Part shown: one piece after another, positions 1 to 64,000 of the stretch | Layout of the letters: each line of letters opens with the position of its first letter | Numbering within the stretch: the stretch's first letter is position 1 | Assembly (NCBI GenBank): GCA_043803945.1 | Contig: JAZDJN010000111.1 | Span: forward strand, 11,811 to 75,810 | Reading direction: 5' to 3' | Source of the DNA: a bacterium | GTDB lineage: Bacteria > Bacteroidota > Ignavibacteria > UBA10030 | DNA: 64,000 bases | Notes under the pieces: model-generated | What the model was told of the DNA's origin: nothing | The model's database searches: none | Seen by the model: the letters and a program-made list of their open reading frames with translations, nothing else | Made by a program: the position numbers and the translations under genes

Positions 1-19
1 CAATGATTCTATTTTCCAT
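1..19 (-). CDS. Probable start of the next operon gene (partial, MENRII...), possibly 2-isopropylmalate synthase
   Basis: ATG at 19-17 overlaps the end of cimA; only 6 codons visible; product guessed from operon context. Confidence 0.3.
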
Positions 20-1607
20 CCGTTACTTCTCTAATAAGCTCAGTTTGTGTTTTCATCAGGTGATAGGAGAGACCTTCCACCAATGCGATCCAGCTTGCCT
101 CTATGATATCAGTTGAGACACCAACCGTGTTCCACGCAAGATGATTGGTGCGATTCGTTATAAGAACTCGAACCTTCGCACTTGTTCCATCCTGACCATC
201 GAGGACTCTGACCTTGTAATCGGCAAGATAAATCTGCCTGAGTTCAGGATAGAATTTGTCCAATGCCTTTCGCAGAGCGTTATCGAGTGCATTGACCGGC
301 CCATTCCCTTCTGCGGCAGTATATTCAACCTCATCACCGACACGCACCTTAATCAATGCTTCTGATTTCGGCTGCGCGTCCATCGACTCTTTGTGGATGA
401 TCACTTTAAATCCTTCAAGCTCAAAAAAATCCTCCCAGTCCTCCGTCGATTTCCGTATCAGCAGTTCCAGTGAACCATCGGCATCTTCATAGCGATAACC
501 CCGGTATTCACGGTCCTTTATCTCATCGACAAGTTGTTTGATGTTGGAAGATTGTTGTGAGAGATCGATGCCAAGCTCTTCAGCCTTATAAACGATATTA
601 CTCTTCCCCGAAAGATCGGAGACAAGTACCCTGCGTTTGTTGCCAACCAGTTCAGGATTGAGATGTTCATACGTCTGCGGCAATTTCATTACAGCACTCA
701 CATGGACACCTCCTTTGTGGGCAAATGCACTCTGGCCGACGAAAGGAAGATTTTTCGAGTGTGCATGGTTTGCACACTCGCTGACAAAGTGCGAGAGTGA
801 CGTCAATGCACTCAATTGGTCAGTATCTACACAATGATACCCCAGTTTGATCTGCAGATTAGGGATGACGGAACAGAGATTGGCATTTCCGACACGTTCT
901 CCGAAGCCATTGATCGTTCCCTGGACGTGTATCGCACCGGCATTTACAGCAGATAATGAATTTGCCACAGCGAGCTCACTGTCATTATGGGCATGAATTC
1001 CGATTGGCGTGTGAAGCGTTTGGCGTACTTTACTGAGAATTACTTCGACTTCGTGAGGAAGCGTTCCGCCGTTCGTATCACACAGGACAATTACGTCAGC
1101 CCCAGCAGATTCTGCAGCAACAATCGTCTCCAGTGCATACGAGGCATCATCCTTGAATCCATCAAAAAAGTGTTCCGCATCGTAAATCACCTCACGACCG
1201 CTGGCTTTTAGGAGTGCCACCGATTCGTTGATCATGCTTAAGTTCTCATTCCTACTGATCTGCAGGGCCTCATGGACATGCATCAACCAACTCTTGCCAA
1301 AGATCGTTACGACTGGTGTGTTTGCCTCCAGGAGCTGATTCAAATTAGGATCAGCCGATGCGCTGCAATTCGCACGCCTTGTACTCCCAAACGCTGCGAG
1401 TTTGGCATGATGGAAGTGGACTTCTTTTGCCAGACGGAAAAATTCAAGATCGCGCGGATTCGATCCTGGCCATCCTCCTTCGACATAATCCATTCCAAAT
1501 GCATCGAGATGCTGAGCAACTCTGAGTTTATCCTCAACGGAGAAAGAGACTTCCTCTCCCTGGGAACCGTCGCGCAACGTTGTATCATAAAGAAATATTT
1601 TTTTCAT
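9..1607 (-). CDS. cimA: Citramalate synthase (LeuA/CimA family)
   Basis: DTTLRDGSQGE, GGWPGSNP, YDAEHFFDG, HAHND and AHKGGVH motifs plus a C-terminal regulatory domain; start moved to ATG 1607 with AAGGAA upstream. Confidence 0.9.
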   Translation of the reverse strand: MKKIFLYDTTLRDGSQGEEVSFSVEDKLRVAQHLDAFGMDYVEGGWPGSNPRDLEFFRLAKEVHFHHAKLAAFGSTRRANCSASADPNLNQLLEANTPVVTIFGKSWLMHVHEALQISRNENLSMINESVALLKASGREVIYDAEHFFDGFKDDASYALETIVAAESAGADVIVLCDTNGGTLPHEVEVILSKVRQTLHTPIGIHAHNDSELAVANSLSAVNAGAIHVQGTINGFGERVGNANLCSVIPNLQIKLGYHCVDTDQLSALTSLSHFVSECANHAHSKNLPFVGQSAFAHKGGVHVSAVMKLPQTYEHLNPELVGNKRRVLVSDLSGKSNIVYKAEELGIDLSQQSSNIKQLVDEIKDREYRGYRYEDADGSLELLIRKSTEDWEDFFELEGFKVIIHKESMDAQPKSEALIKVRVGDEVEYTAAEGNGPVNALDNALRKALDKFYPELRQIYLADYKVRVLDGQDGTSAKVRVLITNRTNHLAWNTVGVSTDIIEASWIALVEGLSYHLMKTQTELIREVTDGK

Positions 1608-1633
1608 CGAAGCCGTTCCTTGGTCTGTCGAAA

Positions 1634-2692
1634 TTATTCCTTTTTCCAATTCTCAGGACGCAGCGATCTCACAGCAGCACCCGCTTGCCACATCTCAGAG
1701 TCCTGCCACTCGTTGAGTTCTTTCTCTAGTTTCTGCCGATAGTCGGAAGAGCTGCAGCTATCGAGGACGCGTTGCGATTCAATTCCCTGACGAACGCTTG
1801 AATACAGAGATTCGAAGAGAGGCTTTGCCGCCGCTTCAAATTTTTTCGACCAATCGAGAGCACCGCGCTGTGCCGTAGTGCTGCAGGAGGCAAACATCCA
1901 ATCCATGCCATTTTTTCCAATGAGGGGGTATAAACTTTGGGTTGCTTCTTCAACTGTTTCGTTGAATGCCTCACTTGGAGAATGGCCCATGGCCCGGAGT
2001 GTATCATACTGCGCCTTCATCAAGCCTGCGATCGCTCCCATCAACACACCCCGCTCACCTGTCAGGTCACTGAGAACTTCCTTTTCAAAGGTTGTGGGGA
2101 AGAGATAACCCGAGCCGATTGCAATACCGAGAGCCAGCGTTCGTTCCTGTGCTCGTCCGGTGGCATCCTGAAAGATCGCGTAGCTGGAATTGATGCCGCT
2201 TCCGGAGAGATAGTTCGAACGAACTGTTCTCCCTGCACCTTTGGGTGCAACCAGGATCACATCGACATCAGGAGGTGGAACAACACCAGTTTGATCTTTG
2301 AACACCACCGAGAATCCGTGAGAAAAATAAAGTGCCTGTCCCTTCCTGAGGTTTTTCTTGACAACGTCCCATTGATCGCGCTGCCCTGCATCGGAAAGAA
2401 GGTATTGCACAACCGTAGCTTTCTGAATTGCATCGGCGATATCAGAAAAGAGTGTGGTTCCTTCCACCCAGCCATCGTTGACTGCATCATTCCATCCCTT
2501 ACCGCCTTTCCGCTGCCCAAGCATTACTGAGATTCCATTATCACGAAGATTCAACGCCTGCCCCTGTCCTTGCGGACCATAGCCGATAATGGCAACCACT
2601 TCGTTTCGAAGTACCTCTTGCGCTTTTGAAAGCGGAAATTCTTCCCGCGTCACTACATCTTCTACGACACCACCAAAATTAATTCGAGCCAT
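1634..2692 (-). CDS. ilvC: Ketol-acid reductoisomerase
   Basis: IIGYGPQG nucleotide-binding motif, APKG, SDLTGER and EAFNETVEEA; ATG 2692 with GAAGGAG RBS. Confidence 0.95.
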   Translation of the reverse strand: MARINFGGVVEDVVTREEFPLSKAQEVLRNEVVAIIGYGPQGQGQALNLRDNGISVMLGQRKGGKGWNDAVNDGWVEGTTLFSDIADAIQKATVVQYLLSDAGQRDQWDVVKKNLRKGQALYFSHGFSVVFKDQTGVVPPPDVDVILVAPKGAGRTVRSNYLSGSGINSSYAIFQDATGRAQERTLALGIAIGSGYLFPTTFEKEVLSDLTGERGVLMGAIAGLMKAQYDTLRAMGHSPSEAFNETVEEATQSLYPLIGKNGMDWMFASCSTTAQRGALDWSKKFEAAAKPLFESLYSSVRQGIESQRVLDSCSSSDYRQKLEKELNEWQDSEMWQAGAAVRSLRPENWKKE

Positions 2693-2805
2693 TGTTACTC
2701 CTTCATTGATTCGTTGTCTCTGTGTTGAAATCATACAATTAATTTGTCATCGGCGAACCGTGACTCTGAAGCGAACTCGCTCCAGTATCACTCCTTGTTT
2801 GGATA

Positions 2806-3297
2806 TCATACCTCTCCCTGAAATTCACGCTTCAGGGCAACCTGGCCTGTTCTCGCCATTTCCCGAATGCCGAATGGACTCAACATCTTAATGATTGCAT
2901 CGACCTTTTGTTTTCCACCCGTTGCTTCGAGTGTCACGGTTTTCGGACTGATGTCGACGACTTTCGCACGGAAGACCTCTGCAATCTGCATCACTTCCGG
3001 ACGGGTCGATTGTGTACAGTGCACCTTGATCAACGCCAGTTCCCGCTCAACGAAGTCATCAAACGTTAGATCGATCACTTTGATGACATCAATCAGTTTG
3101 TTCAACTGCTTCGTGATCTGTTCGATCACCTGATCATCGCCCCGGGTGACAATCGTCATCCGTGAAATATCGCGTTCTTCTGTCGCTCCAACCGTCAGGC
3201 TATCGATGTTGTAAGCCTTCGCGGCAAACATCCCAGCCACGCGAATGAATGCGCCATGCTTATTCTCGACCAACACGGCTATGGTATGCTGTTTCAT
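2806..3297 (-). CDS. ilvN: Acetolactate synthase small (regulatory) subunit
   Basis: ACT domain with VENKHG, YNIDSLTVG, KQLNKLIDV and EMARTG. Confidence 0.95.
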   Translation of the reverse strand: MKQHTIAVLVENKHGAFIRVAGMFAAKAYNIDSLTVGATEERDISRMTIVTRGDDQVIEQITKQLNKLIDVIKVIDLTFDDFVERELALIKVHCTQSTRPEVMQIAEVFRAKVVDISPKTVTLEATGGKQKVDAIIKMLSPFGIREMARTGQVALKREFQGEV

Positions 3298-3299
3298 GC

Positions 3300-5078
3300 T
3301 TATCCTTTCACATGAATCATAACATCACTTGGATGGCCCTGCTGTTCGGAGGATTGCGGAACAGGTTCCGGAGTATCCATAATCTCATTGACGGTTTGCC
3401 CTGCGGGAATCATTGGATAGACATTGTCCTCACACTGGACGACGAACTCTACCAAGATGGGACCATCCTTCCATACCATCGCCGTCCGTATCGATGATTC
3501 GAGTTCCATTGTCTCCGTCACACGAAATGCATGGATGCCATAAGCCTCTGCGACTTTCACAAAATCCGGACTCTGCATTTTGACATGGGAATAGCGTTTT
3601 CGCCAGAACAGTTCCTGCCATTGTCGCACCATTCCCAAATATCCATTGTTGATGATGAAGATTTTCAGGGGCAATTGATGCTCGGCGATGGTTGCCAACT
3701 CCTGGATGTTCATCTGAAATCCACCATCACCACTTATCGAGATGACCGGTAAGTCGCGTTGCGCAAACGCAGCACCCATTGCAGCCGGAAGAGAAAATCC
3801 CATCGTTCCCAATCCGCCGGAGCTAATGTGAGTGCGAGGATATTTCCATCGGAAGAATTGCGCAGCCCACATTTGATGTTGGCCGACATCTGTCACGACA
3901 ATGGCATTCCCCTTTGTTACTTCTCCCAGCGTATGAATGACATGCTGAGCCCGAAGTTCAGCTCCCTGTGAATAGCGGAGTGGATGCTCACGTTTCCACT
4001 GGTCGATTGTTTTGAGCCAATCCTCTGTCGGCAATGGTTCGACCAAATCCAAAAGTTTTTTTAAGACCCGTTTGACATCGCCCACGATCGGGACATCGAC
4101 TTTGACGTTCTTACTAATCGCACTGGGATCGATATCGATATGAATTTTTTTCGCTTCAGGTGCGAATGCTTCAACCTTACCGGTAACCCGATCATCGAAG
4201 CGGGCCCCTACAGCAATCAACAGGTCACAATAATTCACTGCCACATTCGAGTACCATGTGCCGTGCATTCCGAGCATTCCAAGAGAGAGCGTATTGTCTT
4301 CAGGAAATGAACCAAGCCCATGGAGTGTAGTCGTGACGGGACAGCGAAGTTTTTCCGCAAATGCCGTCAACTCGACCGAAGCGTTTGATTGCAGCACTCC
4401 ACCTCCGACATAGAGAAGCGGCCGTTTTGCCGATTTAATCATCGCGGCGGCAACTGATATCTGTTTATTATGTCCTTCCAATGTCGGTTTATAACTCCGC
4501 ATTGCCACTGATTTTGGATATTCAAAGTGTGTTTTTTGCGCCATGACATCTTTAGGTAAATCGACGACCACGGGTCCGGGCCTTCCGGTAGCAGCAATGT
4601 AAAATGCTTCCTTCACCGTTTTGGCTAATTCATTCACATCGCGAACAAGAAAACTGTGCTTTGTAATCGGGCGTGTAATGCCTATGATATCTGCCTCCTG
4701 AAAAGCATCGTTGCCGATCATTTTCAGAGCAACCTGACCTGTAAAGACAACCAGAGGAATTGAATCCATAAACGCATCGGCAATTCCCGTCACTGTGTTT
4801 GTTGCACCCGGTCCCGAAGTTACAAGGGCAACACCAACCTTACCGGTTGCTTTCGCATATCCTTCAGCGGCGTGCGTTGCTCCTTGCTCATGCCTGGTTA
4901 AGACGTGCTTGATACTGGTGATATCATGCAATGCATCATAGATGCCGATAACTGCTCCGCCGGGGTAGCCGAACACCACATCAACTCCCTCCTCCACAAG
5001 GCTGCGGACAAAAATTTCAGCTCCTGTCATTTGCCGATGGTGAGTGGATGCTTGCTGTTGAGTTTTTGATGGTGACAT
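3300..5078 (-). CDS. ilvB: Acetolactate synthase large subunit
   Basis: FGYPGGA, RHEQGA, TSGPGATN, DVGQHQMW and GDGGFQMN TPP motif. Confidence 0.96.
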   Translation of the reverse strand: MSPSKTQQQASTHHRQMTGAEIFVRSLVEEGVDVVFGYPGGAVIGIYDALHDITSIKHVLTRHEQGATHAAEGYAKATGKVGVALVTSGPGATNTVTGIADAFMDSIPLVVFTGQVALKMIGNDAFQEADIIGITRPITKHSFLVRDVNELAKTVKEAFYIAATGRPGPVVVDLPKDVMAQKTHFEYPKSVAMRSYKPTLEGHNKQISVAAAMIKSAKRPLLYVGGGVLQSNASVELTAFAEKLRCPVTTTLHGLGSFPEDNTLSLGMLGMHGTWYSNVAVNYCDLLIAVGARFDDRVTGKVEAFAPEAKKIHIDIDPSAISKNVKVDVPIVGDVKRVLKKLLDLVEPLPTEDWLKTIDQWKREHPLRYSQGAELRAQHVIHTLGEVTKGNAIVVTDVGQHQMWAAQFFRWKYPRTHISSGGLGTMGFSLPAAMGAAFAQRDLPVISISGDGGFQMNIQELATIAEHQLPLKIFIINNGYLGMVRQWQELFWRKRYSHVKMQSPDFVKVAEAYGIHAFRVTETMELESSIRTAMVWKDGPILVEFVVQCEDNVYPMIPAGQTVNEIMDTPEPVPQSSEQQGHPSDVMIHVKG

Positions 5079-5116
5079 TGTACACCTGTGTTAGTTCATG
5101 AAACTTTTTGTTAGGC

Positions 5117-5200
5117 TGCCGCCAAGTGCGCCAAGATAAAAATAGAGATAATGTGTGATTACCGATCCATTCAATTTTCTTTCTTGGCGTTTTTGCGGCA
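5117..5200. repeat. Intergenic inverted-repeat hairpin element (GCCAAG-type arms, AT-rich loop)
   Basis: TGCCGCCAAGTGCGCCAAGA (5117-5136) pairs with TCTTGGCGTTTTTGCGGCA (5182-5200). Confidence 0.6.
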
Positions 5201-5315
5201 TTGTTTCTAAAAGTTCTCATTGCGAGAAGTCCCACCTCAAACCAGATCCGAGGAAAGGGTTGGGCAGGACTTGGCCACCCACATGTTTGGCGGGTTGCCC
5301 GATTCGCAATGAGGA

Positions 5316-7007
5316 TCATTCAGTTTCTCCATTCAAATCTGTAATCGCACCGAGGCTGCTGCTCGAAACGAGCTGTGCGTATTTCCATAAGACTCCGCTT
5401 GTGTATCGCAATTCAGGCTTCTTCCAGGTTCGTTTTCGTTTTTCAAGTTCTTCCGCTGAAACATGAAGTTCGAGACAATTCTTCGATGCATCGATTGTGA
5501 TCTGATCATTCTCCTGCACCAAGGCGACTGGTCCGCCAACGGCTGCCTCCGGTGCAACGTGACCGACAACCATTCCAAATGAGCCGCCGGAGAATCGTCC
5601 GTCTGTTATCAATGCAACATGTTCACCAAGCCCGGCACCGATGATGGCAGATGTTGGAGCAAGCATTTCACGCATCCCGGGTCCGCCCTTCGGGCCTTCA
5701 TAACGAATGACGATAATGTTCCCTTTCTGAATATTTCCAGCGAGTATTGCTTTCAGGCATTCTTCCTCTGAATGGAACACTCTTGCGGGGCCTTTTATGT
5801 ATGGATATTTCACACCGGTCACTTTCGCAACTGCACCTTCCGGAGCGAGGTTGCCTTTCAGTATGACAAGATGCCCTTGGGCATACAACGGTTTTTCCCA
5901 GGGACGGATTACCTGCTGGTCCGGAGATGGAGTTGGTGGAACCGCAGTGAGAACTTCGGCAACAGTTTTTCCTGAGATTGTCAGTGCATCGCCATGCAGC
6001 ACTCCATGATCGAATAACATTTTCATGATCTGAGGCACACCGCCCGCTTTATGAAATTCGGTTGTCACATATTTTCCTGAAGGCTTGAGATCGCAAAGGA
6101 CCGGAACACGCCGGCGGATTGATTCAAAATCGTCGATGCTTAATGGTACTTTTGCTGAACGTGCGATAGCAAGAAGATGCAGCACCGCATTGGTTGAACC
6201 GCCAACAGCCATTACAACGGCAATTGCATTTTCAAATGCTTTCCTCGTGAGAATCGATTTAGGCAGGATGGTATTTCGCACAGCTTCTGCAAGTACTTCG
6301 GCTGATTGTTCGGTGCTCTCCTCCTTCTCTGCATCCTCCGCTGCCATTGTTGAAGAGAAAGGCAGGCTCATGCCCATTGCTTCGATCGCAGAGGCCATCG
6401 TGTTAGCGGTATACATGCCACCGCAGGATCCTGCACCCGGACATGCATTGCGTTCGACTGCTTCCAGTTCATCCTTTCCAATTTTGTTTGCACTGAACTG
6501 CCCCACTGCTTCGAATGCACTGACGATGGTCAGGTCTTTACCGTTAAGATGCCCTGGCTTGATGGTTCCGCCATAGACAAAGACGGCAGGGATATTCAAA
6601 CGGGCTATCGCCATCATTGCGCCGGGCATATTTTTATCACACCCTCCGATTGCCAGGAGGCCATCGACTGCATGCGCATTACAGACCGTTTCAATAGAAT
6701 CGGCGATGACTTCACGGGAAACCAGGGAATACTTCATCCCTTCGGTACCCATAGAGATGCCGTCACTTACAGTGATCGTTCCGAACTCGAACGGCATGGT
6801 TTGGGCATTTCGCAGCGCAACAACTGCATGATCCGTCAAACCATCCAAGCCGATATTGCAGGGTGTGACAGTACTATAGCCATTAGCGACTGCGATAAGC
6901 GGCTTGTCGAAATCGGCATCCTTGAAACCGACAGCACGCAGCATAGCGCGATTCGGTGTCCGTTCGATTCCTTGGGTGATGAGGCTGCTGCGTAAATTAT
7001 GACTCAT
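5316..7007 (-). CDS. ilvD: Dihydroxy-acid dehydratase
   Basis: [31 protein letters not shown] and TDGRFSG; start at ATG 7007. Confidence 0.96.
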
Positions 7008-7192
7008 GAGGATATGCCTTTTGAGATTGATGACGAGTGAATGACAGAGTGGTATCAAGTGGGAATGGAGACAATAGGTGGTAATGAGTGTTCTTCAGAC
7101 GAGAGCCCAGAGTTCCGCCGGGTCGCCGAGAAGAGTCAGAAGAATAAATTTGTCGTACCAAAATGTTCACCATGCGCATAAATACTCCATTG

Positions 7193-7264
7193 CGCCGGAG
7201 GCGAACCTTGCATTACTTTTTTCTTTTTAGGGATTTTTTCGGGTATGCTTGGTAACCTCCGGCG
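7193..7264 (-). promoter_or_regulatory. GC-rich stem just downstream of the leader peptide stop (attenuator structure)
   Basis: CGCCGGAGG (7193-7201) is complementary to CCTCCGGCG (7256-7264), with additional inner pairing; no U-tract follows. Confidence 0.55.
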
Positions 7265-7268
7265 TCTA

Positions 7269-7403
7269 TTAGCCAATAATAAGGCTAAGAACGAGGAGGT
7301 TAATAATAAGGATGAGGCTAAGGGATAGGGCAAGAACAGGACGCACGCTGCTGCCGAGTGTGTTCTTTAATTGGATTGCGATATTTTTCTTGCCGTTTGT
7401 CAC
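7269..7403 (-). CDS. ilv operon leader peptide (44 aa, MTNGKKNIAIQLKNTLGSSVRPVLALSLSLILIINLLVLSLIIG)
   Basis: GTG 7403 to TAA 7269; 16 of the last 22 codons are Leu/Ile/Val; lies between the promoter and ilvD; alternative GTG start at 7346. Confidence 0.85.
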   Translation of the reverse strand: MTNGKKNIAIQLKNTLGSSVRPVLALSLSLILIINLLVLSLIIG

Positions 7404-7429
7404 TTTAGTTAGGTAAACTGACTACTACC

Positions 7430-7457
7430 AATATAATAAAATCCCGCGCGATGTCAA
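7430..7457 (-). promoter_or_regulatory. sigma70-type promoter of the ilv leader/operon
   Basis: TTGACA-16nt-TATATT on the minus strand, about 26 nt upstream of the leader start. Confidence 0.7.
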
Positions 7458-7503
7458 GGGTTGTGTGAGAAAAAAAGAGATTTTTTTGATAATCAGGTAG
7501 AAG

Positions 7504-7543
7504 GATTCAATGATTCAATGATCCAATTGTCCATTGATCCAAT
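7504..7543. repeat. Degenerate 8-bp tandem repeat (5 units)
   Basis: GATTCAAT GATTCAAT GATCCAAT TGTCCATT GATCCAAT. Confidence 0.6.
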
Positions 7544-7563
7544 AAGACAGATTCATTCACGTT

Positions 7564-8448
7564 TCAGAACTGTCGCTCCGCGTGGTATGAGCTTCGCACC
7601 AACGGTCCCGACTCAACATATCTGAATCCCATTTCCAGTCCGGCCTCTTTGAGCATCTTGAATTCATCTGGATGAGCGTATCGAATCACAGGATGATGTT
7701 CTTTTGTCGGTTGGAGATACTGTCCGAGTGTGAAGATGTCACAATGCACAGCTCGAATATCTTTCATCACCTCGAGAACCTCTTCATTACTCTCACCTAA
7801 GCCAAGCATCAGGCCGGTTTTTGTGGTTGCTCCCTTTTGCTTCGCGCGATCGATAACTTCCAGTGATTGTTGATAGTTCGCCTGCATGCGTACTTTGCGA
7901 TAGAGACGGGGAACGGTTTCCAGGTTGTGATTAAGGATTTCCGGTTTGGCTGCCAGCACAGTGTCGAGGGCTGTTTCGCTCCCTTTGAAATCGGGGATCA
8001 ATACTTCCACCGTAACTCCCGGGACTTCTTCGTGGATAAGCCGGATTGTTTCGGCGAAGATTGGTGAACCGCCATCTTCCCTTTCATCCCGATTCACTGA
8101 AGTAATGATGGCATGTTTCACCTTCATCACTTTAATGGCTTCCACTACTCTCCGCGGTTCATCCCAATCGAGTCCATAGTCGGGCCGGCCTGTTTTGACA
8201 GCGCAGAAACTGCATGAGCGGGTGCAGATGTCGCCCAGAATCATGAATGTTGCTGTGCCCGAGTGCCAGCATTCACCCATATTCGGACATCGTGCTTCTT
8301 CGCAAACAGTATGCAAGCGGTGAGAATCGATAAGCGATTTTAATTTCGCATAGCCTTCCCCACCGGGAATTTTCGCTTTCAACCATTCTGGCCGCCTGGT
8401 TGGCAATGGTGTTTGAGTTGTCTGATCGTCTTTGAGAATTGTATCCAT
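7564..8448 (-). CDS. lipA: Lipoyl synthase
   Basis: [12 protein letters not shown], radical [11 protein letters not shown] and RSSYHA; start probably ATG 8448. Confidence 0.96.
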
Positions 8449-8449
8449 G

Positions 8450-9754
8450 TTAAAATACCTTGCTAAAATCAAACTGTTCTAAATTCAGCACTACCCGTTG
8501 AATAAATTGGCCTCCGATCGCACCATCGATAATACGATGATCGAACGAGAGTGTCAGATAAACCATGGAACGGATTGCAATAGTGTCATGTTCTTCATCG
8601 TCTGTCAGCACCATCGCTCTTTTCTTGATCGCTCCTACACCGAGAATTGCCACTTGAGGCTGATTGATGATGGGTATGCCAATAATATTGCCGAAGAAAC
8701 CATAGTTCGTCAGAGTAAATGTGCCACCCTGAATTTCGTCGGGCTGTAAGTGCTTGCTTCTCGTTCGGACCACAATGTCATTTATTGCCCTTGTCAATCT
8801 AAGAAAATTTTTCTCTTCCACATTCTTCATCACCGGAACTATCAATCCATTCGGTGATGCTACTGCCATACCAAAATGAATGAACTTCTTAAGGATGATT
8901 TTATCGCCCTCGATTGTGCTGTTGAGGATTGGAAATTCCTTTAATGCCTCTATCGCAGCGGAGACGATAAAGGGGGTATAGGTCAGTTTGAATCCCTCCT
9001 GCTGCTCAAACCGGGCAGCATTTGCATCACGGTACTTCACCATTCTGGTGACATCACATTCAGATATGGCCTGAACGTGGGGAGAAGTATGCACACTCCT
9101 TACCATATGCTCAGCCATTTTCAATTGGATATTATCCATCTGACGCACTTCATACTTTGGAGGCGGATATTTCTGCATGACACTCTTCATGTCCAGACGA
9201 TCCAATTTCATCTCACCGGCAGCAGCTCCGGTGGTTTTCTGTGCGCGCGTTGCGAGATAACCGAGAATATCCTTTTTGGTAACTCTTCCGTTAAAGCCCG
9301 AACCCTGAAGCGTGTTCAATTCGGCAAGCACAATGGATTCCTTCTTTGCAATACTTCTCACCAGAGGCGAGTAGAACCGATCACTCTGAAATTCGGAAGA
9401 GAGAAGTTGTGGCAGTTCAACTGGAGGCTGAGAAGACAAGCCTGCGTCTGATTGTTTGCCGATTTCCTTCGAACCTTGTTGGACCGGGACAGAGATAGTT
9501 ATTTTTGCGGCAGCGGCGTCTGTTTCGATGATGGCAATGACGGTACCGACATCAACTGTCTCACCTTCTGCGACGACTATCTTCGTCAGTACTCCTGCGG
9601 ATGGCGATGGAATTTCCGAATCGACTTTATCCGTACTGATTTCCAGAATCGATTCATCCTTCTCGATTTTATCGCCGGGTTTCTTCATCCACCGAAGGAT
9701 CTTTCCTTCCTGAATGCTTTCGCCCATTTTCGGCATCACAACGTCAACATGCAT
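8450..9754 (-). CDS. Dihydrolipoamide acyltransferase (E2) of a 2-oxoacid dehydrogenase complex
   Basis: Lipoyl domain STDKVD, E3-binding SPLVR..GRVTKKD and catalytic DHRIIDG; ATG 9754 with GAGGAG. Confidence 0.93.
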
Positions 9755-9767
9755 TCTCTGCTCCTCA

Positions 9768-11819
9768 TTAATAGGCGGCAAGCTGTTCCAGTGCGGCGAG
9801 AATTTTCGCTTCATTCGGCAGCATGGCATTCTCCAGCGGCGGGCTGTAGGGAACCGGAGTGTCCAGGGCAGCAACACGCATCACCGGACCGTCGAGCGAT
9901 TCAAAGCACTCATCAGCGATGCATGCAGCAATCTCTGCTCCAAATCCGGCAGTGAGTGTGTCCTCATGTGCAATGAGAACTTTGCCGGTCTTTCTCACCG
10001 AGGTAAAGATTGTTTCGATATCCAACGGATTAATTGTCCGGAGATCAATCACCTCAACACTGATTCCTCGTTCGTCCATTTTCCTGGCTGCTTCAAGCGA
10101 TTTCTGGACCAGTGCACCGTATGTGATAATCGTGATATCGGTACCGGGCCGGCGGATTGCGGCAATCCCAAAGGGAAGCACATAATTCTCATCCGGTTCC
10201 AGGCTCGATGCATATCCCTGCCGGTAGAGGCCTTTATGCTCCATAAAAATCACCGGGTCGTCGCCGCGAATGGCGGCCTTCAGAAGGCCTTTTGCATCGG
10301 CGGCATTGGATGGATAGGCAAGGCGAATCCCCGGAAGATGCGCCATGATACTTTCGATATTCTGACTATGGTAATGCCCGCCGTGAATATAACCCCCGAT
10401 GGGTACGCGGATGACCATTGGGCAAGACCATGTGTTATTCGACCGATAGCGATACATTGAAATTTCGTCGCGCAGTTGCATGAATCCCGGCCAGATGTAA
10501 TCTCCGAATTGGATCTCCGGAACGGGTTTCCATCCTTTCAATGCCAATCCTGTTGCCACACCAATAATACTCGCCTCGGCCAGCGGCGAGTTGAACGCGC
10601 GCTCGTTTCCAAACTTTGTTGAGATCCCTTTCGTCGCTGTAAAAACTCCTCCCTTGCCATCGGCAACATCTTCCCCGAAGAGAATCATTTTCGGATTCCG
10701 TTCCATCTCTTCCTTGAGGGCGTGGTTGATAGCATCGACGAGCACGACCTTTGGACCGGAATGTTCGGGTTCCGTAAAATTCTTTGGGGGTTTCGCGTGC
10801 GATTCACCATAGACATAGAGAGACACCGTGGAAGGATCGGGTAATGGACGGGATTCTGCCCACTCGGCTGCAACATCTACTTCTTTCTTCACTTCTTCCT
10901 GAAGTTCCAGAGCTTTAGTAGCAGTCAACAGTCCCTTCTCGATTAGATACTTTGTCATCAGCGGAATCGGATCACGCTTGCGATCCTGTTCGATCTCTTC
11001 CTTGCTTCGATACTTAGATTGGTCATCAGACGATGAGTGAGGAAGCAATCGGACAACGTGTGCATGAATCAAACTCGGCCCTTCGCCCTTCCGTGCACGA
11101 GCTACAGCTTTCTTCATCGCATCAAATGTTTCAATGAAATTCGTACCGTCAATCTCATTACAATCGAGTCCCTTGAATCCTGATACTGCTTCGGAGATTG
11201 ATGCACCGGCAGTTTGACGTTTTACGGGAACAGAGATGGCATACTTGTTATCCTGGATAACGAAGATGACGGGAAATGCATCGCGGGCGGCCCAATTCAC
11301 CGCCTCAAAGAATTCGCCTTCGCTTGTTGTCCCTTCGCCTGAAGAAACATAGACAACTTCATCGGTTCCCTCTTTCCTGGCAGCCATGGCTACACCAACG
11401 GCTTGTAAGAACTGCGTACCGGTTGGGCTCGATTGCGTGGGGATCCGAAGATCTATGCGCCCGTAGTGACCCTGAGGTTGACGGCCTCCGGTTGCAGGAT
11501 CTTCAGCGCGGTGGAGTGAGATGAGGAAGATTTCTTCCGGTGTCATACCGAGATGCATCGCGAATGCCTGATCACGGTAGTAAGGAAATGCCCAATCGTG
11601 TTTTGGCCTGAGTGCAGCGGCAGCGGCAACCTGTGCCGCCTCATGACCAGAACCTCCGATATGGAAAAACGATTTACCCTGCTTGAGTAAAATGAGAATT
11701 TTCTCATCTGTCCTGCGGGCAATCAGCATAGTGCGATAGGCTCTGAGCAGTTCCTTATGTGATAGCTCAATTCCGGACGTGTTTTTCGATGCCACCTCGG
11801 ATTGCATCGCCATCCTCAC
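9768..11819 (-). CDS. 2-oxoacid (probably 2-oxoisovalerate) dehydrogenase E1, fused alpha-beta
   Basis: GEGTTSEG..N TPP motif, PHSSSDD, beta part with GEDV, EIQFGDY and GGHYHSQ. Confidence 0.9.
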   Translation of the reverse strand: MRMAMQSEVASKNTSGIELSHKELLRAYRTMLIARRTDEKILILLKQGKSFFHIGGSGHEAAQVAAAAALRPKHDWAFPYYRDQAFAMHLGMTPEEIFLISLHRAEDPATGGRQPQGHYGRIDLRIPTQSSPTGTQFLQAVGVAMAARKEGTDEVVYVSSGEGTTSEGEFFEAVNWAARDAFPVIFVIQDNKYAISVPVKRQTAGASISEAVSGFKGLDCNEIDGTNFIETFDAMKKAVARARKGEGPSLIHAHVVRLLPHSSSDDQSKYRSKEEIEQDRKRDPIPLMTKYLIEKGLLTATKALELQEEVKKEVDVAAEWAESRPLPDPSTVSLYVYGESHAKPPKNFTEPEHSGPKVVLVDAINHALKEEMERNPKMILFGEDVADGKGGVFTATKGISTKFGNERAFNSPLAEASIIGVATGLALKGWKPVPEIQFGDYIWPGFMQLRDEISMYRYRSNNTWSCPMVIRVPIGGYIHGGHYHSQNIESIMAHLPGIRLAYPSNAADAKGLLKAAIRGDDPVIFMEHKGLYRQGYASSLEPDENYVLPFGIAAIRRPGTDITIITYGALVQKSLEAARKMDERGISVEVIDLRTINPLDIETIFTSVRKTGKVLIAHEDTLTAGFGAEIAACIADECFESLDGPVMRVAALDTPVPYSPPLENAMLPNEAKILAALEQLAAY

Positions 11820-11884
11820 TTTTCTCCTTCAACCATTTATGGAATTGTAAAAACACTCCTATACTGTTTTTTCGTATTCACTCA

Positions 11885-12027
11885 GCCACTGACGCTCACC
11901 TGCCCGCCTGTGCAGATACTTCAGTGGCAGGCGGGGAGCACACAGAGAAATGAAAATTACTAGATGTTTGACAGCGAGAGTCCAAAAAAATAGTGAAAAA
12001 CCTCTGTGCTCTCCGTGTCTCGGTGGC
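11885..12027. repeat. CAC-N-GAG arm hairpin element with nested palindromic insert
   Basis: Left arm GCCACTGACGCTCA[insert 11899-11935]GAGCACACAGAG; right arm CTCTGTGCTCTCCGTGTCTCGGTGGC. Confidence 0.7.
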
Positions 12028-12056
12028 AATTGCTTGGGTACACTGAGCAATTATGA

Positions 12057-12830
12057 TTATTCAATTCTTTGACCGGCTTCGATTTCTCGTTCAAGCCGCT
12101 GAAGGCGATCTTCCAACTCAACCGGAGAAATTGCTTTTATTTCACACTTGAAGACGTTCGAAAACGAGTTCACCAGTTTATCCTGAACTTCTTCGAGAGG
12201 GATTGCATTGCCAAGAATTCTTTGCAGCGATGTTACCCCTTTGTGGAAGATGCCGCAGGGGATAATCCTGTCAAACTTGGTAAGATCGGTATTGACGTTG
12301 AATGCAAATCCGTGCATCGTTCTCCAACGACTGACTTTTACACCAATTGCCGCTATCTTTTCTCCATTCACCCAGACTCCGGTCATGCCTTCTTCTCTCC
12401 CAGCAGTGAGGCGGTACTCATTCAGAGTGTGGATCATCATTTCTTCAAGATTCCGTAAGTAGAGATGCACATCCGGTGTATGATCGTTCAGGTTGAGCAA
12501 AGGGTAGCCAACGATTTGACCCGGCCCATGGTAGGTAATATCTCCACCCCGATCGATACGGAACACCACAATACCGTTAATCCGCAATTCGTTTTCGGAA
12601 GCGAGTAAATGATTCTCATCTCCCCCTTTGCCAATCGTATAGACATGGTTGTGCTCTGTCAGAAGGAACACATCCTCAAAATGGCCATCGAGCTGGAGCT
12701 TAAAGATTCTTCGTTGAAGATTCCAGGCATCGGCGTAATGTGTCCGGCCAAGATAACAGAGGGTTACAATCATTTCCAATTTTCCCATTTGCAGATACTC
12801 ATGCTTGCTCTCCTGGAAAATACTCAACAT
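12057..12830 (-). CDS. lipB: Lipoyl(octanoyl) transferase
   Basis: RGGDITYHGPGQ, KIAAIG, HGFAFN and IPCG; true start may be a downstream Met. Confidence 0.94.
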   Translation of the reverse strand: MLSIFQESKHEYLQMGKLEMIVTLCYLGRTHYADAWNLQRRIFKLQLDGHFEDVFLLTEHNHVYTIGKGGDENHLLASENELRINGIVVFRIDRGGDITYHGPGQIVGYPLLNLNDHTPDVHLYLRNLEEMMIHTLNEYRLTAGREEGMTGVWVNGEKIAAIGVKVSRWRTMHGFAFNVNTDLTKFDRIIPCGIFHKGVTSLQRILGNAIPLEEVQDKLVNSFSNVFKCEIKAISPVELEDRLQRLEREIEAGQRIE

Positions 12831-12895
12831 GCAATCGAGTACACACTCAGAAATATTTCAGGAGCAGTCCTGCTAAGAACCTTCTCCTCCGCACA

Positions 12896-14296
12896 CTAAA
12901 TGTGAATTGCCTTTCCAAAAGCATCTCCTGCGGCTTCCATAATTGCTTCAGAGAGCGTTGGATGTGCATGCATCGTCCGATGAATTTCTTCGTACGTCGT
13001 CTCGAGTGTTCGTGCGAGACCCAATTCGGCGATCATTTCGGTTGCTTCAGCACCAAGAATATGTGCACCTAACAATTCACCATACTTCTCATCGAAGACG
13101 AGCTTTACTAATCCTTCGCTCTCTCCAATTGCCATGGCTTTGCCCAGTGGACGGAAGGGGAAACGCCCCACCTTCACTTTATAACCGGCGGCAATGGCCT
13201 CTTCTTCAGTCATCCCTACACTTGCCACCTGCGGCTGGCAATAGGTACAACCGGGAATGTTTGATCGGTCAAAACCGTGGGAAGTTTTATTGGCCAGATG
13301 TTCGACAGCAACAATTCCCTGGTTCGAGGCAGCGTGAGCAAGCCATGGAGCACCGGAAACATCACCGATCGCATAGATTGTCTCTATAGAGGTTTTTCCA
13401 AATTTATCGACTACGACGGATCCACGCTCGACCTTCACACCGAGACTTTCCAGCCCGAGGTTCTCGACATTTCCCATCACACCAACGGCCATCAAGGCAA
13501 CATCGCCTGTGAGTTCTTTCGGACCCTCTTGTGAAGTAACTTTCACTGTTACTTGATCTCCGACGGTTACACCTTCCACTTTGGTGTTCGTCAGAATTTC
13601 GATGCCTTGTTTCTTCAGGCTCGTTTCAAGAAGCCTGGTGATCTCTTTATCCTCTTTTGGAAGAAGCGAGGGGAGCATTTCAACGATGGTTACTTTGGTT
13701 CCAAACGAGTTATAGAAGTATGCAAATTCAACGCCGATTGCTCCTCCCCCAATGACCAGCATCGATTTGGGCTGTTCGGGCAACGTCATCGCTTCGGTGC
13801 TGGTGATGATTTTCTTCCGGTCGATGGCCACCCCGGGAATGGTTCGAGGACGGCCGCCAGTGGCGAGAATTGTAAATTTTGTTTTGATGATCTCGGTCAC
13901 GGCTCCATTTTGTGTAACCTCAATAAAATTCTTTGAAGTGAGTTTTGCCGTTCCCGCGATGACCTCGATCTTATTTTTTTTCATCAGGTATTCGACACCT
14001 TTGGAAATTCTCTCAGCAACACTGCGGCTGCGTTTGATAATTTTCGAAAAATCAAAGGTGAGGTCTTTGTAGGAAAAACCGAATTCTTCTGCACGTTTGA
14101 ATTGGTTGTATAGTTCGGCGCTTTTTAAGAGAGCCTTTGAGGGGATACAACCCCAATTGAGGCAGATTCCGCCAAGTTTATCACGTTCGACAAGGCCTAC
14201 TTTCATCCCTAATTGTGCAGCACGGATAGCCGCGACATACCCTCCCGGTCCGCTTCCAATAATTGTCACATCAAATTGTTTTTCAGCCATTGTCAT
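12896..14296 (-). CDS. lpdA: Dihydrolipoyl dehydrogenase (E3)
   Basis: GSGPGGYVAA, GGICLNWGCIPSK and HPTLSE. Confidence 0.96.
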   Translation of the reverse strand: MTMAEKQFDVTIIGSGPGGYVAAIRAAQLGMKVGLVERDKLGGICLNWGCIPSKALLKSAELYNQFKRAEEFGFSYKDLTFDFSKIIKRSRSVAERISKGVEYLMKKNKIEVIAGTAKLTSKNFIEVTQNGAVTEIIKTKFTILATGGRPRTIPGVAIDRKKIITSTEAMTLPEQPKSMLVIGGGAIGVEFAYFYNSFGTKVTIVEMLPSLLPKEDKEITRLLETSLKKQGIEILTNTKVEGVTVGDQVTVKVTSQEGPKELTGDVALMAVGVMGNVENLGLESLGVKVERGSVVVDKFGKTSIETIYAIGDVSGAPWLAHAASNQGIVAVEHLANKTSHGFDRSNIPGCTYCQPQVASVGMTEEEAIAAGYKVKVGRFPFRPLGKAMAIGESEGLVKLVFDEKYGELLGAHILGAEATEMIAELGLARTLETTYEEIHRTMHAHPTLSEAIMEAAGDAFGKAIHI

Positions 14297-14366
14297 CCTT
14301 TCAAGAATAGAATAGCCTGCTATAATCGTTATTCACGTTTCGCTCTACTCAAGAGACTTTTGTAGA

Positions 14367-14395
14367 AATATAGCCAGAACTGTTTCTAAAGGCAA
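14367..14395 (-). promoter_or_regulatory. Putative promoter of the lpdA cluster
   Basis: TTGCCT-17nt-TATATT on the minus strand. Confidence 0.55.
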
Positions 14396-14666
14396 TGAAC
14401 GCTTGCTGGCTGGCATGGATCGAAACGAACCAGTGAGACGAGAGCAAGCGGACTCATCCATCACACTGTTGCATCATACGCCTTCCTGGGTTACTGTGTA
14501 AATTCATGCCTTCGCTGATAACATCTTCAATAATTCAACACACACAGAGGCGCTTCTTGTTCCGCTGTTCATCCATAGATGCAGGAGAAATATATTCTTC
14601 GTTTCCGGAAATACTCATTGATTATCTTTCACTTTTCACGTACTATAATAAAAAATTTTCCGTGAG

Positions 14667-15131
14667 ATGGCTGAAAACAAAGAGCGTGTTGTCGTCTCCA
14701 ATCGAAAGGCTCGACACGATTATCACATACTCGAGACGATGGAAGCCGGTATTGTCCTCACCGGAACCGAAGTAAAATCGGTGCGGAAGGGCAATGCCAA
14801 TCTCCAGGACAGTTACGCATCGATCAAGAATGGGGAAGTCTGGCTCATTGGTATGCATATCAGCCCTTATGAACAAGGCAGCATCTATAACCATGAACCC
14901 CGGCGAACACGGAAACTTCTGCTCGCACGGAGGGAGATTCGGCGGTTGCTGACCAGAGTGCAGGAAAAAGGTCTTTCCCTGATCCCATTGGCGGTTTATT
15001 TCAAAGGGCCTTATGCAAAAGTGGAACTTTCGATCGCGCAGGGCAAGAAATCGTATGATAAGCGGGAAGCTATTAAGCAGCGTGATGCAAAACGCGAGAT
15101 TGCACAGCATTTAAAAAGATCAACTTCATAG
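14667..15131 (+). CDS. smpB: SsrA-binding protein
   Basis: NRKARHDY, GIVLTGTEVKS and GKKSYDKRE. Confidence 0.97.
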   Translation: MAENKERVVVSNRKARHDYHILETMEAGIVLTGTEVKSVRKGNANLQDSYASIKNGEVWLIGMHISPYEQGSIYNHEPRRTRKLLLARREIRRLLTRVQEKGLSLIPLAVYFKGPYAKVELSIAQGKKSYDKREAIKQRDAKREIAQHLKRSTS

Positions 15132-15149
15132 AGGAGCGGCACCCAGAAA

Positions 15150-16367
15150 TTGTTCCCACCACTACATGAACAGATGGATCTCATCAAACGGGGCTCGTTT
15201 GAGATTATTCCAGAAGAAGACCTCGTTAAAAAGATTGAGAAATCCATTGCCACTGCGAAGGCTTTACGCGTCAAGCTCGGCTGTGATCCGAGCCGGCCCG
15301 ATCTCCATCTCGGCCATTCTGTAGTTCTTCGAAAACTCAGGCAATTCCAAGACCTAGGCCATCAAGCGATTTTGATTATCGGTGATTTTACCGGCATGAT
15401 CGGTGACCCGTCGGGAATAAATAAAACACGCCCCTCCCTTTCGCTGGAGGAGACACATCAAAATGGCCAATCGTACTTTGAGCAGGCCACAAAAATTCTC
15501 TCCACCAAGAATGTCCGGATGGAATATAATTCTACCTGGCTTGGGAAAATGAGTTTTGCCGATGTAATTTTACTCGCAAGTAAATACACCGTCGCTCGTA
15601 TGCTCGAACGGGATGATTTCACCAATCGCTACAAAGCCGGTGAACCGATCAGCGTGCATGAATTCCTCTATCCTCTCGCTCAGGCTATGGACTCCGTTGC
15701 CATTGAAGCGGACATTGAGTTGGGAGGCACAGATCAGAAGTTCAATCTTTTAGTTGGACGCGACATCCAGCGGGAATATGGCCTCGAACCCCAGGTGATT
15801 CTGACGATGCCGATCCTGGCTGGAACCGACGGTGTCGATAAGATGAGCAAATCGCTTGATAACTATATTGGGATTAATGAGACGTCAAAAGAGATTTACG
15901 GGAAGACGCTAAGGATCCCCGATAAACTCATCTATTCCTACTTTGAACTGGCAAGCGACACATCCAATGAGGAGTTGCTCAAGTTAAAAAAACAGCTTGC
16001 CGATCCAGAGGTGAATCCTCGAGATATCAAACGTCAGTTGGCCCGAACCTTCGTTCGAATGTACTATAGTGCCGAAATAGCTGCTCGTGCTGAAACGGAA
16101 TTTGACAGGATCTTTATTCAAAAAGAAATCCCTGATATCGTGGAAGAATTTGTTCTTTCCGTCGATAGCGGCATCACCACTATCGCGGCGCTGCTGGCAC
16201 TGGTGAAACTTGCTTCCTCAAAGAGTGAAGCGCGACGGTTAATCGATCAGGGGGGCGTTTCCATTGACGGTTTGAAAATTACCTCTGTGAATTCCCCTCT
16301 CCCGGAAAAGCCAGCCTACATTCTTAAAGTAGGAAAACGAAAATTCTTAAAAATCATTCAACAATAA
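15150..16367 (+). CDS. tyrS: Tyrosine--tRNA ligase
   Basis: HLGH and KMSKS motifs, GGTDQ and a C-terminal S4 domain; TTG start. Confidence 0.96.
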   Translation: MFPPLHEQMDLIKRGSFEIIPEEDLVKKIEKSIATAKALRVKLGCDPSRPDLHLGHSVVLRKLRQFQDLGHQAILIIGDFTGMIGDPSGINKTRPSLSLEETHQNGQSYFEQATKILSTKNVRMEYNSTWLGKMSFADVILLASKYTVARMLERDDFTNRYKAGEPISVHEFLYPLAQAMDSVAIEADIELGGTDQKFNLLVGRDIQREYGLEPQVILTMPILAGTDGVDKMSKSLDNYIGINETSKEIYGKTLRIPDKLIYSYFELASDTSNEELLKLKKQLADPEVNPRDIKRQLARTFVRMYYSAEIAARAETEFDRIFIQKEIPDIVEEFVLSVDSGITTIAALLALVKLASSKSEARRLIDQGGVSIDGLKITSVNSPLPEKPAYILKVGKRKFLKIIQQ

Positions 16368-16397
16368 TATCGGAACCACCGAGAGGGAGATGAGACA

Positions 16398-16943
16398 GTG
16401 TTCGTCCCAACTAAAATATTCTTCACCAAAGGAGTCGGCAGGCATAAAGACTATCTGCAATCGTTCGAGCTGGCGTTACGCGATGCGGGCATAGAGATCT
16501 GCAACCTCGTAAGTGTCTCGAGTATCTATCCGCCGAATTGCAAACGGATCAGCAAAGAAGAGGGTTTGAAGCTGCTGCAGCCGGGTCAGATCACATTCTG
16601 CGTCATGGCGCGCAATGCGACGAACGAACCCAACCGATTGATTGCGGCTTCAATCGGAGTTGCACAACCTGCCGACGCAAGTATGTATGGCTATCTTTCC
16701 GAGCATCATCCTTTTGGCGAGACGGACGAGCGTGCAGGCGACTATTCGGAAGACCTGGCAGCAACGATGCTCGCTTCGACACTTGGCGTTGAATTCGATT
16801 CGAATACTGCATGGGATGAGCGTGAAAAGATGTTTAAAATGTCGGGCAAGATCGTTCGCACCTTTAATGTCACTCAATCGGCCGAGGGTGACAAGAATGG
16901 TTTGTGGACGACGGTTGTCGGTGTCGCCGTCCTGCTCCCTTGA
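16398..16943 (+). CDS. pdaD: Pyruvoyl-dependent arginine decarboxylase
   Basis: [19 protein letters not shown] self-cleavage site and GYLSEHH. Confidence 0.88.
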
Positions 16944-16964
16944 TATGCGCTTTCCTTACCGCAT

Positions 16965-16995
16965 AAAAAAGCCTTCCATGCGGAAGGCTTTTTTT
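16965..16995. terminator. Bidirectional intrinsic terminator
   Basis: AAAAAAGCCTTCC-ATGC-GGAAGGCTTTTTTT between convergent genes. Confidence 0.85.
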
Positions 16996-17013
16996 AGAAC
17001 ACTGTTGCTCTGG

Positions 17014-17691
17014 TCATGATTTTCCTTCAAGCACCACCACAAATTCTCCTTTCATCTTCGATCGAGAAAATTCCTTAAAGAGCGTTGGTCCCGTTCCATA
17101 ATAGATTTTTTCCGTTGGCAAGGTAATATCGAAAGCCACACACAATCTGCGTGATTCTCCAAAGACCTCGGCAATATCCCGAATCAACTGTGTCAATCGG
17201 TAAGGCGCATCCATCAGCACTACCGTGCGCGATTCCCTCCTGAGACCATGGAGCTGCGCGATGCGTTTCTCTTTCTTCGGAGAAAGGAAACCCTGGAACA
17301 CGAATTCGTCGATCTCGAATCCGGAGACAATTAACGCAGGGAGGAGTGATGAAGCACCAGGAACCGGCACAATCCGAATTCCTGTTTTAATGGCCTTTTG
17401 GACGAGGAGTTGGCCAGGATCAGAAAATACGGGAGTACCGGCATCAGAAATCAGAGCGATAGATTTTCCCCGCTTCAACTCTTCCAAAATAATTTGTGAC
17501 GACTCTTCCTCGTTGTGCTCATTCAGACATTCGACAGGTTTCTCAATGTCGAAATGCCGCAGCAGACGGGAGCCCTCTTTTTTCTCTTCATAGACAACAA
17601 GGTCAATGGTCTTGAGTACTCGCAAAGCCCGAAAGGTGATATCCTCAAGATTTCCGATTGGTGTGGCAACAAGGTAGAGAGTACCGGTCAT
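17014..17691 (-). CDS. rsmI: 16S rRNA C1402 2'-O-methyltransferase
   Basis: LYLVATPIGNLEDITFRA, SDAGTP..SDPG and KGEFVVV. Confidence 0.93.
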   Translation of the reverse strand: MTGTLYLVATPIGNLEDITFRALRVLKTIDLVVYEEKKEGSRLLRHFDIEKPVECLNEHNEEESSQIILEELKRGKSIALISDAGTPVFSDPGQLLVQKAIKTGIRIVPVPGASSLLPALIVSGFEIDEFVFQGFLSPKKEKRIAQLHGLRRESRTVVLMDAPYRLTQLIRDIAEVFGESRRLCVAFDITLPTEKIYYGTGPTLFKEFSRSKMKGEFVVVLEGKS

Positions 17692-17703
17692 GGCGTTTTT
17701 CGA

Positions 17704-19008
17704 TCAGCTCTGTGAATGATATTTACTCAGCGGGATCCCCCGTTTATTGGCTTCCCATTCCCGTACGAGAAGAATGATCAGCGCTGTTGTTGGGACTGCA
17801 ATCAACAGTCCGAGGAAACCGAGGAAGAAATAGAAAACAAGGATTGAAAAGATGATAAGGAGGGGGTGCATCCCAACTTTCGTTCCCACGATTTTTGGTG
17901 ACAAGTACATCGTCTCGGCCAGACGCAAGCCCTCCACCCAGAGCATAACAAAGAGCACCTTTTCAAGCGTGTGTGTGTCGCTCATTGATGCAACAACGAT
18001 GGAGACTACCATCGTAATGATCAATCCAAAGTATGGTACAAGATCGAGAGCCGCCGCGAGAACACCGAGCATCAGTGAATATTTTATTCCGACGAGGGAG
18101 AAGGCAACAAACACCAAGATGCCCTGCAGGAAGGCAATCGTGAGGATTCCCCGCAAGTAAAGCCCAATGACCTGGTCGCCAAGTCGAGCATATTCAGAAA
18201 CCCGGTCACGATATATGTGCGGGATGAGATTGAGAATGAAGTGAATGATCTTGGGAAAGTCCGCGAGAATATAAAATGTGAGAAAAGGAACGAGCACAAC
18301 ATAGAAGATTTGAGTAACCAGTCCACCCACGCTGCTTATAAGGGTAATGATACTCTCGAAGAGATTCTTTAAAATATTCTCCAGCTTCGGCGCAAAACTG
18401 GTTTCGAGGGTCTTTCGTAACTCCTGCGATGAGATCCCATACTTCTGCAGCACTTTCACCGCTTCTCCATTCAAGAGCCAATTATTAAAATCAGAAAAGA
18501 GTTTTGAGAGTGAATCGAGTATCCCTTGAAATTGACTCAGCGCAACTGGTAGGACAAGGAACAGAATTAACGTGATGATCCCGATAAGGAGGAGTATGAG
18601 GATAAGTGCCGAGACCCACCGGGGTACTCCCCAGGTTTCGGTTTTATCAACAATGGGATTCATGACGTACGCAAGAACCATTGCAAAAACAAATGGAGCC
18701 AGCAATGAGGAAATCGTCACCACAAACCAGATGGCAAAAAGAATGACGCTTAACCACATGATTTTTTTGACGATGGAATAACCCCGCAGCGGAAAGAGCA
18801 GAAACAGAATTGCACCTAAAATCAGGAAGGGTGAAAGTATATTCTGAATCGTGTAAATCAGAAGTAAAAGGAGCAGGATCGCGCCGACGATCATCACCAG
18901 CTCAATCCCCCCCAGTGAATTGAACAGTGCATCCCACTGATAATCTTTCTCACCATTCTGTGCTACTGGTTCACTCTGTTCAACCGCTATTTTCTTCTTG
19001 CGTGCCAT
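17704..19008 (-). CDS. AI-2E family (PerM/UPF0118) transporter
   Basis: Multi-TM protein with LAYVMNP, VPYFG, GMHP and GLLIAVP; ATG 19008 follows the dut stop. Confidence 0.85.
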   Translation of the reverse strand: MARKKKIAVEQSEPVAQNGEKDYQWDALFNSLGGIELVMIVGAILLLLLLIYTIQNILSPFLILGAILFLLFPLRGYSIVKKIMWLSVILFAIWFVVTISSLLAPFVFAMVLAYVMNPIVDKTETWGVPRWVSALILILLLIGIITLILFLVLPVALSQFQGILDSLSKLFSDFNNWLLNGEAVKVLQKYGISSQELRKTLETSFAPKLENILKNLFESIITLISSVGGLVTQIFYVVLVPFLTFYILADFPKIIHFILNLIPHIYRDRVSEYARLGDQVIGLYLRGILTIAFLQGILVFVAFSLVGIKYSLMLGVLAAALDLVPYFGLIITMVVSIVVASMSDTHTLEKVLFVMLWVEGLRLAETMYLSPKIVGTKVGMHPLLIIFSILVFYFFLGFLGLLIAVPTTALIILLVREWEANKRGIPLSKYHSQS

Positions 19009-19009
19009 C

Positions 19010-19483
19010 TTACTCCCCTTTATGCATTGACTTGCCGGTATGCCCAAAACCACCAGCCCCCCGATCCGTTTCGGCAATCTGAGTGACCTCATCCCATGTC
19101 ACCCGTTCATAGCGGTGCACAACCATTTGAGCGATCCTATCGCCGTGTTTCAGGTGAAACGGCTGGGAGCTAAAATTCGTGAGTATGACTTTAATTTCTC
19201 CTCGATAATCGGAGTCGATCGTTCCCGGTGAATTCAAAATTCCGATGCCATGCTTGATCGCTAAACCGCTACGCGGCCGGACTTGCGCTTCAAATCCTTC
19301 CGGTAATTCAATCCGATACCCGGTCGGGATCAACTTTGTTTCGTTCGGTTGAATAATGATTTCTTCTTTCACCGCAGCAAACAGGTCCATTCCTGCCGAA
19401 CCTTCGGTCGCATAGGCCGGAAGCGGAAATTCGTTCTTCTTAGGATTGATACGGGCGATTTTTATTGTGATATGTTCGGACAC
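19010..19483 (-). CDS. dut: dUTP diphosphatase
   Basis: [23 protein letters not shown] and [10 protein letters not shown]. Confidence 0.96.
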
Positions 19484-19516
19484 AATCTGCTTTCAAGGTT
19501 ACGGATGTGATATGCA

Positions 19517-19545
19517 AATATAACGAAGGGTGTATCTATTTGCAA
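19517..19545 (-). promoter_or_regulatory. Putative promoter of the dut operon
   Basis: TTGCAA-17nt-TATATT(TG) on the minus strand. Confidence 0.55.
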
Positions 19546-19556
19546 TGAACGTACAA

Positions 19557-19591
19557 GAAAAAGCCCCGACTCGAACATCAAAGCCGGGGCC
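19557..19591 (-). terminator. Intrinsic terminator after the anti-sigma gene
   Basis: GCCCCGGCTTTGA...TCGAGTCGGGGC followed by TTTTTC on the minus strand. Confidence 0.65.
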
Positions 19592-19610
19592 TGAAAATTC
19601 TTCTCAATGG

Positions 19611-21125
19611 TTATTCCTGTTCTTCCTTATGCCGATTGATGAGTCGTGCCTTTTTCTGATTAATTTGATTCATAAGCGAATCCATATAAATTTTCCGCCC
19701 TGAAGGAAAATACTGTGTCTTCCCTTTGAGCTGGGTGGGGGGCCTTGTGAAAACTTCTTCTTTAATTAAGGAATCACCAATGAAAATCCGGATGCCATGG
19801 TCATCTCCATCCACTCTGAGATTCAGTACTTTAGATTCATCAAGATTCTGGAGGAGAGAATCCATCATCATCAAAGGATCCCCGAACGGCATCGGACTAC
19901 GAACTTGGAATCGAGTGGGCCCATCGGGACGTTTTCGAGCGACGGTCGTCAATTCCGGCGGTACCGGGCTTTCCCAGCGACCCTGGAGATTGATCACGAT
20001 GGAAGCCCGATCTTCCCTTACATGAACGCGGACAGGTGCATCGTAGATCGTTCTTTCGACATCCGGCCGCGTGGCAAACCGTCTTTTAATAGATTCGACA
20101 GCGATGATTGCTTCGCGTTGATCGGCTTCGACCTCTCTGAGGTGTTGCCGCAGTTCTTCGACGTTAAACTGAAGCTCTGGAAATGTTGCATCATGAGTGA
20201 AGCCGATGAATGTCGCCCGCCCTCTCGGTTTCTTCATTTCGATAAGTGCGTCTTTCCCCTTGTGCGGTTTCTGGCTTGCGGCGAATGCAAAGGGGGCACG
20301 TTTTATTTCCAGGTACTTTTCAAATCGTACCCGCTGTTCCGCCTCAAGATACGATGAGATCCCCGCTAGCATCACCTGGTTCAATTGCGTGATATTCGGG
20401 TCGACCAGCATCATCGAATCATCCTTCATGAGAAATGCGGTTCTAATCTGCTGCTGCCCGAGATCGAAAAGTGAATCGAGCTTGCTCTTCTGCAGATCGG
20501 TTGCACGAATCTCCCTGTAGAGATCAGAGACGGTTACGAGATTCACCGGCCGTTGTTTTTTACCAACTTCAATTTTATATCCTTTTTGTTCATCCTCGTT
20601 TACTTGTAGAATAGTGCCGGCCTGGGCATCCATCGGAATAGTGCCAAACATCGCGAACTGAAGAACCTGGTTCCTGTCGATCTTTGAAAATAACTGAGTG
20701 ATCGATCCCTGCAGCGAAGCTTTCTGTTCTTCGTACACCTGTTGAACCTGATCACTTTGTTTCGCGAGATAGTCAGTTATCGGTTTGTATTGCATCACCG
20801 CAACTGTAATAAACAGCACCAAAAATATTCCGCCAATCGCAGTAACAGCCGGTAGGTATTTCCGGGGAAATGGGAATAGCGAAGTTGAATCGCTTTGCTG
20901 CTGCTCCATGCGTATCGAAAGGCGCGTCCAGAAGCCGATACTCTCAGGTACCATGGTTTTCTTCTGGATTACCCGTTTCAAAGACTGCAGCTCAACCAGT
21001 TCCTGAGCTAATTCAGGATTTGTGGCAAGGTGCTTCTTGAGCAGTGCGGTTTCTTCAGGAGTCAGCTCCCCATCGATATAGGCGGAGAGCATCGAAGCAA
21101 GCTCGGCATAAGTGACTTTTTTCAT
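19611..21125 (-). CDS. Putative anti-sigma factor (N-terminal anti-sigma domain, single TM, large periplasmic region)
   Basis: LSAYIDGELT..E....HL N-terminus (no CxxC), TM near residues 93-112, directly downstream of the ECF sigma. Confidence 0.7.
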   Translation of the reverse strand: MKKVTYAELASMLSAYIDGELTPEETALLKKHLATNPELAQELVELQSLKRVIQKKTMVPESIGFWTRLSIRMEQQQSDSTSLFPFPRKYLPAVTAIGGIFLVLFITVAVMQYKPITDYLAKQSDQVQQVYEEQKASLQGSITQLFSKIDRNQVLQFAMFGTIPMDAQAGTILQVNEDEQKGYKIEVGKKQRPVNLVTVSDLYREIRATDLQKSKLDSLFDLGQQQIRTAFLMKDDSMMLVDPNITQLNQVMLAGISSYLEAEQRVRFEKYLEIKRAPFAFAASQKPHKGKDALIEMKKPRGRATFIGFTHDATFPELQFNVEELRQHLREVEADQREAIIAVESIKRRFATRPDVERTIYDAPVRVHVREDRASIVINLQGRWESPVPPELTTVARKRPDGPTRFQVRSPMPFGDPLMMMDSLLQNLDESKVLNLRVDGDDHGIRIFIGDSLIKEEVFTRPPTQLKGKTQYFPSGRKIYMDSLMNQINQKKARLINRHKEEQE

Positions 21126-21126
21126 G

Positions 21127-21780
21127 CTATTGTTCCTCCAGCAACGGCTTCAGTGTTTTTCGCAACATTGCGCGTGCACGAAAGAGTCGTGATTTCACTG
21201 TACCAATTTCGCATTGCATGATGTCGGCAATTTCTTCATAAGAAAATCCTTCAATTTCTTTCAAGACAATCGGAACTCGAAACTTCTCTGGCAGTGTCTG
21301 CAACGCGCTTGAAATGAGGTGCTGCATTTCGCTGTCCACGGGATGCACCACCATCTTGCTTCCGATTTCCTTTTCGACGCTCTCAGGGAGTGCGTGAAGT
21401 GAAAGTATGCGCCGCACTTTTCTTCTTCGAAGCTCATCTCTGCACTTGTTTACCGCTATCCGATACAACCATGTATAGAATGAGGATTGGAATCTGAAAT
21501 TCGGGAGCGCCTCATACGCCTTGATGAACACCTCCTGGGCAATATCGTCGATGAGGTCAGGTTCATTGAAGATGGAATAGAGAAGATTCCTGACCCTGCG
21601 CTGATATCGATCGACGAGATAGCGATAGGCACCTTTCTCCCCGCCTTGGAAGAGAGAAATGAGCACTTCATCACTCTTCTCACGCAACGGTGTCTCTATC
21701 ACATGAGCTATAGCTTGTGTCGCCATATTCTTTGGTTGTTGTCCGGATTCATCCATATAGACGCCCGACGGTGTCTCCAT
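21127..21780 (-). CDS. ECF RNA polymerase sigma factor (RpoE-like)
   Basis: DIAQEVFIKAY, FYTWLYRIAVN, SYEEIA and GTVKSRLFRAR; ATG 21780 with GGAGAAGG. Confidence 0.92.
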   Translation of the reverse strand: METPSGVYMDESGQQPKNMATQAIAHVIETPLREKSDEVLISLFQGGEKGAYRYLVDRYQRRVRNLLYSIFNEPDLIDDIAQEVFIKAYEALPNFRFQSSFYTWLYRIAVNKCRDELRRRKVRRILSLHALPESVEKEIGSKMVVHPVDSEMQHLISSALQTLPEKFRVPIVLKEIEGFSYEEIADIMQCEIGTVKSRLFRARAMLRKTLKPLLEEQ

Positions 21781-21820
21781 GTTCCTTCTCCAATAGCAAA
21801 TTGTCATCTTTACCTACCAG

Positions 21821-21848
21821 GATACCGGAGAAAATTCACGGAGGTTTC
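21821..21848 (-). promoter_or_regulatory. Possible ECF-type autoregulatory promoter
   Basis: GAAACC-17nt-GTATC about 40 nt upstream of the sigma gene. Confidence 0.4.
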
Positions 21849-21958
21849 AAAATGTTGACGAAATGCACTGCAATAAAAATACCCGTTGACTTCTACCTCG
21901 TACCCACACAGGTGAACTCAAACGGGTTCTCAATGTTACTGCAGCATTATGTGTCGAA

Positions 21959-23206
21959 TTACTCTGATTTTATTCGTTTTTCAAATTCATCCCGAAATCG
22001 AAGAATCATCGATTGGACCGGCCAGGCTGCGGCATCTCCCAATGCACAAATGGTATTCCCTTCAATGTTGTTCGCAATATCCATCAAGAGATTGATATCC
22101 TGCCGCCGCCCCTCTCCCTGTTCAAATCGTTTAAGTACCTTCCAGAGCCAGCCAGTCCCTTCCCTGCAAGGTGTGCACTGGCCGCAAGATTCGTGATAAT
22201 AAAAATGGGCAATTCTTGAGAGAACCCGAATGAGATCGGTATCCTCGTCCATGACAATCACCCCAGCAGTTCCCACGGATGAGCCTGCAGCTTTCATCGA
22301 ATCTGCATCCATCCGGGCTCCTTCAAGCTGATCTCCTCGCAAAATCATTGTCGATGAGCCGCCCGGGATCACTGCTTTTATCGCTTTGTCGCCCGGAACA
22401 CCCTGAGCATATTTGTAAATGATTTCAAGAATCGGAACTCCAGTCGGCATCTCATACACACCTGGAGCGTTAACATGACCGCTGACACCGACGAGAATTG
22501 GTCCCGGATGTGTAGGAGAACCAATCTTGGAAAACCACTCCCATCCTTTACTGATGATTAAAGGGACATTGCTGATGGTTTCAACATTATTGATGGTTGT
22601 CGGACACCCCCACAAGCCGAACTGAGCAGGAAATGGCGGTTTGATTCGCGGGTAACCGCGCAAGCCTTCTATTGAATTCATCAACGATGATTCTTCGCCG
22701 CAAATGTACGCCCCGGCACCACGGTGAATAACAATGTTTGTCGAGAAGGATGTACCGAGAATATTGTTGCCGACATATCCTTTTGCATAGGCGTCATCGA
22801 GAGCTGCCTGGAGAAGACGAATCCATTTAGCGTACTCTCCCCGGATATAAATATAGGCAGTGGTGATCCCCATCGCATAACACGCGATCACAGATCCTTC
22901 AATAAGAAGGTGGGGATTGAATTCGAAGAGTTGGCGATCCTTGAAGGTACCGGGTTCTGATTCATCTCCATTGACGCAAAGATACTTCGCCTTCGTCGTT
23001 TGCATTGGCATGAACGACCATTTCAATCCGGTGGGGAAACACGCTCCCCCGCGGCCGCGGAGATTCGATTTCTTTACCTGATCGATGACCTCTTCTGGTT
23101 TCATGGTGAGGGCTTTTCTCAGCGCCTCATAGCCATTGTTCGCCTCGTAGATCTCAATCTTGTGAAGGTTCTTTATCTTTGGCAATAAGTAGAGTTCCGA
23201 CTCCAC
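21959..23206 (-). CDS. nuoF: NADH-quinone oxidoreductase subunit F
   Basis: LRGRGGA, DESEPGTFKDR, GAGAYICGEE and ESCGQCTPCREG. Confidence 0.96.
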   Translation of the reverse strand: MESELYLLPKIKNLHKIEIYEANNGYEALRKALTMKPEEVIDQVKKSNLRGRGGACFPTGLKWSFMPMQTTKAKYLCVNGDESEPGTFKDRQLFEFNPHLLIEGSVIACYAMGITTAYIYIRGEYAKWIRLLQAALDDAYAKGYVGNNILGTSFSTNIVIHRGAGAYICGEESSLMNSIEGLRGYPRIKPPFPAQFGLWGCPTTINNVETISNVPLIISKGWEWFSKIGSPTHPGPILVGVSGHVNAPGVYEMPTGVPILEIIYKYAQGVPGDKAIKAVIPGGSSTMILRGDQLEGARMDADSMKAAGSSVGTAGVIVMDEDTDLIRVLSRIAHFYYHESCGQCTPCREGTGWLWKVLKRFEQGEGRRQDINLLMDIANNIEGNTICALGDAAAWPVQSMILRFRDEFEKRIKSE

Positions 23207-23210
23207 GCGA

Positions 23211-23675
23211 TTACTCCAGCTCTTCGAGAATTTTATCCAGTTTTTCGGGGGTCAAATCTTCGTAATACTCCTCGTTGATTGCTGCCATGGGGGCAGTACC
23301 GCACGAACCCATGCATTCGACCTCTTCAAGTGTCCACTTCTTATCTGCAGTTGTCTCGCCTAGACGTACACCCAGCTTATGCTCAAGATAGTTAACAATT
23401 TTATCAGACCCACGAAGCATACAGGAGACATTGGTACAAACTTCAATGTGATGTTTTCCAAGCGGCTTACGTTTGAACATCGTATAGAATGTGACGACAC
23501 CAAGGATATGTGTATCGGAGACATGGAGAAGCTCTGACACGTACTTCATTGCCTCGTCAGAAATGAATCCTTGTTCCTTCTGCACCATCCAGAGCACTGG
23601 CAACACCAGGGCCTGGGTCGTGGGATACAGGGTTTTCAACGTTTCAATTTTTCTCAGATTATCTTCAGATAGCAT
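23211..23675 (-). CDS. nuoE: NADH-quinone oxidoreductase subunit E
   Basis: VTFYTMF, CTNVSC and ECMGSC 2Fe-2S ligands. Confidence 0.95.
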   Translation of the reverse strand: MLSEDNLRKIETLKTLYPTTQALVLPVLWMVQKEQGFISDEAMKYVSELLHVSDTHILGVVTFYTMFKRKPLGKHHIEVCTNVSCMLRGSDKIVNYLEHKLGVRLGETTADKKWTLEEVECMGSCGTAPMAAINEEYYEDLTPEKLDKILEELE

Positions 23676-23693
23676 ACGTCTTGTTCCAGCACT

Positions 23694-24932
23694 CTATTTA
23701 TCTGCTTCACCCATGACAGGATCCAGGCTGCCGATGATTGCGACGACATCAGAGATCATACAGCCCATCAACATCGTCGGGAGGGTTTGGATATTGACAA
23801 ATGACGGTGAACGAATCTTCAATCGCCAGGGATAGCCTTTGCCACGACTGTGGATGTAAAATCCAAGTTCGCCTTTGGGATTTTCCACTCCATGATAGAC
23901 CTCTCCAACAGGTGGATCGATACCGAAATTGATAAGCATAAAATCATGGATCAATTCTTCCATCCTGGAGTAAACCTTCTCCTTGCGGGGAAGAACTTTC
24001 TTCGGTTTAAATGCATGGACATCACCCTGAGGAAAGTGCTTCAGGATTTGATGGATCATCTTTACGCTCTCTCTCATCTCAGCCATCCGGACATAGTACC
24101 GGGCGAGAGCATCTCCCCCTTCGTAGACCGGAACATCAAAATCCAACTCGTCATAAATGAGATAGGGATTAGCTTTCCTCAGATCATGGCCAATGCCGCA
24201 CGCACGCAAGCCGGGGCCTGTGAAGCCAAGATCGATAGCCTTTTCCGGCGTGATTACGCCAATGCCATCACAGCGTTCGACAAAGATCCTGTTCTTATTC
24301 AGCAGGTATTCGCAATCAACAAGTGTCTGCGGAAACTGTACGATGAATTTCTTAACCGAATCGAGAATTTCAGGGGTGACATCCTGAGCGACTCCACCGA
24401 TACGCGTATAACTGGTCGTGAACCGGGCTCCGGCAATTCTCTCAAAAAGGTCATATAGTTTTTCGCGCTCACGGAAAGCCCACATCCAGACTGTGAGCGC
24501 ACCAACATCCATAGCAATGGATCCCAGAAACATCAGATGGGAAGAGATTCTGGCGAGTTCCGAGATCATCGTTCGAATAAATTGTGCCCGCCGTGGAGCT
24601 TCAATCCCTAAGAGTTTTTCCACGGCCAGAACATAGGCAGTGTTGTTGGCCAGGGGTGAGATGTAATCGAGCCGGTCAGTATGTGGAATAAATTCGTGGT
24701 AGGTGCAATTCTCCGCAAGCTTTTCATACCCGCGATGAAGATAACCGACCTCCGGGACGCAGCCGACAACCGTCTCTCCATCGAGCCGGATGAGAAGCCG
24801 CAGCACACCATGGGTTGCAGGATGCTGCGGACCCATGTTCAGGATCATTAAATTATCAAGGGGATCATCGAACGTCGCGCTGGTGTTCTGATCTTCAAGG
24901 GCTTGTACGATTTTCGCTTTTTTCTCGTCCAC
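23694..24932 (-). CDS. nuoD: NADH-quinone oxidoreductase subunit D
   Basis: NMGPQHPATHGVLR, GYLHRG, DRLDY and C-terminal DPVMGEADK. Confidence 0.96.
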   Translation of the reverse strand: MDEKKAKIVQALEDQNTSATFDDPLDNLMILNMGPQHPATHGVLRLLIRLDGETVVGCVPEVGYLHRGYEKLAENCTYHEFIPHTDRLDYISPLANNTAYVLAVEKLLGIEAPRRAQFIRTMISELARISSHLMFLGSIAMDVGALTVWMWAFREREKLYDLFERIAGARFTTSYTRIGGVAQDVTPEILDSVKKFIVQFPQTLVDCEYLLNKNRIFVERCDGIGVITPEKAIDLGFTGPGLRACGIGHDLRKANPYLIYDELDFDVPVYEGGDALARYYVRMAEMRESVKMIHQILKHFPQGDVHAFKPKKVLPRKEKVYSRMEELIHDFMLINFGIDPPVGEVYHGVENPKGELGFYIHSRGKGYPWRLKIRSPSFVNIQTLPTMLMGCMISDVVAIIGSLDPVMGEADK

Positions 24933-24948
24933 GCTGTCGCTTCTCAGT

Positions 24949-25434
24949 CTACTTTTTCGGCAATGGCAATGAGCCAGGAATACCCATTAAGGGAAAATCT
25001 TTTCGGAGAGGATGATATTCAAAATCATCGGGCATATAGATGCGGCGGAGATCGGGATGTCCTTCGAAAACGATGCCAAACATATCGAAGGTTTCTCTCT
25101 CATGCCAATTTGCCGTCCCCCACACTGTCATAACGGTCTGAAGCTTAGGTGAATCTTCTTCCACAAATGTTTTAAGACGTATCCGGTGTTTTGTGCTTAA
25201 TGAGTACAAATTGTAAATGATGCCAAACCGTTTTGTCGGTGTGTACATATCGATTCCACAGAGATCCATCAGAAAATCGTATTTCAGCACTTCATCTTCT
25301 TTGAGAAAGCGGCATACCTCCACAATGGATTCTTTAGGAAGAGTCACTGTCAGTTCACCGCGAAATTCCGCAGTTTCGAACTTCCCTTCACCAAATTTCG
25401 CTGTCAGCCGTTCAATCACAAGTTGATTCATCAT
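24949..25434 (-). CDS. nuoC: NADH-quinone oxidoreductase subunit C
   Basis: [21 protein letters not shown] and HPLRKDFP. Confidence 0.95.
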
Positions 25435-25967
25435 CCAGCCTGTTGATCTGATTTAGTACTATTCTCTTTTTCAAAACCGACATATGCGGGGAAACTCCCG
25501 CGACTCTCACCCCTTTGAACTTTCTGTTGAAGTGTGATCAGGGCATTGAGCAAATTGTCAGGCCGGGGCGGGCATCCGGCGACATACAAATCCACCGGTA
25601 AAAACCGATCGATCCCCTGCACGACAGAGTAGGTGCGGTACATTCCGCCCGATGAAGTGCATGCACCCATGGCAATGATCCATTTAGGATCCGGCATCTG
25701 ATCATAAATTTTCCGCACGACCTTTGCCATCTTGAATGTTGTTGTTCCCGCAACAATCATGACATCGGATTGTCGAGGCGAGAAACGAAAAACCTCGGAA
25801 CCAAAACGTGAGGCATCAAAGCGGGGCCCTGCAAAGGCCATCATTTCTATGGCGCAGCAAGAAATTCCCATCGGCATGGGCCAGAGTGAATTTTTCCTGC
25901 ACCAGTTAATAGCTTCATCAATGCGCGTAGTCAGTACACTATCTCCAAAGGCATGTTCTAATCCCAC
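25431..25967 (-). CDS. nuoB: NADH-quinone oxidoreductase subunit B
   Basis: CCAIEM, SPRQSD, GAC and GCPPRP. Confidence 0.96.
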
Positions 25968-26314
25968 TCCAACGCTCCTTTCCTCCAGATGTAATAATAT
26001 CCCACGAGCAGTATTCCGATAAACAGTGTCATGGAGACAAAACCTGCAAGCCCCAACTCGCGGAATGACACCGCCCAGGGATAGAGGAAGACAACTTCGA
26101 TGTCAAAGAGGATGAAGAGCACAGCGACCATATAGAATTTGATTGAAAATCGTTCGCGGGCATTTCGTATTGGCTCCATCCCGCTCTCATAGGTTGAGAG
26201 CTTTTCCTCCGTTGCCCTCTTCGGTCCGAACCATTCGTTCAGTTTAACCATAACAATACCGAAGATCACGCCTCCCGCGATCATCACTGCGATGGGTAGA
26301 TACTGTTCAATCAT
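25958..26314 (-). CDS. nuoA: NADH-quinone oxidoreductase subunit A
   Basis: YESG, FILFDIE and KGALEWD. Confidence 0.95.
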
Positions 26315-26610
26315 TTGAGATCAGAATGTTTAAATAACTTTTCTCTTGTGTTCAACACTCGCCCTCTTGAGCTATAAAATTTTTAAAAACGTTAAGCAAA
26401 AATGGGTACAAAGTCAATTTGTTCATTTCGAGGGTAGTGGGCTATTTTCATATCTTGTATCTGACAGCTTGGAGATCAGATGCAAGAAAGAAAAACATTC
26501 AAGAGAACGCGAGACTATTTTTGGTCGTCATTCTTAATTAAGAGATACATAACTTGCTTATGAAACGAGTTTTTCACATTATTAACAGGTATAGAAAACG
26601 TGGAGGTGGT

Positions 26611-26940
26611 ATGCCTGAAAAACAAGATTTTACAATTGCACTCAAAAGATCTCCTGATTATAAGATTTACCCTTTTCAGACCGTCTATGGAGGTCCTCTT
26701 CCCGATCTGTCCGCGATTCTGCTAAATGTATGTATAGATCATTCTGCATTTCCCAGTTATGTTACGCACCCCATAAAAGAAGATGGATCAGTTGATATGA
26801 ATACCATCACAGATCTGACACAAATCGCCAACATAGAAAGGGAAGTGTTATGTGGGTTAATGGTACCCTTACCATTAGCGAAAGCCTTGGTAAGCTGGTT
26901 GCAAGCTCACATTAATAGAATAGAAGGAGGAACATCATGA
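26611..26940 (+). CDS. Hypothetical protein (DUF3467-like), first gene of a toxin-antitoxin-like module
   Basis: ATG 26611 with GGAGG RBS; ATGA overlap with the next gene; family resemblance judged by eye (VYGG..P; REV..G..V....AK.L..WL). Confidence 0.6.
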   Translation: MPEKQDFTIALKRSPDYKIYPFQTVYGGPLPDLSAILLNVCIDHSAFPSYVTHPIKEDGSVDMNTITDLTQIANIEREVLCGLMVPLPLAKALVSWLQAHINRIEGGTS

Positions 26941-27323
26941 TAACATCGCAATATACCAGATATGATTCAGCCGAAGTTGCAATTTATCCTGAGAGGATCG
27001 ACGAGAAACTTAAATATATGGTTCCTCAGGTTCCTTATACTCCACTGCACGGATTGACAATCCATCGGCTAACAATCATACCTCCTCATGTTGAGTTGTT
27101 TAATATAGAGTTTCGAGTACATAAAGAAAATGGACACTATCATCTTACTTCAGACCAATGGCCAATTTTAACGACATTCGGCGATTCTTTTCAAGATGCA
27201 GTACATGAACTTCAAGAACTAATGAAAGACCTCATCCAAGAATATGTGATCGTCTCAGAGGAAAAACTATCTCCTGACTCTATAGAGTTCCGCAATTTTC
27301 TTCTTAGCAGACTTTTCCAATAG
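26937..27323 (+). CDS. HicB-like antitoxin without a C-terminal DNA-binding domain
   Basis: Beta-beta-beta then T.GDS.QDA..EL pattern of the HicB partial RNase H fold; about 55 aa N-terminal extension. Confidence 0.6.
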   Translation: MITSQYTRYDSAEVAIYPERIDEKLKYMVPQVPYTPLHGLTIHRLTIIPPHVELFNIEFRVHKENGHYHLTSDQWPILTTFGDSFQDAVHELQELMKDLIQEYVIVSEEKLSPDSIEFRNFLLSRLFQ

Positions 27324-27338
27324 CCTTATGATTTAACC

Positions 27339-27635
27339 GTGGTTATTGAGAAAGAAAAAATACGATCTGGATTGGAAGGGAAAAAGTGCTTTAAGGAGGG
27401 AGGCACCAAACATGATTTATATAAATTAGAAATAGATGGACGTACCTATCCCGTTGCCACAAAACTATCACGCGGATCAAAATACAAAGATTATGGAGAT
27501 GATTTGGTGTCTGATGTTTGTCGTCAGCTTGGTTTAACCAAAAAAGAGATACTGCCTTTTTTGGAGTGTACTATTAAAGTTGCCGAATATGTCGATATGT
27601 TGAAACAACGAGGAAGAATTAAAGAAACAAATTAG
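27339..27635 (+). CDS. HicA-like toxin (dsRBD-like mRNA interferase)
   Basis: Small basic protein, G.KH..Y motif, RQLGLT C-terminal helix, adjacent to the HicB-like gene. Confidence 0.6.
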   Translation: MVIEKEKIRSGLEGKKCFKEGGTKHDLYKLEIDGRTYPVATKLSRGSKYKDYGDDLVSDVCRQLGLTKKEILPFLECTIKVAEYVDMLKQRGRIKETN

Positions 27636-27777
27636 TCTTATCGTCGTTTTATTAAGTCGTCCTTCTTACTTGTTCTCCTAATCCCTAAAAGTTCTCCCAA
27701 ATAGACTCACCTTAATACACACCGAAAGCGATTTTCGAAAGGAGCCCACTTCCAGTTCGAGAGGTTTGCGGCAGAAC

Positions 27778-29487
27778 CTATCGCAACTCCAATTGAATTC
27801 CTTCCAGCGGCCATCGAGCCCGGACACGAACAGTATCCCGATACTGTGTAAACCGTTCGGAGGCAGAGAATGGATACACAGTCCCATAATCATACTTGCC
27901 ATTCCCATTCCGATCATGAAATGCCCGGAGAGAATATTTTCCCTCTACAAGGTCGGTTATTGCAAATTGTCCGTCGGGCGAGGCCGTTACTGCAATCGAC
28001 GCCGCATCCTTAGCAGAAACATTCATCGCAGTGATAATGATCGATCCCTTCCTTCCTCTTACTTCTGAGTCCTGAACACGACCATGGATGCTGCTGAACC
28101 TCTCACGATCCATCGTCTGGAATGAGATGACACGAACAGAATCACGGGGACGCTTTCCATTCATACCCAATACATTATGAAGATGAATCCTGAACGAGTG
28201 CCACTCAGCCGATTCAAGCTGCTGCGTTGGTTTGATCAGGATCGCTGTGTTCGAAATCCATTCCAGCGAAAAAGGGATCAGAAGTTTTCGTGCACTCTGC
28301 ATCGTGACTGCACCCAGTATCGTCTCCCTTTGTACAACATCTGAAAAATTAATGACGATCTCAGGCTGCAAAGCAATTCCCTTTGCACTGTCTTGAAGCG
28401 ACATCCATGCTATTCTTAATGGCAGTGAATCGACCAGTGATGGTCCCGTGAATGATGCTGCGTTCGCCAACGGTGAAATGATATTCCCTGCGAGATCCCG
28501 CAGGCTTGAAATCCGGATTCGATAAGGTGCATCAGGAGTCATTGGATTCGTCGAGAACGAAAACAGATTCATCTTTGGAAGCAGAGCATCGAAGGAATAC
28601 ACGGTCAGAGGTTTTCCATTCAGGGTATCTGTGACCTGAGCGAATTCGGTTCTCACCAGACTGGTATCAATTGTTTCCGAAAATTCCACAATCATATGGC
28701 GTTGATCCGGTGATTCTACTTTCAGCAACCTGGGAGAGGTGGTATCAGCCTTCGTCATCTGGATATGAACATCGGAATATAGAGTATCAGATTCTCCGAG
28801 GAAGATATCTGAGGGAGGCACTCCGATTAGATCTGTTTCGGGATCGTAGAGCAGATTTTTAAACTCATCCTTCACGGCAAACAAACGATACCAGCCAAAG
28901 GAGAGGTGGTTGAGAGCAAACGATCCATCATGGCTGGTCTGTGTGATATAGGCCGGAGAGGCAGATTGTGGATTCAACGTGTCAGCCTTAACCCCATCAA
29001 GACGATACGCAAAAACCATGATCCCTGATGGCGAGTCGGCAGGATTCAATTGAAATATTTTTCCTTCAATTGCACCGCGGTCTATTGCTTTTCCTGTGGA
29101 GAAGGCGAGAAGGAATGATGTTGCCATCCGGTTCCGGTTGTTCAAATCTACAACATCCGTTCCTATCGTCACAACATACGTTGTGCTGTCACGTAACTTC
29201 CCCGGCAGGAGAATTTCGACCTTCCTCCCATTCCATTCAAACTCCAGCGGCCCGACATTGGGTGAGATGAATATTGCGCTTTCCACACTCCTCTGATCGA
29301 CATATTCACTGAATTCAAAGACTAATATGGTGTCTGAAAAAAAAGTTGTGAATGCTGCAGGTGTCGTCGAAATAATCTGAGGCGGTTCTGTATCGATCGG
29401 CCCGCCTTCCGGCGGCCGCTGCCCCGCACAGGAGAGGAGAAAAAGTGAAAGGACAAGAAGTAAGGAATTGAACTGTGCTGGCTTCAT
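27778..29487 (-). CDS. Ig-like (Big_5) domain lipoprotein
   Basis: Lipobox LLSC followed by AGQRPPEGGPIDTEPP, FSE.VD repeats and a DRNGNGKYD Ca-loop; ATG 29487. Confidence 0.8.
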   Translation of the reverse strand: MKPAQFNSLLLVLSLFLLSCAGQRPPEGGPIDTEPPQIISTTPAAFTTFFSDTILVFEFSEYVDQRSVESAIFISPNVGPLEFEWNGRKVEILLPGKLRDSTTYVVTIGTDVVDLNNRNRMATSFLLAFSTGKAIDRGAIEGKIFQLNPADSPSGIMVFAYRLDGVKADTLNPQSASPAYITQTSHDGSFALNHLSFGWYRLFAVKDEFKNLLYDPETDLIGVPPSDIFLGESDTLYSDVHIQMTKADTTSPRLLKVESPDQRHMIVEFSETIDTSLVRTEFAQVTDTLNGKPLTVYSFDALLPKMNLFSFSTNPMTPDAPYRIRISSLRDLAGNIISPLANAASFTGPSLVDSLPLRIAWMSLQDSAKGIALQPEIVINFSDVVQRETILGAVTMQSARKLLIPFSLEWISNTAILIKPTQQLESAEWHSFRIHLHNVLGMNGKRPRDSVRVISFQTMDRERFSSIHGRVQDSEVRGRKGSIIITAMNVSAKDAASIAVTASPDGQFAITDLVEGKYSLRAFHDRNGNGKYDYGTVYPFSASERFTQYRDTVRVRARWPLEGIQLELR

Positions 29488-29569
29488 ACCTGTTGATGGA
29501 AATACGACTGGTTTTACCATCGTCAATATAGCGAAGGAAGTGAAAAGAACAAAGAGCAACGATAATCCA

Positions 29570-29712
29570 TAGAGACTCTCACGAAAAGGATAACCACTAA
29601 GGACACGAAGGACCAAAAGAAAATAGATTATAGGAAATTAAATTAATTCAACAGTTTTTCCTTTGTGACCTTCGTGGTTTGTGTTTTAGGTTACTTTTCA
29701 ATCGGTTCTCTA
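29570..29712. mobile_element. MITE-like element copy 1 (143 bp)
   Basis: Ends TAGAGACTCTCACGAAAAG and ACTTTTCAATCGGTTCTCTA enclose inner arms AACCACTAAGGACACGAAG / CTTTGTGACCTTCGTGGTT; one end coincides with the mltG TAG. Confidence 0.7.
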
Positions 29713-30750
29713 TCTGCCTGGTTTTGAACTTTGTGCTGCCTGTCTCTGGATTTTTCTGTACGATCGGACCGCTCTTTGATGTTCATCGAGCGTCTTTGAG
29801 AAGCGATGCCCGCCCTGGCCATTTGCTACGAAATAGTAGTAGGAATGGTTCTCCGGATAGAGAACACCGAGAATTGAACTACGACCTGGATTCCCTATCG
29901 GACCCGGGGGCAATCCATAATTGAGATAGGTGTTATAAGCAGAATTGATTCTTAAGTCGTTGTAAGTTAACCGGTGTGAATTTTCTACAACGATATATTG
30001 GACTGTTGGATCAGCTTGAAGCTTCATACCTTTTCTTAATCTGTTGAGGTACACCCCGGCAACCCGAGCCCGCTCACCGCTAAGTGCAGTTTCAGCTTCA
30101 ACAATCGATGCCAATGTGAGAACGTCATTGAGCGATATCCTCATCCTTTCCTGTTGTTGCTGTAAGCTGTCGACATAGAATCGTTTAAACTCATCCACCA
30201 TCGTCTGGATTATATCCCGTTCATCAGTCTGCCAGAATAATTTGTATGTCTCTGGCATCAGGTACCCTTCCAGTGTGGAAGACTCCAGGCCCAACTCCTT
30301 GATGAACTCCTTTTCCCTGCACAACTCAAGAAACCGCTTCTGATCAATTCCAAGGTAATGTTCAAATCGTTTTGCAATTCTCTCCTTTCGCCAGCCCTCG
30401 GGAATAACTACGGTAATCTGAAGGCGTGATTCCCCCGTGGAAAGGCTTTTCAGGAGCGTACTATTTGAGAGGCCGGATTCGAACTGGTATTTCCCATAAT
30501 GGATGGACTTTGAGAGACCGAGAATTTTTCCTGCTCCAATGAAGGACCATCGACGCACGAGTACGCCGGCATTCGTCAATGAGTCAGCTACCGCGGAAAG
30601 TGCAGCACCTTTCGGGATGGTTACGATATTCTCGCTCGCGCGGATGGAAGTATTGGATTCCCAAAGAATAAGATAGAGGAGCAAAAGACAAATCAGTAAC
30701 GCGGAAAGAACAGTAATTCCTAATAATCGTATTTTCAATTTCGTAATCAT
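29710..30750 (-). CDS. mltG: Endolytic transglycosylase
   Basis: N-terminal TM, IPEG, LEGYLMPETY, LASIVEAE, LQADPT and YNTY..GLPPGPI. Confidence 0.94.
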   Translation of the reverse strand: MITKLKIRLLGITVLSALLICLLLLYLILWESNTSIRASENIVTIPKGAALSAVADSLTNAGVLVRRWSFIGAGKILGLSKSIHYGKYQFESGLSNSTLLKSLSTGESRLQITVVIPEGWRKERIAKRFEHYLGIDQKRFLELCREKEFIKELGLESSTLEGYLMPETYKLFWQTDERDIIQTMVDEFKRFYVDSLQQQQERMRISLNDVLTLASIVEAETALSGERARVAGVYLNRLRKGMKLQADPTVQYIVVENSHRLTYNDLRINSAYNTYLNYGLPPGPIGNPGRSSILGVLYPENHSYYYFVANGQGGHRFSKTLDEHQRAVRSYRKIQRQAAQSSKPGR

Positions 30751-30756
30751 CGAGTA

Positions 30757-31773
30757 TCAGATCACCAGCTCTAATCCTGGTTCGGCGGTTAACTCAAGGT
30801 TTGATGTTTTTCCAACCAGTAATTTCCGATAGCCTACCATTGCCACCATGGCACCGTTATCCGTACAATATTCAAATTTCGGAATGAAGAGATTAAGATG
30901 ATGTTCAGTTGCAGCCTGGTTCAGCATCCCACGCAACCCGGAGTTGGCCGCTACACCACCGGCTACGGCGATATCACGAACTTTGCATTGCTTTGCAGCC
31001 CAGATTGTTTTTGTTACCAAGACTTCGATGACAGCAGCCTGAAAACTTGCACAGACATCCTGTACGAATGGTCTGTTGTGCTCAAGTAAATCGGGCAAAT
31101 ACTTTTTTTTGCGCAGGAAGTAAAGAACGGAAGTTTTTAATCCACTGAAACTGAATTCGAAAGATCCATCCTGCAGATAAGGTCTCGGAAACTCGACCGC
31201 TTTTGGATTCCCAAGTTTGGCGTATGCATCAACCAGAGGCCCTCCGGGATACCCTAAACCCAACATTTTTGCCACCTTATCAAAAGCCTCCCCGGCAGCG
31301 TCATCCTTTGTCTTTCCAAGTATCGAATATTCAAATGGTTGTCGGACCAAGACCAGCTCAGTATGACCGCCGGAAATTGTAAGGTTGACGAAGGGAAACC
31401 TTGGACTGGGTTCATTAATGAGATTGGAAAAAATATGGGCCTCCATATGATTGACTCCGATGAATGGAATTCCCAGCCCAAGAGCCATAGCTTTTCCAAA
31501 ACTTAATCCGACGAGTATCGCACCTACCAGACCCGGACCATGCACCGCTGCAATTGCGTAAAGATCTTCTTTCTTCACCCCACCTTTTGCAAGAGCCTCA
31601 TCGACGATTGGCACAATCCGTTGCTGATGTGACCGGGATGCCAGTTCTGGGACCACACCGCCATATTGCGAATGGAAATATTGGGTCGCTGTGACATTAG
31701 ATAGAAGAATCCCATCCCGCACAACTGCAGCGGAGGTTTCGTCACACGACGTCTCAATTCCAAGAATTGTCAT
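30757..31773 (-). CDS. tsaD: tRNA N6-adenosine threonylcarbamoyltransferase
   Basis: GIETSCDET, GGVVPELASR, HMEAH, SGGHT and CTDNGAM. Confidence 0.96.
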   Translation of the reverse strand: MTILGIETSCDETSAAVVRDGILLSNVTATQYFHSQYGGVVPELASRSHQQRIVPIVDEALAKGGVKKEDLYAIAAVHGPGLVGAILVGLSFGKAMALGLGIPFIGVNHMEAHIFSNLINEPSPRFPFVNLTISGGHTELVLVRQPFEYSILGKTKDDAAGEAFDKVAKMLGLGYPGGPLVDAYAKLGNPKAVEFPRPYLQDGSFEFSFSGLKTSVLYFLRKKKYLPDLLEHNRPFVQDVCASFQAAVIEVLVTKTIWAAKQCKVRDIAVAGGVAANSGLRGMLNQAATEHHLNLFIPKFEYCTDNGAMVAMVGYRKLLVGKTSNLELTAEPGLELVI

Positions 31774-32095
31774 TGTTGCCGATCTAATTGTTCTCTCATA
31801 AGCTCATGATTATAATCGTTTCTTCTCACACCTCTACTCCAAGTTTTATGATATGAACATCGTTGCAGGATATTGTAACCAAAAAAATAGGATGGTGCAA
31901 GAACTGGGCGACTTGATTTTCGGTCTTTGAATGACTGCACTATACCGAAATACTATGAGGAAGATGAGCACCGACTGCTTCCACCGACTGATCTTAAAAC
32001 ACTTTTGACGAATCTTTTGAGCGGATCAATCATCAATTGACTTCCTAAAAGGAAACTGATACTTTTCGGTTGAAAGAAAATCCTTCACGGGAATT

Positions 32096-32749
32096 TTGAT
32101 GCAGAGAGAGCGCCGAATCGTTCAAATTATTATAGATGATCGCGAAGCGAATACGGAAGTCACCCGGGTGCTTCAGGAAATGGAAGGAGTGGAAGTCACC
32201 GTTCAGCGTCTTTCTTTGGGTGACTATCAAATAGATGGAAAGCTTCTTGTTGAACGGAAAACACTCTTTGATTTAGCCGCTTCTATCAAGGACGGTCGGT
32301 TGTTTGAACAGGCGTGCAAGCTTGCTTCAAACCCAATGCGCAGCGTCGTGATCCTTGAGGGAACTGCTGAAGACCTGACTCACAGCCGCATGAGCCGTGA
32401 AGCAATTCAGGGTGCTCTCATCACCATCACTATCATCCTCGGCATACCATTATTGAGGTCAAGAGATGCTCAGGAGAGTGCTCGCCTGCTCTTGTATGCA
32501 GCGAGACAGATGGGAACAATCCCCTTCCGTTCTTTTCAACGGAAAGGCAAACGCCCGAAAGGGAAACGTGCTCTCCAGTTGCGGCTGCTCCAGGATCTCC
32601 CCGGAATAGGTCCTGAGCGAGCCAATCGGCTTCTGGAAGCATTCGGAAGTATTGAAGCTGTCGTTACTATGCCCGCTGATCGATTAGCAGTGGTGAATGG
32701 TATTGGCTTCAAGACAGCCCGAAAGATTCGGTGGGCAGTGAGTCCGTAA
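32096..32749 (+). CDS. ERCC4/XPF-family nuclease with C-terminal HhH2 domain
   Basis: IDDRE, GDY, VERKT..D and GRLFEQ; PGIG and GIG HhH motifs. Confidence 0.88.
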   Translation: MMQRERRIVQIIIDDREANTEVTRVLQEMEGVEVTVQRLSLGDYQIDGKLLVERKTLFDLAASIKDGRLFEQACKLASNPMRSVVILEGTAEDLTHSRMSREAIQGALITITIILGIPLLRSRDAQESARLLLYAARQMGTIPFRSFQRKGKRPKGKRALQLRLLQDLPGIGPERANRLLEAFGSIEAVVTMPADRLAVVNGIGFKTARKIRWAVSP

Positions 32750-32814
32750 TGCGCGAAGTGCTATTCTTCTTTGTTAGATTCTTACTTCTGATTTCTGGAG
32801 AGGAAGTCATTATC

Positions 32815-32988
32815 TGGAGACCCGGTTGAAAAGTATAGGAAATAATTTAACCACTAAGGACACGAAGGAAGAGCTTTAAAAATGATAAAATTTCAAATCA
32901 ATGTATGTTCATTTTATACTTTGTGTTCTTTCCTGCCTGCCGGCAGGCAGGGTGTCCTTCGTGGTTGGACTTTTCGTCCAGGGTTCTA
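32815..32988. mobile_element. MITE-like element copy 2 (inverted) with nested 20-bp palindrome
   Basis: Same ends and inner arms as 29570-29712 in opposite orientation; CCTGCCTGCCGGCAGGCAGG at 32932-32951 interrupts one arm. Confidence 0.72.
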
Positions 32989-33004
32989 GAAGATGAGGGA
33001 ATAT

Positions 33005-34135
33005 TCATTTCCCGCATTTGGGACATATCCGGGGATGGCAAACCTGGCAAACAGCCTTTCCGCATCTACTACATCTAAAGCAATTCTGACACAAAATGTG
33101 CAGCCGATCGTCACAGAGAGAGAAACTGCTGAGCTCCTGCCCGCAATGCTCACAACTGATGTCTTCGAAATCTTTCTTGAGTGGATTCCAGACCAAGAAT
33201 AGTTCCCGCTTACACTGTCTCCGCTGAACCTCGTAAGCAACGACAATGACGTTCATATAGATTCTCATTGCATTCAGGAATTCAACATTGATCTTGATTT
33301 TGTAGCGTTCTTTTTGATCCAGCAGTTTTTTCTTCAACTCAAGCCGGGTTGCCTCGATGCGCTGCATCTCGGTTTGTTTTTCTTTTCCTGTCAATGCTCG
33401 ACGATTAATCTTCCTTTCTATTTCCGCAATGAGAGTACCGTAGTACTGACTCACCCTCTCGATGTCTCTTTGCAGCCGTCTATTGAGACTACGCTGAAAA
33501 TGCAGAAGTTCATGCTCGATGATGCGTCGAGCGCTCTTGGTAAGCGCTCGATAGATTTTGTCTATTGGCTTTCGCTCAACCGCAATGGTGGAGGGAAGGT
33601 ATTCAGAGTCTGACCACGCGAGCATCGTCGTTAGCTCATCGGCAATGGAACCGGAAAATTCATTCACAGCGCACCTGCTGATTCCCTCCTTGCGTTCGTC
33701 CGAAAGTGCACTATACTTGCAGTTACAGATCAGATAGGAGGTCATTTGTTCATGATATTCTATCATTCTTCCGATGCCATTAAGAACTGTGAAGTGACTC
33801 TGTACAGCGGCGCTAAGACCTGTTTGTTTGAGGTACAGACCTTTTATGAGTCTTTCGGTACAGAGACCTCGCTCCACCAAAAGTCTTGAGAGCGGTTGGA
33901 GAAATTCAGGATTATACATCACAAGGTTGGATACGCCTGCCCTAACTGTTTGTTCCTCAGATTGGCTATCTACAGGACTGCTCTCAAAGAGAAGAGTAAT
34001 CTCCTCGGCAACATTCAAGTGTGCAGCGACATCCGGTGGGAAGAGAACATGGATCGAACCATCATTCATTTCCTCTAAGAGAGCTCCGGTAATCTGAAGA
34101 ATCGTTTCAACTTTTTCTGCAATCGGATTATTCAA
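33005..34135 (-). CDS. YqhG-like hypothetical protein with coiled coil and Cys-rich C-terminus
   Basis: RI.QYY coiled-coil segment, WNP and several CxxC pairs; co-transcribed with the SNF2 helicase. Confidence 0.6.
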   Translation of the reverse strand: MNNPIAEKVETILQITGALLEEMNDGSIHVLFPPDVAAHLNVAEEITLLFESSPVDSQSEEQTVRAGVSNLVMYNPEFLQPLSRLLVERGLCTERLIKGLYLKQTGLSAAVQSHFTVLNGIGRMIEYHEQMTSYLICNCKYSALSDERKEGISRCAVNEFSGSIADELTTMLAWSDSEYLPSTIAVERKPIDKIYRALTKSARRIIEHELLHFQRSLNRRLQRDIERVSQYYGTLIAEIERKINRRALTGKEKQTEMQRIEATRLELKKKLLDQKERYKIKINVEFLNAMRIYMNVIVVAYEVQRRQCKRELFLVWNPLKKDFEDISCEHCGQELSSFSLCDDRLHILCQNCFRCSRCGKAVCQVCHPRICPKCGK

Positions 34136-34161
34136 CCTGGAATCCTTCTACTCTCATCGGT

Positions 34162-35895
34162 TCACACCTCCAGATCTTCCGAGAACAATGCTTCATCCAA
34201 TCGCTTTGTCTCTTGATATGCACTTTTCGCCTTGAGCAGGTCATCGGCAAACGAATCGAATTCGCCGCGCAAATCTGCTTCGGAGGTTGCCCGCAGCCAG
34301 ATATGCATAACGATGTCGTCAAAATCTTCCTCCATATTCAAATTGCCGAGTATGCTGTCGATCTCTCCGACAACGAGCTCAAACATATTGATCTTATCAT
34401 TCAGAATGTGAAGGATGTGCTCCTCGATGCTTCCTCTGATGCAAAAATTAAAGATAAAGACATCCTTCGTCTGTCCTATACGATGAATTCGTCCAATTCG
34501 CTGCTCGATGCGCATCGGATTCCACGGCAGGTCGAAGTTCACTATGGTCTGGCAGAACTGCAAGTTTCTTCCTTCACCTCCGGCCTCCGTGGAGAGAAGA
34601 ATATCAACATCATCCCGAAAACTTCGAATGGCATCATCCTTCTGTGAATTGTTCATCGAGCCTTTGAATTCCGCAAATCGGATGTTTGATTCTCGCAGGA
34701 TCGAACCGACATATTCGAGGGTCTTCACATATTGTACAAAGATGATCAGTTTCCCCGGTGCCTTCCTGATAAGATCGAGAAGTCTCTTTCCTTTTTCGGA
34801 TTCACGAACATGATGCACAAGCTCCATCAATCTCTCCAACTCAGGATATCGCATTCGCACACGGAGGGCGCTAATCGATTCTTCTGCCGCCTGCGGAGAA
34901 CTCCCGGCCTTCCGAAGCAGCGAATTGAGTGTTAGGCGGTCGAGCCCTCGTTCTTGATGAAAGTGATTTTTGATAAACGCTGTCGTTGCCTCATAGAACT
35001 CTCGTTCTGCTGAGGACGGATCCACGATGATTGTTGTGGCAAACCGCCTGGGAAGCTTGACATCAACAACACTCCGGATATTGCGTACCATCACCTCGCG
35101 AAGAAGATCTCTCAGCTTCTCGTGATTTCTCGGCATCTTAAGATTACCGGGCGCGACATATTCCCGCTTGAACTGTGCCTCTGTTTTCAAGACACCCGGC
35201 ATGAGCAACGTTAAAAGATTGTATAATTCCAACAGGTTATTTTGAACAGGTGTCGCAGTCAGGAGGAAGATGAATCGTTTTTTTAAATTATTGACGAGTT
35301 TCCAGTTCAGTGAAGTTCGATTCTTCAGGTGATGTGCTTCATCGACGATGACAAGATCCCATTCGGCTTTCGTGACATCGGCATAGTGCGTTTTGGATTT
35401 GGCGATATTAATCGATGCAACAATGATCCTATGTTTCTGCCAAAACCTCGCTGTCCGCGTCTCCCCCATCTCATCAGTCGTTGCACACTCAATGGAAAAT
35501 TTTGTGAGCAACTCTTCCTGCCATTGGGATACCAGCGAAGTGGGTGTCAGGATGAGTGCCCTATGGACGAGACCCCGCATGAGATATTCCTTCAGCAGAA
35601 TACCAGCCTCGATAGTCTTTCCCAGGCCAACCTCATCTGCCAGCAGCACTCTCCCCCCAAAGTATTTCAGCACTTTCCTTACAGTTTCGATCTGATACCA
35701 GTACTTCTGGATAGGAAGATGGTCGAGACAGACGAGTTCATCGAAACCACTGAGGAGTGAAAGGTGTGCAAGATTCAATCGCGCATTGTAGCAATCAAGG
35801 CTTTCGCTCCTTGATTGAACAATCTTCGCAAGTTTCTCTGGCCCACCAAACTGGAATTGGGTTTCAACGACGGCGTCGGATTCTGAGTTCTCCAT
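34162..35895 (-). CDS. SNF2-family helicase (YqhH/HepA-like)
   Basis: LADEVGLGKT, DEAH, TATP.QN, GGEGRNLQ and PWNP...EQRIGRIHRIGQ. Confidence 0.9.
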   Translation of the reverse strand: MENSESDAVVETQFQFGGPEKLAKIVQSRSESLDCYNARLNLAHLSLLSGFDELVCLDHLPIQKYWYQIETVRKVLKYFGGRVLLADEVGLGKTIEAGILLKEYLMRGLVHRALILTPTSLVSQWQEELLTKFSIECATTDEMGETRTARFWQKHRIIVASINIAKSKTHYADVTKAEWDLVIVDEAHHLKNRTSLNWKLVNNLKKRFIFLLTATPVQNNLLELYNLLTLLMPGVLKTEAQFKREYVAPGNLKMPRNHEKLRDLLREVMVRNIRSVVDVKLPRRFATTIIVDPSSAEREFYEATTAFIKNHFHQERGLDRLTLNSLLRKAGSSPQAAEESISALRVRMRYPELERLMELVHHVRESEKGKRLLDLIRKAPGKLIIFVQYVKTLEYVGSILRESNIRFAEFKGSMNNSQKDDAIRSFRDDVDILLSTEAGGEGRNLQFCQTIVNFDLPWNPMRIEQRIGRIHRIGQTKDVFIFNFCIRGSIEEHILHILNDKINMFELVVGEIDSILGNLNMEEDFDDIVMHIWLRATSEADLRGEFDSFADDLLKAKSAYQETKRLDEALFSEDLEV

Positions 35896-35951
35896 TGTGA
35901 AGAATAATAAGAGATTGTTGAAGATACAATACGAGGATCTAAAAACAAGCC

Positions 35952-35980
35952 TTGCCTCTCTCTCCTTTTCTTGCTATATT
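35952..35980 (+). promoter_or_regulatory. Putative rpmB promoter
   Basis: TTGCCT-17nt-TATATT. Confidence 0.6.
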
Positions 35981-36017
35981 GAACTTGCAAGTTGAAATAA
36001 ATATTTGGAGTTTTTCG

Positions 36018-36209
36018 ATGGCAAGAATTTGTGAAGTTTGTGGAAAAAAACCAATGGCTGGTAACCATGTGAGCCATGCGCATAACCGCGTTCCACGCCG
36101 TTTCCTCCCCAATTTACAGCGTGTACGTGCGAAAATGAACGGAACAGTCCGCCGCATCGATGTCTGCACAAGTTGCATTAAGTCGGGAAAAGTACAGAAA
36201 GCTGCCTGA
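36018..36209 (+). CDS. rpmB: 50S ribosomal protein L28 (Zn-binding form)
   Basis: [24 protein letters not shown] and CTSC; ATG 36018 with GGAG. Confidence 0.96.
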
Positions 36210-36239
36210 AGCGGGCAACGAGCCGTAAGAAGGATTTTC

Positions 36240-36272
36240 AAAAAAATCCCGCACAGCGTGTCGGGATTTTTT
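36240..36272 (+). terminator. Intrinsic terminator after rpmB
   Basis: AAAAAAATCCCGCAC-AGC-GTGTCGGGATTTTTT. Confidence 0.75.
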
Positions 36273-36331
36273 ATTCCTAATCATTCATTCATCATCTTTG
36301 CGGTGTTCTCGAACTTGGGGAAACATACTCG

Positions 36332-36964
36332 ATGAAGGTCGCTTTTACACCACCGAACCAACTTACGTATCTTCGTATCCTGCTCAGCCCGGTGTTTATG
36401 CTTCTCATCTTCTCCTCCAACATCGTGCTAAAGCAACTCTCGGTCGTTGTATTTATCATTGCTCTCATGACAGATTGGTACGATGGTTGGGTTGCCCGGA
36501 AGTGGGGCTATATCTCTCGATGGGGTACATTCATCGATCCTCTTGCCGATAAATTTCTCACATCGGCAGCATTCATTTCCTTTGTCCTGCTCGATCTTGT
36601 TCCCTCATGGTCTGTCTGGATCATTGTTATTCGAGACATCACCATCACCTTTCTTCGCTCCTACGCTGAATATAAAGATAAACCATTCCAGACAAGGACG
36701 CTGGCAAAAACCAAAACAGCCCTGCAATTCCTTGTCTTGTTCTATATCCTCCTTCTTTATGTCGCACGCCATATGGGACAATTCAGCGGGCAACAGGCAC
36801 TGATCGATTCCTTCCTCGATTATCGAGTTCTGACGATCATCATGGCAATTATAACAGCCATCACCCTCTGGAGCGGTATTGCTTATATCATTGAAAATTG
36901 GAAGACAGTCCGTGGACTCTTCTATTTCACCCAACGAAATCCAGAATCAGAACAGCATGTCTGA
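36332..36964 (+). CDS. pgsA: CDP-diacylglycerol--glycerol-3-phosphate 3-phosphatidyltransferase
   Basis: PNQLTYLR and D..DG..AR.......G...DP.ADK motif. Confidence 0.9.
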   Translation: MKVAFTPPNQLTYLRILLSPVFMLLIFSSNIVLKQLSVVVFIIALMTDWYDGWVARKWGYISRWGTFIDPLADKFLTSAAFISFVLLDLVPSWSVWIIVIRDITITFLRSYAEYKDKPFQTRTLAKTKTALQFLVLFYILLLYVARHMGQFSGQQALIDSFLDYRVLTIIMAIITAITLWSGIAYIIENWKTVRGLFYFTQRNPESEQHV

Positions 36965-37445
36965 AGAACGGGAAGAATCGAAGCAGAGAGAGCTTTCCTT
37001 TCTTCTCAAACTGTTCGCATCGGGCTTGTATTCCGGTTATTCTCCAATCGCGAGCGGAACTGTCGGTGCGGCTGTTGGCCTGGCAGTCTATCTCATCCCC
37101 GGATTTGAACAACCACTCGCTATTCTTCCCATCGCAGTGATCACATTCCTCCTGGGTATCAAGTATTCTGGGAGAATGGAAGAAGTATATGGCGAAGATC
37201 CCGCTCAAGTTACAATCGACGAGGTTGTTGGAATGTGGATTTCGCTGATCCTCTTGCCGAAAAGCCTTCCGATAATTGTGCTGGCGTTTTTTCTTTTTCG
37301 AATTCTCGACATCCTGAAGCCATCGCCGGCACGATACTTCGATCGGCGAAAAGGCGGCTTTGGCATAATGATGGATGATGTAATTTCAGGAATCTATACG
37401 AATGTCGTCTTGCAAGTACTTGTCGCACTCAACATTCTATCATAA
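36957..37445 (+). CDS. pgpA: Phosphatidylglycerophosphatase A
   Basis: ASGTVG, IDEVVG, FRILDILKP and GIMMDD. Confidence 0.92.
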   Translation: MSEEREESKQRELSFLLKLFASGLYSGYSPIASGTVGAAVGLAVYLIPGFEQPLAILPIAVITFLLGIKYSGRMEEVYGEDPAQVTIDEVVGMWISLILLPKSLPIIVLAFFLFRILDILKPSPARYFDRRKGGFGIMMDDVISGIYTNVVLQVLVALNILS

Positions 37446-37474
37446 GAAACGAAGAACTACCCTTAGTATACTGT

Positions 37475-38728
37475 ATGAATGCTGAAATTATTTCGATCGG
37501 CGATGAGTTGTTAATCGGCCAAATCATTAACACGAATCAGGCGTACATTGCCCAACAATTGAATTCGGTCGGAATTTCCATCAGCCGAATGACGACTGTC
37601 GGCGACCGTGCGGAGGAGATTCTGCAAACATTCGCTAATGCACTTGCAAAAAACGAAATCGTTATTGTAACCGGCGGACTTGGGCCCACCCATGACGACA
37701 TTACGCGCTCAGTGGTCTGTGATTTTTTTCATACCGGCCTTATCGTGAACGAACCAGCACTCGAACGAATCACCAGAATCTTCAAAAACCGCGGCATCCC
37801 CATGATCAAACGAAATGAGGATCAGGCGCTCGTCCCGCGGAATTGTACCGTCATTCAAAATCCAATAGGGACAGCACCCGGCTATCTTTTTGAACGCGAA
37901 GGGAAATTCTTTTTCGTGATGCCTGGAGTTCCATTTGAAATGAAGGCGATGATGGAGCAGACGGTGGTCCCTTTTCTCAGAAAGAAACAGACGAATTTTA
38001 TCATACGCCATCGGACGCTCAAAACCACAGGGATCGGTGAATCCATTCTCGCTGAAACGATTGGTGATATTGAAGCACTTCTGTCTCCCTACTCTGGATT
38101 AACGCTGGCTTTTCTGCCAAGTCCGTTTGGAGTTCGTGTCCGAATTTCTGCCGAGGGGGATACACAGGAATCAGTCGATCGTTCGATCCAGCACGTGGAG
38201 AGTCAGATTCGCGCTAAGGCCGGAAAATACATTTTCGGTACGGATGAAGAAGATTTAGAGCAGGTGATCGGAACATTGCTCATTGAAAAAGGCTTTTCAC
38301 TGGCGATAGCAGAGTCGTGTACCGGCGGCTTAATCGCCGATCGGTTAACGAACGTTCCCGGCAGCTCGAACTATTTTGAGCGGGGATTCATCACCTACAG
38401 CAATACCTCAAAAGAAACTGAACTCAACATCCCTCACGAACTTCTCAAGCGGCATGGTGCTGTGAGTCGGGAGGTCGCCGAGGCGATGGCAGAAAATGTC
38501 CGAATCATCGCAAAGACAGATATCGGCCTCTCCACCACAGGGATTGCCGGACCTGGCGGAGGTTCACCGGAAAAACCGATTGGCCTTGTCTGGATAGGGT
38601 ACTCCGACAAGAACGGGACACTATCACTTCGATTTAATTTTGGTGAAGATCGGCGCCGGGTCAAAGAACGGGCATCGCAAGCAGCACTTGAATTGCTGCG
38701 AAGGAAAATTCTCAACAACGAGGTTTAG
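37475..38728 (+). CDS. cinA: Competence/damage-inducible protein A (MoCF-binding plus NMN deamidase)
   Basis: IGDELL.G, GGLGPTHDD, AESCTGG and STTGIAGP. Confidence 0.94.
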   Translation: MNAEIISIGDELLIGQIINTNQAYIAQQLNSVGISISRMTTVGDRAEEILQTFANALAKNEIVIVTGGLGPTHDDITRSVVCDFFHTGLIVNEPALERITRIFKNRGIPMIKRNEDQALVPRNCTVIQNPIGTAPGYLFEREGKFFFVMPGVPFEMKAMMEQTVVPFLRKKQTNFIIRHRTLKTTGIGESILAETIGDIEALLSPYSGLTLAFLPSPFGVRVRISAEGDTQESVDRSIQHVESQIRAKAGKYIFGTDEEDLEQVIGTLLIEKGFSLAIAESCTGGLIADRLTNVPGSSNYFERGFITYSNTSKETELNIPHELLKRHGAVSREVAEAMAENVRIIAKTDIGLSTTGIAGPGGGSPEKPIGLVWIGYSDKNGTLSLRFNFGEDRRRVKERASQAALELLRRKILNNEV

Positions 38729-38746
38729 CCCTCTACAGGATTCGCT

Positions 38747-39310
38747 ATGCCCATCATCCGAGCATTTATTGCACTCCAAACAGCACATGATGTACAAGAA
38801 CAGATGGGGTATATCCAGGATGAGTTAAAAGCAACGAACAGCGAAGTAAAGTGGGAAGTTCCAGCGAAGTTTCATTGTACATTAAAATTCCTTGGAGACT
38901 CCGATACTACAATTCTTGAAAAGATCAGACAACAGCTTCAATCAGCGGTGCAGGAGATTACTCCCTTTGATCTTACCTATGATGCTCTTGGTGGATTCCC
39001 TAACATTGCGCACCCCCGGGTCATTTGGATTGGCGCCCAACAGTCAGAACCACTAACGAAATTGTATCAGCATGTGGAATCAATCTGTCAGAACTTCGGT
39101 TATGCGAGAGAGGAGAGGAAATTCCATACTCACATCACATTCGGCCGCGTGAAGGGCCCACGCAATATGGCTCGCTTGACTGAAAAACTAAAAAGCATTA
39201 CTTTGAAACCGCTTATAAATCACTGTTCCGCAGTTGTCATTATGCGGAGCGAACTTCATCCATCCGGATCAGTCTACACCACAGTGAATTCAATTCCATT
39301 TCACCAGTAA
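38747..39310 (+). CDS. thpR: RNA 2',3'-cyclic phosphodiesterase (2H family)
   Basis: RAFIA and two HxT motifs (HCTL, HITF). Confidence 0.9.
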
Positions 39311-39321
39311 GGGAGTGCGCT

Positions 39322-40398
39322 ATGTCTGAACAAAATTCCAAAGAAGCCCGTCTCCAAGCGTTAAAAATTGCCATAGACCAGATCGAGAAACAGCATGGTA
39401 AGGGAGCAATCATGAAAATGACGGAAGGGCCGGTTGCAAAAGTTGATTCGATTTCAACCGGATCAATTTCTCTTGACGCCGCGCTCGGTATTGGCGGTAT
39501 CCCACGAGGCCGTGTGGTCGAAATTTTCGGTCCGGAATCCTCCGGAAAGACCACCATCTGCCTTCATCTCATTGCAGAAGCGCAAAAGCAGGGTGGCGTT
39601 GCGGCATTTATCGACACTGAACATGCCCTGGATATCGCCTATGCAAAAAAACTCGGTGTCGAAACAAACAATCTCCTCCTTTCACAACCAGAATATGGCG
39701 AGCAGGCCTTGGAGATTGTTGAGACGCTTGTCCGGAGCGGTGCATTAGACATTGTCGTCATTGATTCTGTCGCTGCATTAACGCCGCGGGCTGAGATAGA
39801 GGGCGAGATGGGTGATCCCACGATGGGCGTTCAGGCTCGATTGATGTCGCAGGCTCTGCGAAAATTAACAGCGGCGATCAGCAAATCAAAAACCACGGTG
39901 ATGTTCACGAACCAACTCCGCCAGAAGATCGGTGTTATGTTCGGGAATCCCGAAACGACAACCGGAGGAAATGCGTTGAAGTTTTATGCCTCAGTGCGGC
40001 TTGATGTAAGAAGAATTGAAGCGATCAAAGATGGGCAAAACGTCATCGGTAATCGGACGCGGGTAAAGGTTGTGAAAAACAAGGTGGCTCCTCCCTTCCG
40101 TGAAGCGATCTTCGATATTCTTTACAATGAGGGCATTTCGAAGTTAGGCGATTTAATTGATACTGCCGTCGATCAGAATATCATCGCCAAGAGCGGTTCA
40201 TGGTTCTCCTACAAGGAAGACCGGATCGGACAAGGGCGCGAAGCAGTGAAAATATTCCTTCAGAATAATCCAAAATTTATTGCTGAAATCGATCTGGAAC
40301 TTCGCCGGAAGTTAGGGCTTCTCCCTGCTGAAGCAGCTCCGCCAACACAAACGAAACCTGAGGCTCCTGCACCTTCGAAAAAGGGGCAGAAGTCATAA
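39322..40398 (+). CDS. recA: Recombinase RecA
   Basis: [26 protein letters not shown] and [10 protein letters not shown]. Confidence 0.98.
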
Positions 40399-40410
40399 GC
40401 GAGAAGAGAC

Positions 40411-41046
40411 GTGCTCATCACGAAAATACTCCGGAGCAGGAAAGATACAAAAAGCTATGCGCTCTATATCGATGAGGCATATGCATTCGATGTGTCCGAG
40501 GAAGTGTTTGCGAAGTTTGCCCTTGCGGTCGGAAAAAGAATCGATGATAAAACCGTTGAGCTCATCTCTTCTGCCGAAGCGCAGTATCGGGCACGCGGCA
40601 TAGCGCTGAACTTCATTTCGTACAGACCTCGGAGCTCCAGAGAGGTTATTCACAAACTGTTGAGCAAAGGATTCTCTTCGAATCTTGCCAAACAAATCGT
40701 ACAGAAACTCCAGATGATTAATCTGATCGATGACAGAGAGTTCGCGAGGATGTACCTTCGAGATAAGATGCTCCTCCGGCCAATGGGCCGGGCGTTAGTA
40801 CGGCATCGATTGCTGGAGAAAGGAGTCCCTCCCAACATCGTCGAACGTGTCCTGCGGGAGCAGTTTTCCGATAAAGATGAGTACGATGCCGCACTGGCGC
40901 TTGCCGCAAAAAAAATCAAAGTCTCTGGCGAACGTTTTTCAAAGCTTGAGACTGAACGGAGAAGAAAAAAGATTTTCGATTACCTCATGAACCGCGGCTT
41001 CTCAAGCGAAATCGCATCAAAAACACTCAGGAGTCTGTTCCCATAA
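40411..41046 (+). CDS. recX: Regulatory protein RecX
   Basis: R.RS..E, IDDREFA, L.EKG and YL.NRGF; directly after recA. Confidence 0.88.
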   Translation: MLITKILRSRKDTKSYALYIDEAYAFDVSEEVFAKFALAVGKRIDDKTVELISSAEAQYRARGIALNFISYRPRSSREVIHKLLSKGFSSNLAKQIVQKLQMINLIDDREFARMYLRDKMLLRPMGRALVRHRLLEKGVPPNIVERVLREQFSDKDEYDAALALAAKKIKVSGERFSKLETERRRKKIFDYLMNRGFSSEIASKTLRSLFP

Positions 41047-41202
41047 ATCGACTGAGAAAGCATTCAAGAAGATAAAACAGTTATCTTTGGCTCATGAAGC
41101 ATGGCCGCTGGCAGGCAACGGCGGTCGGGGAAAGTTCGGCTGTTCATTTTTTTTACATCACAAGGATAGAAATCATCCTTGTTGCGTAACGCGAGCGAGT
41201 CT

Positions 41203-42246
41203 ATGGATCATCAGTCAACACAGCGACCTTTTCTGAAAGTAGCGATCCTTGTTCTGCTGTTGTCGTTAGCAGTATGGCTAGCTTCGTACTTCCCTGAATT
41301 GGTCTTCATTCTGATCACCTCGACCGTACTCTCCTTTGTTTTAAAACCGTTTGTCAAACTATTCGAATTCCGTTTCGGCTTGCGACGAGGGATATCCGTC
41401 CTTGCCGTGTTTGTCATCATCGGATCAGGAGTTTTCTTACTCTGGTTTCAATTCTTTCCTCTGCTTGTCAATCGATTCAATGATATTTATCTGCAGTTCA
41501 AATCGTACCCGTTTGAAGCAAAACTTGCGGAAGCTGCCCAGAATCTGGTTTCTGGCTTTCCTTTGATCAATCCGAATGATGTCGCGAGACAAATTCATGA
41601 CCTGATGCAATCGGCGGCCAATCAATTTGGCTCCATCATTGAACGCTTCCTTTCGTTCGCAGCATCATTTGCCCTTATTCCGGTGGTCACCTACTTTCTC
41701 CTCGCTGATGGTGACGAAACGCTCAAGTCATTCATTGAGCGTGTACCCAACAAATATTTTGAGATGACACTCAATGTATTGTACAAAATACGAAAAGATC
41801 TTGTCAGCTATGTGCGTGGCTGGCTGCTCGAGGCAACGCTCGTCGGATTTATCAGTGTCTGCGGCTACTTCCTCATCGGCGTTCAATATGCATTACTCAT
41901 CGGAATCGTCGCAGGATTCGCCAACCTGATTCCTTATCTGGGCCCTGTCGTCGGAGCGATCCCGGCCGTTCTCGTCTCCATCACACAGTATGGCGATGCA
42001 CGAATGGTCGTACCAATCATTATTGTGGCAATCAGTGTTCAGCTCATCGATGAGGTCCTTATTCAACCATTATGTTTTTCAAAAGCTATTGATGTTCACC
42101 CCCTCACCGTCATTATCGTTCTGCTCATTGGGAATGAACTCCTCGGGATCGTGGGAATGGTTCTTGCCATTCCGCTCTTTACCGTTTTCAAGGTAACGGC
42201 AAAAGAAACATACTGGGGATTAAAGAATTACCGTATCACAAACTAG
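41203..42246 (+). CDS. AI-2E family transporter
   Basis: Multi-TM protein with NLIPYLGP, VHPL and GMVLAIP. Confidence 0.85.
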   Translation: MDHQSTQRPFLKVAILVLLLSLAVWLASYFPELVFILITSTVLSFVLKPFVKLFEFRFGLRRGISVLAVFVIIGSGVFLLWFQFFPLLVNRFNDIYLQFKSYPFEAKLAEAAQNLVSGFPLINPNDVARQIHDLMQSAANQFGSIIERFLSFAASFALIPVVTYFLLADGDETLKSFIERVPNKYFEMTLNVLYKIRKDLVSYVRGWLLEATLVGFISVCGYFLIGVQYALLIGIVAGFANLIPYLGPVVGAIPAVLVSITQYGDARMVVPIIIVAISVQLIDEVLIQPLCFSKAIDVHPLTVIIVLLIGNELLGIVGMVLAIPLFTVFKVTAKETYWGLKNYRITN

Positions 42247-42255
42247 GGAGGCACC

Positions 42256-42924
42256 ATGTCGCGCGTCGTTATCGACATCGAGACGCTCGGATATCCATTC
42301 GAGAGCTTCGATGCCGAGCAGCAGAAATATCTCTTAAAATTCTCTCAGACAGAAGAGGAACGGACTGAGACAATCCAGAAGCTCAGCCTCTATCCTACCA
42401 CAGCCCAGATCATTGCCATCGGTCTTTATAATCCTGACACAGCACGCGGAAAAGTCCTTTTTCAAGCGGACACTCCAACAGATCATCAGTCTCCCGATGG
42501 TTCAGCACATTTCATTTCATGTGATGAGAAATCGATGCTGGAACGGTTCTGGGAAGATATCACTCACTTCGATCAATTCATCACCTTCAACGGACGCGGA
42601 TTCGATTCTCCGTTTCTCATGCTGCGTTCCGCAATCCTGCAAATCAAACCAACCCGCAATCTCATGCCGTACCGTTACGAGACTTTGATCCATATCGACC
42701 TGCTCGAGCAACTTACGTACTATGGTGCATTCAGAAAATTCAGCCTGGATTTCTATTGCAAATCGTTCGGGATCGAGAGTCCAAAATCTCACGGGATTAC
42801 CGGACTCGATATGGGTATGCTCTTTGATCAGAAACGGTTTCTCGAGATAGCGGAGTATTGCTTTGGTGATCTCATTGCGACGGCTGAACTCTTCAGAAGA
42901 TGGGAGCAGTTCTTGAAGGTCTAG
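42256..42924 (+). CDS. 3'-5' exonuclease of the PolB-like/RNase H-like DEDD family
   Basis: DIET, FNGRGFD and YC..D motifs. Confidence 0.8.
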   Translation: MSRVVIDIETLGYPFESFDAEQQKYLLKFSQTEEERTETIQKLSLYPTTAQIIAIGLYNPDTARGKVLFQADTPTDHQSPDGSAHFISCDEKSMLERFWEDITHFDQFITFNGRGFDSPFLMLRSAILQIKPTRNLMPYRYETLIHIDLLEQLTYYGAFRKFSLDFYCKSFGIESPKSHGITGLDMGMLFDQKRFLEIAEYCFGDLIATAELFRRWEQFLKV

Positions 42925-42947
42925 TGGTATAGTCGAGAAGTGACTTT

Positions 42948-43077
42948 ACCACTGAGTCACTCCTACCCACCGATTTAGAAATTTCTGGGGCATGTGGAGA
43001 GAACACAGAGTAGCTTTATTGTGATTGACTAGAGAACAACCATCCATAAATCTCTGTGACCTCTGTGTCTCTGTGGC
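42948..43077. repeat. CAC-N-GAG arm hairpin element with a degenerate nested insert
   Basis: ACCACTGAGTCACT[42962-42997]AGAGAACACAGAG pairs with CTCTGTGACCTCTGTGTCTCTGTGG. Confidence 0.68.
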
Positions 43078-43107
43078 AATCTTTATGGCTGGCTCTCCAA
43101 CGCTGGT

Positions 43108-44523
43108 TCAAAATGCATGGCCAAAATTCAGATAGAAGCCTGTTGTCTCGTTGCTGAATCCGAGATCCATTCTGACCAAAAATGTCTCCATGGTAAAACG
43201 CAAACCGACAAGTGTATTGGCCGGCCATTGCCGGAGATTGACTTGATCGGCTGACTGCCAGACATTACCAGCATCAAGGCCCACCACTCCGCCAAAGCGC
43301 CAGTAGATCGGAAACCGGAGCTCGCCATTCAAAACGATTCCTACCTTATCGAGGAATCTATCCTGTGGATATCCACGGAGGGTCTTTCCTCCTCCCACAG
43401 AGACAAGAGAATGGATGGGAATATTCTCTCCGCTCACCCGCTGTGCAATGACTCTCCCGGCAAATACTATCTTGGGATAGCCGAGGACGTGGAATGTTTG
43501 GAACGTTATGGAGGTGTTCACTAGAGAATAGTCACTTCCCATCTGGCGGCTCCCCATTTCAATATCGCCTTGGAGAACCTGGCCATGAGACGGATTAATG
43601 TAACTGTCCCGTGAGTCGTAGCGTGCCGATAGCATCAACGTAAATCCACTGCTTCGGTCTTTATTGATTGCAGGAAGTGTGCGGGCAAAGAGGCTGTTCG
43701 ATTCAAAATTGAAGCTTCTAACAGTGCGGTATTTAATACCAGCCTGGCCCACGAACTGCTGCGAAAACCCACGGCCCATCATTGCCACAATATCGAGCGG
43801 TTCCTTTGTATACGTCTCACGGTCATCGTCTGATGAAGCATTTCCGAGTCCATAGAAATTATTATTCAGGTACTTGTCATAATCTACGATGAGATCGAAG
43901 GAGAGCGGATAGAGTGTCCCCTGACGCAGTTCAAAGTCGGGGAGAGAGAAGACGAAACGGTACCAGCGCTCCCCTTTCGTACTATTGAATGCAAGAACAT
44001 CGAATGACTCTGACCACTGAAACTGGTTCAGCAGAAATCCTTTAACACCATAACCGAATCCCACATCCGTATCGTACATCAGAATCGGCAGCCATTCAAT
44101 CTTATCCTCCGCCGGTACCGCTGTTCGATACTTCTGGGCCTCTATCATTCTAGCGCAATTGATAGCCACAGCAAGACCAAAATGGTCCGAGGCAAACAGT
44201 CCATCGGAAGCATTGCCAAATATTCCGAAATCATTGGAGAGATCCCAGACATCGGCAATATGCGCTGTTAGAGCAGCAACTGGATTCACCTCTTGCACCG
44301 CAATGATATCAGGCTGACGTTGCTTCAATCCCTCTAGCAGAATCTGTTTCCTCTTTTCACGTACATCTGCAGTCTCGTACTCTCCCATACTAAAGCTACC
44401 GCGGTAATTGAGGCCAGTCCAGAGGTTGATGGTAGAGAGTTTTAAGGATTGGGATAATCCGATTGAGGTGAAGATTACGGTACCAATCGCGAAGAGATAA
44501 AGAAGCAACTTGGAATTTTTCAT
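43108..44523 (-). CDS. Omp85/BamA-TamA family barrel fused to a shortened EEP (endo/exonuclease-phosphatase) domain
   Basis: Signal peptide; TIN, QEV and SDH EEP motifs; YDSRD, LRGY and terminal GHAF barrel motifs. Confidence 0.75.
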   Translation of the reverse strand: MKNSKLLLYLFAIGTVIFTSIGLSQSLKLSTINLWTGLNYRGSFSMGEYETADVREKRKQILLEGLKQRQPDIIAVQEVNPVAALTAHIADVWDLSNDFGIFGNASDGLFASDHFGLAVAINCARMIEAQKYRTAVPAEDKIEWLPILMYDTDVGFGYGVKGFLLNQFQWSESFDVLAFNSTKGERWYRFVFSLPDFELRQGTLYPLSFDLIVDYDKYLNNNFYGLGNASSDDDRETYTKEPLDIVAMMGRGFSQQFVGQAGIKYRTVRSFNFESNSLFARTLPAINKDRSSGFTLMLSARYDSRDSYINPSHGQVLQGDIEMGSRQMGSDYSLVNTSITFQTFHVLGYPKIVFAGRVIAQRVSGENIPIHSLVSVGGGKTLRGYPQDRFLDKVGIVLNGELRFPIYWRFGGVVGLDAGNVWQSADQVNLRQWPANTLVGLRFTMETFLVRMDLGFSNETTGFYLNFGHAF

Positions 44524-44638
44524 GGCAGCAAATCTCTATTTGGTAAAAGCATAATACTAGAAATAATGGAAATATTCATCTGCACTTGATAGCCTGTTGC
44601 CCTATGCAGGCAACAGGTTATCAAAAAACCTATCCTCC

Positions 44639-46521
44639 TTATTTTGCTAATACCATTTTTCTTAAGAATGTTTTGCCTGCGGCATTTAACCGATAGAAGT
44701 AAACTCCACTAGATAGCTTCTGAGCATTAAACTCTATTTGATGTCGGCCAACTGTCATTTCAGACTCGACCAATGTTGCCACTTCCTGTCCAATAATGGA
44801 ATACACTTTAAGAGAAACTTGGCTTGCCCGAGGCAGCTCAAATTGTATCGTCGTTGTCGGATTAAAAGGATTAGGATAATTCTGTGATAATGAAAAACTC
44901 ATTGGAACACTCTCCATCCCATCATCCCGTGTGACCATTGTAGTTGTGGTCGCCTGAATTCTACCTTCTGTATGCGGCGTAAGCTCCCCAAGACCTGCAA
45001 CGTATTCACTGAGCACTTGAAATTCAGTCAGGGCAGACTGAACTTTGACATCGGAACAAGGGATTCCGAGGAAGCTGAGGAACAGCGGAACAAATTCATT
45101 TGCTGCCACGGTATATTCTTTCATTGGATCAAGAGTATTTCCACCGATCTTCACATTGACCAGTCGTGAGTAAGGAGCAGCCTTCGGGTCATAGGTATAG
45201 CTCATCCCGGAGACTTGAGCAAGGAATTCATCATTTTCTTCTATCGAGGATAGGCCAAACTCAATTCCCGCCAATAAATCTGCCCCTTTGATTTTGAATG
45301 TTGCCATACGGTACCCCAGACCATTTTCCTCATTGAATCCATATCCAACGACTCGGAACAGATCGGCAGCCACGATTGGCCCTTTATATAACGGTTGCGC
45401 TGTGGATCCTCCGACCTCGAATGAGATGTCCGTCTTAAATTTTTCCCTATAGGCATCTGTTACCAGGTTACCGATGGGTGTATCTTTTTTTCCGAACGCT
45501 ACAAGATCCTGAGCAACTTCTTCAAGATAATCTTTTGCTACTGCGATCTGCTGTGTAAACAGAGGTCCGTACGTTTGTTCAATTGACTGGATGAGTGTTT
45601 TCACTACACCTTCGACGGTTGGTTCGATCGGAATTGTCTCGTCAACTGTCACTAACTCATAGTCGAGTACTCTCACAGAGGTTGGAGTGACTGCTAATCG
45701 GAGTTTACCAATATTCTGATAGAATGCGTTTGCTTGAACTATCAATGTCGATTCTCCACTCGGATTGGTTACTCTCACAGGCTGCTTTACAAGATAATGA
45801 TCATGTCCGCCTACGATAACGTCTATCCCCGGTATATAGCTTGCAAGGAGCTGATCCAGTGTCAGACCAAGATGCGAGAGACAGATAATTACCGAACAAC
45901 CTTGTGCCTTCAATTCAGCAACCATCATCGCAGCGGTTTCGAGGACTGTCGTATCGATCCAGGCTGGTGAGGGCTGCGAGAGGCTGTTTGTGGACGGGGT
46001 CGTCAATCCGAACATGCCTACTTTTATTCTTCCGCACTCCTTGACATAGTCAGGCCAGATGTATCGTTTTAACCATTCACGCTCGGGTCTTCAAGGTTAA
46101 TGTTTGCGGAGAGCATTGGAAAAGCAGCATCCGTGAATGCACTGTCTAAAGCCATCTGAAGAATGGCGGGTGTTAAATCAAACTCATGATTTCCGACCGC
46201 CATTGCATCGAGGCCGAGAGAGAGCAATAACTTTAGTTCGGCCACTCCGAAGAATGAATTGAAGAAGAGGTCGCCCACGAATGCATCGCCGGCATGAAGG
46301 AAGAGCACATTCGGTTCGGTCATCTTTGTATAGCCGACATAGGACGCTACTCGCGCAATTCCTCCCAAGCCCCCTTGCAGCGCTGCATTTCGCGGACCGA
46401 TGGTGCCAAGCGTCGAGTGAGTGTCATTAATATGGAGAATAGTCAGTGTATCAACCTGAGCTCTTGAGATTGAGAAGATGAACAGGCTGACCAGCAGGAA
46501 CAACGATGTACGGGTTTTCAT
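44639..46521 (-). pseudogene. 5'-nucleotidase/metallophosphatase with T9SS C-terminal domain, split by a 1-nt frameshift near 46070
   Basis: NDTH, AGD, GNHEFD and LSAN in the first ORF; SHLG, GGHDH and LSQNYPNPFNP..GVYFY in the second; the frames join with -1. Confidence 0.82.
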
Positions 46522-46628
46522 GAAAGCCTCCAATTGAGATAATTGATGATAGGTGATTGAGTGAGCGATTGTCCACAGAAGTTGCTGAGTGGATTGGAGC
46601 GTGGGCACAGATTCAAGCGGCGAAGTTC

Positions 46629-47321
46629 TTACCCATCTACGATCATACCATCCCGCAGGTGGATGATGCGATCGGCATAGTCGCACAGACGAAGGTCGTG
46701 ACTTGCAATGATAACACACCTCCCCTGGTCTTTCGCACAGCGGGCGAGCAGTCGGATGATCACCATCCCCTGTGACGATTCAAGACATGCCGTGGGCTCA
46801 TCGGCAAGCAGAAGTTCGGCATCATTTGCACAAGCACGTGCAATTGCCACGCGCTGCTTCTCCCCCTGGCTCATCCCAGATGGATATTTATCCGACAAGT
46901 GTAAAAGTTCTAAGTGTGAAAGTACGTTAAGAGATTTGGCAGTTGTCTCGCTCTTTCCTCTGCCAGCGAACTGCAAGACGAGCCGGATATTCTCCAAGGC
47001 CGTCAATGCATCGATCAATAAGAAATTTTGAAAAATGAATCCCAGGTGTCGTGCCCGTAGAGCTTGCAGATCATCCTGATTGTACTGGGATATGGGGCGA
47101 CCGAAGAGTTCTACACTCCCCTCCGTCGATTCTAATAAACCCGCCAGGACAGTGAGCAAGGTGGTCTTCCCGCTTCCGCTTGGGCCTAAGAGGAGGAGAA
47201 GTTCTCCCTGGACTGCTTCCAGGGAGATGTCTGAGAGTGCCTGAGTACGAGTTCCATTTGATCGGAAGCTTTTTGATACATTGTTCAATCTCACAATCGG
47301 TGACTGAGCGGAGTAATTCAT
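46629..47321 (-). CDS. ABC transporter ATP-binding protein (LolD/MacB-like)
   Basis: GPSGSGKT, GFIFQ, SQGEKQRVAIAR, ADEPT and SHD; ATGA overlap with the permease. Confidence 0.92.
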   Translation of the reverse strand: MNYSAQSPIVRLNNVSKSFRSNGTRTQALSDISLEAVQGELLLLLGPSGSGKTTLLTVLAGLLESTEGSVELFGRPISQYNQDDLQALRARHLGFIFQNFLLIDALTALENIRLVLQFAGRGKSETTAKSLNVLSHLELLHLSDKYPSGMSQGEKQRVAIARACANDAELLLADEPTACLESSQGMVIIRLLARCAKDQGRCVIIASHDLRLCDYADRIIHLRDGMIVDG

Positions 47322-48436
47322 GAGAGATAGACCTCCATAGGATAGATTCGGCGCAATTGGCGATACGAAAGGAATGAGCTCACCAGGTTCATCCCCAGAG
47401 CTGCGACCACTATGACGACAATTTGTTCGAGAGAAGTCTTCGTCGAAACCTCCGGGGAAACAACTTCCACGCAATGAATGAGGGGAAAAAAGAAGACGAG
47501 AGCTGTTATACAACTCGCGAGAGCAATTTCAAATCCTTGGGTGAGAATGAGTCTGGAAAGAAATGATCGAGGTGATCCAAGGATTTTCATCACCGCAAAG
47601 TCTTTTCGTTTTTCGAGGATCGTAATGGTTAGAATGAGACTCAGAATGGTAGTCAGCACCACCGCTCCAATCAACGCAAGTGTATACAGGAGAGGAAGAA
47701 ATCCCGATTGCATCTCACGGATGTTATTCTCCACGAACTCTCGTTGACAAAATACCTCCGTACCGGGAAGTTCGTTCTTAATACGTTCACGTGTAGCAAT
47801 GAGATCCGCATCGTTTTTTACGGTAACGAGAAAGCAGGAGGTCAGGCCTGAAAATCCAGCCAACGCGCGTGCCTTCGCAATACTCACAAAAGCATACTGG
47901 AGAACGAACATATTTGTCTGTTCGCTGATCCCCACAATCTTCAAAGTGTCGTTTCGGATCACCAGGGTGTTTCCCAGCACGAAACTATTTTTAAGAGCAA
48001 ACGCGCGATCAAGAATAATTTCATCATCCTCTCTCAGCGAACGCCCTTCCTTAAGTTGCGGTGGGGCTCCTATCCCTGTCGCTAGATCATACCCGGCTAC
48101 ATACACGGTCGATGATTGTGTTCCCTTTGTGATCGTCGTTAACAAAAAGAGCAAAGGAGAGACCGACTCAATCCCGGAAATCGTGCGTAGAATATTTCCA
48201 TGACCAGTTGAGAGAATTGAAAAACCTCGAAGAATATTTGTTGTCCCCTCCTGTAACACCCAGAGATCGGCCTTTGTCTGGCGTACATACTCCACCGAAC
48301 CATCGGCAACCCCATGGTAAATCGACATGAGGAAGAGCATCAGAATAATACAGAGAGCCATTCCCCCTACGGTCAATCCCATCCGAAGAGGTTGAGATCG
48401 CAGGATTCGATATGCAAACGAGAACATAGCATTCAC
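47318..48436 (-). CDS. ABC transporter permease (MacB/FtsX family)
   Basis: One TM, periplasmic domain, three TM; E...AVMKILG motif. Confidence 0.88.
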   Translation of the reverse strand: MNAMFSFAYRILRSQPLRMGLTVGGMALCIILMLFLMSIYHGVADGSVEYVRQTKADLWVLQEGTTNILRGFSILSTGHGNILRTISGIESVSPLLFLLTTITKGTQSSTVYVAGYDLATGIGAPPQLKEGRSLREDDEIILDRAFALKNSFVLGNTLVIRNDTLKIVGISEQTNMFVLQYAFVSIAKARALAGFSGLTSCFLVTVKNDADLIATRERIKNELPGTEVFCQREFVENNIREMQSGFLPLLYTLALIGAVVLTTILSLILTITILEKRKDFAVMKILGSPRSFLSRLILTQGFEIALASCITALVFFFPLIHCVEVVSPEVSTKTSLEQIVVIVVAALGMNLVSSFLSYRQLRRIYPMEVYLS

Positions 48437-48448
48437 CCTTCGTGGTGT

Positions 48449-49534
48449 TCAGGTAAACATCGGGACTTCAGGTAACAACTTGCCGCGAATCCGATTAAAA
48501 ATATCTTCCAGACTTGGACCTGTGATCGTTAAGCCATGATTTTTTAATCCGACGACCGTGCGTTGTGGTTCACCGGTGTTTCTCAGCAACTCCACAACCT
48601 CCTCAGCAAGCTCCACGGTACCACATGGATAGTTCTGTCGCGTGCAAAGGATATTATCCATCCAGGCATGGACATGCACAATTGCGTGTACGTCAGGATA
48701 CGAGCGATAGATCAATTCATGTTCGACGGCATCCACTGACACTCTTGCCTTTGGATCATAGTCCGAGGGAACACTCACGAGGGCCGAACCGCTGGAGTAA
48801 TCGAAGCCCTTCACGAGGAGAATATCTTTTCCCACGTGAGCGAGATTTGACTTATTCACACCTCGACCGCTCATCCAAAACGTCGAGCTTCCAAGCTCCG
48901 GCACCGTCTCGCGTGCACTGAGATTGCCATAGCTGAGCCCGGTGATTCCATAAATTTTATAGAGATGATGCAATTCCTGTTCTGTCAGTACAGAGCGCAG
49001 CGGAAACGGTAATGGCAGCACACCAAGTGCATCCAACTCTTTTCCGAATGCCTGAATCTGCTGCACCACTTCCGTGGGCTGCCAGCATTGCTCGGGTAAA
49101 TCCGTTGAAAATTGATTCCCTATTGCATAGTGCGATCCAACAATGGGCAGCATGGTGCGATAGATCTGCTCGGCATTCTGCGGGAGATGATAGAATCCTG
49201 CCTCTGGAGTGGTAACATAGACCTCTCCTTTTGAGCCGTTATCCGGTGCGACATAGATCAACAAATTTGAGAGTGTCCGGATCAATGTGGTGTAACACAG
49301 CGAGCGCAAATTCTCATAGGAACGGTCAGCAGCAACGAGAGAGACAATAAATACCGACTGCGAATGCCGTCGTGCTGCGCGTGGATGCTCGAGAGTAGTC
49401 GCATTCAATTGAAATGCAACTCCCTCGGTTTGTTCACCGATTTGATGTCCGTGGTGTATAAACTCTTCGACAATACCATCGACAATTCTATCGCGATGGG
49501 CATCGATTCCATCTTTATTGAAGGAAAATTTCAT
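48449..49534 (-). CDS. Class II aldolase/adducin family protein with N-terminal extension
   Basis: GNLSAR, SVD..EH, IVHVH and LKNHG metal ligands. Confidence 0.8.
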   Translation of the reverse strand: MKFSFNKDGIDAHRDRIVDGIVEEFIHHGHQIGEQTEGVAFQLNATTLEHPRAARRHSQSVFIVSLVAADRSYENLRSLCYTTLIRTLSNLLIYVAPDNGSKGEVYVTTPEAGFYHLPQNAEQIYRTMLPIVGSHYAIGNQFSTDLPEQCWQPTEVVQQIQAFGKELDALGVLPLPFPLRSVLTEQELHHLYKIYGITGLSYGNLSARETVPELGSSTFWMSGRGVNKSNLAHVGKDILLVKGFDYSSGSALVSVPSDYDPKARVSVDAVEHELIYRSYPDVHAIVHVHAWMDNILCTRQNYPCGTVELAEEVVELLRNTGEPQRTVVGLKNHGLTITGPSLEDIFNRIRGKLLPEVPMFT

Positions 49535-50943
49535 GGCACTTGCTCCTCTTGATATTCTTGAAATAGTAGATGATCTCGTTCTATGCTCTGGGCAAACGTT
49601 TCGCGATCGCGCATGAGGTGATGTGATCCGGCATTGACGCCAACGATTGCCGGACGGGCAAAACCAAACGACGATTCTAGTTGTGTGAAATACGCCCCTG
49701 AGTCCATCACAGCGAGTATCTCCCCCGATCGAACAGGCGGCATCGGTTTATTTCGATATATGACATCTCCGGCAAAACAGGCGGGACCGATAAGTGTGAC
49801 TCGTTCCGTTCGTAATTTCGTGACATCATTGCAGAGAAACACTTCATGGTATTCATAGAACGTCGGCAGCGTTACGGTACTCACGCCGCCATCTGTAATC
49901 AGCCATGTTCCCACCCCTTCGCGTGTCTTCATCCGATGGACTGTTAAGAGTAATAGTTGATTGGGGCTGACAATGCAGCGGCCGGGCTCATACAGTAGTT
50001 CAGGCAATTCTCCGGTCGGAAACGATGAAATAACAGCATCCGAGATCGCACGAGTAAAATCAATAAAGTCTGACGAGTGTTTCTGCAGATCCAGAGTTGG
50101 AAGTGTTCCAAATGCCTGGTAGAGCAACATTTCGAGAGAGTTGAACTCCCGACTCGTGCTGGAGGCGAATCCTCCTCCGACATCAAGCACCCGGACACGC
50201 ATGTCGTGATCTTGAATCCGTTCAAGAAGCGAGGGTAAACATCTTAATGCATTCACATAGTCGGCAGGACGGGTAATTCCCGTTCCGATATGAAAATGGA
50301 GTCCACGAAACGAGAGACTGCGATTCTGCTCAAGCATCACCAGCGCATTTTCGATCTCGCTCCCTTTCAGGTCGAATCCGAATGCGCATCCTTTCCTGCT
50401 TCCTGTGGCTGATCCGTCATTCATCCCTTTGGGAACATAATCCGGATTAATCCGAAGGAGAATATTCACAGCCGCATCCTCCTGGTCGGCGATGCGCTGC
50501 AGCGCTTCAAGTTCCTCAAGAGAATCAACAATAATGAGCTTTGCTCCCGCACAGACACATTGGTGCAGAAACTCATCAGTTTTGCATGGCCCATTGACAA
50601 TGATCTCCTCTTCCTGAAATCCTGCTTTCTGTGCCAATTCCAATTCGAAGGGCGTCATTACCTCCGCGTGCAATCCTGCCTGTTGAAGAATGTGAATGAC
50701 ACCAGGTACACCGTTGCATTTAAACGGATAATGCACTGTTACTTTTCCCGGATAGCTTTGCTCGGCACTTTCGCGGAATTTGAGTGCAGTTTCATAAAGC
50801 CGTTGCTCGTGGACAATATGGAGTGGTGTTCCATACTCTTCTGCCAACGCGAGCGTCCGGATACCATCCATCACTAATTCACCTGCTTCGTTGGTTTGGA
50901 GTCCCCAGGCTTGAGGATGTATTGTTGTTGTCATGATCGTCAC
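49531..50943 (-). CDS. PLP-dependent fold-III decarboxylase (Orn/DAP/Arg family)
   Basis: YPFKCN, HFHIG, DVGGG, EPGR, GPACFAGD and GAY. Confidence 0.88.
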   Translation of the reverse strand: MTIMTTTIHPQAWGLQTNEAGELVMDGIRTLALAEEYGTPLHIVHEQRLYETALKFRESAEQSYPGKVTVHYPFKCNGVPGVIHILQQAGLHAEVMTPFELELAQKAGFQEEEIIVNGPCKTDEFLHQCVCAGAKLIIVDSLEELEALQRIADQEDAAVNILLRINPDYVPKGMNDGSATGSRKGCAFGFDLKGSEIENALVMLEQNRSLSFRGLHFHIGTGITRPADYVNALRCLPSLLERIQDHDMRVRVLDVGGGFASSTSREFNSLEMLLYQAFGTLPTLDLQKHSSDFIDFTRAISDAVISSFPTGELPELLYEPGRCIVSPNQLLLLTVHRMKTREGVGTWLITDGGVSTVTLPTFYEYHEVFLCNDVTKLRTERVTLIGPACFAGDVIYRNKPMPPVRSGEILAVMDSGAYFTQLESSFGFARPAIVGVNAGSHHLMRDRETFAQSIERDHLLFQEYQEEQVP

Positions 50944-50971
50944 CTGTGAAAAATTTCTACTCCATAATACC

Positions 50972-52150
50972 TTATGAAACTCCTTCGGTTGTCACAGATT
51001 TGTCATGATGCTGTAAAACTCCCGTTGCCTGTTTCACCGCACAAAGCTCCTTCCGGTAGATGGCAAACTCCTTATCCCGTTCAAGACCAAGATGCTCGGC
51101 TGCACGAAGGGCGAGAAGATTCTCGTCGCTCATCCAGGTGGTTTCAAGAGTCTGGTAGTGCAATGCAATCTTCACCATCTCCTGTAAAAGGAGTCGATAG
51201 ATACGTGAACCTTGATAATGCTTTTTAATACCCACAGCGTAGATGAGAAGGTTTCGTACACATCTTCGTTCCTGGAGAAAGCGGAAATATTTCAGTGTAC
51301 CTACACGGCCATCCAATTTTTTTAGGAGTGGATTGATATCCAACACACATTCAAGAACGCCCACCGGCTGGTGTTTATATTCCACAATGATGATTAACTC
51401 CGGTAATGTCACCAGATCAAGATATTTTGCAGAGAAGTCATACTCTTCTTTACTGAGGGGGAGGAAATACCAGTTCTCCGAAAATGCATCGTTGAATACT
51501 TCCCGAATCCGTTCCAGCTCATTCTGTAAATCCTTTTTGTGAAATGTTCGGACGGTGAAGTCAGGTAATTTTTTTGACTCTAATAAGTCGCCATACCGAC
51601 GACGAACATACCCGGCGATATCAGTATTTTTCCTGGTATGGAGGTTTTTAGAGACACGAAATCCAGCTTGTTCCATCAGCATCGGGTAGTAGGATGGATT
51701 ATAGGGTTGGAAGAACGCAGGAGCGTCCCCGAACTTATTGATCTGCATCCCCAATTCAGAATAGTGATTGGGATTGAATGGCCCTTCGAGCGTATTGATT
51801 CCCTTCGCTCGACATAACTGTTCAACATGCTGAAACAGGTTGCAGACAGCGTGGATGTCATTGAAGGACTCAAAGAATCCAAAGAATGCCGTTCGTTGCC
51901 CGAATCGCTCCCAGTGTGAATGATTCACTACTACAGCACAACGCGAGACAGGCACATCGTCATGATAACAGACGACGAGACAGACTTCCCCCCGTGCAAA
52001 GTAGGGATTGCGCTCAGGATCGAGTACTCTGCGCACTTCCGAGTGAAGCGGTGGAATCCAGTTCTGATCCCCTTGATAAATCAATCGGGGAAGCTGCAGA
52101 AAATCGTTCATCGATCGACGATTGTCGACTCTTCGAGTAGTATAGGACAT
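50972..52150 (-). CDS. YghO-like GNAT-fold protein (family that includes bacterial ceramide synthase)
   Basis: LP.LIY..D.NWIPPL, NPYF, FGFFES, GPFN, PYNP.YY and FNDAF..NW. Confidence 0.72.
   Translation of the reverse strand: MSYTTRRVDNRRSMNDFLQLPRLIYQGDQNWIPPLHSEVRRVLDPERNPYFARGEVCLVVCYHDDVPVSRCAVVVNHSHWERFGQRTAFFGFFESFNDIHAVCNLFQHVEQLCRAKGINTLEGPFNPNHYSELGMQINKFGDAPAFFQPYNPSYYPMLMEQAGFRVSKNLHTRKNTDIAGYVRRRYGDLLESKKLPDFTVRTFHKKDLQNELERIREVFNDAFSENWYFLPLSKEEYDFSAKYLDLVTLPELIIIVEYKHQPVGVLECVLDINPLLKKLDGRVGTLKYFRFLQERRCVRNLLIYAVGIKKHYQGSRIYRLLLQEMVKIALHYQTLETTWMSDENLLALRAAEHLGLERDKEFAIYRKELCAVKQATGVLQHHDKSVTTEGVS
50990..51005. promoter_or_regulatory. TGTCA-N6-TGTCA direct repeat (OmpR/PhoB-type site) upstream of the decarboxylase gene
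   Basis: TGTCAcagattTGTCA. Confidence 0.55.
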
Positions 52151-54012
52151 GGTGTGTGCTCTTTCGAAATTCGTTCAACGACATAGTTATCATAGATGAA
52201 TGAACAATCAACGTTATGGAGTTCTCTCGCCAGCCTCCGATCCGACAAGAGAACATCTTGAAGAGACGATGGCCGCTCACGATACACAAGGAGGTTCCGG
52301 TATGTCATCACCGCACCCTCCCTTCCCACGCGGACAGAAGATCGCAGGAGCTGCTCATACGCGGCATCAGGCATCCATTCAAAAATATTTGTGAAATTGA
52401 ACCTGGTAATGCAGGAGTCAGGAAGCGTGGAGAAGTAATGTTCACAGGTGTCAGTCATCGTTTCGATCCGATCTAAACGCTCACGTATGGTTTCGTTATT
52501 CTCCGGGCGAAGATAGAGAGGTAATGCTCTCGCGTTCGGATAGGTGCCAAGCAGGATGTATGACAGGAAGTTGTTCTCTTGGAGCGGCAGCAGCGTGAGT
52601 GCCTGCTTCACTTTTGCAGAAAAATTCCTACCGAATGAGAACGACCGATCCAGATAGCGGAAGAATGCCTTATCGAAGAGGAGCGACATGAAGCTTCTAC
52701 TCAAGAGCACCGTTGTAAAGACCCACCAAAGAGGTCCCTCCCATCGACTGCGAAAGAGAGCAACCCGCTCCTCAACACTCTCAGATGAAAAAAATCCTGC
52801 AAGAGTCTTCTTTCCGATGATACAGTAAAGAAAGATCCTGAGCAGTTTCATGTATCGTTCAAAAAGGCCGCAGTGGAGTATACCATATTCAATTTTTTTT
52901 CTTTGAGTATCCCAGTAGTTCCGACTGGTCTCATTCAGAAAGTGTCGCACGTTGAGGTACTGCTCATAGCGTACTTCAGATCGATGCACTCCAATAAATT
53001 CGAGCAATTCATTATGCGACAGCGCTTTGAATGCCGCGATCTTTAGTTCGAGAAGGTGGTTTTGACAGGGATTGATATCGAGTGCGATCACCTTCGCCGG
53101 ATTATCAAGCAGAAATGCAAGGGCATTGCATCCTCCTGAAGTAATCGTGAACACGATGTCTCCTTCGGTAATCTGGAATGCTTTCCGGTCGAGCTGTGGA
53201 TCCTCCCAGCACTGGGCATACAGGATATCCTGGAACACACGATTCGACCGGCCTATAGATTTGGCTTCTTGTTGTTCTCTGTTCTCCTCCCGTACGGCCA
53301 GTCCTTTTTTTGTATGGTGCACAGCCCAATCGAACACTGCCGGAAGACCGATGAGCACAGCGTAAAAGAATTCTCCGGTGTAGGATGCAACGAGACATCC
53401 CGGTATAAACAGAACGTAGAGCGCATTGTATCGGAAACCATCCCAGTTGATACTGAATTCATGGAGAGCATTCCCCAACGACCTGAAGCTTCGTACAGTG
53501 GGCATAAGCCGTGGGACCGTTCTGTAATATACTTCAAAGTCCTTTTTGAACGCACTCTGTAATGAACGCTCCTCATACTGAATAATCTGAATGTAATGGA
53601 GAGTGAAAAGGAGTGGGAGAATCATTCCAGGATAGGGTAAACAAAGGCTGAAGGCACACATCGCGAGAAGGTCGGCAAGGTAAATTGGATTGCGTACGAT
53701 GCGATAGGGACCTTTTCCAAGAAGCCTGTCGCTTTGAATGCGAAAGGCCATGATCCGTTCCGATTGAAGAATTGTTCCCGCCCACATGCGGAGCAATGAT
53801 GATATGGCTAGAAGAAATGCAGCACAAGAAAATCCGAGCGAGGTTGAAAGTGGAACCGATACTCCAAAGAATGCTCCGAGTTGGGTGGATAAGGTTGGAA
53901 GCGATGCGTACCATCCATAACACAATGAACAGACAACCAGGACGATTAGCAGCGAAATGAAAATTCGTGCTTCAAATTCCCATCGTTGCAGAGTATAAAG
54001 AATCTGTTTCAT
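52108..54012 (-). CDS. Fusion of a PEMT/ICMT-type membrane methyltransferase and a DUF3419 (BtaA-like) aminocarboxypropyl transferase
   Basis: N-terminal TMs with GPY..VRNP.Y and EE..L...F...Y...VPR; C-terminal YAQCWEDP..D, TSGGCN, DINP.Q..LLELK, NIFEW and Y.N. Confidence 0.82.
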   Translation of the reverse strand: MKQILYTLQRWEFEARIFISLLIVLVVCSLCYGWYASLPTLSTQLGAFFGVSVPLSTSLGFSCAAFLLAISSLLRMWAGTILQSERIMAFRIQSDRLLGKGPYRIVRNPIYLADLLAMCAFSLCLPYPGMILPLLFTLHYIQIIQYEERSLQSAFKKDFEVYYRTVPRLMPTVRSFRSLGNALHEFSINWDGFRYNALYVLFIPGCLVASYTGEFFYAVLIGLPAVFDWAVHHTKKGLAVREENREQQEAKSIGRSNRVFQDILYAQCWEDPQLDRKAFQITEGDIVFTITSGGCNALAFLLDNPAKVIALDINPCQNHLLELKIAAFKALSHNELLEFIGVHRSEVRYEQYLNVRHFLNETSRNYWDTQRKKIEYGILHCGLFERYMKLLRIFLYCIIGKKTLAGFFSSESVEERVALFRSRWEGPLWWVFTTVLLSRSFMSLLFDKAFFRYLDRSFSFGRNFSAKVKQALTLLPLQENNFLSYILLGTYPNARALPLYLRPENNETIRERLDRIETMTDTCEHYFSTLPDSCITRFNFTNIFEWMPDAAYEQLLRSSVRVGREGAVMTYRNLLVYRERPSSLQDVLLSDRRLARELHNVDCSFIYDNYVVERISKEHTPCPILLEESTIVDR

Positions 54013-54021
54013 GATAGCCTC

Positions 54022-54957
54022 CTAATTTGGACAACAAATTTGTAGAGCTGATGGAACCACCTCCACTGTACAGGGAGTGGTACCGAGGAGTTCTCCATCT
54101 GCTTCGATAAGGACTTTCTCTGGTGATTCAATATGGAGTGAAGTGCTGCGGCGATAACTAAACCATGGGCAAGCGACATGCGAACCCGAATAAATGCGCG
54201 GGAAACTTGAGAGACGTTGCAGAATGGACAAATCACGCATCATCACGATATCCAATATACCGTCATCGGGTTGCGCATACGGTGCGAGATTCATTCCACC
54301 GCCTGTGAACGCACCGTTCGCGATAACAACTCCGGTAAAAGAATCGGTGATCCTATCGTACGTTCCACTTGTAAGGGTGAGGAGTTGGTTTTTATGGCTG
54401 AAGACACTCTGAATTGTGCCTAGACCAAATCCGAAGGATCCCCCCAGGCGCTTGTACTGAGTCCCAACTCGTTTGACGACACTTCCACCAATACCCAGTT
54501 GACATTCATTGATGAAATATTTGCTGGCTTTGGTATCAGATGCGGTCGTATACTCAATCTTAGCGGCATCATACCAACGTGCACGCCCCCCTGCGATCAA
54601 GGCAAATTGATCTTCGAGAGAAAGAGGCAATCCGATGCTTTGGGCAAAACCATGTCCCGTGCCGCTGCTAATGATTCCAAGCTCGCAACGATGAGTATTA
54701 TCCCGCCCACTTGTCATCAAGCCGTTAAGCACTTCATGGATTGTCCCATCACCGCCGACGACAATGATTAATCCGGCACCAGTGGATATAACCTCTTTCG
54801 TCAATTCTTCTGCATGACCCTTAGTATCGGTGCAATGCATTGTCCACCCGGATCCAACATACCGCGTCGCAAGGGTTGAAATCTCTTTCTTCTTCGAAGC
54901 GGTTTTTCCACCGGCAGAGGCAGGATTGAGAATAATATGTATCGATCTACTATTCAT
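54022..54957 (-). CDS. Diacylglycerol/sphingosine kinase family lipid kinase
   Basis: ILNPAS, GGDGT, GTG, N...GGG...AP and ADGE. Confidence 0.85.
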   Translation of the reverse strand: MNSRSIHIILNPASAGGKTASKKKEISTLATRYVGSGWTMHCTDTKGHAEELTKEVISTGAGLIIVVGGDGTIHEVLNGLMTSGRDNTHRCELGIISSGTGHGFAQSIGLPLSLEDQFALIAGGRARWYDAAKIEYTTASDTKASKYFINECQLGIGGSVVKRVGTQYKRLGGSFGFGLGTIQSVFSHKNQLLTLTSGTYDRITDSFTGVVIANGAFTGGGMNLAPYAQPDDGILDIVMMRDLSILQRLSSFPRIYSGSHVACPWFSYRRSTSLHIESPEKVLIEADGELLGTTPCTVEVVPSALQICCPN

Positions 54958-54979
54958 GATTTCTCCTGATGACTAAACG

Positions 54980-55084
54980 TTATTGAGACGACCATTGCAG
55001 ATACTCTGCGATCTTTCGCATTGAGATCACGACGAAGGCCAGAAGCAACACAGCAGCAAAACCGATTAGCATCCACAGTAACAT
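54980..55084 (-). CDS. Small single-TM protein (34 aa, MLLWMLIGFAAVLLLAFVVISMRKIAEYLQWSSQ)
   Basis: AAGAGG RBS, hydrophobic helix followed by RK, first position in the operon; below the ORF-track cutoff. Confidence 0.55.
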   Translation of the reverse strand: MLLWMLIGFAAVLLLAFVVISMRKIAEYLQWSSQ

Positions 55085-55131
55085 AACCATCCTCTTTTTG
55101 ATACAAGGATACTAGTTGCAGAAGAGAGTGT

Positions 55132-55158
55132 TGTCACAGAAATGTCAAGGAAGTGTAA
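55132..55158. promoter_or_regulatory. TGTCA-N6-TGTCA-N6-TGTAA site at the lipid-operon promoter
   Basis: 11-bp periodic half-sites; on the minus strand the proximal GTGACA lies 17 nt from TAGTAT. Confidence 0.7.
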
Positions 55159-55318
55159 AAGAAGAATTGTTTGTACTGGAACTCCCTTCACGCTCTGAAC
55201 TTGATGTGGCGCTTCCCAACCCACCGGTGAAGGAGAGTTCAAGATTCCCTTTTTTAAATTGTGCGGCAGCTACAACGTTTAATACAACCATCAGCAGAAG
55301 TATCTTTGTGAGTTTCAT
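55145..55318 (-). pseudogene. Truncated outer-membrane beta-barrel-like gene (57 aa remnant)
   Basis: RBS, signal peptide and AQFKKGNLELSFTGG first strand, then a stop inside the regulatory repeat. Confidence 0.5.
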
Positions 55319-55340
55319 ATAAACCATCCTTTCATTTAAA

Positions 55341-55943
55341 TTATTGCATTCCAATACGAATACTAGCTCCTGCACCAAGGATAGGAGTAATAGGATTAAG
55401 ATTGGCATGTCCATAAATACCGAATCCGATATATGGACAAGGTTGCCAGAGATATTGCGCTTCCAACGCCAGACCAATTGTATGATAGTCGCTCGAATAG
55501 TGAGGGACTGAAGAGAAGCTGTTCAAAGGATTGATGTCCCAGCCAATCCACGAACTTCCTTTTTGAGTGATCTTTTCACCCCGTTTCAGGCCAGTAAGAT
55601 ATCCCAGCCCTACTCCGAAAGAGGGAGAAAGATGACCCTTCTGACGGGTGATTCAGTAGAGGAAGGCAATTTCTTCTGAGCTCTCTAAGGGCATATCAAG
55701 CCTTCCGATCTGCAATTCTTTACTCTTACAGTATCGAAACGTTATTGTGGTTGAGTGTACTTGCAACGAAAGAATCGCAATTCTGGAAGACGATGCGAAG
55801 CCTCCTTTGAGCTTCGTTACTAAACCAACAGGGCTGTAGATTGCTTCAATCGATAATCGGTTTTGCTGTACTGAATCCTGGGCGAGTACCGAAGTGAAAA
55901 CCATTCCAAGGATTAGAAGTATTAAAAGACTGATCTGTTTCAT
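55341..55943 (-). pseudogene. Secreted/outer-membrane protein interrupted by an in-frame TGA at 55653-55655
   Basis: MKQISLL signal peptide; the frame continues open past the TGA into ORF 55341-55526 with amphipathic beta-strands. Confidence 0.68.
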
Positions 55944-55994
55944 AGGATCTCCTTCGTTCTTTGACTCCAACTTATATTCTTACTCTATCAGATT

Positions 55995-56021
55995 TGTCAT
56001 AAAATTGTCAAAGAGAGGTCA
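55995..56021. promoter_or_regulatory. TGTCA-N6-TGTCA-N6-GGTCA site
   Basis: TGTCAtaaaatTGTCAaagagaGGTCA about 50 nt upstream of ATG 55943. Confidence 0.68.
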
Positions 56022-56204
56022 AAGGTTTTCGAAGCATAATAGGCATTTTCCCATTCGCTATATCGCTCCACTCCCCTTGTATCACTGCTTGAAAAGACCT
56101 CATCTGTGCTCCAACCCAAAAACACCACACCCCATAAACTTTTAAGTCTACGGGGTGTGACAGAATCTCTGGGTCTCAGTGTTCGGAGAGACCTCCCGGA
56201 GAAG

Positions 56205-56762
56205 TTATTTAAGCGCTCCTGCAATTGCATAACCAAAGATGAACGAGACACGATTACCGGCTGGACTTGTTGCAAAGGCTAGATTAACAGGAATGCTGAC
56301 ACCTCCATAATTGATGGATTTTCCTACGGCAACCACAAGAGAAGTGTTCACTCCTTTTTCTCCACCGAGAATTACATTCGGTCCCATTCCAAACTCATAG
56401 CCGCTGGGAAGACGAATTCCCATAGCCAGCGTGGCACTGGGAATAACCAATCCATATTCAACGCCTCCCAGGAACGGAACTCCCTGAATGACAAATGATG
56501 GACCGCCGCCTTCAGGAATAAGCTGGTACTCAAAATGCCAACCGAACTGGCTAATGATTGAGCCTACCTTCCTGTCCTTTAGTTTCCGAACGATCTCGGT
56601 GTTCCCTGGAATGTAGGTGACACCCAGTCGAGGACCTCCGAGATTTCGCTCAGCAAAGGATACCTCATTGGGATACACGGCTGCTTGTGCCTTTACACTT
56701 TGAAGAGAGCACGTAAGAGCAATCGCTACCAGAAGCAGTGTTGTGAAGAATGATGTTTTCAT
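56205..56762 (-). CDS. Hypothetical exported protein
   Basis: GGAGG RBS, signal peptide, GPRLGVT and QFGWHFE, beta-rich. Confidence 0.7.
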   Translation of the reverse strand: MKTSFFTTLLLVAIALTCSLQSVKAQAAVYPNEVSFAERNLGGPRLGVTYIPGNTEIVRKLKDRKVGSIISQFGWHFEYQLIPEGGGPSFVIQGVPFLGGVEYGLVIPSATLAMGIRLPSGYEFGMGPNVILGGEKGVNTSLVVAVGKSINYGGVSIPVNLAFATSPAGNRVSFIFGYAIAGALK

Positions 56763-56833
56763 GATGACCTCCAAAATAAGTGAGAGTGATTGTTGATTAC
56801 CGGACTACCGGTTCATTGTTGTGTAAACTTACT

Positions 56834-56878
56834 TGTAACGGAATTGTAAAGTGTCACGAAATTGTCAAAGTACAGTCA
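56834..56878. promoter_or_regulatory. Cluster of 11-bp periodic direct repeats (TGTAA-N6-TGTAA; TGTCA-N6-TGTCA-N6-AGTCA)
   Basis: Half-sites at 56834, 56845, 56852, 56863 and 56874. Confidence 0.65.
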
Positions 56879-56940
56879 GAGAATGATCACGCACTATTTC
56901 CAACTGCCGGGTGCAAGATGGGCAGAGCTATGAAAAGAAT

Positions 56941-56967
56941 TGTCACAGAAATGTCATAAGAAGGTAA
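56941..56967. promoter_or_regulatory. TGTCA-N6-TGTCA-N6-GGTAA site
   Basis: TGTCAcagaaaTGTCA identical to the core at 55132. Confidence 0.65.
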
Positions 56968-57059
56968 TTCTTCATACAGTATGAACAGAGATGATGAGGG
57001 GAATCAGCGAATGAAAGGGATGTCGTTATATCATCGATGCCAATTTTCTCAGCATTCAC

Positions 57060-57740
57060 CTAGCGGCATAATTTATAGCCGGCGGTATGAATGGTCACAA
57101 GATGTTTTGGTTTAGCAGGATTGATTTCAATTTTTTTTCTAATCGAGAGGATGTAGTTATCCACCGTTCGCGTGCTTGGTGTTACTTCGAATCCCCACAC
57201 GTCATCGAGCAACTGTGCGCGAGAGATTACTTCGCCTTCGTGTTGCACAAAATATTTCAACAGCTCAAATTCTTTAGAACTGAGTTTCAGTTGCTTATTT
57301 CCACGTGCAGCTTCCTGCTTCTTGAAATCGACATGGACTTGTCCAATATCGGTCTCATCAATTTCGCTTTGTACCTCAGTTTGGCGCCGGAGCAGTGCTT
57401 TTACCCGTGCAATCAGTTCTTTGATACTGAACGGTTTTGTGACATAGTCATCGGCACCCAGTTCCAATCCGAGGACTTTATCAACCTCCTCTCCTCTGCC
57501 GGTCAGCATAATAATGGGAGTCTGGACTCCTGCGGTACGCAACTGTTTACAGACATCGAATCCATTGATCCCTGGAAGCATCACATCCAGAATAATGAGA
57601 TCGAACTTCTTTCGCTTTCCCATCATCAATCCCTCAGTTCCATCGGATGATGCTGAAATCTCGAAATGTTCCGCCTGGAGATTATCTTTCAAACCGCGGA
57701 GAATGGCCGTATCGTCTTCAACGATGAGGATTTTCTTCAT
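57060..57740 (-). CDS. OmpR/PhoB-family response regulator
   Basis: VEDD, LDVMLP, GADDYVTKPF and winged helix RTVDNYI..IRKKIE, GYK. Confidence 0.95.
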   Translation of the reverse strand: MKKILIVEDDTAILRGLKDNLQAEHFEISASSDGTEGLMMGKRKKFDLIILDVMLPGINGFDVCKQLRTAGVQTPIIMLTGRGEEVDKVLGLELGADDYVTKPFSIKELIARVKALLRRQTEVQSEIDETDIGQVHVDFKKQEAARGNKQLKLSSKEFELLKYFVQHEGEVISRAQLLDDVWGFEVTPSTRTVDNYILSIRKKIEINPAKPKHLVTIHTAGYKLCR

Positions 57741-60211
57741 GGGTGTCTTCTCGCTTTATTCGTTGTGATTGGGAAGCGCATTGTAAATTTGCTGCCAACA
57801 CCTACTGCACTCTCAACTGTAATCGTACCCTGGTGTGCGTCAACAATATGTTTGACGAGTGAAAGGCCAAGACCGGCACCACCGACCTGGCAGCTTCGGT
57901 CATCGGAGATTCGATAGAAGCGTTCAAAGATCTTCGTCGATTCCGAGGAAGGTATGCCAAAACCTGTATCGGAGATCTCGAGTAAAAGATGACCTTGTTC
58001 TTTGCAGGCTTTCAAATTAATCTCCGATTTATCCTTTGAATATTTTAAGGCATTCGACAGAAGATTCAGGATCGCCTGCTCGAGAGCGTCCGGATCAGCA
58101 GAGATGGCGGGTAATTTCTTTTGGATCGCAACCCTGACTCTGGCTTTATGTTTTTTCACCTCGTACTCAATCGCTTTCAATGCCCGATGAGTAACCCCCT
58201 CAATGCTCAAAGGAACAAATTTGTATTCCCGCATCCCACGTTCGATTTTGGCGAAATCCATAATGTTGCCGATCAGCCGCGAAAGGCGCTCACTTTCACC
58301 ATAAATAATCCTCAGATATTCCTTCTGTTTTCTCCGACTTACGTTCCGCTGAACCATCAGAGTCTCTGCGAACATCCGGATGGAGGTCAATGGCATACGC
58401 AATTCATGAGAAATGCTTGATACAAAGTAGGACTTAAGGGCATTCAGTTCTTCCAACCGCTGCTTCTCTTGCCGCGTCAGGAGGATTTGTTCCTGCAGGA
58501 TCAACCGATCGAGAATATCCCGGGTGTGGGCACAGACCGTCTCCAGTAGAGAAACTTCTTCATCCTGAATGATTTCAGTCTGCACATGGGGTGTCAGCGT
58601 GAGGATACCAAACAGTTTCTGCTCACCTATGCAAATCGGAATGCATAACGACCACTTCATCAATCCAAGCCATTCCTGAATCTCCCTCAGTTCAGGAAGG
58701 TCGGCCGATCCTTTTTTCACTCCCCTGATGATCATTCCACAGTTGAGGGCCGATTGGATTTTGTCCGGTACTTGCACTTTGTCAGGCGGCTTCATTCCGA
58801 TACCGGCGAGGTACTCCCATCCATCGGATGTATTCCTATAAAGATCGACGGCGTTCGTTGGAATGCACTGATGGACAGATTCTACGAGATGCCGATAGAG
58901 TTCCTCCCGGCTTAACGATGAATCAAGACTTTTCCTAATTTGATCGAGAGCGCGCCGATAGTTGGCACGAGCAGCAAAAAAGGTTTCATCCACAAAACCT
59001 TGCAGCCAGCGTCGGAAAGGATGCAGCGCAAGGCCAAAAATCAGCATGAGCAATGCAAAGGAAAAATATTTCCCAAAGACTTTCTCCCCTCCAACCATAG
59101 AGACAGTGAGCAGTACCGTTAATACATAGATGACAACAATAATAAATGAGAGAATGCTGTAGACGATTGTACGGTTGATGAGCAATTCAATATCGAGAAG
59201 TTGGTACCGAAGGAATGCAATCGCAAAGGAGACCGGCACGGCGAGGAAACAGATGGTGGTGTACTCTTCAGGAACTAAAACTTGGGAAAAAATGATTTGG
59301 GGAAGAATATGAACAATCAGATAAGGCAGAATGCCTATTCCCAATCCCCAGAGAATCCAGAATAATTGTTTTCGTTCCTGCATCGTCAGGTTTTGTCGCG
59401 TTGAAGATAAAATGAAATAGAATCCTCCACCGGAAAAAAGAAAAAGAGAACTATGAAAGAGATCGAAGAGTAGTTGGAATGTATTGAGTGTTGATAGATC
59501 TGCTGTTTCCAGTACCTTGATGTGGCTGAGCCCAAGAAAAAATCCTACACAGAGAACCGCGATCATAATCCATGGAGTGGCTTGCGCCAATCGCTTCACC
59601 CTTTCGACAGGAAATGATAAACCGAATATCAGGAAGGAGACTGCTACACCCAGATAGGCCATAAACCAGATTGTCCTGCTGATGTACATCTCCCACGATC
59701 CCGGCGGGGCCGCTCCCCACGTAATCATGATCGTTGTGCCAAAGGAAACCATCATCCAATGCGTCACACGGGCCGCTAATTTATCCGATTGCGTGAGAAG
59801 AACAAAAACTCCCACAAAGAAAATACAGAGACCGACGATGAGTGAAATGACGAGGAATCGCGATGATTGATAGAACTCTATCAATCTGATTGAGGTCGTG
59901 AAACTGCTGTCGCCCCGTAGAAATGTACAGCGGATTGAAGAATGGAGGGGGCGGACATCGGCAAGATATTCTATCATCTCAGGAAAATGAACTTCCACCT
60001 CTTCCCATCTTAGAATAGTATCTCCGGCTTTAGCATCCCGACATGCACTTGAATCAATGATCTCAGCAACAAGGGGATGTAGATCGCCTTGAGCCACCTC
60101 AAAGGGTATACCAGGTCGATCGAGAATTTTAGGAATGTGATTAAAGCAGAGAATCAGAATGATGAGGTCGACACAGAGATAGAGGACGGTACGAAAGCCC
60201 AATGGCTTCAT
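57737..60211 (-). CDS. Multi-TM sensor histidine kinase with GAF-like domain
   Basis: SHELRMPLT H-box, NLLSNALKYS, DTGFGI, FERFYR and GAGLGL; many TMs; ATGA overlap with the regulator. Confidence 0.92.
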   Translation of the reverse strand: MKPLGFRTVLYLCVDLIILILCFNHIPKILDRPGIPFEVAQGDLHPLVAEIIDSSACRDAKAGDTILRWEEVEVHFPEMIEYLADVRPLHSSIRCTFLRGDSSFTTSIRLIEFYQSSRFLVISLIVGLCIFFVGVFVLLTQSDKLAARVTHWMMVSFGTTIMITWGAAPPGSWEMYISRTIWFMAYLGVAVSFLIFGLSFPVERVKRLAQATPWIMIAVLCVGFFLGLSHIKVLETADLSTLNTFQLLFDLFHSSLFLFSGGGFYFILSSTRQNLTMQERKQLFWILWGLGIGILPYLIVHILPQIIFSQVLVPEEYTTICFLAVPVSFAIAFLRYQLLDIELLINRTIVYSILSFIIVVIYVLTVLLTVSMVGGEKVFGKYFSFALLMLIFGLALHPFRRWLQGFVDETFFAARANYRRALDQIRKSLDSSLSREELYRHLVESVHQCIPTNAVDLYRNTSDGWEYLAGIGMKPPDKVQVPDKIQSALNCGMIIRGVKKGSADLPELREIQEWLGLMKWSLCIPICIGEQKLFGILTLTPHVQTEIIQDEEVSLLETVCAHTRDILDRLILQEQILLTRQEKQRLEELNALKSYFVSSISHELRMPLTSIRMFAETLMVQRNVSRRKQKEYLRIIYGESERLSRLIGNIMDFAKIERGMREYKFVPLSIEGVTHRALKAIEYEVKKHKARVRVAIQKKLPAISADPDALEQAILNLLSNALKYSKDKSEINLKACKEQGHLLLEISDTGFGIPSSESTKIFERFYRISDDRSCQVGGAGLGLSLVKHIVDAHQGTITVESAVGVGSKFTMRFPITTNKARRHP

Positions 60212-60362
60212 GATCCAGTGCCTTATAGATGGGGTTCTTCCAATTGCCGAAAGTGTAAGAACTTCAAGCGAAAGAATCAAGCCTTCCGGAATTACACTGG
60301 GAAGAAAAGGAAAGGCCACTCAGTAAGCGGCCTTGAACAGATACATTTGTGTGAAAGTTCGT

Positions 60363-60926
60363 CTATTTCAGCCGATGGGCAATTGTCGCAGCTGCAACGA
60401 TTTTCAATCCATCCCACACAGAGAATACGAAGAAACCCGCCTGGAATGATTTTGACCAGTCATGAAAATAAACAAGATTGAGCTGCACCACACCGGCGCT
60501 AAAAATAATGATCATTCCGGCCACCATAAAAACAACTGCGAATGCATACCTGGCAAAGGCTGAATACAGAGACCGGTATAATGGCAGGGAGAAGAATGTG
60601 CCGATAATATAAGCGGCAATGGGGAAACTCAGAAGATATCCGCCCGTCGGCCCGAGCAATCGTGCTGGCCCAAAACCTGCATGGGCAAACACCGGAACTC
60701 CGATCAATCCTACAGCGAGATACAGAACCATGCTCAAAAATCCATAGCGAGGCCCAAGAACCACTCCTGCAAGGAGAACAACAAGCGTCTGGAAGGTCAT
60801 CGGTACGGGCTGCAATGGAATCTCGAGTTGTGCTCCGACAGCAGTGAGGAGGACAAACAGCGAGATGAGTAATGCTTGAGTAAATACTTTATGCCTGGCA
60901 AGTGATAAACTGCTTAACGTAGTCAT
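60363..60926 (-). CDS. bioY: Biotin transporter BioY
   Basis: VPMTFQT, G.PVF and GPTGGYL; start at ATG 60926. Confidence 0.9.
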   Translation of the reverse strand: MTTLSSLSLARHKVFTQALLISLFVLLTAVGAQLEIPLQPVPMTFQTLVVLLAGVVLGPRYGFLSMVLYLAVGLIGVPVFAHAGFGPARLLGPTGGYLLSFPIAAYIIGTFFSLPLYRSLYSAFARYAFAVVFMVAGMIIIFSAGVVQLNLVYFHDWSKSFQAGFFVFSVWDGLKIVAAATIAHRLK

Positions 60927-61050
60927 CGAACTCTTTCTCCTAATGAGCGACAACTGATTGTACGTAAATGTGATTGGAGATGCAATGGTACTGATTTGCA
61001 ATTAAAGCAATTTCACCTAAATTTCTCCACCAGAAAAATAAGGAGGACAT

Positions 61051-63666
61051 ATGTTTCGGAAGTTCATGACCATCACTGCTCTTATCATTGTTTCTCAACA
61101 AATCTTTGCGCAATCAATCCCCTTTTCGGGCTCTCTTGACCCTGGCATACCGACCATACAGTCCGTACTTGGCTACGATATCGGTGAACGCTTCACCGAT
61201 TATCGAAATCTGGAACGATATATTGATGCTCTCTCGCGATCGACCAACAGAATGCAGCGAATCGTATATGGAGAAACGAATGAACATCGCCCATTACAGA
61301 TAGTGGCCATTAGTTCACCCGAAAATTTGCAGCGAATAGAGGCAATCAAATCTTCAAATCTCAAACTCACCGATCCGCGAAATTTCAAATCAAGCGATGA
61401 ACTGAAATCGGCACTCAACGATCTTCCAGTCATTGTATTTCTGTCCTATGGAGTGCACGGGAACGAAGCCTGCTCACCCGAAGCTGCTCTTCTGACGGCG
61501 TACCAGCTCTGCGCCAGTACTGATCAGTCGATCAAGGACATCCTGAATCAGGCAATTGTGCTTATCGATCCACTTGCTAATCCTGATGGCCACGAGCGAT
61601 ACGCCCAATGGGCAAACAGCGCATTGGGAAAATTTATGAACACAAATCCCTCTGCCTATGAGCATAGCGAACCCTGGCCTGGTGGGCGAACCAATCATTA
61701 TTTCTTTGATTTGAATCGCGACTGGGCATGGCAAACCCAAATCGAAACGCGATCACGCCTCACCTTCTACCGGCAATGGATGCCGCATGTTCATGTCGAT
61801 TACCATGAGATGGGTTACACAAGCACATACTTCTTCTTCCCCGCAGCAGTGCCGGTCCACGAATCACTTCCACCTGATGTTGTCAAATGGGCCAAGATTT
61901 TTGCGCAGGGCAATGCTCAGGCGTTAGATAATGTCGGCGCTTCATACTATGTCGGAGAAAGCTTTGATTTATTCTATCCCGGATATGGTGATTCCTGGCC
62001 AACGTTCAACGGAGCGATCGGTATGACGTACGAACAAGCAGGAGGATCGCGTGGCGCCTTCGCCGTTCGAAGACCAGGCGGTGCTGTTCTTACGTTGAGG
62101 GACCGTGCACGGAATCATTTCCTCACGAGCATGGCAACAATTTCCACAAGCGTGAAGAATCGCCTTGAGCGCATCAAGGATTTTTCGGCATTCTGGGAAA
62201 CCGGCTTGAAGAACTCGGAGTCCACAAAAGGGTATCTCATCACAGAAGGACGAGATCCAAATCGTACCGGTAAACTTGTGCAGACACTCATCGACCAGGG
62301 TATCGAAGTCTATCAACTTCAAGAGGTGCAAACCTTAAGCGTGCAAAAATATTTCTCTAAAAAGCCATCGAACGAAACTATCGACAAAGGATCATACTAT
62401 ATTCCTTTACAGCAGCCTCACCAGCGTTTAGCGCGTGTACTGCTGGAACCCAAGGCCGCGTTTCGTGATACTTTTTTCTATGATATTTCCGCATGGTCGC
62501 TCCCGGTAGCGTATGGAGTTGCGGCCCATACCACGGAATCTGTCCTTCCCTCTTCTGCAAAAAAAATCAATCGCACAGAATTTGTACAAGGGAAAATAAT
62601 CGGCGGCAAGGCTGCATTCGCTTATCTCATTCCTCTCGATCGAAATAACGCCAGTATCCTGGCGCTTCAACTGCTTCAAAAAAAATATTCGCTCTCCGTA
62701 GCACACCGCCCATTTGAGATTGCCGGTCGAACATTCGGGCGGGGCACAATGATTGTCCGTACCGCAGAAAATGGTACCTCGCTCCATAAGACCATAGAAG
62801 ACTGTGCAAAATCACTTGGTGTCGACATCTATGCCGCAAATAGCGGACTTACAGATCAAGGGATCAGTTTAGGATCGAACTATATCTCGTTAATGAAAAA
62901 GGCGGAAGTGGCGATCGCCACCGGCGAAGGAGTCAGCTCGGGTGATTATGGAGAATTGTGGCACCTTTTCGATCAAGAGCTAAATCTTCCGTTTACAGCA
63001 GTACGATTATCGGAACTGACTTCGATGGATCTTTCACAAATCGATGTGGTAATTCTGCCTGATGGTAATGGCTACCAGACAACACTTGACACTGCTCGTA
63101 CCGATCGATTAAAGCGATGGGTACAGTCGGGGGGTGTGCTGATCGGGTTTGAAGGAGGCGCTCAATACCTCATGAAGAATCGCTCGGCGATAACCACTGC
63201 TGCCCTTAAAGCAGAAAAAAGAGAAGAAGAAAAATCGAAGGAAGAAAAAGAACAGGATCGATTGAAAAAAGAGGCACAAAAAAGGCTATCGTACTTCGAT
63301 AAATCCGAAAAGCAGCGTCTCGATATGATTCCGGGAAGCATCTTTAAAGCATTAATCGATACCACTCATCCAATTGGATATGGCTACCCCTCAGAAATCT
63401 TTGTTTTTAAAAGCGGCGGGCAACCTCTTGAATTAACCGAAACTGGGCATAATGTCGCACGATTCGCAAAAGATTCTCTCCAGACCAGTGGTTATGCCTC
63501 TGCAGAAAAAGCTGGCAAGCTTTCCGAAGCTGCCTACATTCAGGAATTTCGATTCGGTTCGGGCCGAGTCGTACTCTTTTCTGAGTCAATCTCCTTCAGA
63601 AGATTCTGGCAAAGTTTACAGAACTTATTACTAAACTCGATCCTTTTCCTTCCACAACCACGATAA
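61051..63666 (+). CDS. M14-family zinc carboxypeptidase (exported)
   Basis: Signal peptide, VHGNE, NPDG, DLNRD and DYHEM; C-terminal GATase-like domain. Confidence 0.88.
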   Translation: MFRKFMTITALIIVSQQIFAQSIPFSGSLDPGIPTIQSVLGYDIGERFTDYRNLERYIDALSRSTNRMQRIVYGETNEHRPLQIVAISSPENLQRIEAIKSSNLKLTDPRNFKSSDELKSALNDLPVIVFLSYGVHGNEACSPEAALLTAYQLCASTDQSIKDILNQAIVLIDPLANPDGHERYAQWANSALGKFMNTNPSAYEHSEPWPGGRTNHYFFDLNRDWAWQTQIETRSRLTFYRQWMPHVHVDYHEMGYTSTYFFFPAAVPVHESLPPDVVKWAKIFAQGNAQALDNVGASYYVGESFDLFYPGYGDSWPTFNGAIGMTYEQAGGSRGAFAVRRPGGAVLTLRDRARNHFLTSMATISTSVKNRLERIKDFSAFWETGLKNSESTKGYLITEGRDPNRTGKLVQTLIDQGIEVYQLQEVQTLSVQKYFSKKPSNETIDKGSYYIPLQQPHQRLARVLLEPKAAFRDTFFYDISAWSLPVAYGVAAHTTESVLPSSAKKINRTEFVQGKIIGGKAAFAYLIPLDRNNASILALQLLQKKYSLSVAHRPFEIAGRTFGRGTMIVRTAENGTSLHKTIEDCAKSLGVDIYAANSGLTDQGISLGSNYISLMKKAEVAIATGEGVSSGDYGELWHLFDQELNLPFTAVRLSELTSMDLSQIDVVILPDGNGYQTTLDTARTDRLKRWVQSGGVLIGFEGGAQYLMKNRSAITTAALKAEKREEEKSKEEKEQDRLKKEAQKRLSYFDKSEKQRLDMIPGSIFKALIDTTHPIGYGYPSEIFVFKSGGQPLELTETGHNVARFAKDSLQTSGYASAEKAGKLSEAAYIQEFRFGSGRVVLFSESISFRRFWQSLQNLLLNSILFLPQPR

Positions 63667-63684
63667 GAGAATTTGAAAAGCTCG

Positions 63685-63713
63685 TTGACTTACTGAAGTA
63701 TTTTGGATATATT
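63685..63713 (+). promoter_or_regulatory. Putative tRNA promoter
   Basis: TTGACT-17nt-TATATT. Confidence 0.6.
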
Positions 63714-63805
63714 TGTATCCCAACTTATACCAGGTTGGGATTTCTTTTTGGGATGCTATCCCAAGAAAATATGGGAGAAACATCCCGTTCTTTTGTTTGG
63801 GCGAT

Positions 63806-63877
<72 letters not shown>

Positions 63878-64000
63878 CGAGAATTCTGAGCGGTACGGTA
63901 CTTGATAAATTGATGGCAAAAAGGTTAAGGGAATATTTGGTATCCCAAAAAATACTTGGGGTCTTGTTAAACTGTAAGGCATCTCGCCTCTATAAGAATG

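Follow-up and report, generated by a model that had tools for sequence, protein, structure and literature searches.

The window analyzed here (64,000 nucleotides in all) contains eight co-oriented genes on the minus strand between positions 46629 and 55084, and all eight open reading frames (ORFs) listed in an earlier note on this DNA were confirmed. In order, they encode a small transmembrane (TM) peptide, a lipid kinase, a PEMT::DUF3419 fusion protein, a YghO-like N-acyltransferase, a PLP decarboxylase, a class II aldolase-like protein, a MacB/FtsX-type permease, and an ABC ATPase; the family assignments made in that note for the last seven are upheld. Intergenic distances range from -43 to +28 nt, including two 4-nt overlaps of the ATGA type, and the seven genes from 46629 through 54957 form one operon-like cassette. 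The small TM ORF (54980..55084, minus strand; 34 codons), read from the sequence as a single-pass hydrophobic peptide, lies 22 nt upstream of the kinase gene. Of 57 loci, only 4 have a comparable hydrophobic ORF before the kinase, and in three of these the cassette is closely related to that of the window. The proposed eight-gene set is therefore reduced to a seven-gene core of conserved order; the small ORF is clade-specific and outside that core.

A set of 63 loci with PEMT and DUF3419 was drawn from species-representative genomes, and the presence of each gene was counted only over loci whose sequence leaves room for it. The kinase is present at 58/58 loci, the YghO-like protein at 59/60, the decarboxylase at 57/58, and the aldolase-like protein at 57/57; the permease (43/50) and ATPase (42/48) are somewhat less constant, and one locus (L017) lacks both the YghO-like and the decarboxylase genes. 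No other gene family is common to more than 18 of 58 loci. The synteny search suggested earlier thus favors that reading: gene order is violated at none of the 63 species-level loci, and an arrangement repeated in so many genomes is far beyond chance. The loci carry the submitter labels Ignavibacteria, Bacteroidia, Aminicenantes, WOR-3, Gemmatimonadota, Trueperaceae, Nitrospirota, Kryptoniota, and Calditrichia, and two lie on closed MAG chromosomes. Spread over several phyla, the cassette occurs in dozens of uncultured bacteria and is rare within the groups that hold it: the 401 genomes searched in the window's class yielded 14 strong aldolase-like matches, and operon-type YghO matches were found in 1/121 Deinococci, 2/251 genomes of the phylum of the Gemmatimonadota-labeled genome, and 1/151 of the phylum of the WOR-3-labeled genome.

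The fusion protein (52108..54012, minus strand; 634 residues) combines a multi-pass membrane PEMT/ICMT-type SAM methyltransferase domain (residues ∼1 through 240; Pfam PEMT, 36.7 bits, cut-off 25) with a predicted BtaA-like SAM 3-amino-3-carboxypropyl transferase domain (∼257 through 612; Pfam DUF3419, 1.6e-68). The two domains are fused at 49 of the 63 loci and split into two adjacent ORFs at the other 14, in 12 of which the division falls at the domain linker. In Rhodobacter and rhizobia, the BtaA/BtaB pathway makes the betaine lipid DGTS; BtaA uses DAG as acceptor. The cassette domain shares full-length homology with BtaA, including the motifs Y-x-Q-x-WEDP, SGGCN, and LPxYL, and in both systems SAM would be the aminocarboxypropyl donor and a membrane lipid the target, as is proposed here for the cassette. 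Identity to btaB-linked proteins is, however, only 26 to 31% (26% over 378 columns, E = 3e-31, for a Rhizobium DUF3419 protein; 31% for a Chondrinema BtaA-family protein). Moreover, canonical btaA genes adjoin a class I methyltransferase, whereas Pfam finds none of the BtaB type in the cassette, as had been claimed; instead, the DUF3419 domain is fused to, or encoded next to, a membrane methyltransferase of the PEMT/ICMT type, and genes for the kinase, the PLP decarboxylase, the YghO-like N-acyltransferase, and the aldolase-like enzyme come with it.

The decarboxylase (49531..50943, minus strand; 470 residues) is a fold-type III PLP enzyme (Pfam Orn_Arg_deC_N, 1.2e-39) and a paralogue of LysA. 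It could have been a plain LysA, an identity we reject: it scores 259.6 bits against TIGR01048, below the cut-off of 297.9, a true LysA (488.9 bits) is encoded elsewhere in the genome (G000:C17), and residues at the distal end of the substrate site are replaced. Across 42 family members, K75, H218, the EPGR motif, C389, and Y418 are kept throughout, while the Arg of the LysA RPxxY motif has become Met (24), Leu (17), or Thr (1), and Phe stands in place of the CESGD Glu in 42/42, giving the family signature CF(A/S)xD. The replaced positions are those that we take to bind the far end of DAP in LysA (R344, E376, and S377 in M. tuberculosis numbering). The alignment thus indicates a remodeled substrate pocket, hydrophobic and stripped of its charged DAP-binding residues. 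Among LysA-family decarboxylases that have taken on tethered or derivatized substrates, BtrK (glutamyl-ACP), FslC (N-citrylornithine decarboxylase), and the exosortase-A-associated enzymes of TIGR03099 share its fold and catalytic residues, and all of these enzymes are sub-threshold to LysA and lie within biosynthetic clusters. The cassette enzyme is nearer LysA (161 bits to 1twi) than to these relatives (86 to 96 bits), and its signature, Met/Leu in place of the RPxxY Arg together with CF(A/S)xD, sets it apart from them.

The protein encoded at 50972..52150 (minus strand; 392 residues) is a YghO-family tandem-GNAT acyl-CoA N-acyltransferase. A profile of 47 orthologues aligned with E. coli K-12 YghO over 368 columns (hhalign probability 100, E = 1.7e-46), so that the supposed YghO-like GNAT proves a genuine homolog; the conserved core spans ∼370 residues, the tail beyond ∼residue 370 being unconserved. 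Its AF2 model (pLDDT 91.9) matched tandem GNATs, MshD, and N-myristoyltransferase in Foldseek. According to a figure legend in PMC9386255, yghO, listed with CC_1154, is the acyl-CoA N-acyltransferase in dihydroceramide synthesis. The window's genome encodes a second YghO paralogue (G000:C87), 30% identical and flanked by an SDR reductase gene and an Spt-like gene (best NCBIfam match serine palmitoyltransferase, 480 bits, below the cut-off of 640). Bacterial ceramide synthesis uses Spt, a YghO-family N-acyltransferase (aca/bCerS), and a reductase, with a ceramide kinase in Caulobacter. Like that set, the cassette has a full-length YghO-family N-acyltransferase, and it encodes a DAGK_cat-type lipid kinase; unlike it, the cassette includes neither Spt nor reductase at any of 58 loci. 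Given the separate Spt-like/YghO/SDR set with its 30%-identical YghO, the cassette enzyme is a paralogue, and its amine substrate presumably differs from that of the ceramide-set enzyme.

Two further genes may point to a phosphorylated intermediate. The kinase (54022..54957, minus strand; 311 residues) is of the soluble YegS/BmrU/DgkB type (Pfam DAGK_cat, 1.7e-23, and YegS_C, 8.8e-30; TIGR00147, 132.9 bits, above the cut-off of 118.65), and its nearest solved relatives are DAG kinase, BmrU, and YegS (78 bits, versus 33 for sphingosine kinase). The aldolase-like protein (48449..49534, minus strand; 361 residues) has two domains: an N-terminal α/β domain (residues ∼1 through 170) matching no known family and a C-terminal class II aldolase/adducin-fold metal enzyme, to which the Pfam match is confined (Aldolase_II, 4.8e-16). 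Foldseek matched the AF2 model (pLDDT 88.6) to AraD, FucA, TqaM, and NovR. All 45 aldolase-like sequences compared carry equivalents of FucA N29, S71, E73 (Asp in this family), H92, H94, and H155, indicating that metal- and phosphate-site residues are retained. The gene overlaps that of the decarboxylase by 4 nt in the window, and the two are fused in three Gemmatimonadota loci (L034, L038, and L044). The earlier reading had left this enzyme without explanation. It had allowed for phosphorylation as a possibility; the kinase and the retained FucA phosphate-site residues, with the fusion to the decarboxylase, place a phosphorylated intermediate closer to the center of the proposed pathway than "possibly" implied.

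The cassette ends with an ABC pair: a MacB/LolC/FtsX-type permease with a periplasmic core domain (47318..48436, minus strand; 372 residues; Pfam MacB_PCD, 3.1e-14, and FtsX, 1.4e-9) and an ATPase of the DevA/LolD/MacB type (46629..47321, minus strand; 230 residues from the likely ATG start at 47321, versus a listed TTG at 47513). The ATPase matches Pfam ABC_tran (3.1e-32) and, in NCBIfam, best the DevA family (207.7 bits), followed by LolD (184.6 bits), both below cut-off. The MacB_PCD + FtsX permease and LolD/DevA-like ATPase recall the type VII systems LolCDE, MacB, and DevCA, but the cassette lacks both a membrane fusion protein and a second permease. At six loci with enough sequence to hold them, both ABC genes are missing (the 58-locus neighbor set contains four of the six), so export is not obligatory. 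At four loci of the 58-locus set another gene follows the aldolase-like gene; the one checked, L041, which ends too early to enter the ABC count, has an OMP β-barrel gene there.

No description of the cassette was found in the literature searched, and its product is probably a membrane lipid not yet described. We put at about even (0.5) the probability that the cassette builds a non-DGTS aminolipid whose head group derives from the aminocarboxypropyl group of SAM and which is moved out of the inner membrane; the acceptor, step order, product, and transport direction are what we infer from the gene set. The membrane-anchored DUF3419 domain would alkylate a lipid acceptor with this group, probably at the free hydroxyl of DAG, as in BtaA, and less likely on a lipid phosphate supplied by the YegS-type kinase or on ceramide. 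The LysA paralogue would then remove the α-carboxyl from the lipid-bound homoserine, leaving a 3-aminopropyl head. Its free amine could then be N-acylated by the YghO-like enzyme, or the PEMT-type domain could N-methylate it; in another branch, which bypasses decarboxylation, that domain may instead methyl-esterify the carboxyl. The kinase and the aldolase-like enzyme may work on this intermediate in phosphorylated form, and the MacB/Lol-type pair would draw the product from the inner towards the outer membrane. By analogy only, PS decarboxylase and PmtA/PEMT (PS to PE to PC) likewise turn a decarboxylated lipid-bound amino acid into a methylatable primary amine, albeit with a pyruvoyl decarboxylase rather than a PLP fold-type III LysA paralogue and with a unit from serine rather than, as proposed here, from SAM (homoserine-type, one carbon longer).

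Several points count against this route. With DAG as acceptor, a DAG kinase has no obvious use; a simple scheme of aminocarboxypropyl transfer, decarboxylation, and acylation leaves no role for the aldolase-like enzyme, whose conserved phosphate-site residues hint at further chemistry; LysA acts on a D-center whereas the aminocarboxypropyl group of SAM is L; the PEMT-type and YghO-like enzymes would compete for one amine; and six loci do without the ABC genes, as L017 does without the YghO-like and decarboxylase genes. The earlier reading is thus supported in part: co-occurrence, the non-LysA decarboxylase, YghO homology, and the absence of BtaB all stand.

The head group could instead be placed on ceramide or ceramide-1-phosphate, with a ceramide/sphingoid kinase, a second ceramide synthase in the YghO-like protein, and a ceramide or sphingoid-base acceptor supplied from elsewhere in the genome. 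We consider this unlikely, although the bacterial dihydroceramide N-acyltransferase belongs to the YghO family, as the legend cited above has it (PMC9386255), and the G000 paralogue sits in a ceramide-type gene neighborhood. A second YghO paralogue also occurs in G657 and in all five other-phylum cassette holders probed, adjoining an Spt-like gene in three (WOR-3, Trueperaceae, and Gemmatimonadota). The paralogue is common regardless of the cassette, however (393/401 genomes of the window's class), as is any YghO-family match in the Gemmatimonadota-type (156/251) and WOR-3-type (80/151) phyla, so that the association rests on one informative case: in Deinococci, where the family is rare (7/121 at E ≤ 1e-30; four matches besides G425 have paralogue-type scores of 246 to 286 bits), the sole cassette holder has the paralogue too. 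DAGK_cat kinases include sphingosine kinases, but the structural matches of this one favor DAG kinase, and the missing Spt and reductase, together with the DAG acceptor of BtaA, argue further against a sphingolipid.

It is more doubtful still that the PEMT-type domain simply replaces BtaB, the fusion alone making DGTS and the other genes serving side functions. PEMT-family enzymes do N-methylate a lipid-bound primary amine, BTA1 of algae and fungi is a BtaB::BtaA fusion that makes DGTS, and the cassette pairs PEMT with DUF3419, fused or adjacent, at 63/63 loci while lacking the class I methyltransferase that follows canonical btaA. Yet conservation is as strict for the decarboxylase, the YghO-like protein, and the aldolase-like protein as for the fusion, and neither a PLP decarboxylase nor an N-acyltransferase can act on DGTS, because both need an unmethylated amine; the DUF3419 domain is also distant from btaB-linked BtaA. 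Nor is N-methylation by the PEMT-type domain established, since its best NCBIfam match, with 25 bits far below cut-off, is to an isoprenylcysteine carboxyl O-methyltransferase. Least probable of all is a soluble or secreted small molecule, polyamine-like or opine/nicotianamine-like, built from an aminocarboxypropyl group and a decarboxylated amino acid and exported by the ABC pair. LysA-like decarboxylases do take part in making siderophores and polyamines (the solved relatives include N-citrylornithine decarboxylase and BtrK), aminocarboxypropyl transfer plus decarboxylation amounts to aminopropylation, and class II aldolase-fold enzymes use soluble sugar phosphates. Against this, lipid-handling families account for four of the seven proteins (YegS-type kinase, PEMT-type domain, DUF3419/BtaA, and YghO), the decarboxylase pocket appears to have turned hydrophobic, MacB/Lol-type permeases without a fusion protein carry lipidated cargo, and the conserved neighbors at 58 loci include no NIS synthetase, opine dehydrogenase, or polyamine gene.

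Upstream of the cassette, the minus strand encodes an OmpR-type response regulator (57060..57740; Pfam) and a multi-pass GAF histidine kinase (57737..60319; Pfam), a pair that possibly regulates it. An orthologue of the response regulator (58 to 66% identity) lies upstream of the cassette at 9/63 loci, all of the Ignavibacteria-type clade, and another adjoins an alternative "type B" DUF3419 cassette in the relative G032. In support of the proposed route, two DUF3419 cassettes other than the window's likewise bring together a phosphotransfer enzyme that uses ATP, a GNAT, and a MacB-type ABC system.

Eight co-directional ORFs, read from the window sequence, occupy 46629-55084 on the minus strand. 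A 34-codon hydrophobic ORF (54980-55084) is followed by a 311-aa kinase with DAGK_cat and YegS_C domains (54022-54957), a 634-aa protein to which Pfam assigns two domains, PEMT and DUF3419 (52108-54012), a 392-aa GNAT-like protein that hhalign relates to Escherichia coli YghO (herein YghO-like; 50972-52150) and a 470-aa PLP decarboxylase with both domains of the Orn/DAP/Arg decarboxylase family (49531-50943). The remaining three genes encode a 361-aa class II aldolase-like protein, matched by Aldolase_II in its C-terminal half only (48449-49534), a 372-aa permease with MacB_PCD and FtsX domains (47318-48436) and an ABC ATPase closest to DevA/LolD (46629-47321; likely start ATG at 47321). Neighboring genes overlap by up to 43 nt or lie up to 28 nt apart, and two of the overlaps measure 4 nt. 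The seven genes from kinase to ATPase (46629-54957) are herein called the cassette; Pfam and NCBIfam bear out the families that the earlier note assigned to them. The cassette has the GC content of the remaining window and is flanked by housekeeping genes (recA, recX, cinA, an Omp85-family gene and bioY), and no signs of mobile elements were seen around it in the window. A promoter and terminator scan gave no excess over shuffled sequences (25 vs 19.2 ± 4.5 and 13 vs 11.9 ± 3.6, respectively); the sole strong terminator, at 56162-56123 on the minus strand, has an 18-bp hairpin stem and lies upstream of the cassette.

Full-length matches to the fusion protein exist in three of 40 relatives: G010 and G014 (55-57% identity) and G039, where it is in two pieces. 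All three genomes carry the seven genes in the same order, as far as their contigs extend. A species-level scan, taking one genome per species, yielded 79 loci from the best 80 of 560 confirmed relatives (at least 599 pattern matches), and among these best 80 matches both the PEMT-like and the DUF3419 parts are encoded in 63 of the 79 loci. In loci that extend far enough on the side where the gene is expected, the kinase is present in 58/58, the YghO-like gene in 59/60, the decarboxylase in 57/58, the aldolase-like gene in 57/57, the permease in 43/50 and the ATPase in 42/48. The complete set occurs in 42 of the 63 loci, with contig ends cutting many others, and gene order is violated in none of the 63. 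The arrangement is more than chance: of the gene set singled out in the earlier note, the seven genes from kinase to ATPase recur, in the same order, in other genomes (scan of 63 species-level loci). Because all-against-all clustering of flanking ORFs from 58 loci revealed no additional family in more than 18, the cassette is sharply delimited. Both ABC genes are missing in six loci with room for them, L017 is without the YghO-like and decarboxylase genes, and in four loci of the 58-locus set a different gene comes after the aldolase-like gene (in L041, the one checked, it encodes an OMP β-barrel).

Record titles place the holders in Ignavibacteria, Bacteroidales, Saprospiraceae, Cytophagales, Aminicenantes, WOR-3, Gemmatimonadota, Trueperaceae, Nitrospirota, Kryptoniota and Calditrichia. 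By submitter labels, which are partly unreliable (two holders are labeled “Eubacteriales”), they span at least eight phylum-level lineages, almost all known from metagenome-assembled genomes (MAGs) only; two loci come from closed MAG chromosomes, and fen, wastewater and aquifer MAG sources are rich in holders. In each group sampled, few genomes have the cassette. Of 401 genomes in the window's class, 21 match a profile of the aldolase-like protein (E ≤ 1e-30), 14 of them strongly (516-598 bits) and seven in a divergent form in another context. Operon-type YghO matches were found in 1/121 Deinococci, 2/251 genomes from the phylum of the Gemmatimonadota-labeled genome (a tally that takes in the unpublished G605, G645 and G729) and 1/151 from that of the WOR-3-labeled genome. 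In a quick maximum-likelihood tree built on the decarboxylase and aldolase-like sequences together (42 rows; 17 omitted for length, stop codons or as duplicate relatives), one of two starred clades is mostly Bacteroidia, with WOR-3 and Trueperaceae nested within it, and the other is mostly Ignavibacteria, with Aminicenantes, Nitrospirota and Kryptoniota nested. Within the limits that labels and rooting set on proof, tree pattern and rarity are in keeping with some lateral spread. The genome of the window (G000), at 5.54 Mb, exceeds in size those of all 40 relatives sampled (1.6-4.4 Mb).

The DUF3419 domain is full-length (PF11899, E 1.6e-68; residues 257-612, profile positions 3-382 of 385). 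It is homologous to DUF3419 proteins that adjoin a BtaB-type methyltransferase, namely a Rhizobium leguminosarum pSK03 protein (26% identity, 378 columns, E 3e-31) and a Chondrinema “BtaA family protein” (31% identity, 291 columns). The PEMT part (PF04191, residues 64-157; 36.7 bits vs a cut-off of 25) is a multi-pass membrane region, as read from the hydrophobic segments of the translation. Its NCBIfam matches, to ICMT, LmtA and MddA, are all subthreshold. The two parts form a single ORF in 49 loci and two adjoining ORFs in 14, split at the domain linker in 12 of these. A search for shorter homologs returned only fragments with automatic BtaA names. A DUF3419 match of 36% identity, more similar to the window's domain than BtaA of rhizobia is, lies on the replicon of a cultured Firmicute, Brevibacillus laterosporus (NZ_CP011076.1, 468508-469569), where no feature is annotated. 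G000 has three further PEMT/ICMT-like genes (contigs C16, C112 and C38).

The kinase exceeds the TIGR00147 cut-off (132.9 vs 118.65 bits), but every substrate-specific equivalog falls below its own. The ABC pair comprises an FtsX permease with a MacB periplasmic core domain and its cognate ATPase, with the LolD, DevA and MacB equivalogs all below cut-off. As Pfam barely detects the GNAT-like protein (Acetyltransf_1, 21.3 bits), we compared it directly with YghO. A profile of 47 YghO-like sequences aligns with E. coli K-12 YghO over 368 columns at 24% identity (hhalign probability 100, E 1.7e-46), and the AlphaFold model (pLDDT 91.9) has a tandem-GNAT fold; the earlier description of this protein as a YghO-like GNAT therefore holds over its full length.

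The decarboxylase scores 259.6 bits on TIGR01048, below the cut-off of 297.9, and the true LysA of G000, on contig C17, scores 488.9. In an alignment with that LysA, K75, H218, the GGG loop, EPGR, C389 and Y418 are invariant in 42 cassette decarboxylases, which thus keep the PLP lysine and core catalytic residues of fold-type III decarboxylases. In LysA, DAP is bound at its distal carboxylate and ammonium by three residues, the Arg of RPxxY and the Glu and Ser of CESGD (M. tuberculosis R344, E376 and S377). G000's own LysA retains all three, and four solved LysA sequences have the same motifs. Across the 42 cassette enzymes the Arg gives way to Met in 24, Leu in 17 and Thr in one, and CESGD becomes CF(A/S)xD, with Glu replaced by Phe in 42/42 and Ser by Ala in 31/42. 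Judged from these replacements, the Met/Leu, Phe and Ala pocket would suit a substrate whose far end is uncharged or lipidic. The possibility, left open earlier, that this is a plain LysA is answered in the negative by the sub-cut-off score, the separate LysA on C17 and the replaced distal residues. Decarboxylase and aldolase-like genes overlap by 4 nt in the window and are fused into a single ORF of 835-855 aa, with all three Pfam domains, in three loci of Gemmatimonadota-labeled MAGs (L034, 3131-5635; L038, 12995-15514; L044, 5907-8471). Apparent GNAT-decarboxylase fusions in L043 and L055 were rejected, as the called ORFs ran across stop codons.

The aldolase-like protein belongs to the class II fold (PF00596, E 4.8e-16); its model (pLDDT 88.6) matches AraD and FucA in Foldseek at 1e-8 to 1e-6, as well as oxygenase members of the fold, TqaM and NovR. 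Six residues invariant in 45 sequences (N204, S266, D268, H287, H289 and H333) align, at an hhalign probability of only 84%, with E. coli FucA N29, S71, E73, H92, H94 and H155, among which are FucA's three His metal ligands, an acidic residue and the Asn and Ser that form part of its phosphate site; several of these FucA residues are named in PDB mutant titles. NCBIfam assigns it to none of the named class II members FucA, AraD, MtnB or RhaD, with all equivalogs far below cut-off. An additional N-terminal α/β domain of 170 residues matches no known family; Foldseek gives weak flavodoxin-like matches only (E about 4e-3) and an Atlas feature search 0.78, under the trust level.

DUF3419 genes also occur in two other cassettes. 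Type C, with a DUF3419 36-39% identical to the window's domain, was found in the cultured Methylomonas aurea SURF-1 (L091, 5128-16920) and in L081 and L086, which submitters labeled Planctomycetota and Candidatus Acidiferrales. It runs from a PPDK_N/PEP-utilizers phosphotransferase through DUF3419, a 449-aa membrane protein without a known family, a YghO-like protein (17-19% aligned identity with the window's) and an AMP-binding ligase to an ABC ATPase and an FtsX permease; in Methylomonas, HMG-CoA reductase and UbiA precede the phosphotransferase. The 449-aa protein was rejected as a hidden decarboxylase or aldolase (hhalign probability <1% for both). Type B, in relatives of the same order (L015 of G032, 8784-15757; L014 of G034), contains UbiA, a DAGK-type kinase, an AIR-synthase-related protein, permease, ATPase, a DUF3419 27% identical to the window's and another GNAT. 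It adjoins in G032 a response regulator and histidine kinase orthologous to those upstream of the window's cassette, and in G034 a nucleotidase of the same family as one downstream of the window's cassette. Common to these two and the window's cassette are an ATP-using phosphotransfer enzyme, DUF3419, a GNAT and an ABC transporter of MacB type.

A membrane aminolipid pathway resting on transfer of the 3-amino-3-carboxypropyl (ACP) group of SAM is the best-supported reading of the cassette. Judging from homology, the DUF3419 domain would pass ACP to a membrane lipid acceptor; decarboxylation would follow, and then N-acylation or methylation of the resulting amine. A phosphorylation/aldolase-fold step would also belong to the pathway, and a Lol/MacB-type pump could optionally extract the product. 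As the kinase is always present, the decarboxylase/aldolase-like pair likely handles a phosphorylated intermediate. In essence this is the route proposed in the earlier note, with three changes: phosphorylation, there only a possibility, appears integral, the aldolase-like enzyme is now tied to the decarboxylase through their fusions, and the acceptor may be ceramide rather than diacylglycerol. Canonical btaA (Chondrinema plasmid, Rhizobium pSK03) has only a class I methyltransferase after it; Pfam finds no BtaB-type class I SAM methyltransferase domain in any of the seven cassette proteins, as the earlier note had remarked. Plain DGTS synthesis, with the PEMT domain in BtaB's place, is improbable. 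Less probable still is a non-lipid metabolite as the product. That the kinase and aldolase-like protein salvage the MTA freed by ACP transfer is only remotely conceivable. MtnB is the top NCBIfam match of the aldolase-like protein (30.9 bits vs 137), and a 37-39% identical homolog lies near a class II aldolase and a homocysteine methyltransferase/MTHFR gene in one Ignavibacteria family; however, G000 encodes a canonical MtnA (424 bits) of its own, alongside two ordinary class II aldolases, and ribose kinases are not known among DAGK_cat kinases.

A ceramide-based variant of the pathway, although unlikely, is the strongest of these competitors. PMC9386255 groups “yghO ECD_02850” with CC_1154 as an acyl-CoA N-acyltransferase, “aca”, needed for dihydroceramide synthesis; no paper joining “bacterial ceramide synthase” and GNAT was found in a search of journals open without subscription. 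No serine palmitoyltransferase or reductase lies inside the cassette in 58 loci. A second YghO paralog, 30% identical to the cassette protein, is present in G000 (contig C87, 339579-344105; L102, 7579-12105), where its neighbors are an SDR reductase, an Spt-like oxoamine synthase (best NCBIfam match serine palmitoyltransferase, 480 bits, below cut-off) and ilvE, a set that is likely a ceramide-type lipid module. Such a paralog occurs in 393/401 genomes of the window's class (a tally including the unpublished G391) and in 5/5 cassette holders of other phyla, beside an Spt-like gene in three of the five. As background, YghO-family matches occur in 7/121 Deinococci, in 156/251 genomes of the Gemmatimonadota-type phylum and in 80/151 of the WOR-3-type phylum. 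With the paralog common in three of the four groups sampled, the association of cassette and ceramide module is suggestive at best.

A more specific route, which we consider doubtful, would place ACP on a phosphate. The kinase would yield phosphatidic acid or ceramide-1-phosphate, DUF3419 would alkylate the phosphate with ACP to a phospho-homoserine head group, the LysA paralog and its phosphate-binding aldolase-like partner would convert this by decarboxylation to phospho-3-aminopropanol, and the PEMT domain would methylate last. A hint in this direction comes from the DUF3419 partners in the three cassettes, which are unrelated ATP-using phosphotransfer enzymes (YegS-, PPDK- and AIR-synthase-type), with none in canonical btaAB. 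If true, this would be a SAM-driven, CDP- and serine-independent route to one-carbon-longer analogs of PS, PE and PC, and thus a phospholipid head-group class so far undescribed.

Nonstandard bacterial membrane lipids affect outer-membrane properties, phosphate economy and host innate immune perception, and many aminolipids in environmental lipidomics are still unassigned. The enzyme families of the cassette are each understood singly; no paper on their combination, or describing this gene set, was found in the accessible text of journals open without subscription. As a clonable, well-bounded unit of about 8 kb, the cassette should yield a defined new lipid on expression, which would give functions to a divergent BtaA branch, a hydrophobic-pocket LysA paralog, a nonsphingolipid YghO paralog and an orphan two-domain class II aldolase-fold enzyme. 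The cassette would also serve as a genetic marker of its lipid in metagenomes.

Several features of the surroundings were also recorded. The 56162-56123 hairpin comes after a gene (56205-56774) for a 189-aa signal-peptide protein without a Pfam family, whose homolog (57% identical) lies directly downstream of the cassette in the relative G014 (L011/L053). Next after the ATPase, a T9SS-tailed 5′-nucleotidase/UshA-like gene (44639-46719, minus strand) is broken by a frameshift into ORFs 46069-46719 and 44639-46015, with several stops in the first frame, and is either a pseudogene or an assembly error. Its family is found in 10 of 58 loci, and intact homologs directly follow the cassette in five loci (L019, L027, L067, L072 and L080). 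Homologs of the aldolase-like protein exist outside any cassette in all seven sampled genomes of family f19 (L104 of G061, 9441-15440, 37% identical; L103, 39%). Their neighbors, a peptidase S9, a standard class II aldolase and a homocysteine S-methyltransferase/MTHFR fusion, hint at a link to methionine metabolism.

Follow-up and report, generated by a model that had tools for sequence, protein, structure and literature searches.

The closest described systems are those that synthesize the betaine lipid DGTS. In alpha-proteobacteria such as Rhodobacter sphaeroides and Sinorhizobium meliloti this is the work of BtaA and BtaB, which couple two S-adenosylmethionine (SAM)-dependent activities, the methyltransferase BtaB being a soluble class I protein. 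The BTA1 protein of Chlamydomonas and fungi is a bifunctional betaine-lipid synthase, alone sufficient for DGTS, in which a soluble class I BtaB-like methyltransferase domain is N-terminal to a BtaA-like domain in a single polypeptide. To our knowledge, BtaA is the only characterised member of the DUF3419 family. Methyltransferases of a separate, integral-membrane superfamily include the PEMT-type enzymes, which N-methylate the primary amine of phosphatidylethanolamine (PE), and others that O-methylate carboxylates (ICMT) or phosphates (LmtA) or methylate thiols (MddA); of these, ICMT/Ste14, LmtA and MddA are not known to be fused to or paired with a DUF3419 enzyme. We describe here a gene (F) in which a domain of this superfamily is so fused, and the operon around it, within a window comprising the whole 64,000-nucleotide stretch of Ignavibacteria DNA that was analysed.

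F is a single reading frame beginning at an ATG 9 nt past the stop of the upstream gene (Table 1). Its residues 64-157 match Pfam PF04191 (PEMT) with 36.7 bits (cut-off 25; E 6.3e-9), and residues 257-612 match PF11899 (DUF3419/BtaA) with 232.1 bits (cut-off 28.2; E 1.6e-68), the latter covering profile positions 3-382 of 385, a full-length family match above the gathering score. The initial annotation had proposed a membrane methyltransferase joined to a BtaA-like domain, and had staked this on a PEMT/ICMT match in the N-terminal part; with both scores above cut-off, the proposal stands. In one polypeptide, F joins a membrane methyltransferase of the PEMT/ICMT superfamily to a BtaA-like domain on its C-terminal side. 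The hallmark motifs on which that annotation relied are likewise present, the majority of their residues being invariant in an alignment of 20 relatives (47-55% identity): G101-P102-Y103 with R107-N108-P109-I110-Y111 (GPY..VRNPIY) and E147-E148 (YEE) in the N-domain, and Y265 with C268-W269-E270-D271-P272 (YAQCWEDP) and S292-G293-G294 with N296 (TSGGCN) in the C-domain. All 20 relatives match both the PEMT and DUF3419 profiles. In their N-domains GPY..RNPIY..D and HY..YEE are invariant, and about 90 extra residues are conserved, with G192, R194, N196, W229 and H233 invariant. A hydropathy scan (18-residue window) indicates transmembrane segments confined to the N-terminal part, at about 13-31, 52-82 and 109-136. 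In the Pfam scan F matched no class I methyltransferase profile, and comparison with PDB sequences gave a single weak match (E 0.014). A complex prediction pairing the two domains scored 0.00 and gave no answer.

Table 1. Coordinates of F, its domains and neighbouring genes in the window, from higher to lower positions
Feature	Coordinates	Strand	Basis or remark
Histidine kinase	57737-60319	-	Pfam; upstream of operon, same strand
OmpR-type response regulator	57060-57740	-	Pfam; upstream of operon, same strand
K, soluble YegS/BmrU/DgkB-type lipid kinase	54022..54957	-	DAGK_cat + YegS_C, GGDGT motif
F (fusion gene)	52108-54012	-	One ORF, exact coordinate match, 634 aa
F N-terminal domain, aa 1-250	53263..54012	-	Integral-membrane PEMT/ICMT-superfamily SAM methyltransferase
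F C-terminal domain, aa 251-634	52108..53262	-	DUF3419/BtaA-like SAM-dependent 3-amino-3-carboxypropyl transferase, non-canonical clade
G, tandem (double) GNAT acyl-CoA N-acyltransferase	50972..52150	-	AF2 model + Foldseek
D, fold-III PLP-dependent decarboxylase, LysA paralogue	49531..50943	-	Orn_Arg_deC_N + Orn_DAP_Arg_deC
A, two-domain protein	48449..49534	-	Flavodoxin/Rossmann-like N-domain + class II aldolase/adducin-fold C-domain
P, MacB/FtsX-type ABC exporter permease	47318..48436	-	MacB_PCD + FtsX domains
T, ABC transporter ATPase	46629..47321	-	ABC_tran 112.5 bits

The fusion is not an oddity of this assembly. A query of its domain architecture, as the initial annotation had suggested, found both domains in 117 of the 120 best database relatives of F, and a relative is encoded in 272 species genomes. 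Among 79 loci the halves are fused in 67 and occur as adjacent separate genes in 12, the split forms being scattered among fused ones in the tree. Stand-alone orthologs of the N-domain (about 240 aa, 42-53% identity) carry the JGI name Ste14, and the cultured Caldithrix abyssi DSM 13497 has an ortholog of the methyltransferase half. A search for larger fusions (proteins >1110 aa) returned one weak fungal protein only (E 1.8e-14, 49% of the query).

F belongs to a gene series in the order YegS-type lipid kinase (K), F, tandem GNAT (G), LysA-like PLP decarboxylase (D) and class II aldolase-like protein (A), usually followed by a MacB-type ABC exporter (P, T). Presence among 80 loci is 78 for K, 78 for G, 73 for D, 70 for A, 58 for P and 54 for T, many absences coinciding with contig ends; all seven genes occur in order in 53. 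The K-F-G-D-A order is identical in every locus with these genes and its colinearity spans at least eight phylum labels, an exception being one locus (L003) that reads K-F-A, without G or D. Junctions in the window range from -43 to +28 nt: G and the end of F share 43 nt, the start of A overlaps D by 4 nt, and the likely start of T is the ATG at 47321, overlapping the P stop. In five Gemmatimonadota loci D and A are one polypeptide. F is the constant centre of an operon of five to seven genes, previously undescribed, that many uncultured bacteria carry. Nine loci have a histidine kinase and response regulator pair upstream, on the same strand, and two further loci are cut inside the pair; from this position the two proteins may be dedicated regulators of the operon. 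The sole strong terminator (56162-56123) also lies upstream. A sigma-70 promoter scan found 31 candidates against 23.8 +/- 5.5 in shuffled sequences, not above the shuffles, and an Rfam scan of positions 44000-61000 had no match at E <= 0.1, so that no riboswitch or leader was identified there.

The resemblance of F to BtaA is that of a full-length DUF3419 homolog sharing the common motifs. Its DUF3419 domain is 26% identical to a rhizobial BtaA-like protein (Sinorhizobium, L093) whose gene adjoins a class I methyltransferase, and BLASTP aligns in both the Y.Q.WEDP, SGGCN and D.NP [D(L/I)NP] motifs, invariant in the 20 relatives, which we take to be the SAM site. In a tree of 32 DUF3419 rows of our choosing, the 20 PEMT-associated rows form their own clade (support 97/92), and the canonical BtaA clade (100/99) excludes all 20; by sequence, the F domain is placed outside canonical BtaA. 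A class I methyltransferase follows the canonical BtaA-type gene in five of six loci examined, the Sinorhizobium locus and four from the window's own phylum sample (L103, L105, L106, L108). No such BtaB-type gene adjoins F, the operon genes being a kinase, GNAT, decarboxylase, aldolase-like protein and ABC components. In place of soluble BtaB, F has a multi-TM PEMT/ICMT-type domain, and, unlike BtaA/BtaB, it has four more enzymes and an exporter as fixed partners; we know of no role in DGTS synthesis for proteins of the K, G, D and A types.

These comparisons bear on whether F is simply a self-sufficient DGTS synthase, a bacterial counterpart of BTA1 with a PEMT-type in place of a BtaB-type domain, whose neighbours only supply, recycle or further tailor lipids. 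The order of methyltransferase then BtaA-like domain is that of BTA1, F is the sole DUF3419 gene found in a genome search that detected no canonical btaA-btaB pair, and the secreted 5'-nucleotidase-type phosphatase encoded downstream (Pfam) would fit a phosphate-starvation regulon. However, BTA1 has a class I domain where F has TM helices and lacks decarboxylase, GNAT and kinase partners, and the strict colinearity of K, G, D and A with F across at least eight phylum labels would be surprising for merely accessory genes. The placement of F outside the canonical clade also counts against this reading, and since canonical btaA with a class I methyltransferase occurs in the same phylum sample, the fusion is not simply that phylum's version of BtaAB. 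We regard a DGTS synthase as distinctly unlikely; the product is probably not DGTS, and the JGI names that already mark these fusions as a DGTS enzyme are probably wrong for this clade. Of the two alternatives offered in the initial annotation, a convergent or a chemically different solution, the first, a convergent BtaB substitute in an ordinary betaine-lipid system, is unsupported, whereas the low identity, the non-canonical clade and the fixed operon make the second the better half.

The sister clade of F consists of other non-canonical DUF3419 clusters, of which we know of no characterisation. The F domain is 36% identical to a stand-alone DUF3419 protein of Brevibacillus, encoded in an isoprenoid-type cluster. 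One such arrangement reads UbiA, PPDK-like, DUF3419, GNAT-like, acyl-AMP ligase (for example Brevibacillus laterosporus, L094), and a second reads ABC, DUF3419, GNAT (L099 and L102). Each of the six complete non-canonical clusters examined (these three with L098, L100 and L101) has a GNAT-type gene no further than two genes downstream of DUF3419, and G is detectably homologous to the GNATs of four (E 1.5e-11 to 4e-4). Some also contain MacB-type ABC genes. They differ from the F operon in having isoprenoid or acyl-activation genes instead of a PEMT-type methyltransferase or any match to A; the six loci likewise gave no match to D.

A further shared feature is the gene directly upstream. K scores 132.9 bits against TIGR00147 (cut-off 118.65) and its PDB relatives are DgkB-like, BmrU and YegS, while in all four complete UbiA-type loci a PPDK_N/PEP-utilizers phosphotransferase gene directly precedes DUF3419; the canonical btaA loci examined have no upstream kinase or phosphotransferase gene. 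This recurrence in two unrelated cluster types (K 78/80; PPDK_N/PEP-utilizers 4/4) would suit a phosphorylated head group, K making a lipid phosphate whose oxygen the DUF3419 domain alkylates with the 3-amino-3-carboxypropyl (ACP) group of SAM. From this phosphatidylhomoserine-like lipid, D and the PEMT-type domain would derive propanolamine-type and N-methylated forms. LmtA offers a precedent for alkylating a lipid phosphate with SAM, but transfer of ACP to phosphate has no known precedent, adjacency alone gives no order of steps, and phosphatidic acid is already abundant in cells, so that a dedicated diacylglycerol kinase seems unnecessary. As a complete account we consider it very unlikely.

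D is a dedicated LysA paralogue. As a protein it scores 259.6 bits against the lysA model, below the cut-off of 297.9, and a true lysA elsewhere in the genome reaches 488.9 bits in a search in which D gives 158.5 + 99.4 bits. In the PDB it is related to LysA, FslC and BtrK, and it retains the PLP lysine. Of these, FslC and BtrK act on N-citrylornithine and Glu-S-carrier protein, respectively, in each case decarboxylating an amino acid that is tethered beforehand to a larger scaffold; carboxy(nor)spermidine decarboxylase, which shares the fold of D, converts an N-ACP group to an aminopropyl group. We propose that F is a bifunctional, membrane-anchored enzyme using SAM twice, its C-domain moving the ACP (homoserine) group to a membrane lipid and its N-domain methylating, within the membrane, the head group so formed. 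The co-inherited operon would then make and export an amino-lipid other than DGTS. ACP would be added either to the hydroxyl of a lipid or to a lipid phosphate supplied by K; D would strip the carboxyl to leave a 3-aminopropyl head group; the PEMT-type domain would N-methylate its amine; G may cap the amine by N-acylation, instead of or in addition to methylation; and the P/T exporter would carry the lipid outward. The scheme would be a homoserine-based copy of the route from PS through PE to PC, in which PS synthase, PS decarboxylase and PEMT (Opi3) attach an amino acid, decarboxylate it and N-methylate the amine. By this analogy, it would differ in taking the amino-acid unit from SAM rather than serine, in using a PLP fold-III rather than a pyruvoyl decarboxylase, and probably in an ether linkage to the lipid. 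We favour this account tentatively, at somewhat less than even confidence.

The decarboxylase and exporter could also be read as belonging to a pathway in which F and its neighbours make a soluble or secreted small molecule (polyamine-like, or an N-acyl amino-acid metabolite), or modify a protein or envelope polymer. In favour of this, the solved D relatives act in siderophore and antibiotic pathways, MacB-type pumps export non-lipid substrates too, and no DUF3419 acceptor beyond diacylglycerol is known. Against it, the N-domain of F is integral to the membrane in a superfamily whose known substrates are lipids or lipidated molecules, and K is above cut-off for a lipid-kinase family; a non-lipid product is highly improbable.

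G presents a difficulty for N-methylation. Its AF2 model (pLDDT 90.1) has as top Foldseek matches glucosamine N-acetyltransferase 5kf1 (E 7e-15), the tandem GNATs 7q3a and 2wpw, MshD and NMT; PDB sequences gave nothing at E <= 10. A GNAT-type gene after DUF3419 in every complete non-canonical cluster examined suggests that the amine is perhaps acylated rather than methylated, in competition with the decarboxylation and N-methylation steps proposed above. The methyl group could then go elsewhere, if G N-acylates the alpha-amine of a lipid-O-homoserine formed by the BtaA-like domain and the N-domain of F methyl-esterifies its carboxylate in the manner of ICMT/Ste14. The product would be an N-acylated amino acid whose side chain bears a lipid, analogous to N-acetyl-S-farnesylcysteine, and D and A would act at a different step, for example in synthesis of the acyl or amine donor. 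ICMT requires an N-blocked substrate. The N-domain lies in the ICMT/PEMT clan and shares with ICMT/Ste14, LmtA and MddA the same SAM-binding motif region; its structural neighbours (Atlas) are ICMT/PEMT-family clusters (TM 0.79), and the ICMT profile (PF04140) is matched, weakly, in 10 of the 20 relatives. PEMT nevertheless fits F better than ICMT, and scores against the NCBIfam equivalogs for ICMT, LmtA and MddA are 25.4, 20.4 and 17.7 bits, far below the cut-offs of 160, 325 and 270; in a superfamily so chemically broad, these scores mean that the methylated atom is not readable from sequence. The esterification route also leaves the near-universal D without a head-group substrate, since PLP decarboxylases act only where alpha-amine and carboxylate are both free. 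We judge it unlikely.

Other observations weigh against the homoserine-based route itself: neither K nor A is required for it, the K-F-A locus breaks the operon pattern, and a trimethyl-aminopropyl ether lipid would carry a permanent positive charge, an uncommon property in a bulk membrane lipid. A matches Aldolase_II with 59.6 bits, with H287, H289 and H333 invariant, and PDB sequences only at E >= 0.09. In its AF2 model (pLDDT 89.2), residues 147-357 resemble FucA (Z 16.5) and residues 1-134 CoaB 2gk4 (Z 11.2) by VIA structure comparison. Assignment of A as an MtnB-type enzyme for the MTA by-product was dropped, since many other class II aldolases match as well as MtnB/APIP does, and the Z score to CoaB is too low, given how common the flavodoxin-like fold is, to name a CoaB-like ligase.

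Searches of the literature on DUF3419, on btaA fused to a phospholipid methyltransferase, and on BtaA with PEMT, ICMT or Ste14 found nothing on the F architecture or operon among the papers listed; in the excerpts of PMC7923214 a DUF3419 gene merely flanks a cluster. Nothing on point was found on betaine lipids in bacteria or anaerobes, the excerpts of PMC11181052 included, nor were polar-lipid data found for Caldithrix. It is conceivable, though on the doubtful side, that the operon makes an undescribed membrane-lipid class with an ACP-derived aminopropyl, N-methylated "homocholine/propanolamine-type" head group, ether-linked and phosphorus-free or phosphate-linked via K, and exported to the outer membrane. 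More broadly, and with the same doubt, non-canonical DUF3419 enzymes, each with a GNAT and often a kinase, may define a family of head-group pathways for lipids, as yet unexplored, among uncultured Bacteroidota, Ignavibacteriota, Acidobacteriota (Aminicenantes), Gemmatimonadota and others. The lineages bearing the operon are dominant in anoxic sediments, peat and wastewater, habitats in which no producer is known for many intact polar lipids. Identifying the product would link a lipid class to its source and supply a gene by which to track it. A second way of using the SAM-derived aminocarboxypropyl group chemically in membranes would come to light, and a PEMT/ICMT-type methyltransferase widespread in bacteria would acquire a function. 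With a methyltransferase ortholog in a cultured Caldithrix and a compact five-gene core, the pathway is directly testable.

The initial annotation proposed that F, the fusion protein of the window, joins an N-terminal PEMT-type membrane methyltransferase to a C-terminal DUF3419 (BtaA-like) domain in one ORF, and profile searches bear this out: the ORF has exactly the ends first assigned to it, and both domains exceed their Pfam gathering scores. PEMT (PF04191) matches residues 64-157 at 36.7 bits (cut-off 25) and DUF3419 (PF11899) residues 257-612 at 232.1 bits (cut-off 28.2); the NCBIfam models ICMT, LmtA and MddA match the N-terminal part weakly, all below threshold. Membrane segments predicted by a hydropathy scan are confined to that same part. 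The hallmark motifs originally quoted for the protein are all present and mostly invariant among 20 aligned relatives (47-55% identity), in which GPY..RNPIY..D, HY..YEE, Y..CWEDP and SGG.N are unchanged at most residues.

First noticed in a single assembly, this architecture proves not to be peculiar to it. A search of 5.8 billion proteins, with 8000 candidates scored, gave at least 545 relatives at E <= 0.001; among the best 120 of these 545 (546-648 aa; 48-57% identity, the window's own protein aside), 117 carry both PEMT and DUF3419. On contigs representing one genome per species, 272 of 288 candidate stretches code for a relative, the best matches being labelled Bacteroidota, Chitinophagaceae and Ignavibacteriales. 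Judged by these labels and by the T9SS sorting domain of a neighbouring gene, the source organism probably belongs to the FCB group. The best 80 loci, every one in a metagenome-assembled genome, bear labels of Bacteroidota, Ignavibacteriota, Aminicenantes/Acidobacteriota, Gemmatimonadota, WOR-3, Trueperaceae and Planctomycetia. Each half of F could be placed on an ORF in 79 loci, the halves being fused in 67 and encoded by adjacent separate genes in 12; the split coincides with the domain boundary in 11 of the latter and lies away from it, with the appearance of a frameshift, in the other (L079). The existence of fused and split versions of the same pair argues that both activities act together. 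Stand-alone orthologs of the N-terminal domain are also common (about 240 aa, 42-53% identity), one being Calab_3442 of the cultured Caldithrix abyssi DSM 13497, and no fusion larger than F was found. A second PEMT-family fusion occurs in the window's own genome (contig C48): its ORF, which the locus end leaves open, spans 644 aa or more and shows PEMT at 30.9 bits, PAP2 weakly, and a prolipoprotein diacylglyceryl transferase (LGT) region at 69.9 bits.

The distribution of F is patchy. The window's genome (5.54 Mb, 100% complete, 0.4% contaminated) contains one DUF3419 gene, that of F itself. Matches at E <= 1e-20 were found in 44 of 301 genomes sampled from the phylum, and only three of these, the window's own (G000), G024 and G037, also match the N-terminal half; the remaining 41 have stand-alone DUF3419 genes of 25-35% identity. 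Phylum labels are mixed in a tree of the DUF3419 domain, WOR-3, for instance, falling beside Bacteroidales, and Trueperaceae among Planctomycetia and Gemmatimonadota, which suggests horizontal spread.

The neighbours of F were sought by tblastn in the 80 loci (see table). Wherever they occur, they lie on one strand in the constant order K-F-G-D-A(-P-T); all seven genes are found together in 53 loci, and most absences fall at contig ends. P and T are absent despite at least 4 kb beyond A in seven loci (L019, L037, L040, L041, L042, L050 and L056), and the operon core itself can vary, as in L003 (contig of 7.4 kb), where neither G nor D intervenes between F and A. Junctions in the window, from K to P, measure 9, -43, 28, -4 and 12 nt, and the start of T overlaps the stop of P. 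Encoded upstream, on the strand of the operon, are a histidine kinase and an OmpR-type regulator; the pair is so placed in nine loci as well, and two further loci are cut within it. The interval between the OMP-like gene and K contains a strong terminator and just two short ORFs that begin like signal peptides; Pfam and Rfam scans of this interval gave no match. Directly downstream of T, two ORFs look like one UshA-type secreted 5'-nucleotidase broken by a frameshift or stop, and both pieces are matched after T in four loci (L002, L011, L074, L077). A CDP-alcohol phosphatidyltransferase gene about 10 kb from the operon end, adjoining cinA, ligT, recA and recX, belongs to ordinary phospholipid synthesis.

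Features of the F operon and its surroundings (positions are those of the window unless a compared locus is named; matches by tblastn)
Feature	Position	Strand	Description	Loci matched (of 80)
K			lipid kinase	78
F	52108-54012	-	fusion protein, single ORF, 634 aa	
G			GNAT-like protein	78
D			PLP decarboxylase	73
A			aldolase-like protein	70
P			FtsX/MacB permease	58
T			ABC ATPase	54
Upstream interval	54958-56204		OMP-like gene to K, 1.25 kb	
Short ORF	55145-55477			
Short ORF	55653-55970			
Terminator	56162-56123		18 pairs	
ORF downstream of T	46069-46719	-	only the beginning of a Metallophos domain	
ORF downstream of T	44639-46015	-	5_nucleotid_C and T9SS sorting tail	
CDP-alcohol phosphatidyltransferase	36332-36964	+	210 aa	
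Variant operon	L003:600-4697		K-F-A	
Second PEMT-family fusion	L091:1258-3192	+	on C48 of the window's genome	

Comparison with other DUF3419 genes sets this operon apart from betaine-lipid loci. In a Sinorhizobium record (L093), a 416-aa DUF3419 gene (376 bits) is immediately followed by a class I methyltransferase gene, the canonical btaA-btaB arrangement; the same pairing, at 298-362 bits, occurs in four loci of the phylum sample (L103, L105, L106, L108), and one further locus has a canonical DUF3419 gene and no methyltransferase (L107). The C-terminal domain of F is 26% identical to the Sinorhizobium protein and 36% identical to a stand-alone DUF3419 protein of Brevibacillus laterosporus, whose cluster (L094) encodes an HMG-CoA-reductase-like protein, UbiA, a PPDK-like phosphotransferase, DUF3419, one unknown protein, a GNAT, an acyl-AMP ligase and a P450. 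Its core, comprising UbiA, a PPDK_N/PEP-utilizers phosphotransferase, DUF3419, one or two unknowns, a G-like GNAT and an acyl-AMP ligase, recurs in three Bacteroidota-sample genomes (L098, L100, L101; L097 is a truncated locus of this type). Two other loci of the phylum sample (L099, L102) combine a MacB-type permease, an ABC ATPase, DUF3419 and a GNAT; in L099 a class I/II aminotransferase of 438 aa comes before them, which, as a guess, could be an alpha-oxoamine synthase of the kind used to make sphingolipids.

A midpoint-rooted maximum-likelihood tree of 32 hand-picked DUF3419 domains, with L099 and L093 on long branches, recovered a canonical group (support 100/99), a group of UbiA-type genes with L099 (93/90), and a single group of all 20 PEMT-associated sequences, fused and split together (97/92); the latter two are united against the canonical group (100/99). 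Where canonical btaA is followed by a BtaB-type methyltransferase gene, the non-canonical clusters instead have a GNAT-type gene, no more than two genes downstream of DUF3419 in the F operon and in all six complete clusters examined, and G is detectably homologous to the GNATs of four of them (E 1.5e-11 to 4e-4). A kinase-type gene lies directly 5' of DUF3419 in the window (K) and, as the PPDK-like gene, in all four complete UbiA-type loci. That F is a plain synthase of DGTS, the betaine lipid of canonical BtaA/BtaB, is hard to reconcile with its fixed operon partners and separate DUF3419 clade, and we regard it as improbable.

The analysis shows which domains are present, that the two halves of F are coupled, that the operon is conserved, that the DUF3419 clade is separate and that D is a paralogue, whereas all of the chemistry is inferred. 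The reading that we prefer, while putting it at somewhat less than an even chance, is a homoserine-based route that follows the logic of PS to PE to PC. The BtaA-like domain of F would attach the aminocarboxypropyl group of SAM to a membrane lipid, and D would decarboxylate this group, leaving an aminopropyl head group. D itself, a fold-III PLP decarboxylase nearest to LysA, falls under the lysA cut-off (259.6 vs 297.9 bits) and is a paralogue of the genuine lysA encoded elsewhere in the genome (488.9 bits). Its solved relatives include FslC and BtrK, which both decarboxylate an amino acid already joined to a larger molecule. Carboxyspermidine decarboxylase, of the same fold, performs an equivalent decarboxylation on N-aminocarboxypropyl amines. 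The main rival, which we consider rather unlikely, has G act first and the N-terminal domain of F methyl-esterify the carboxylate of an N-acylated, side-chain-lipidated homoserine. Such a homoserine resembles N-acetyl-S-farnesylcysteine, the minimal substrate of ICMT, so that the N-terminal domain could act in this way; D would then be left without a substrate on the head group.

In the preferred homoserine-based route, the PEMT-type domain would N-methylate the aminopropyl amine, and G may acylate amines as a cap. The Pfam match of G is marginal; its predicted fold is a tandem GNAT (pLDDT 90), with glucosamine N-acetyltransferase, MAB_4324, the clavulanate tandem GNAT, MshD and N-myristoyltransferase as closest solved structures, and Atlas structural neighbours also point to GNAT. 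P and T constitute a MacB-type ABC exporter that would export the finished lipid; a non-lipid operon product seems very improbable. The steps so assigned draw on F, D, G and P/T, leaving K and A unaccounted for. K belongs to the YegS/BmrU/DgkB type of lipid kinases (TIGR00147, 132.9 bits, cut-off 118.65; PDB relatives concur), and a variant in which it acts first, the head group being linked via phosphate, appears distinctly improbable. A combines a flavodoxin-like N-terminal domain with a class II aldolase fold bearing three invariant histidines (model pLDDT 89). D and A form a single ORF of 817-919 aa in five Gemmatimonadota loci (L061, L063, L065, L069, L070), and in L065 a 1201-aa ORF extends from D-A into the permease.

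The literature, surveyed by titles and a few passages, yielded no published account of this architecture or its operon. Database naming of F-type proteins as a DGTS enzyme is probably an over-annotation. The operon probably represents a head-group pathway of BtaA-like type that employs another class of methyltransferase and additional tailoring enzymes, and its product may be a new lipid class, although we hold this to be somewhat doubtful.
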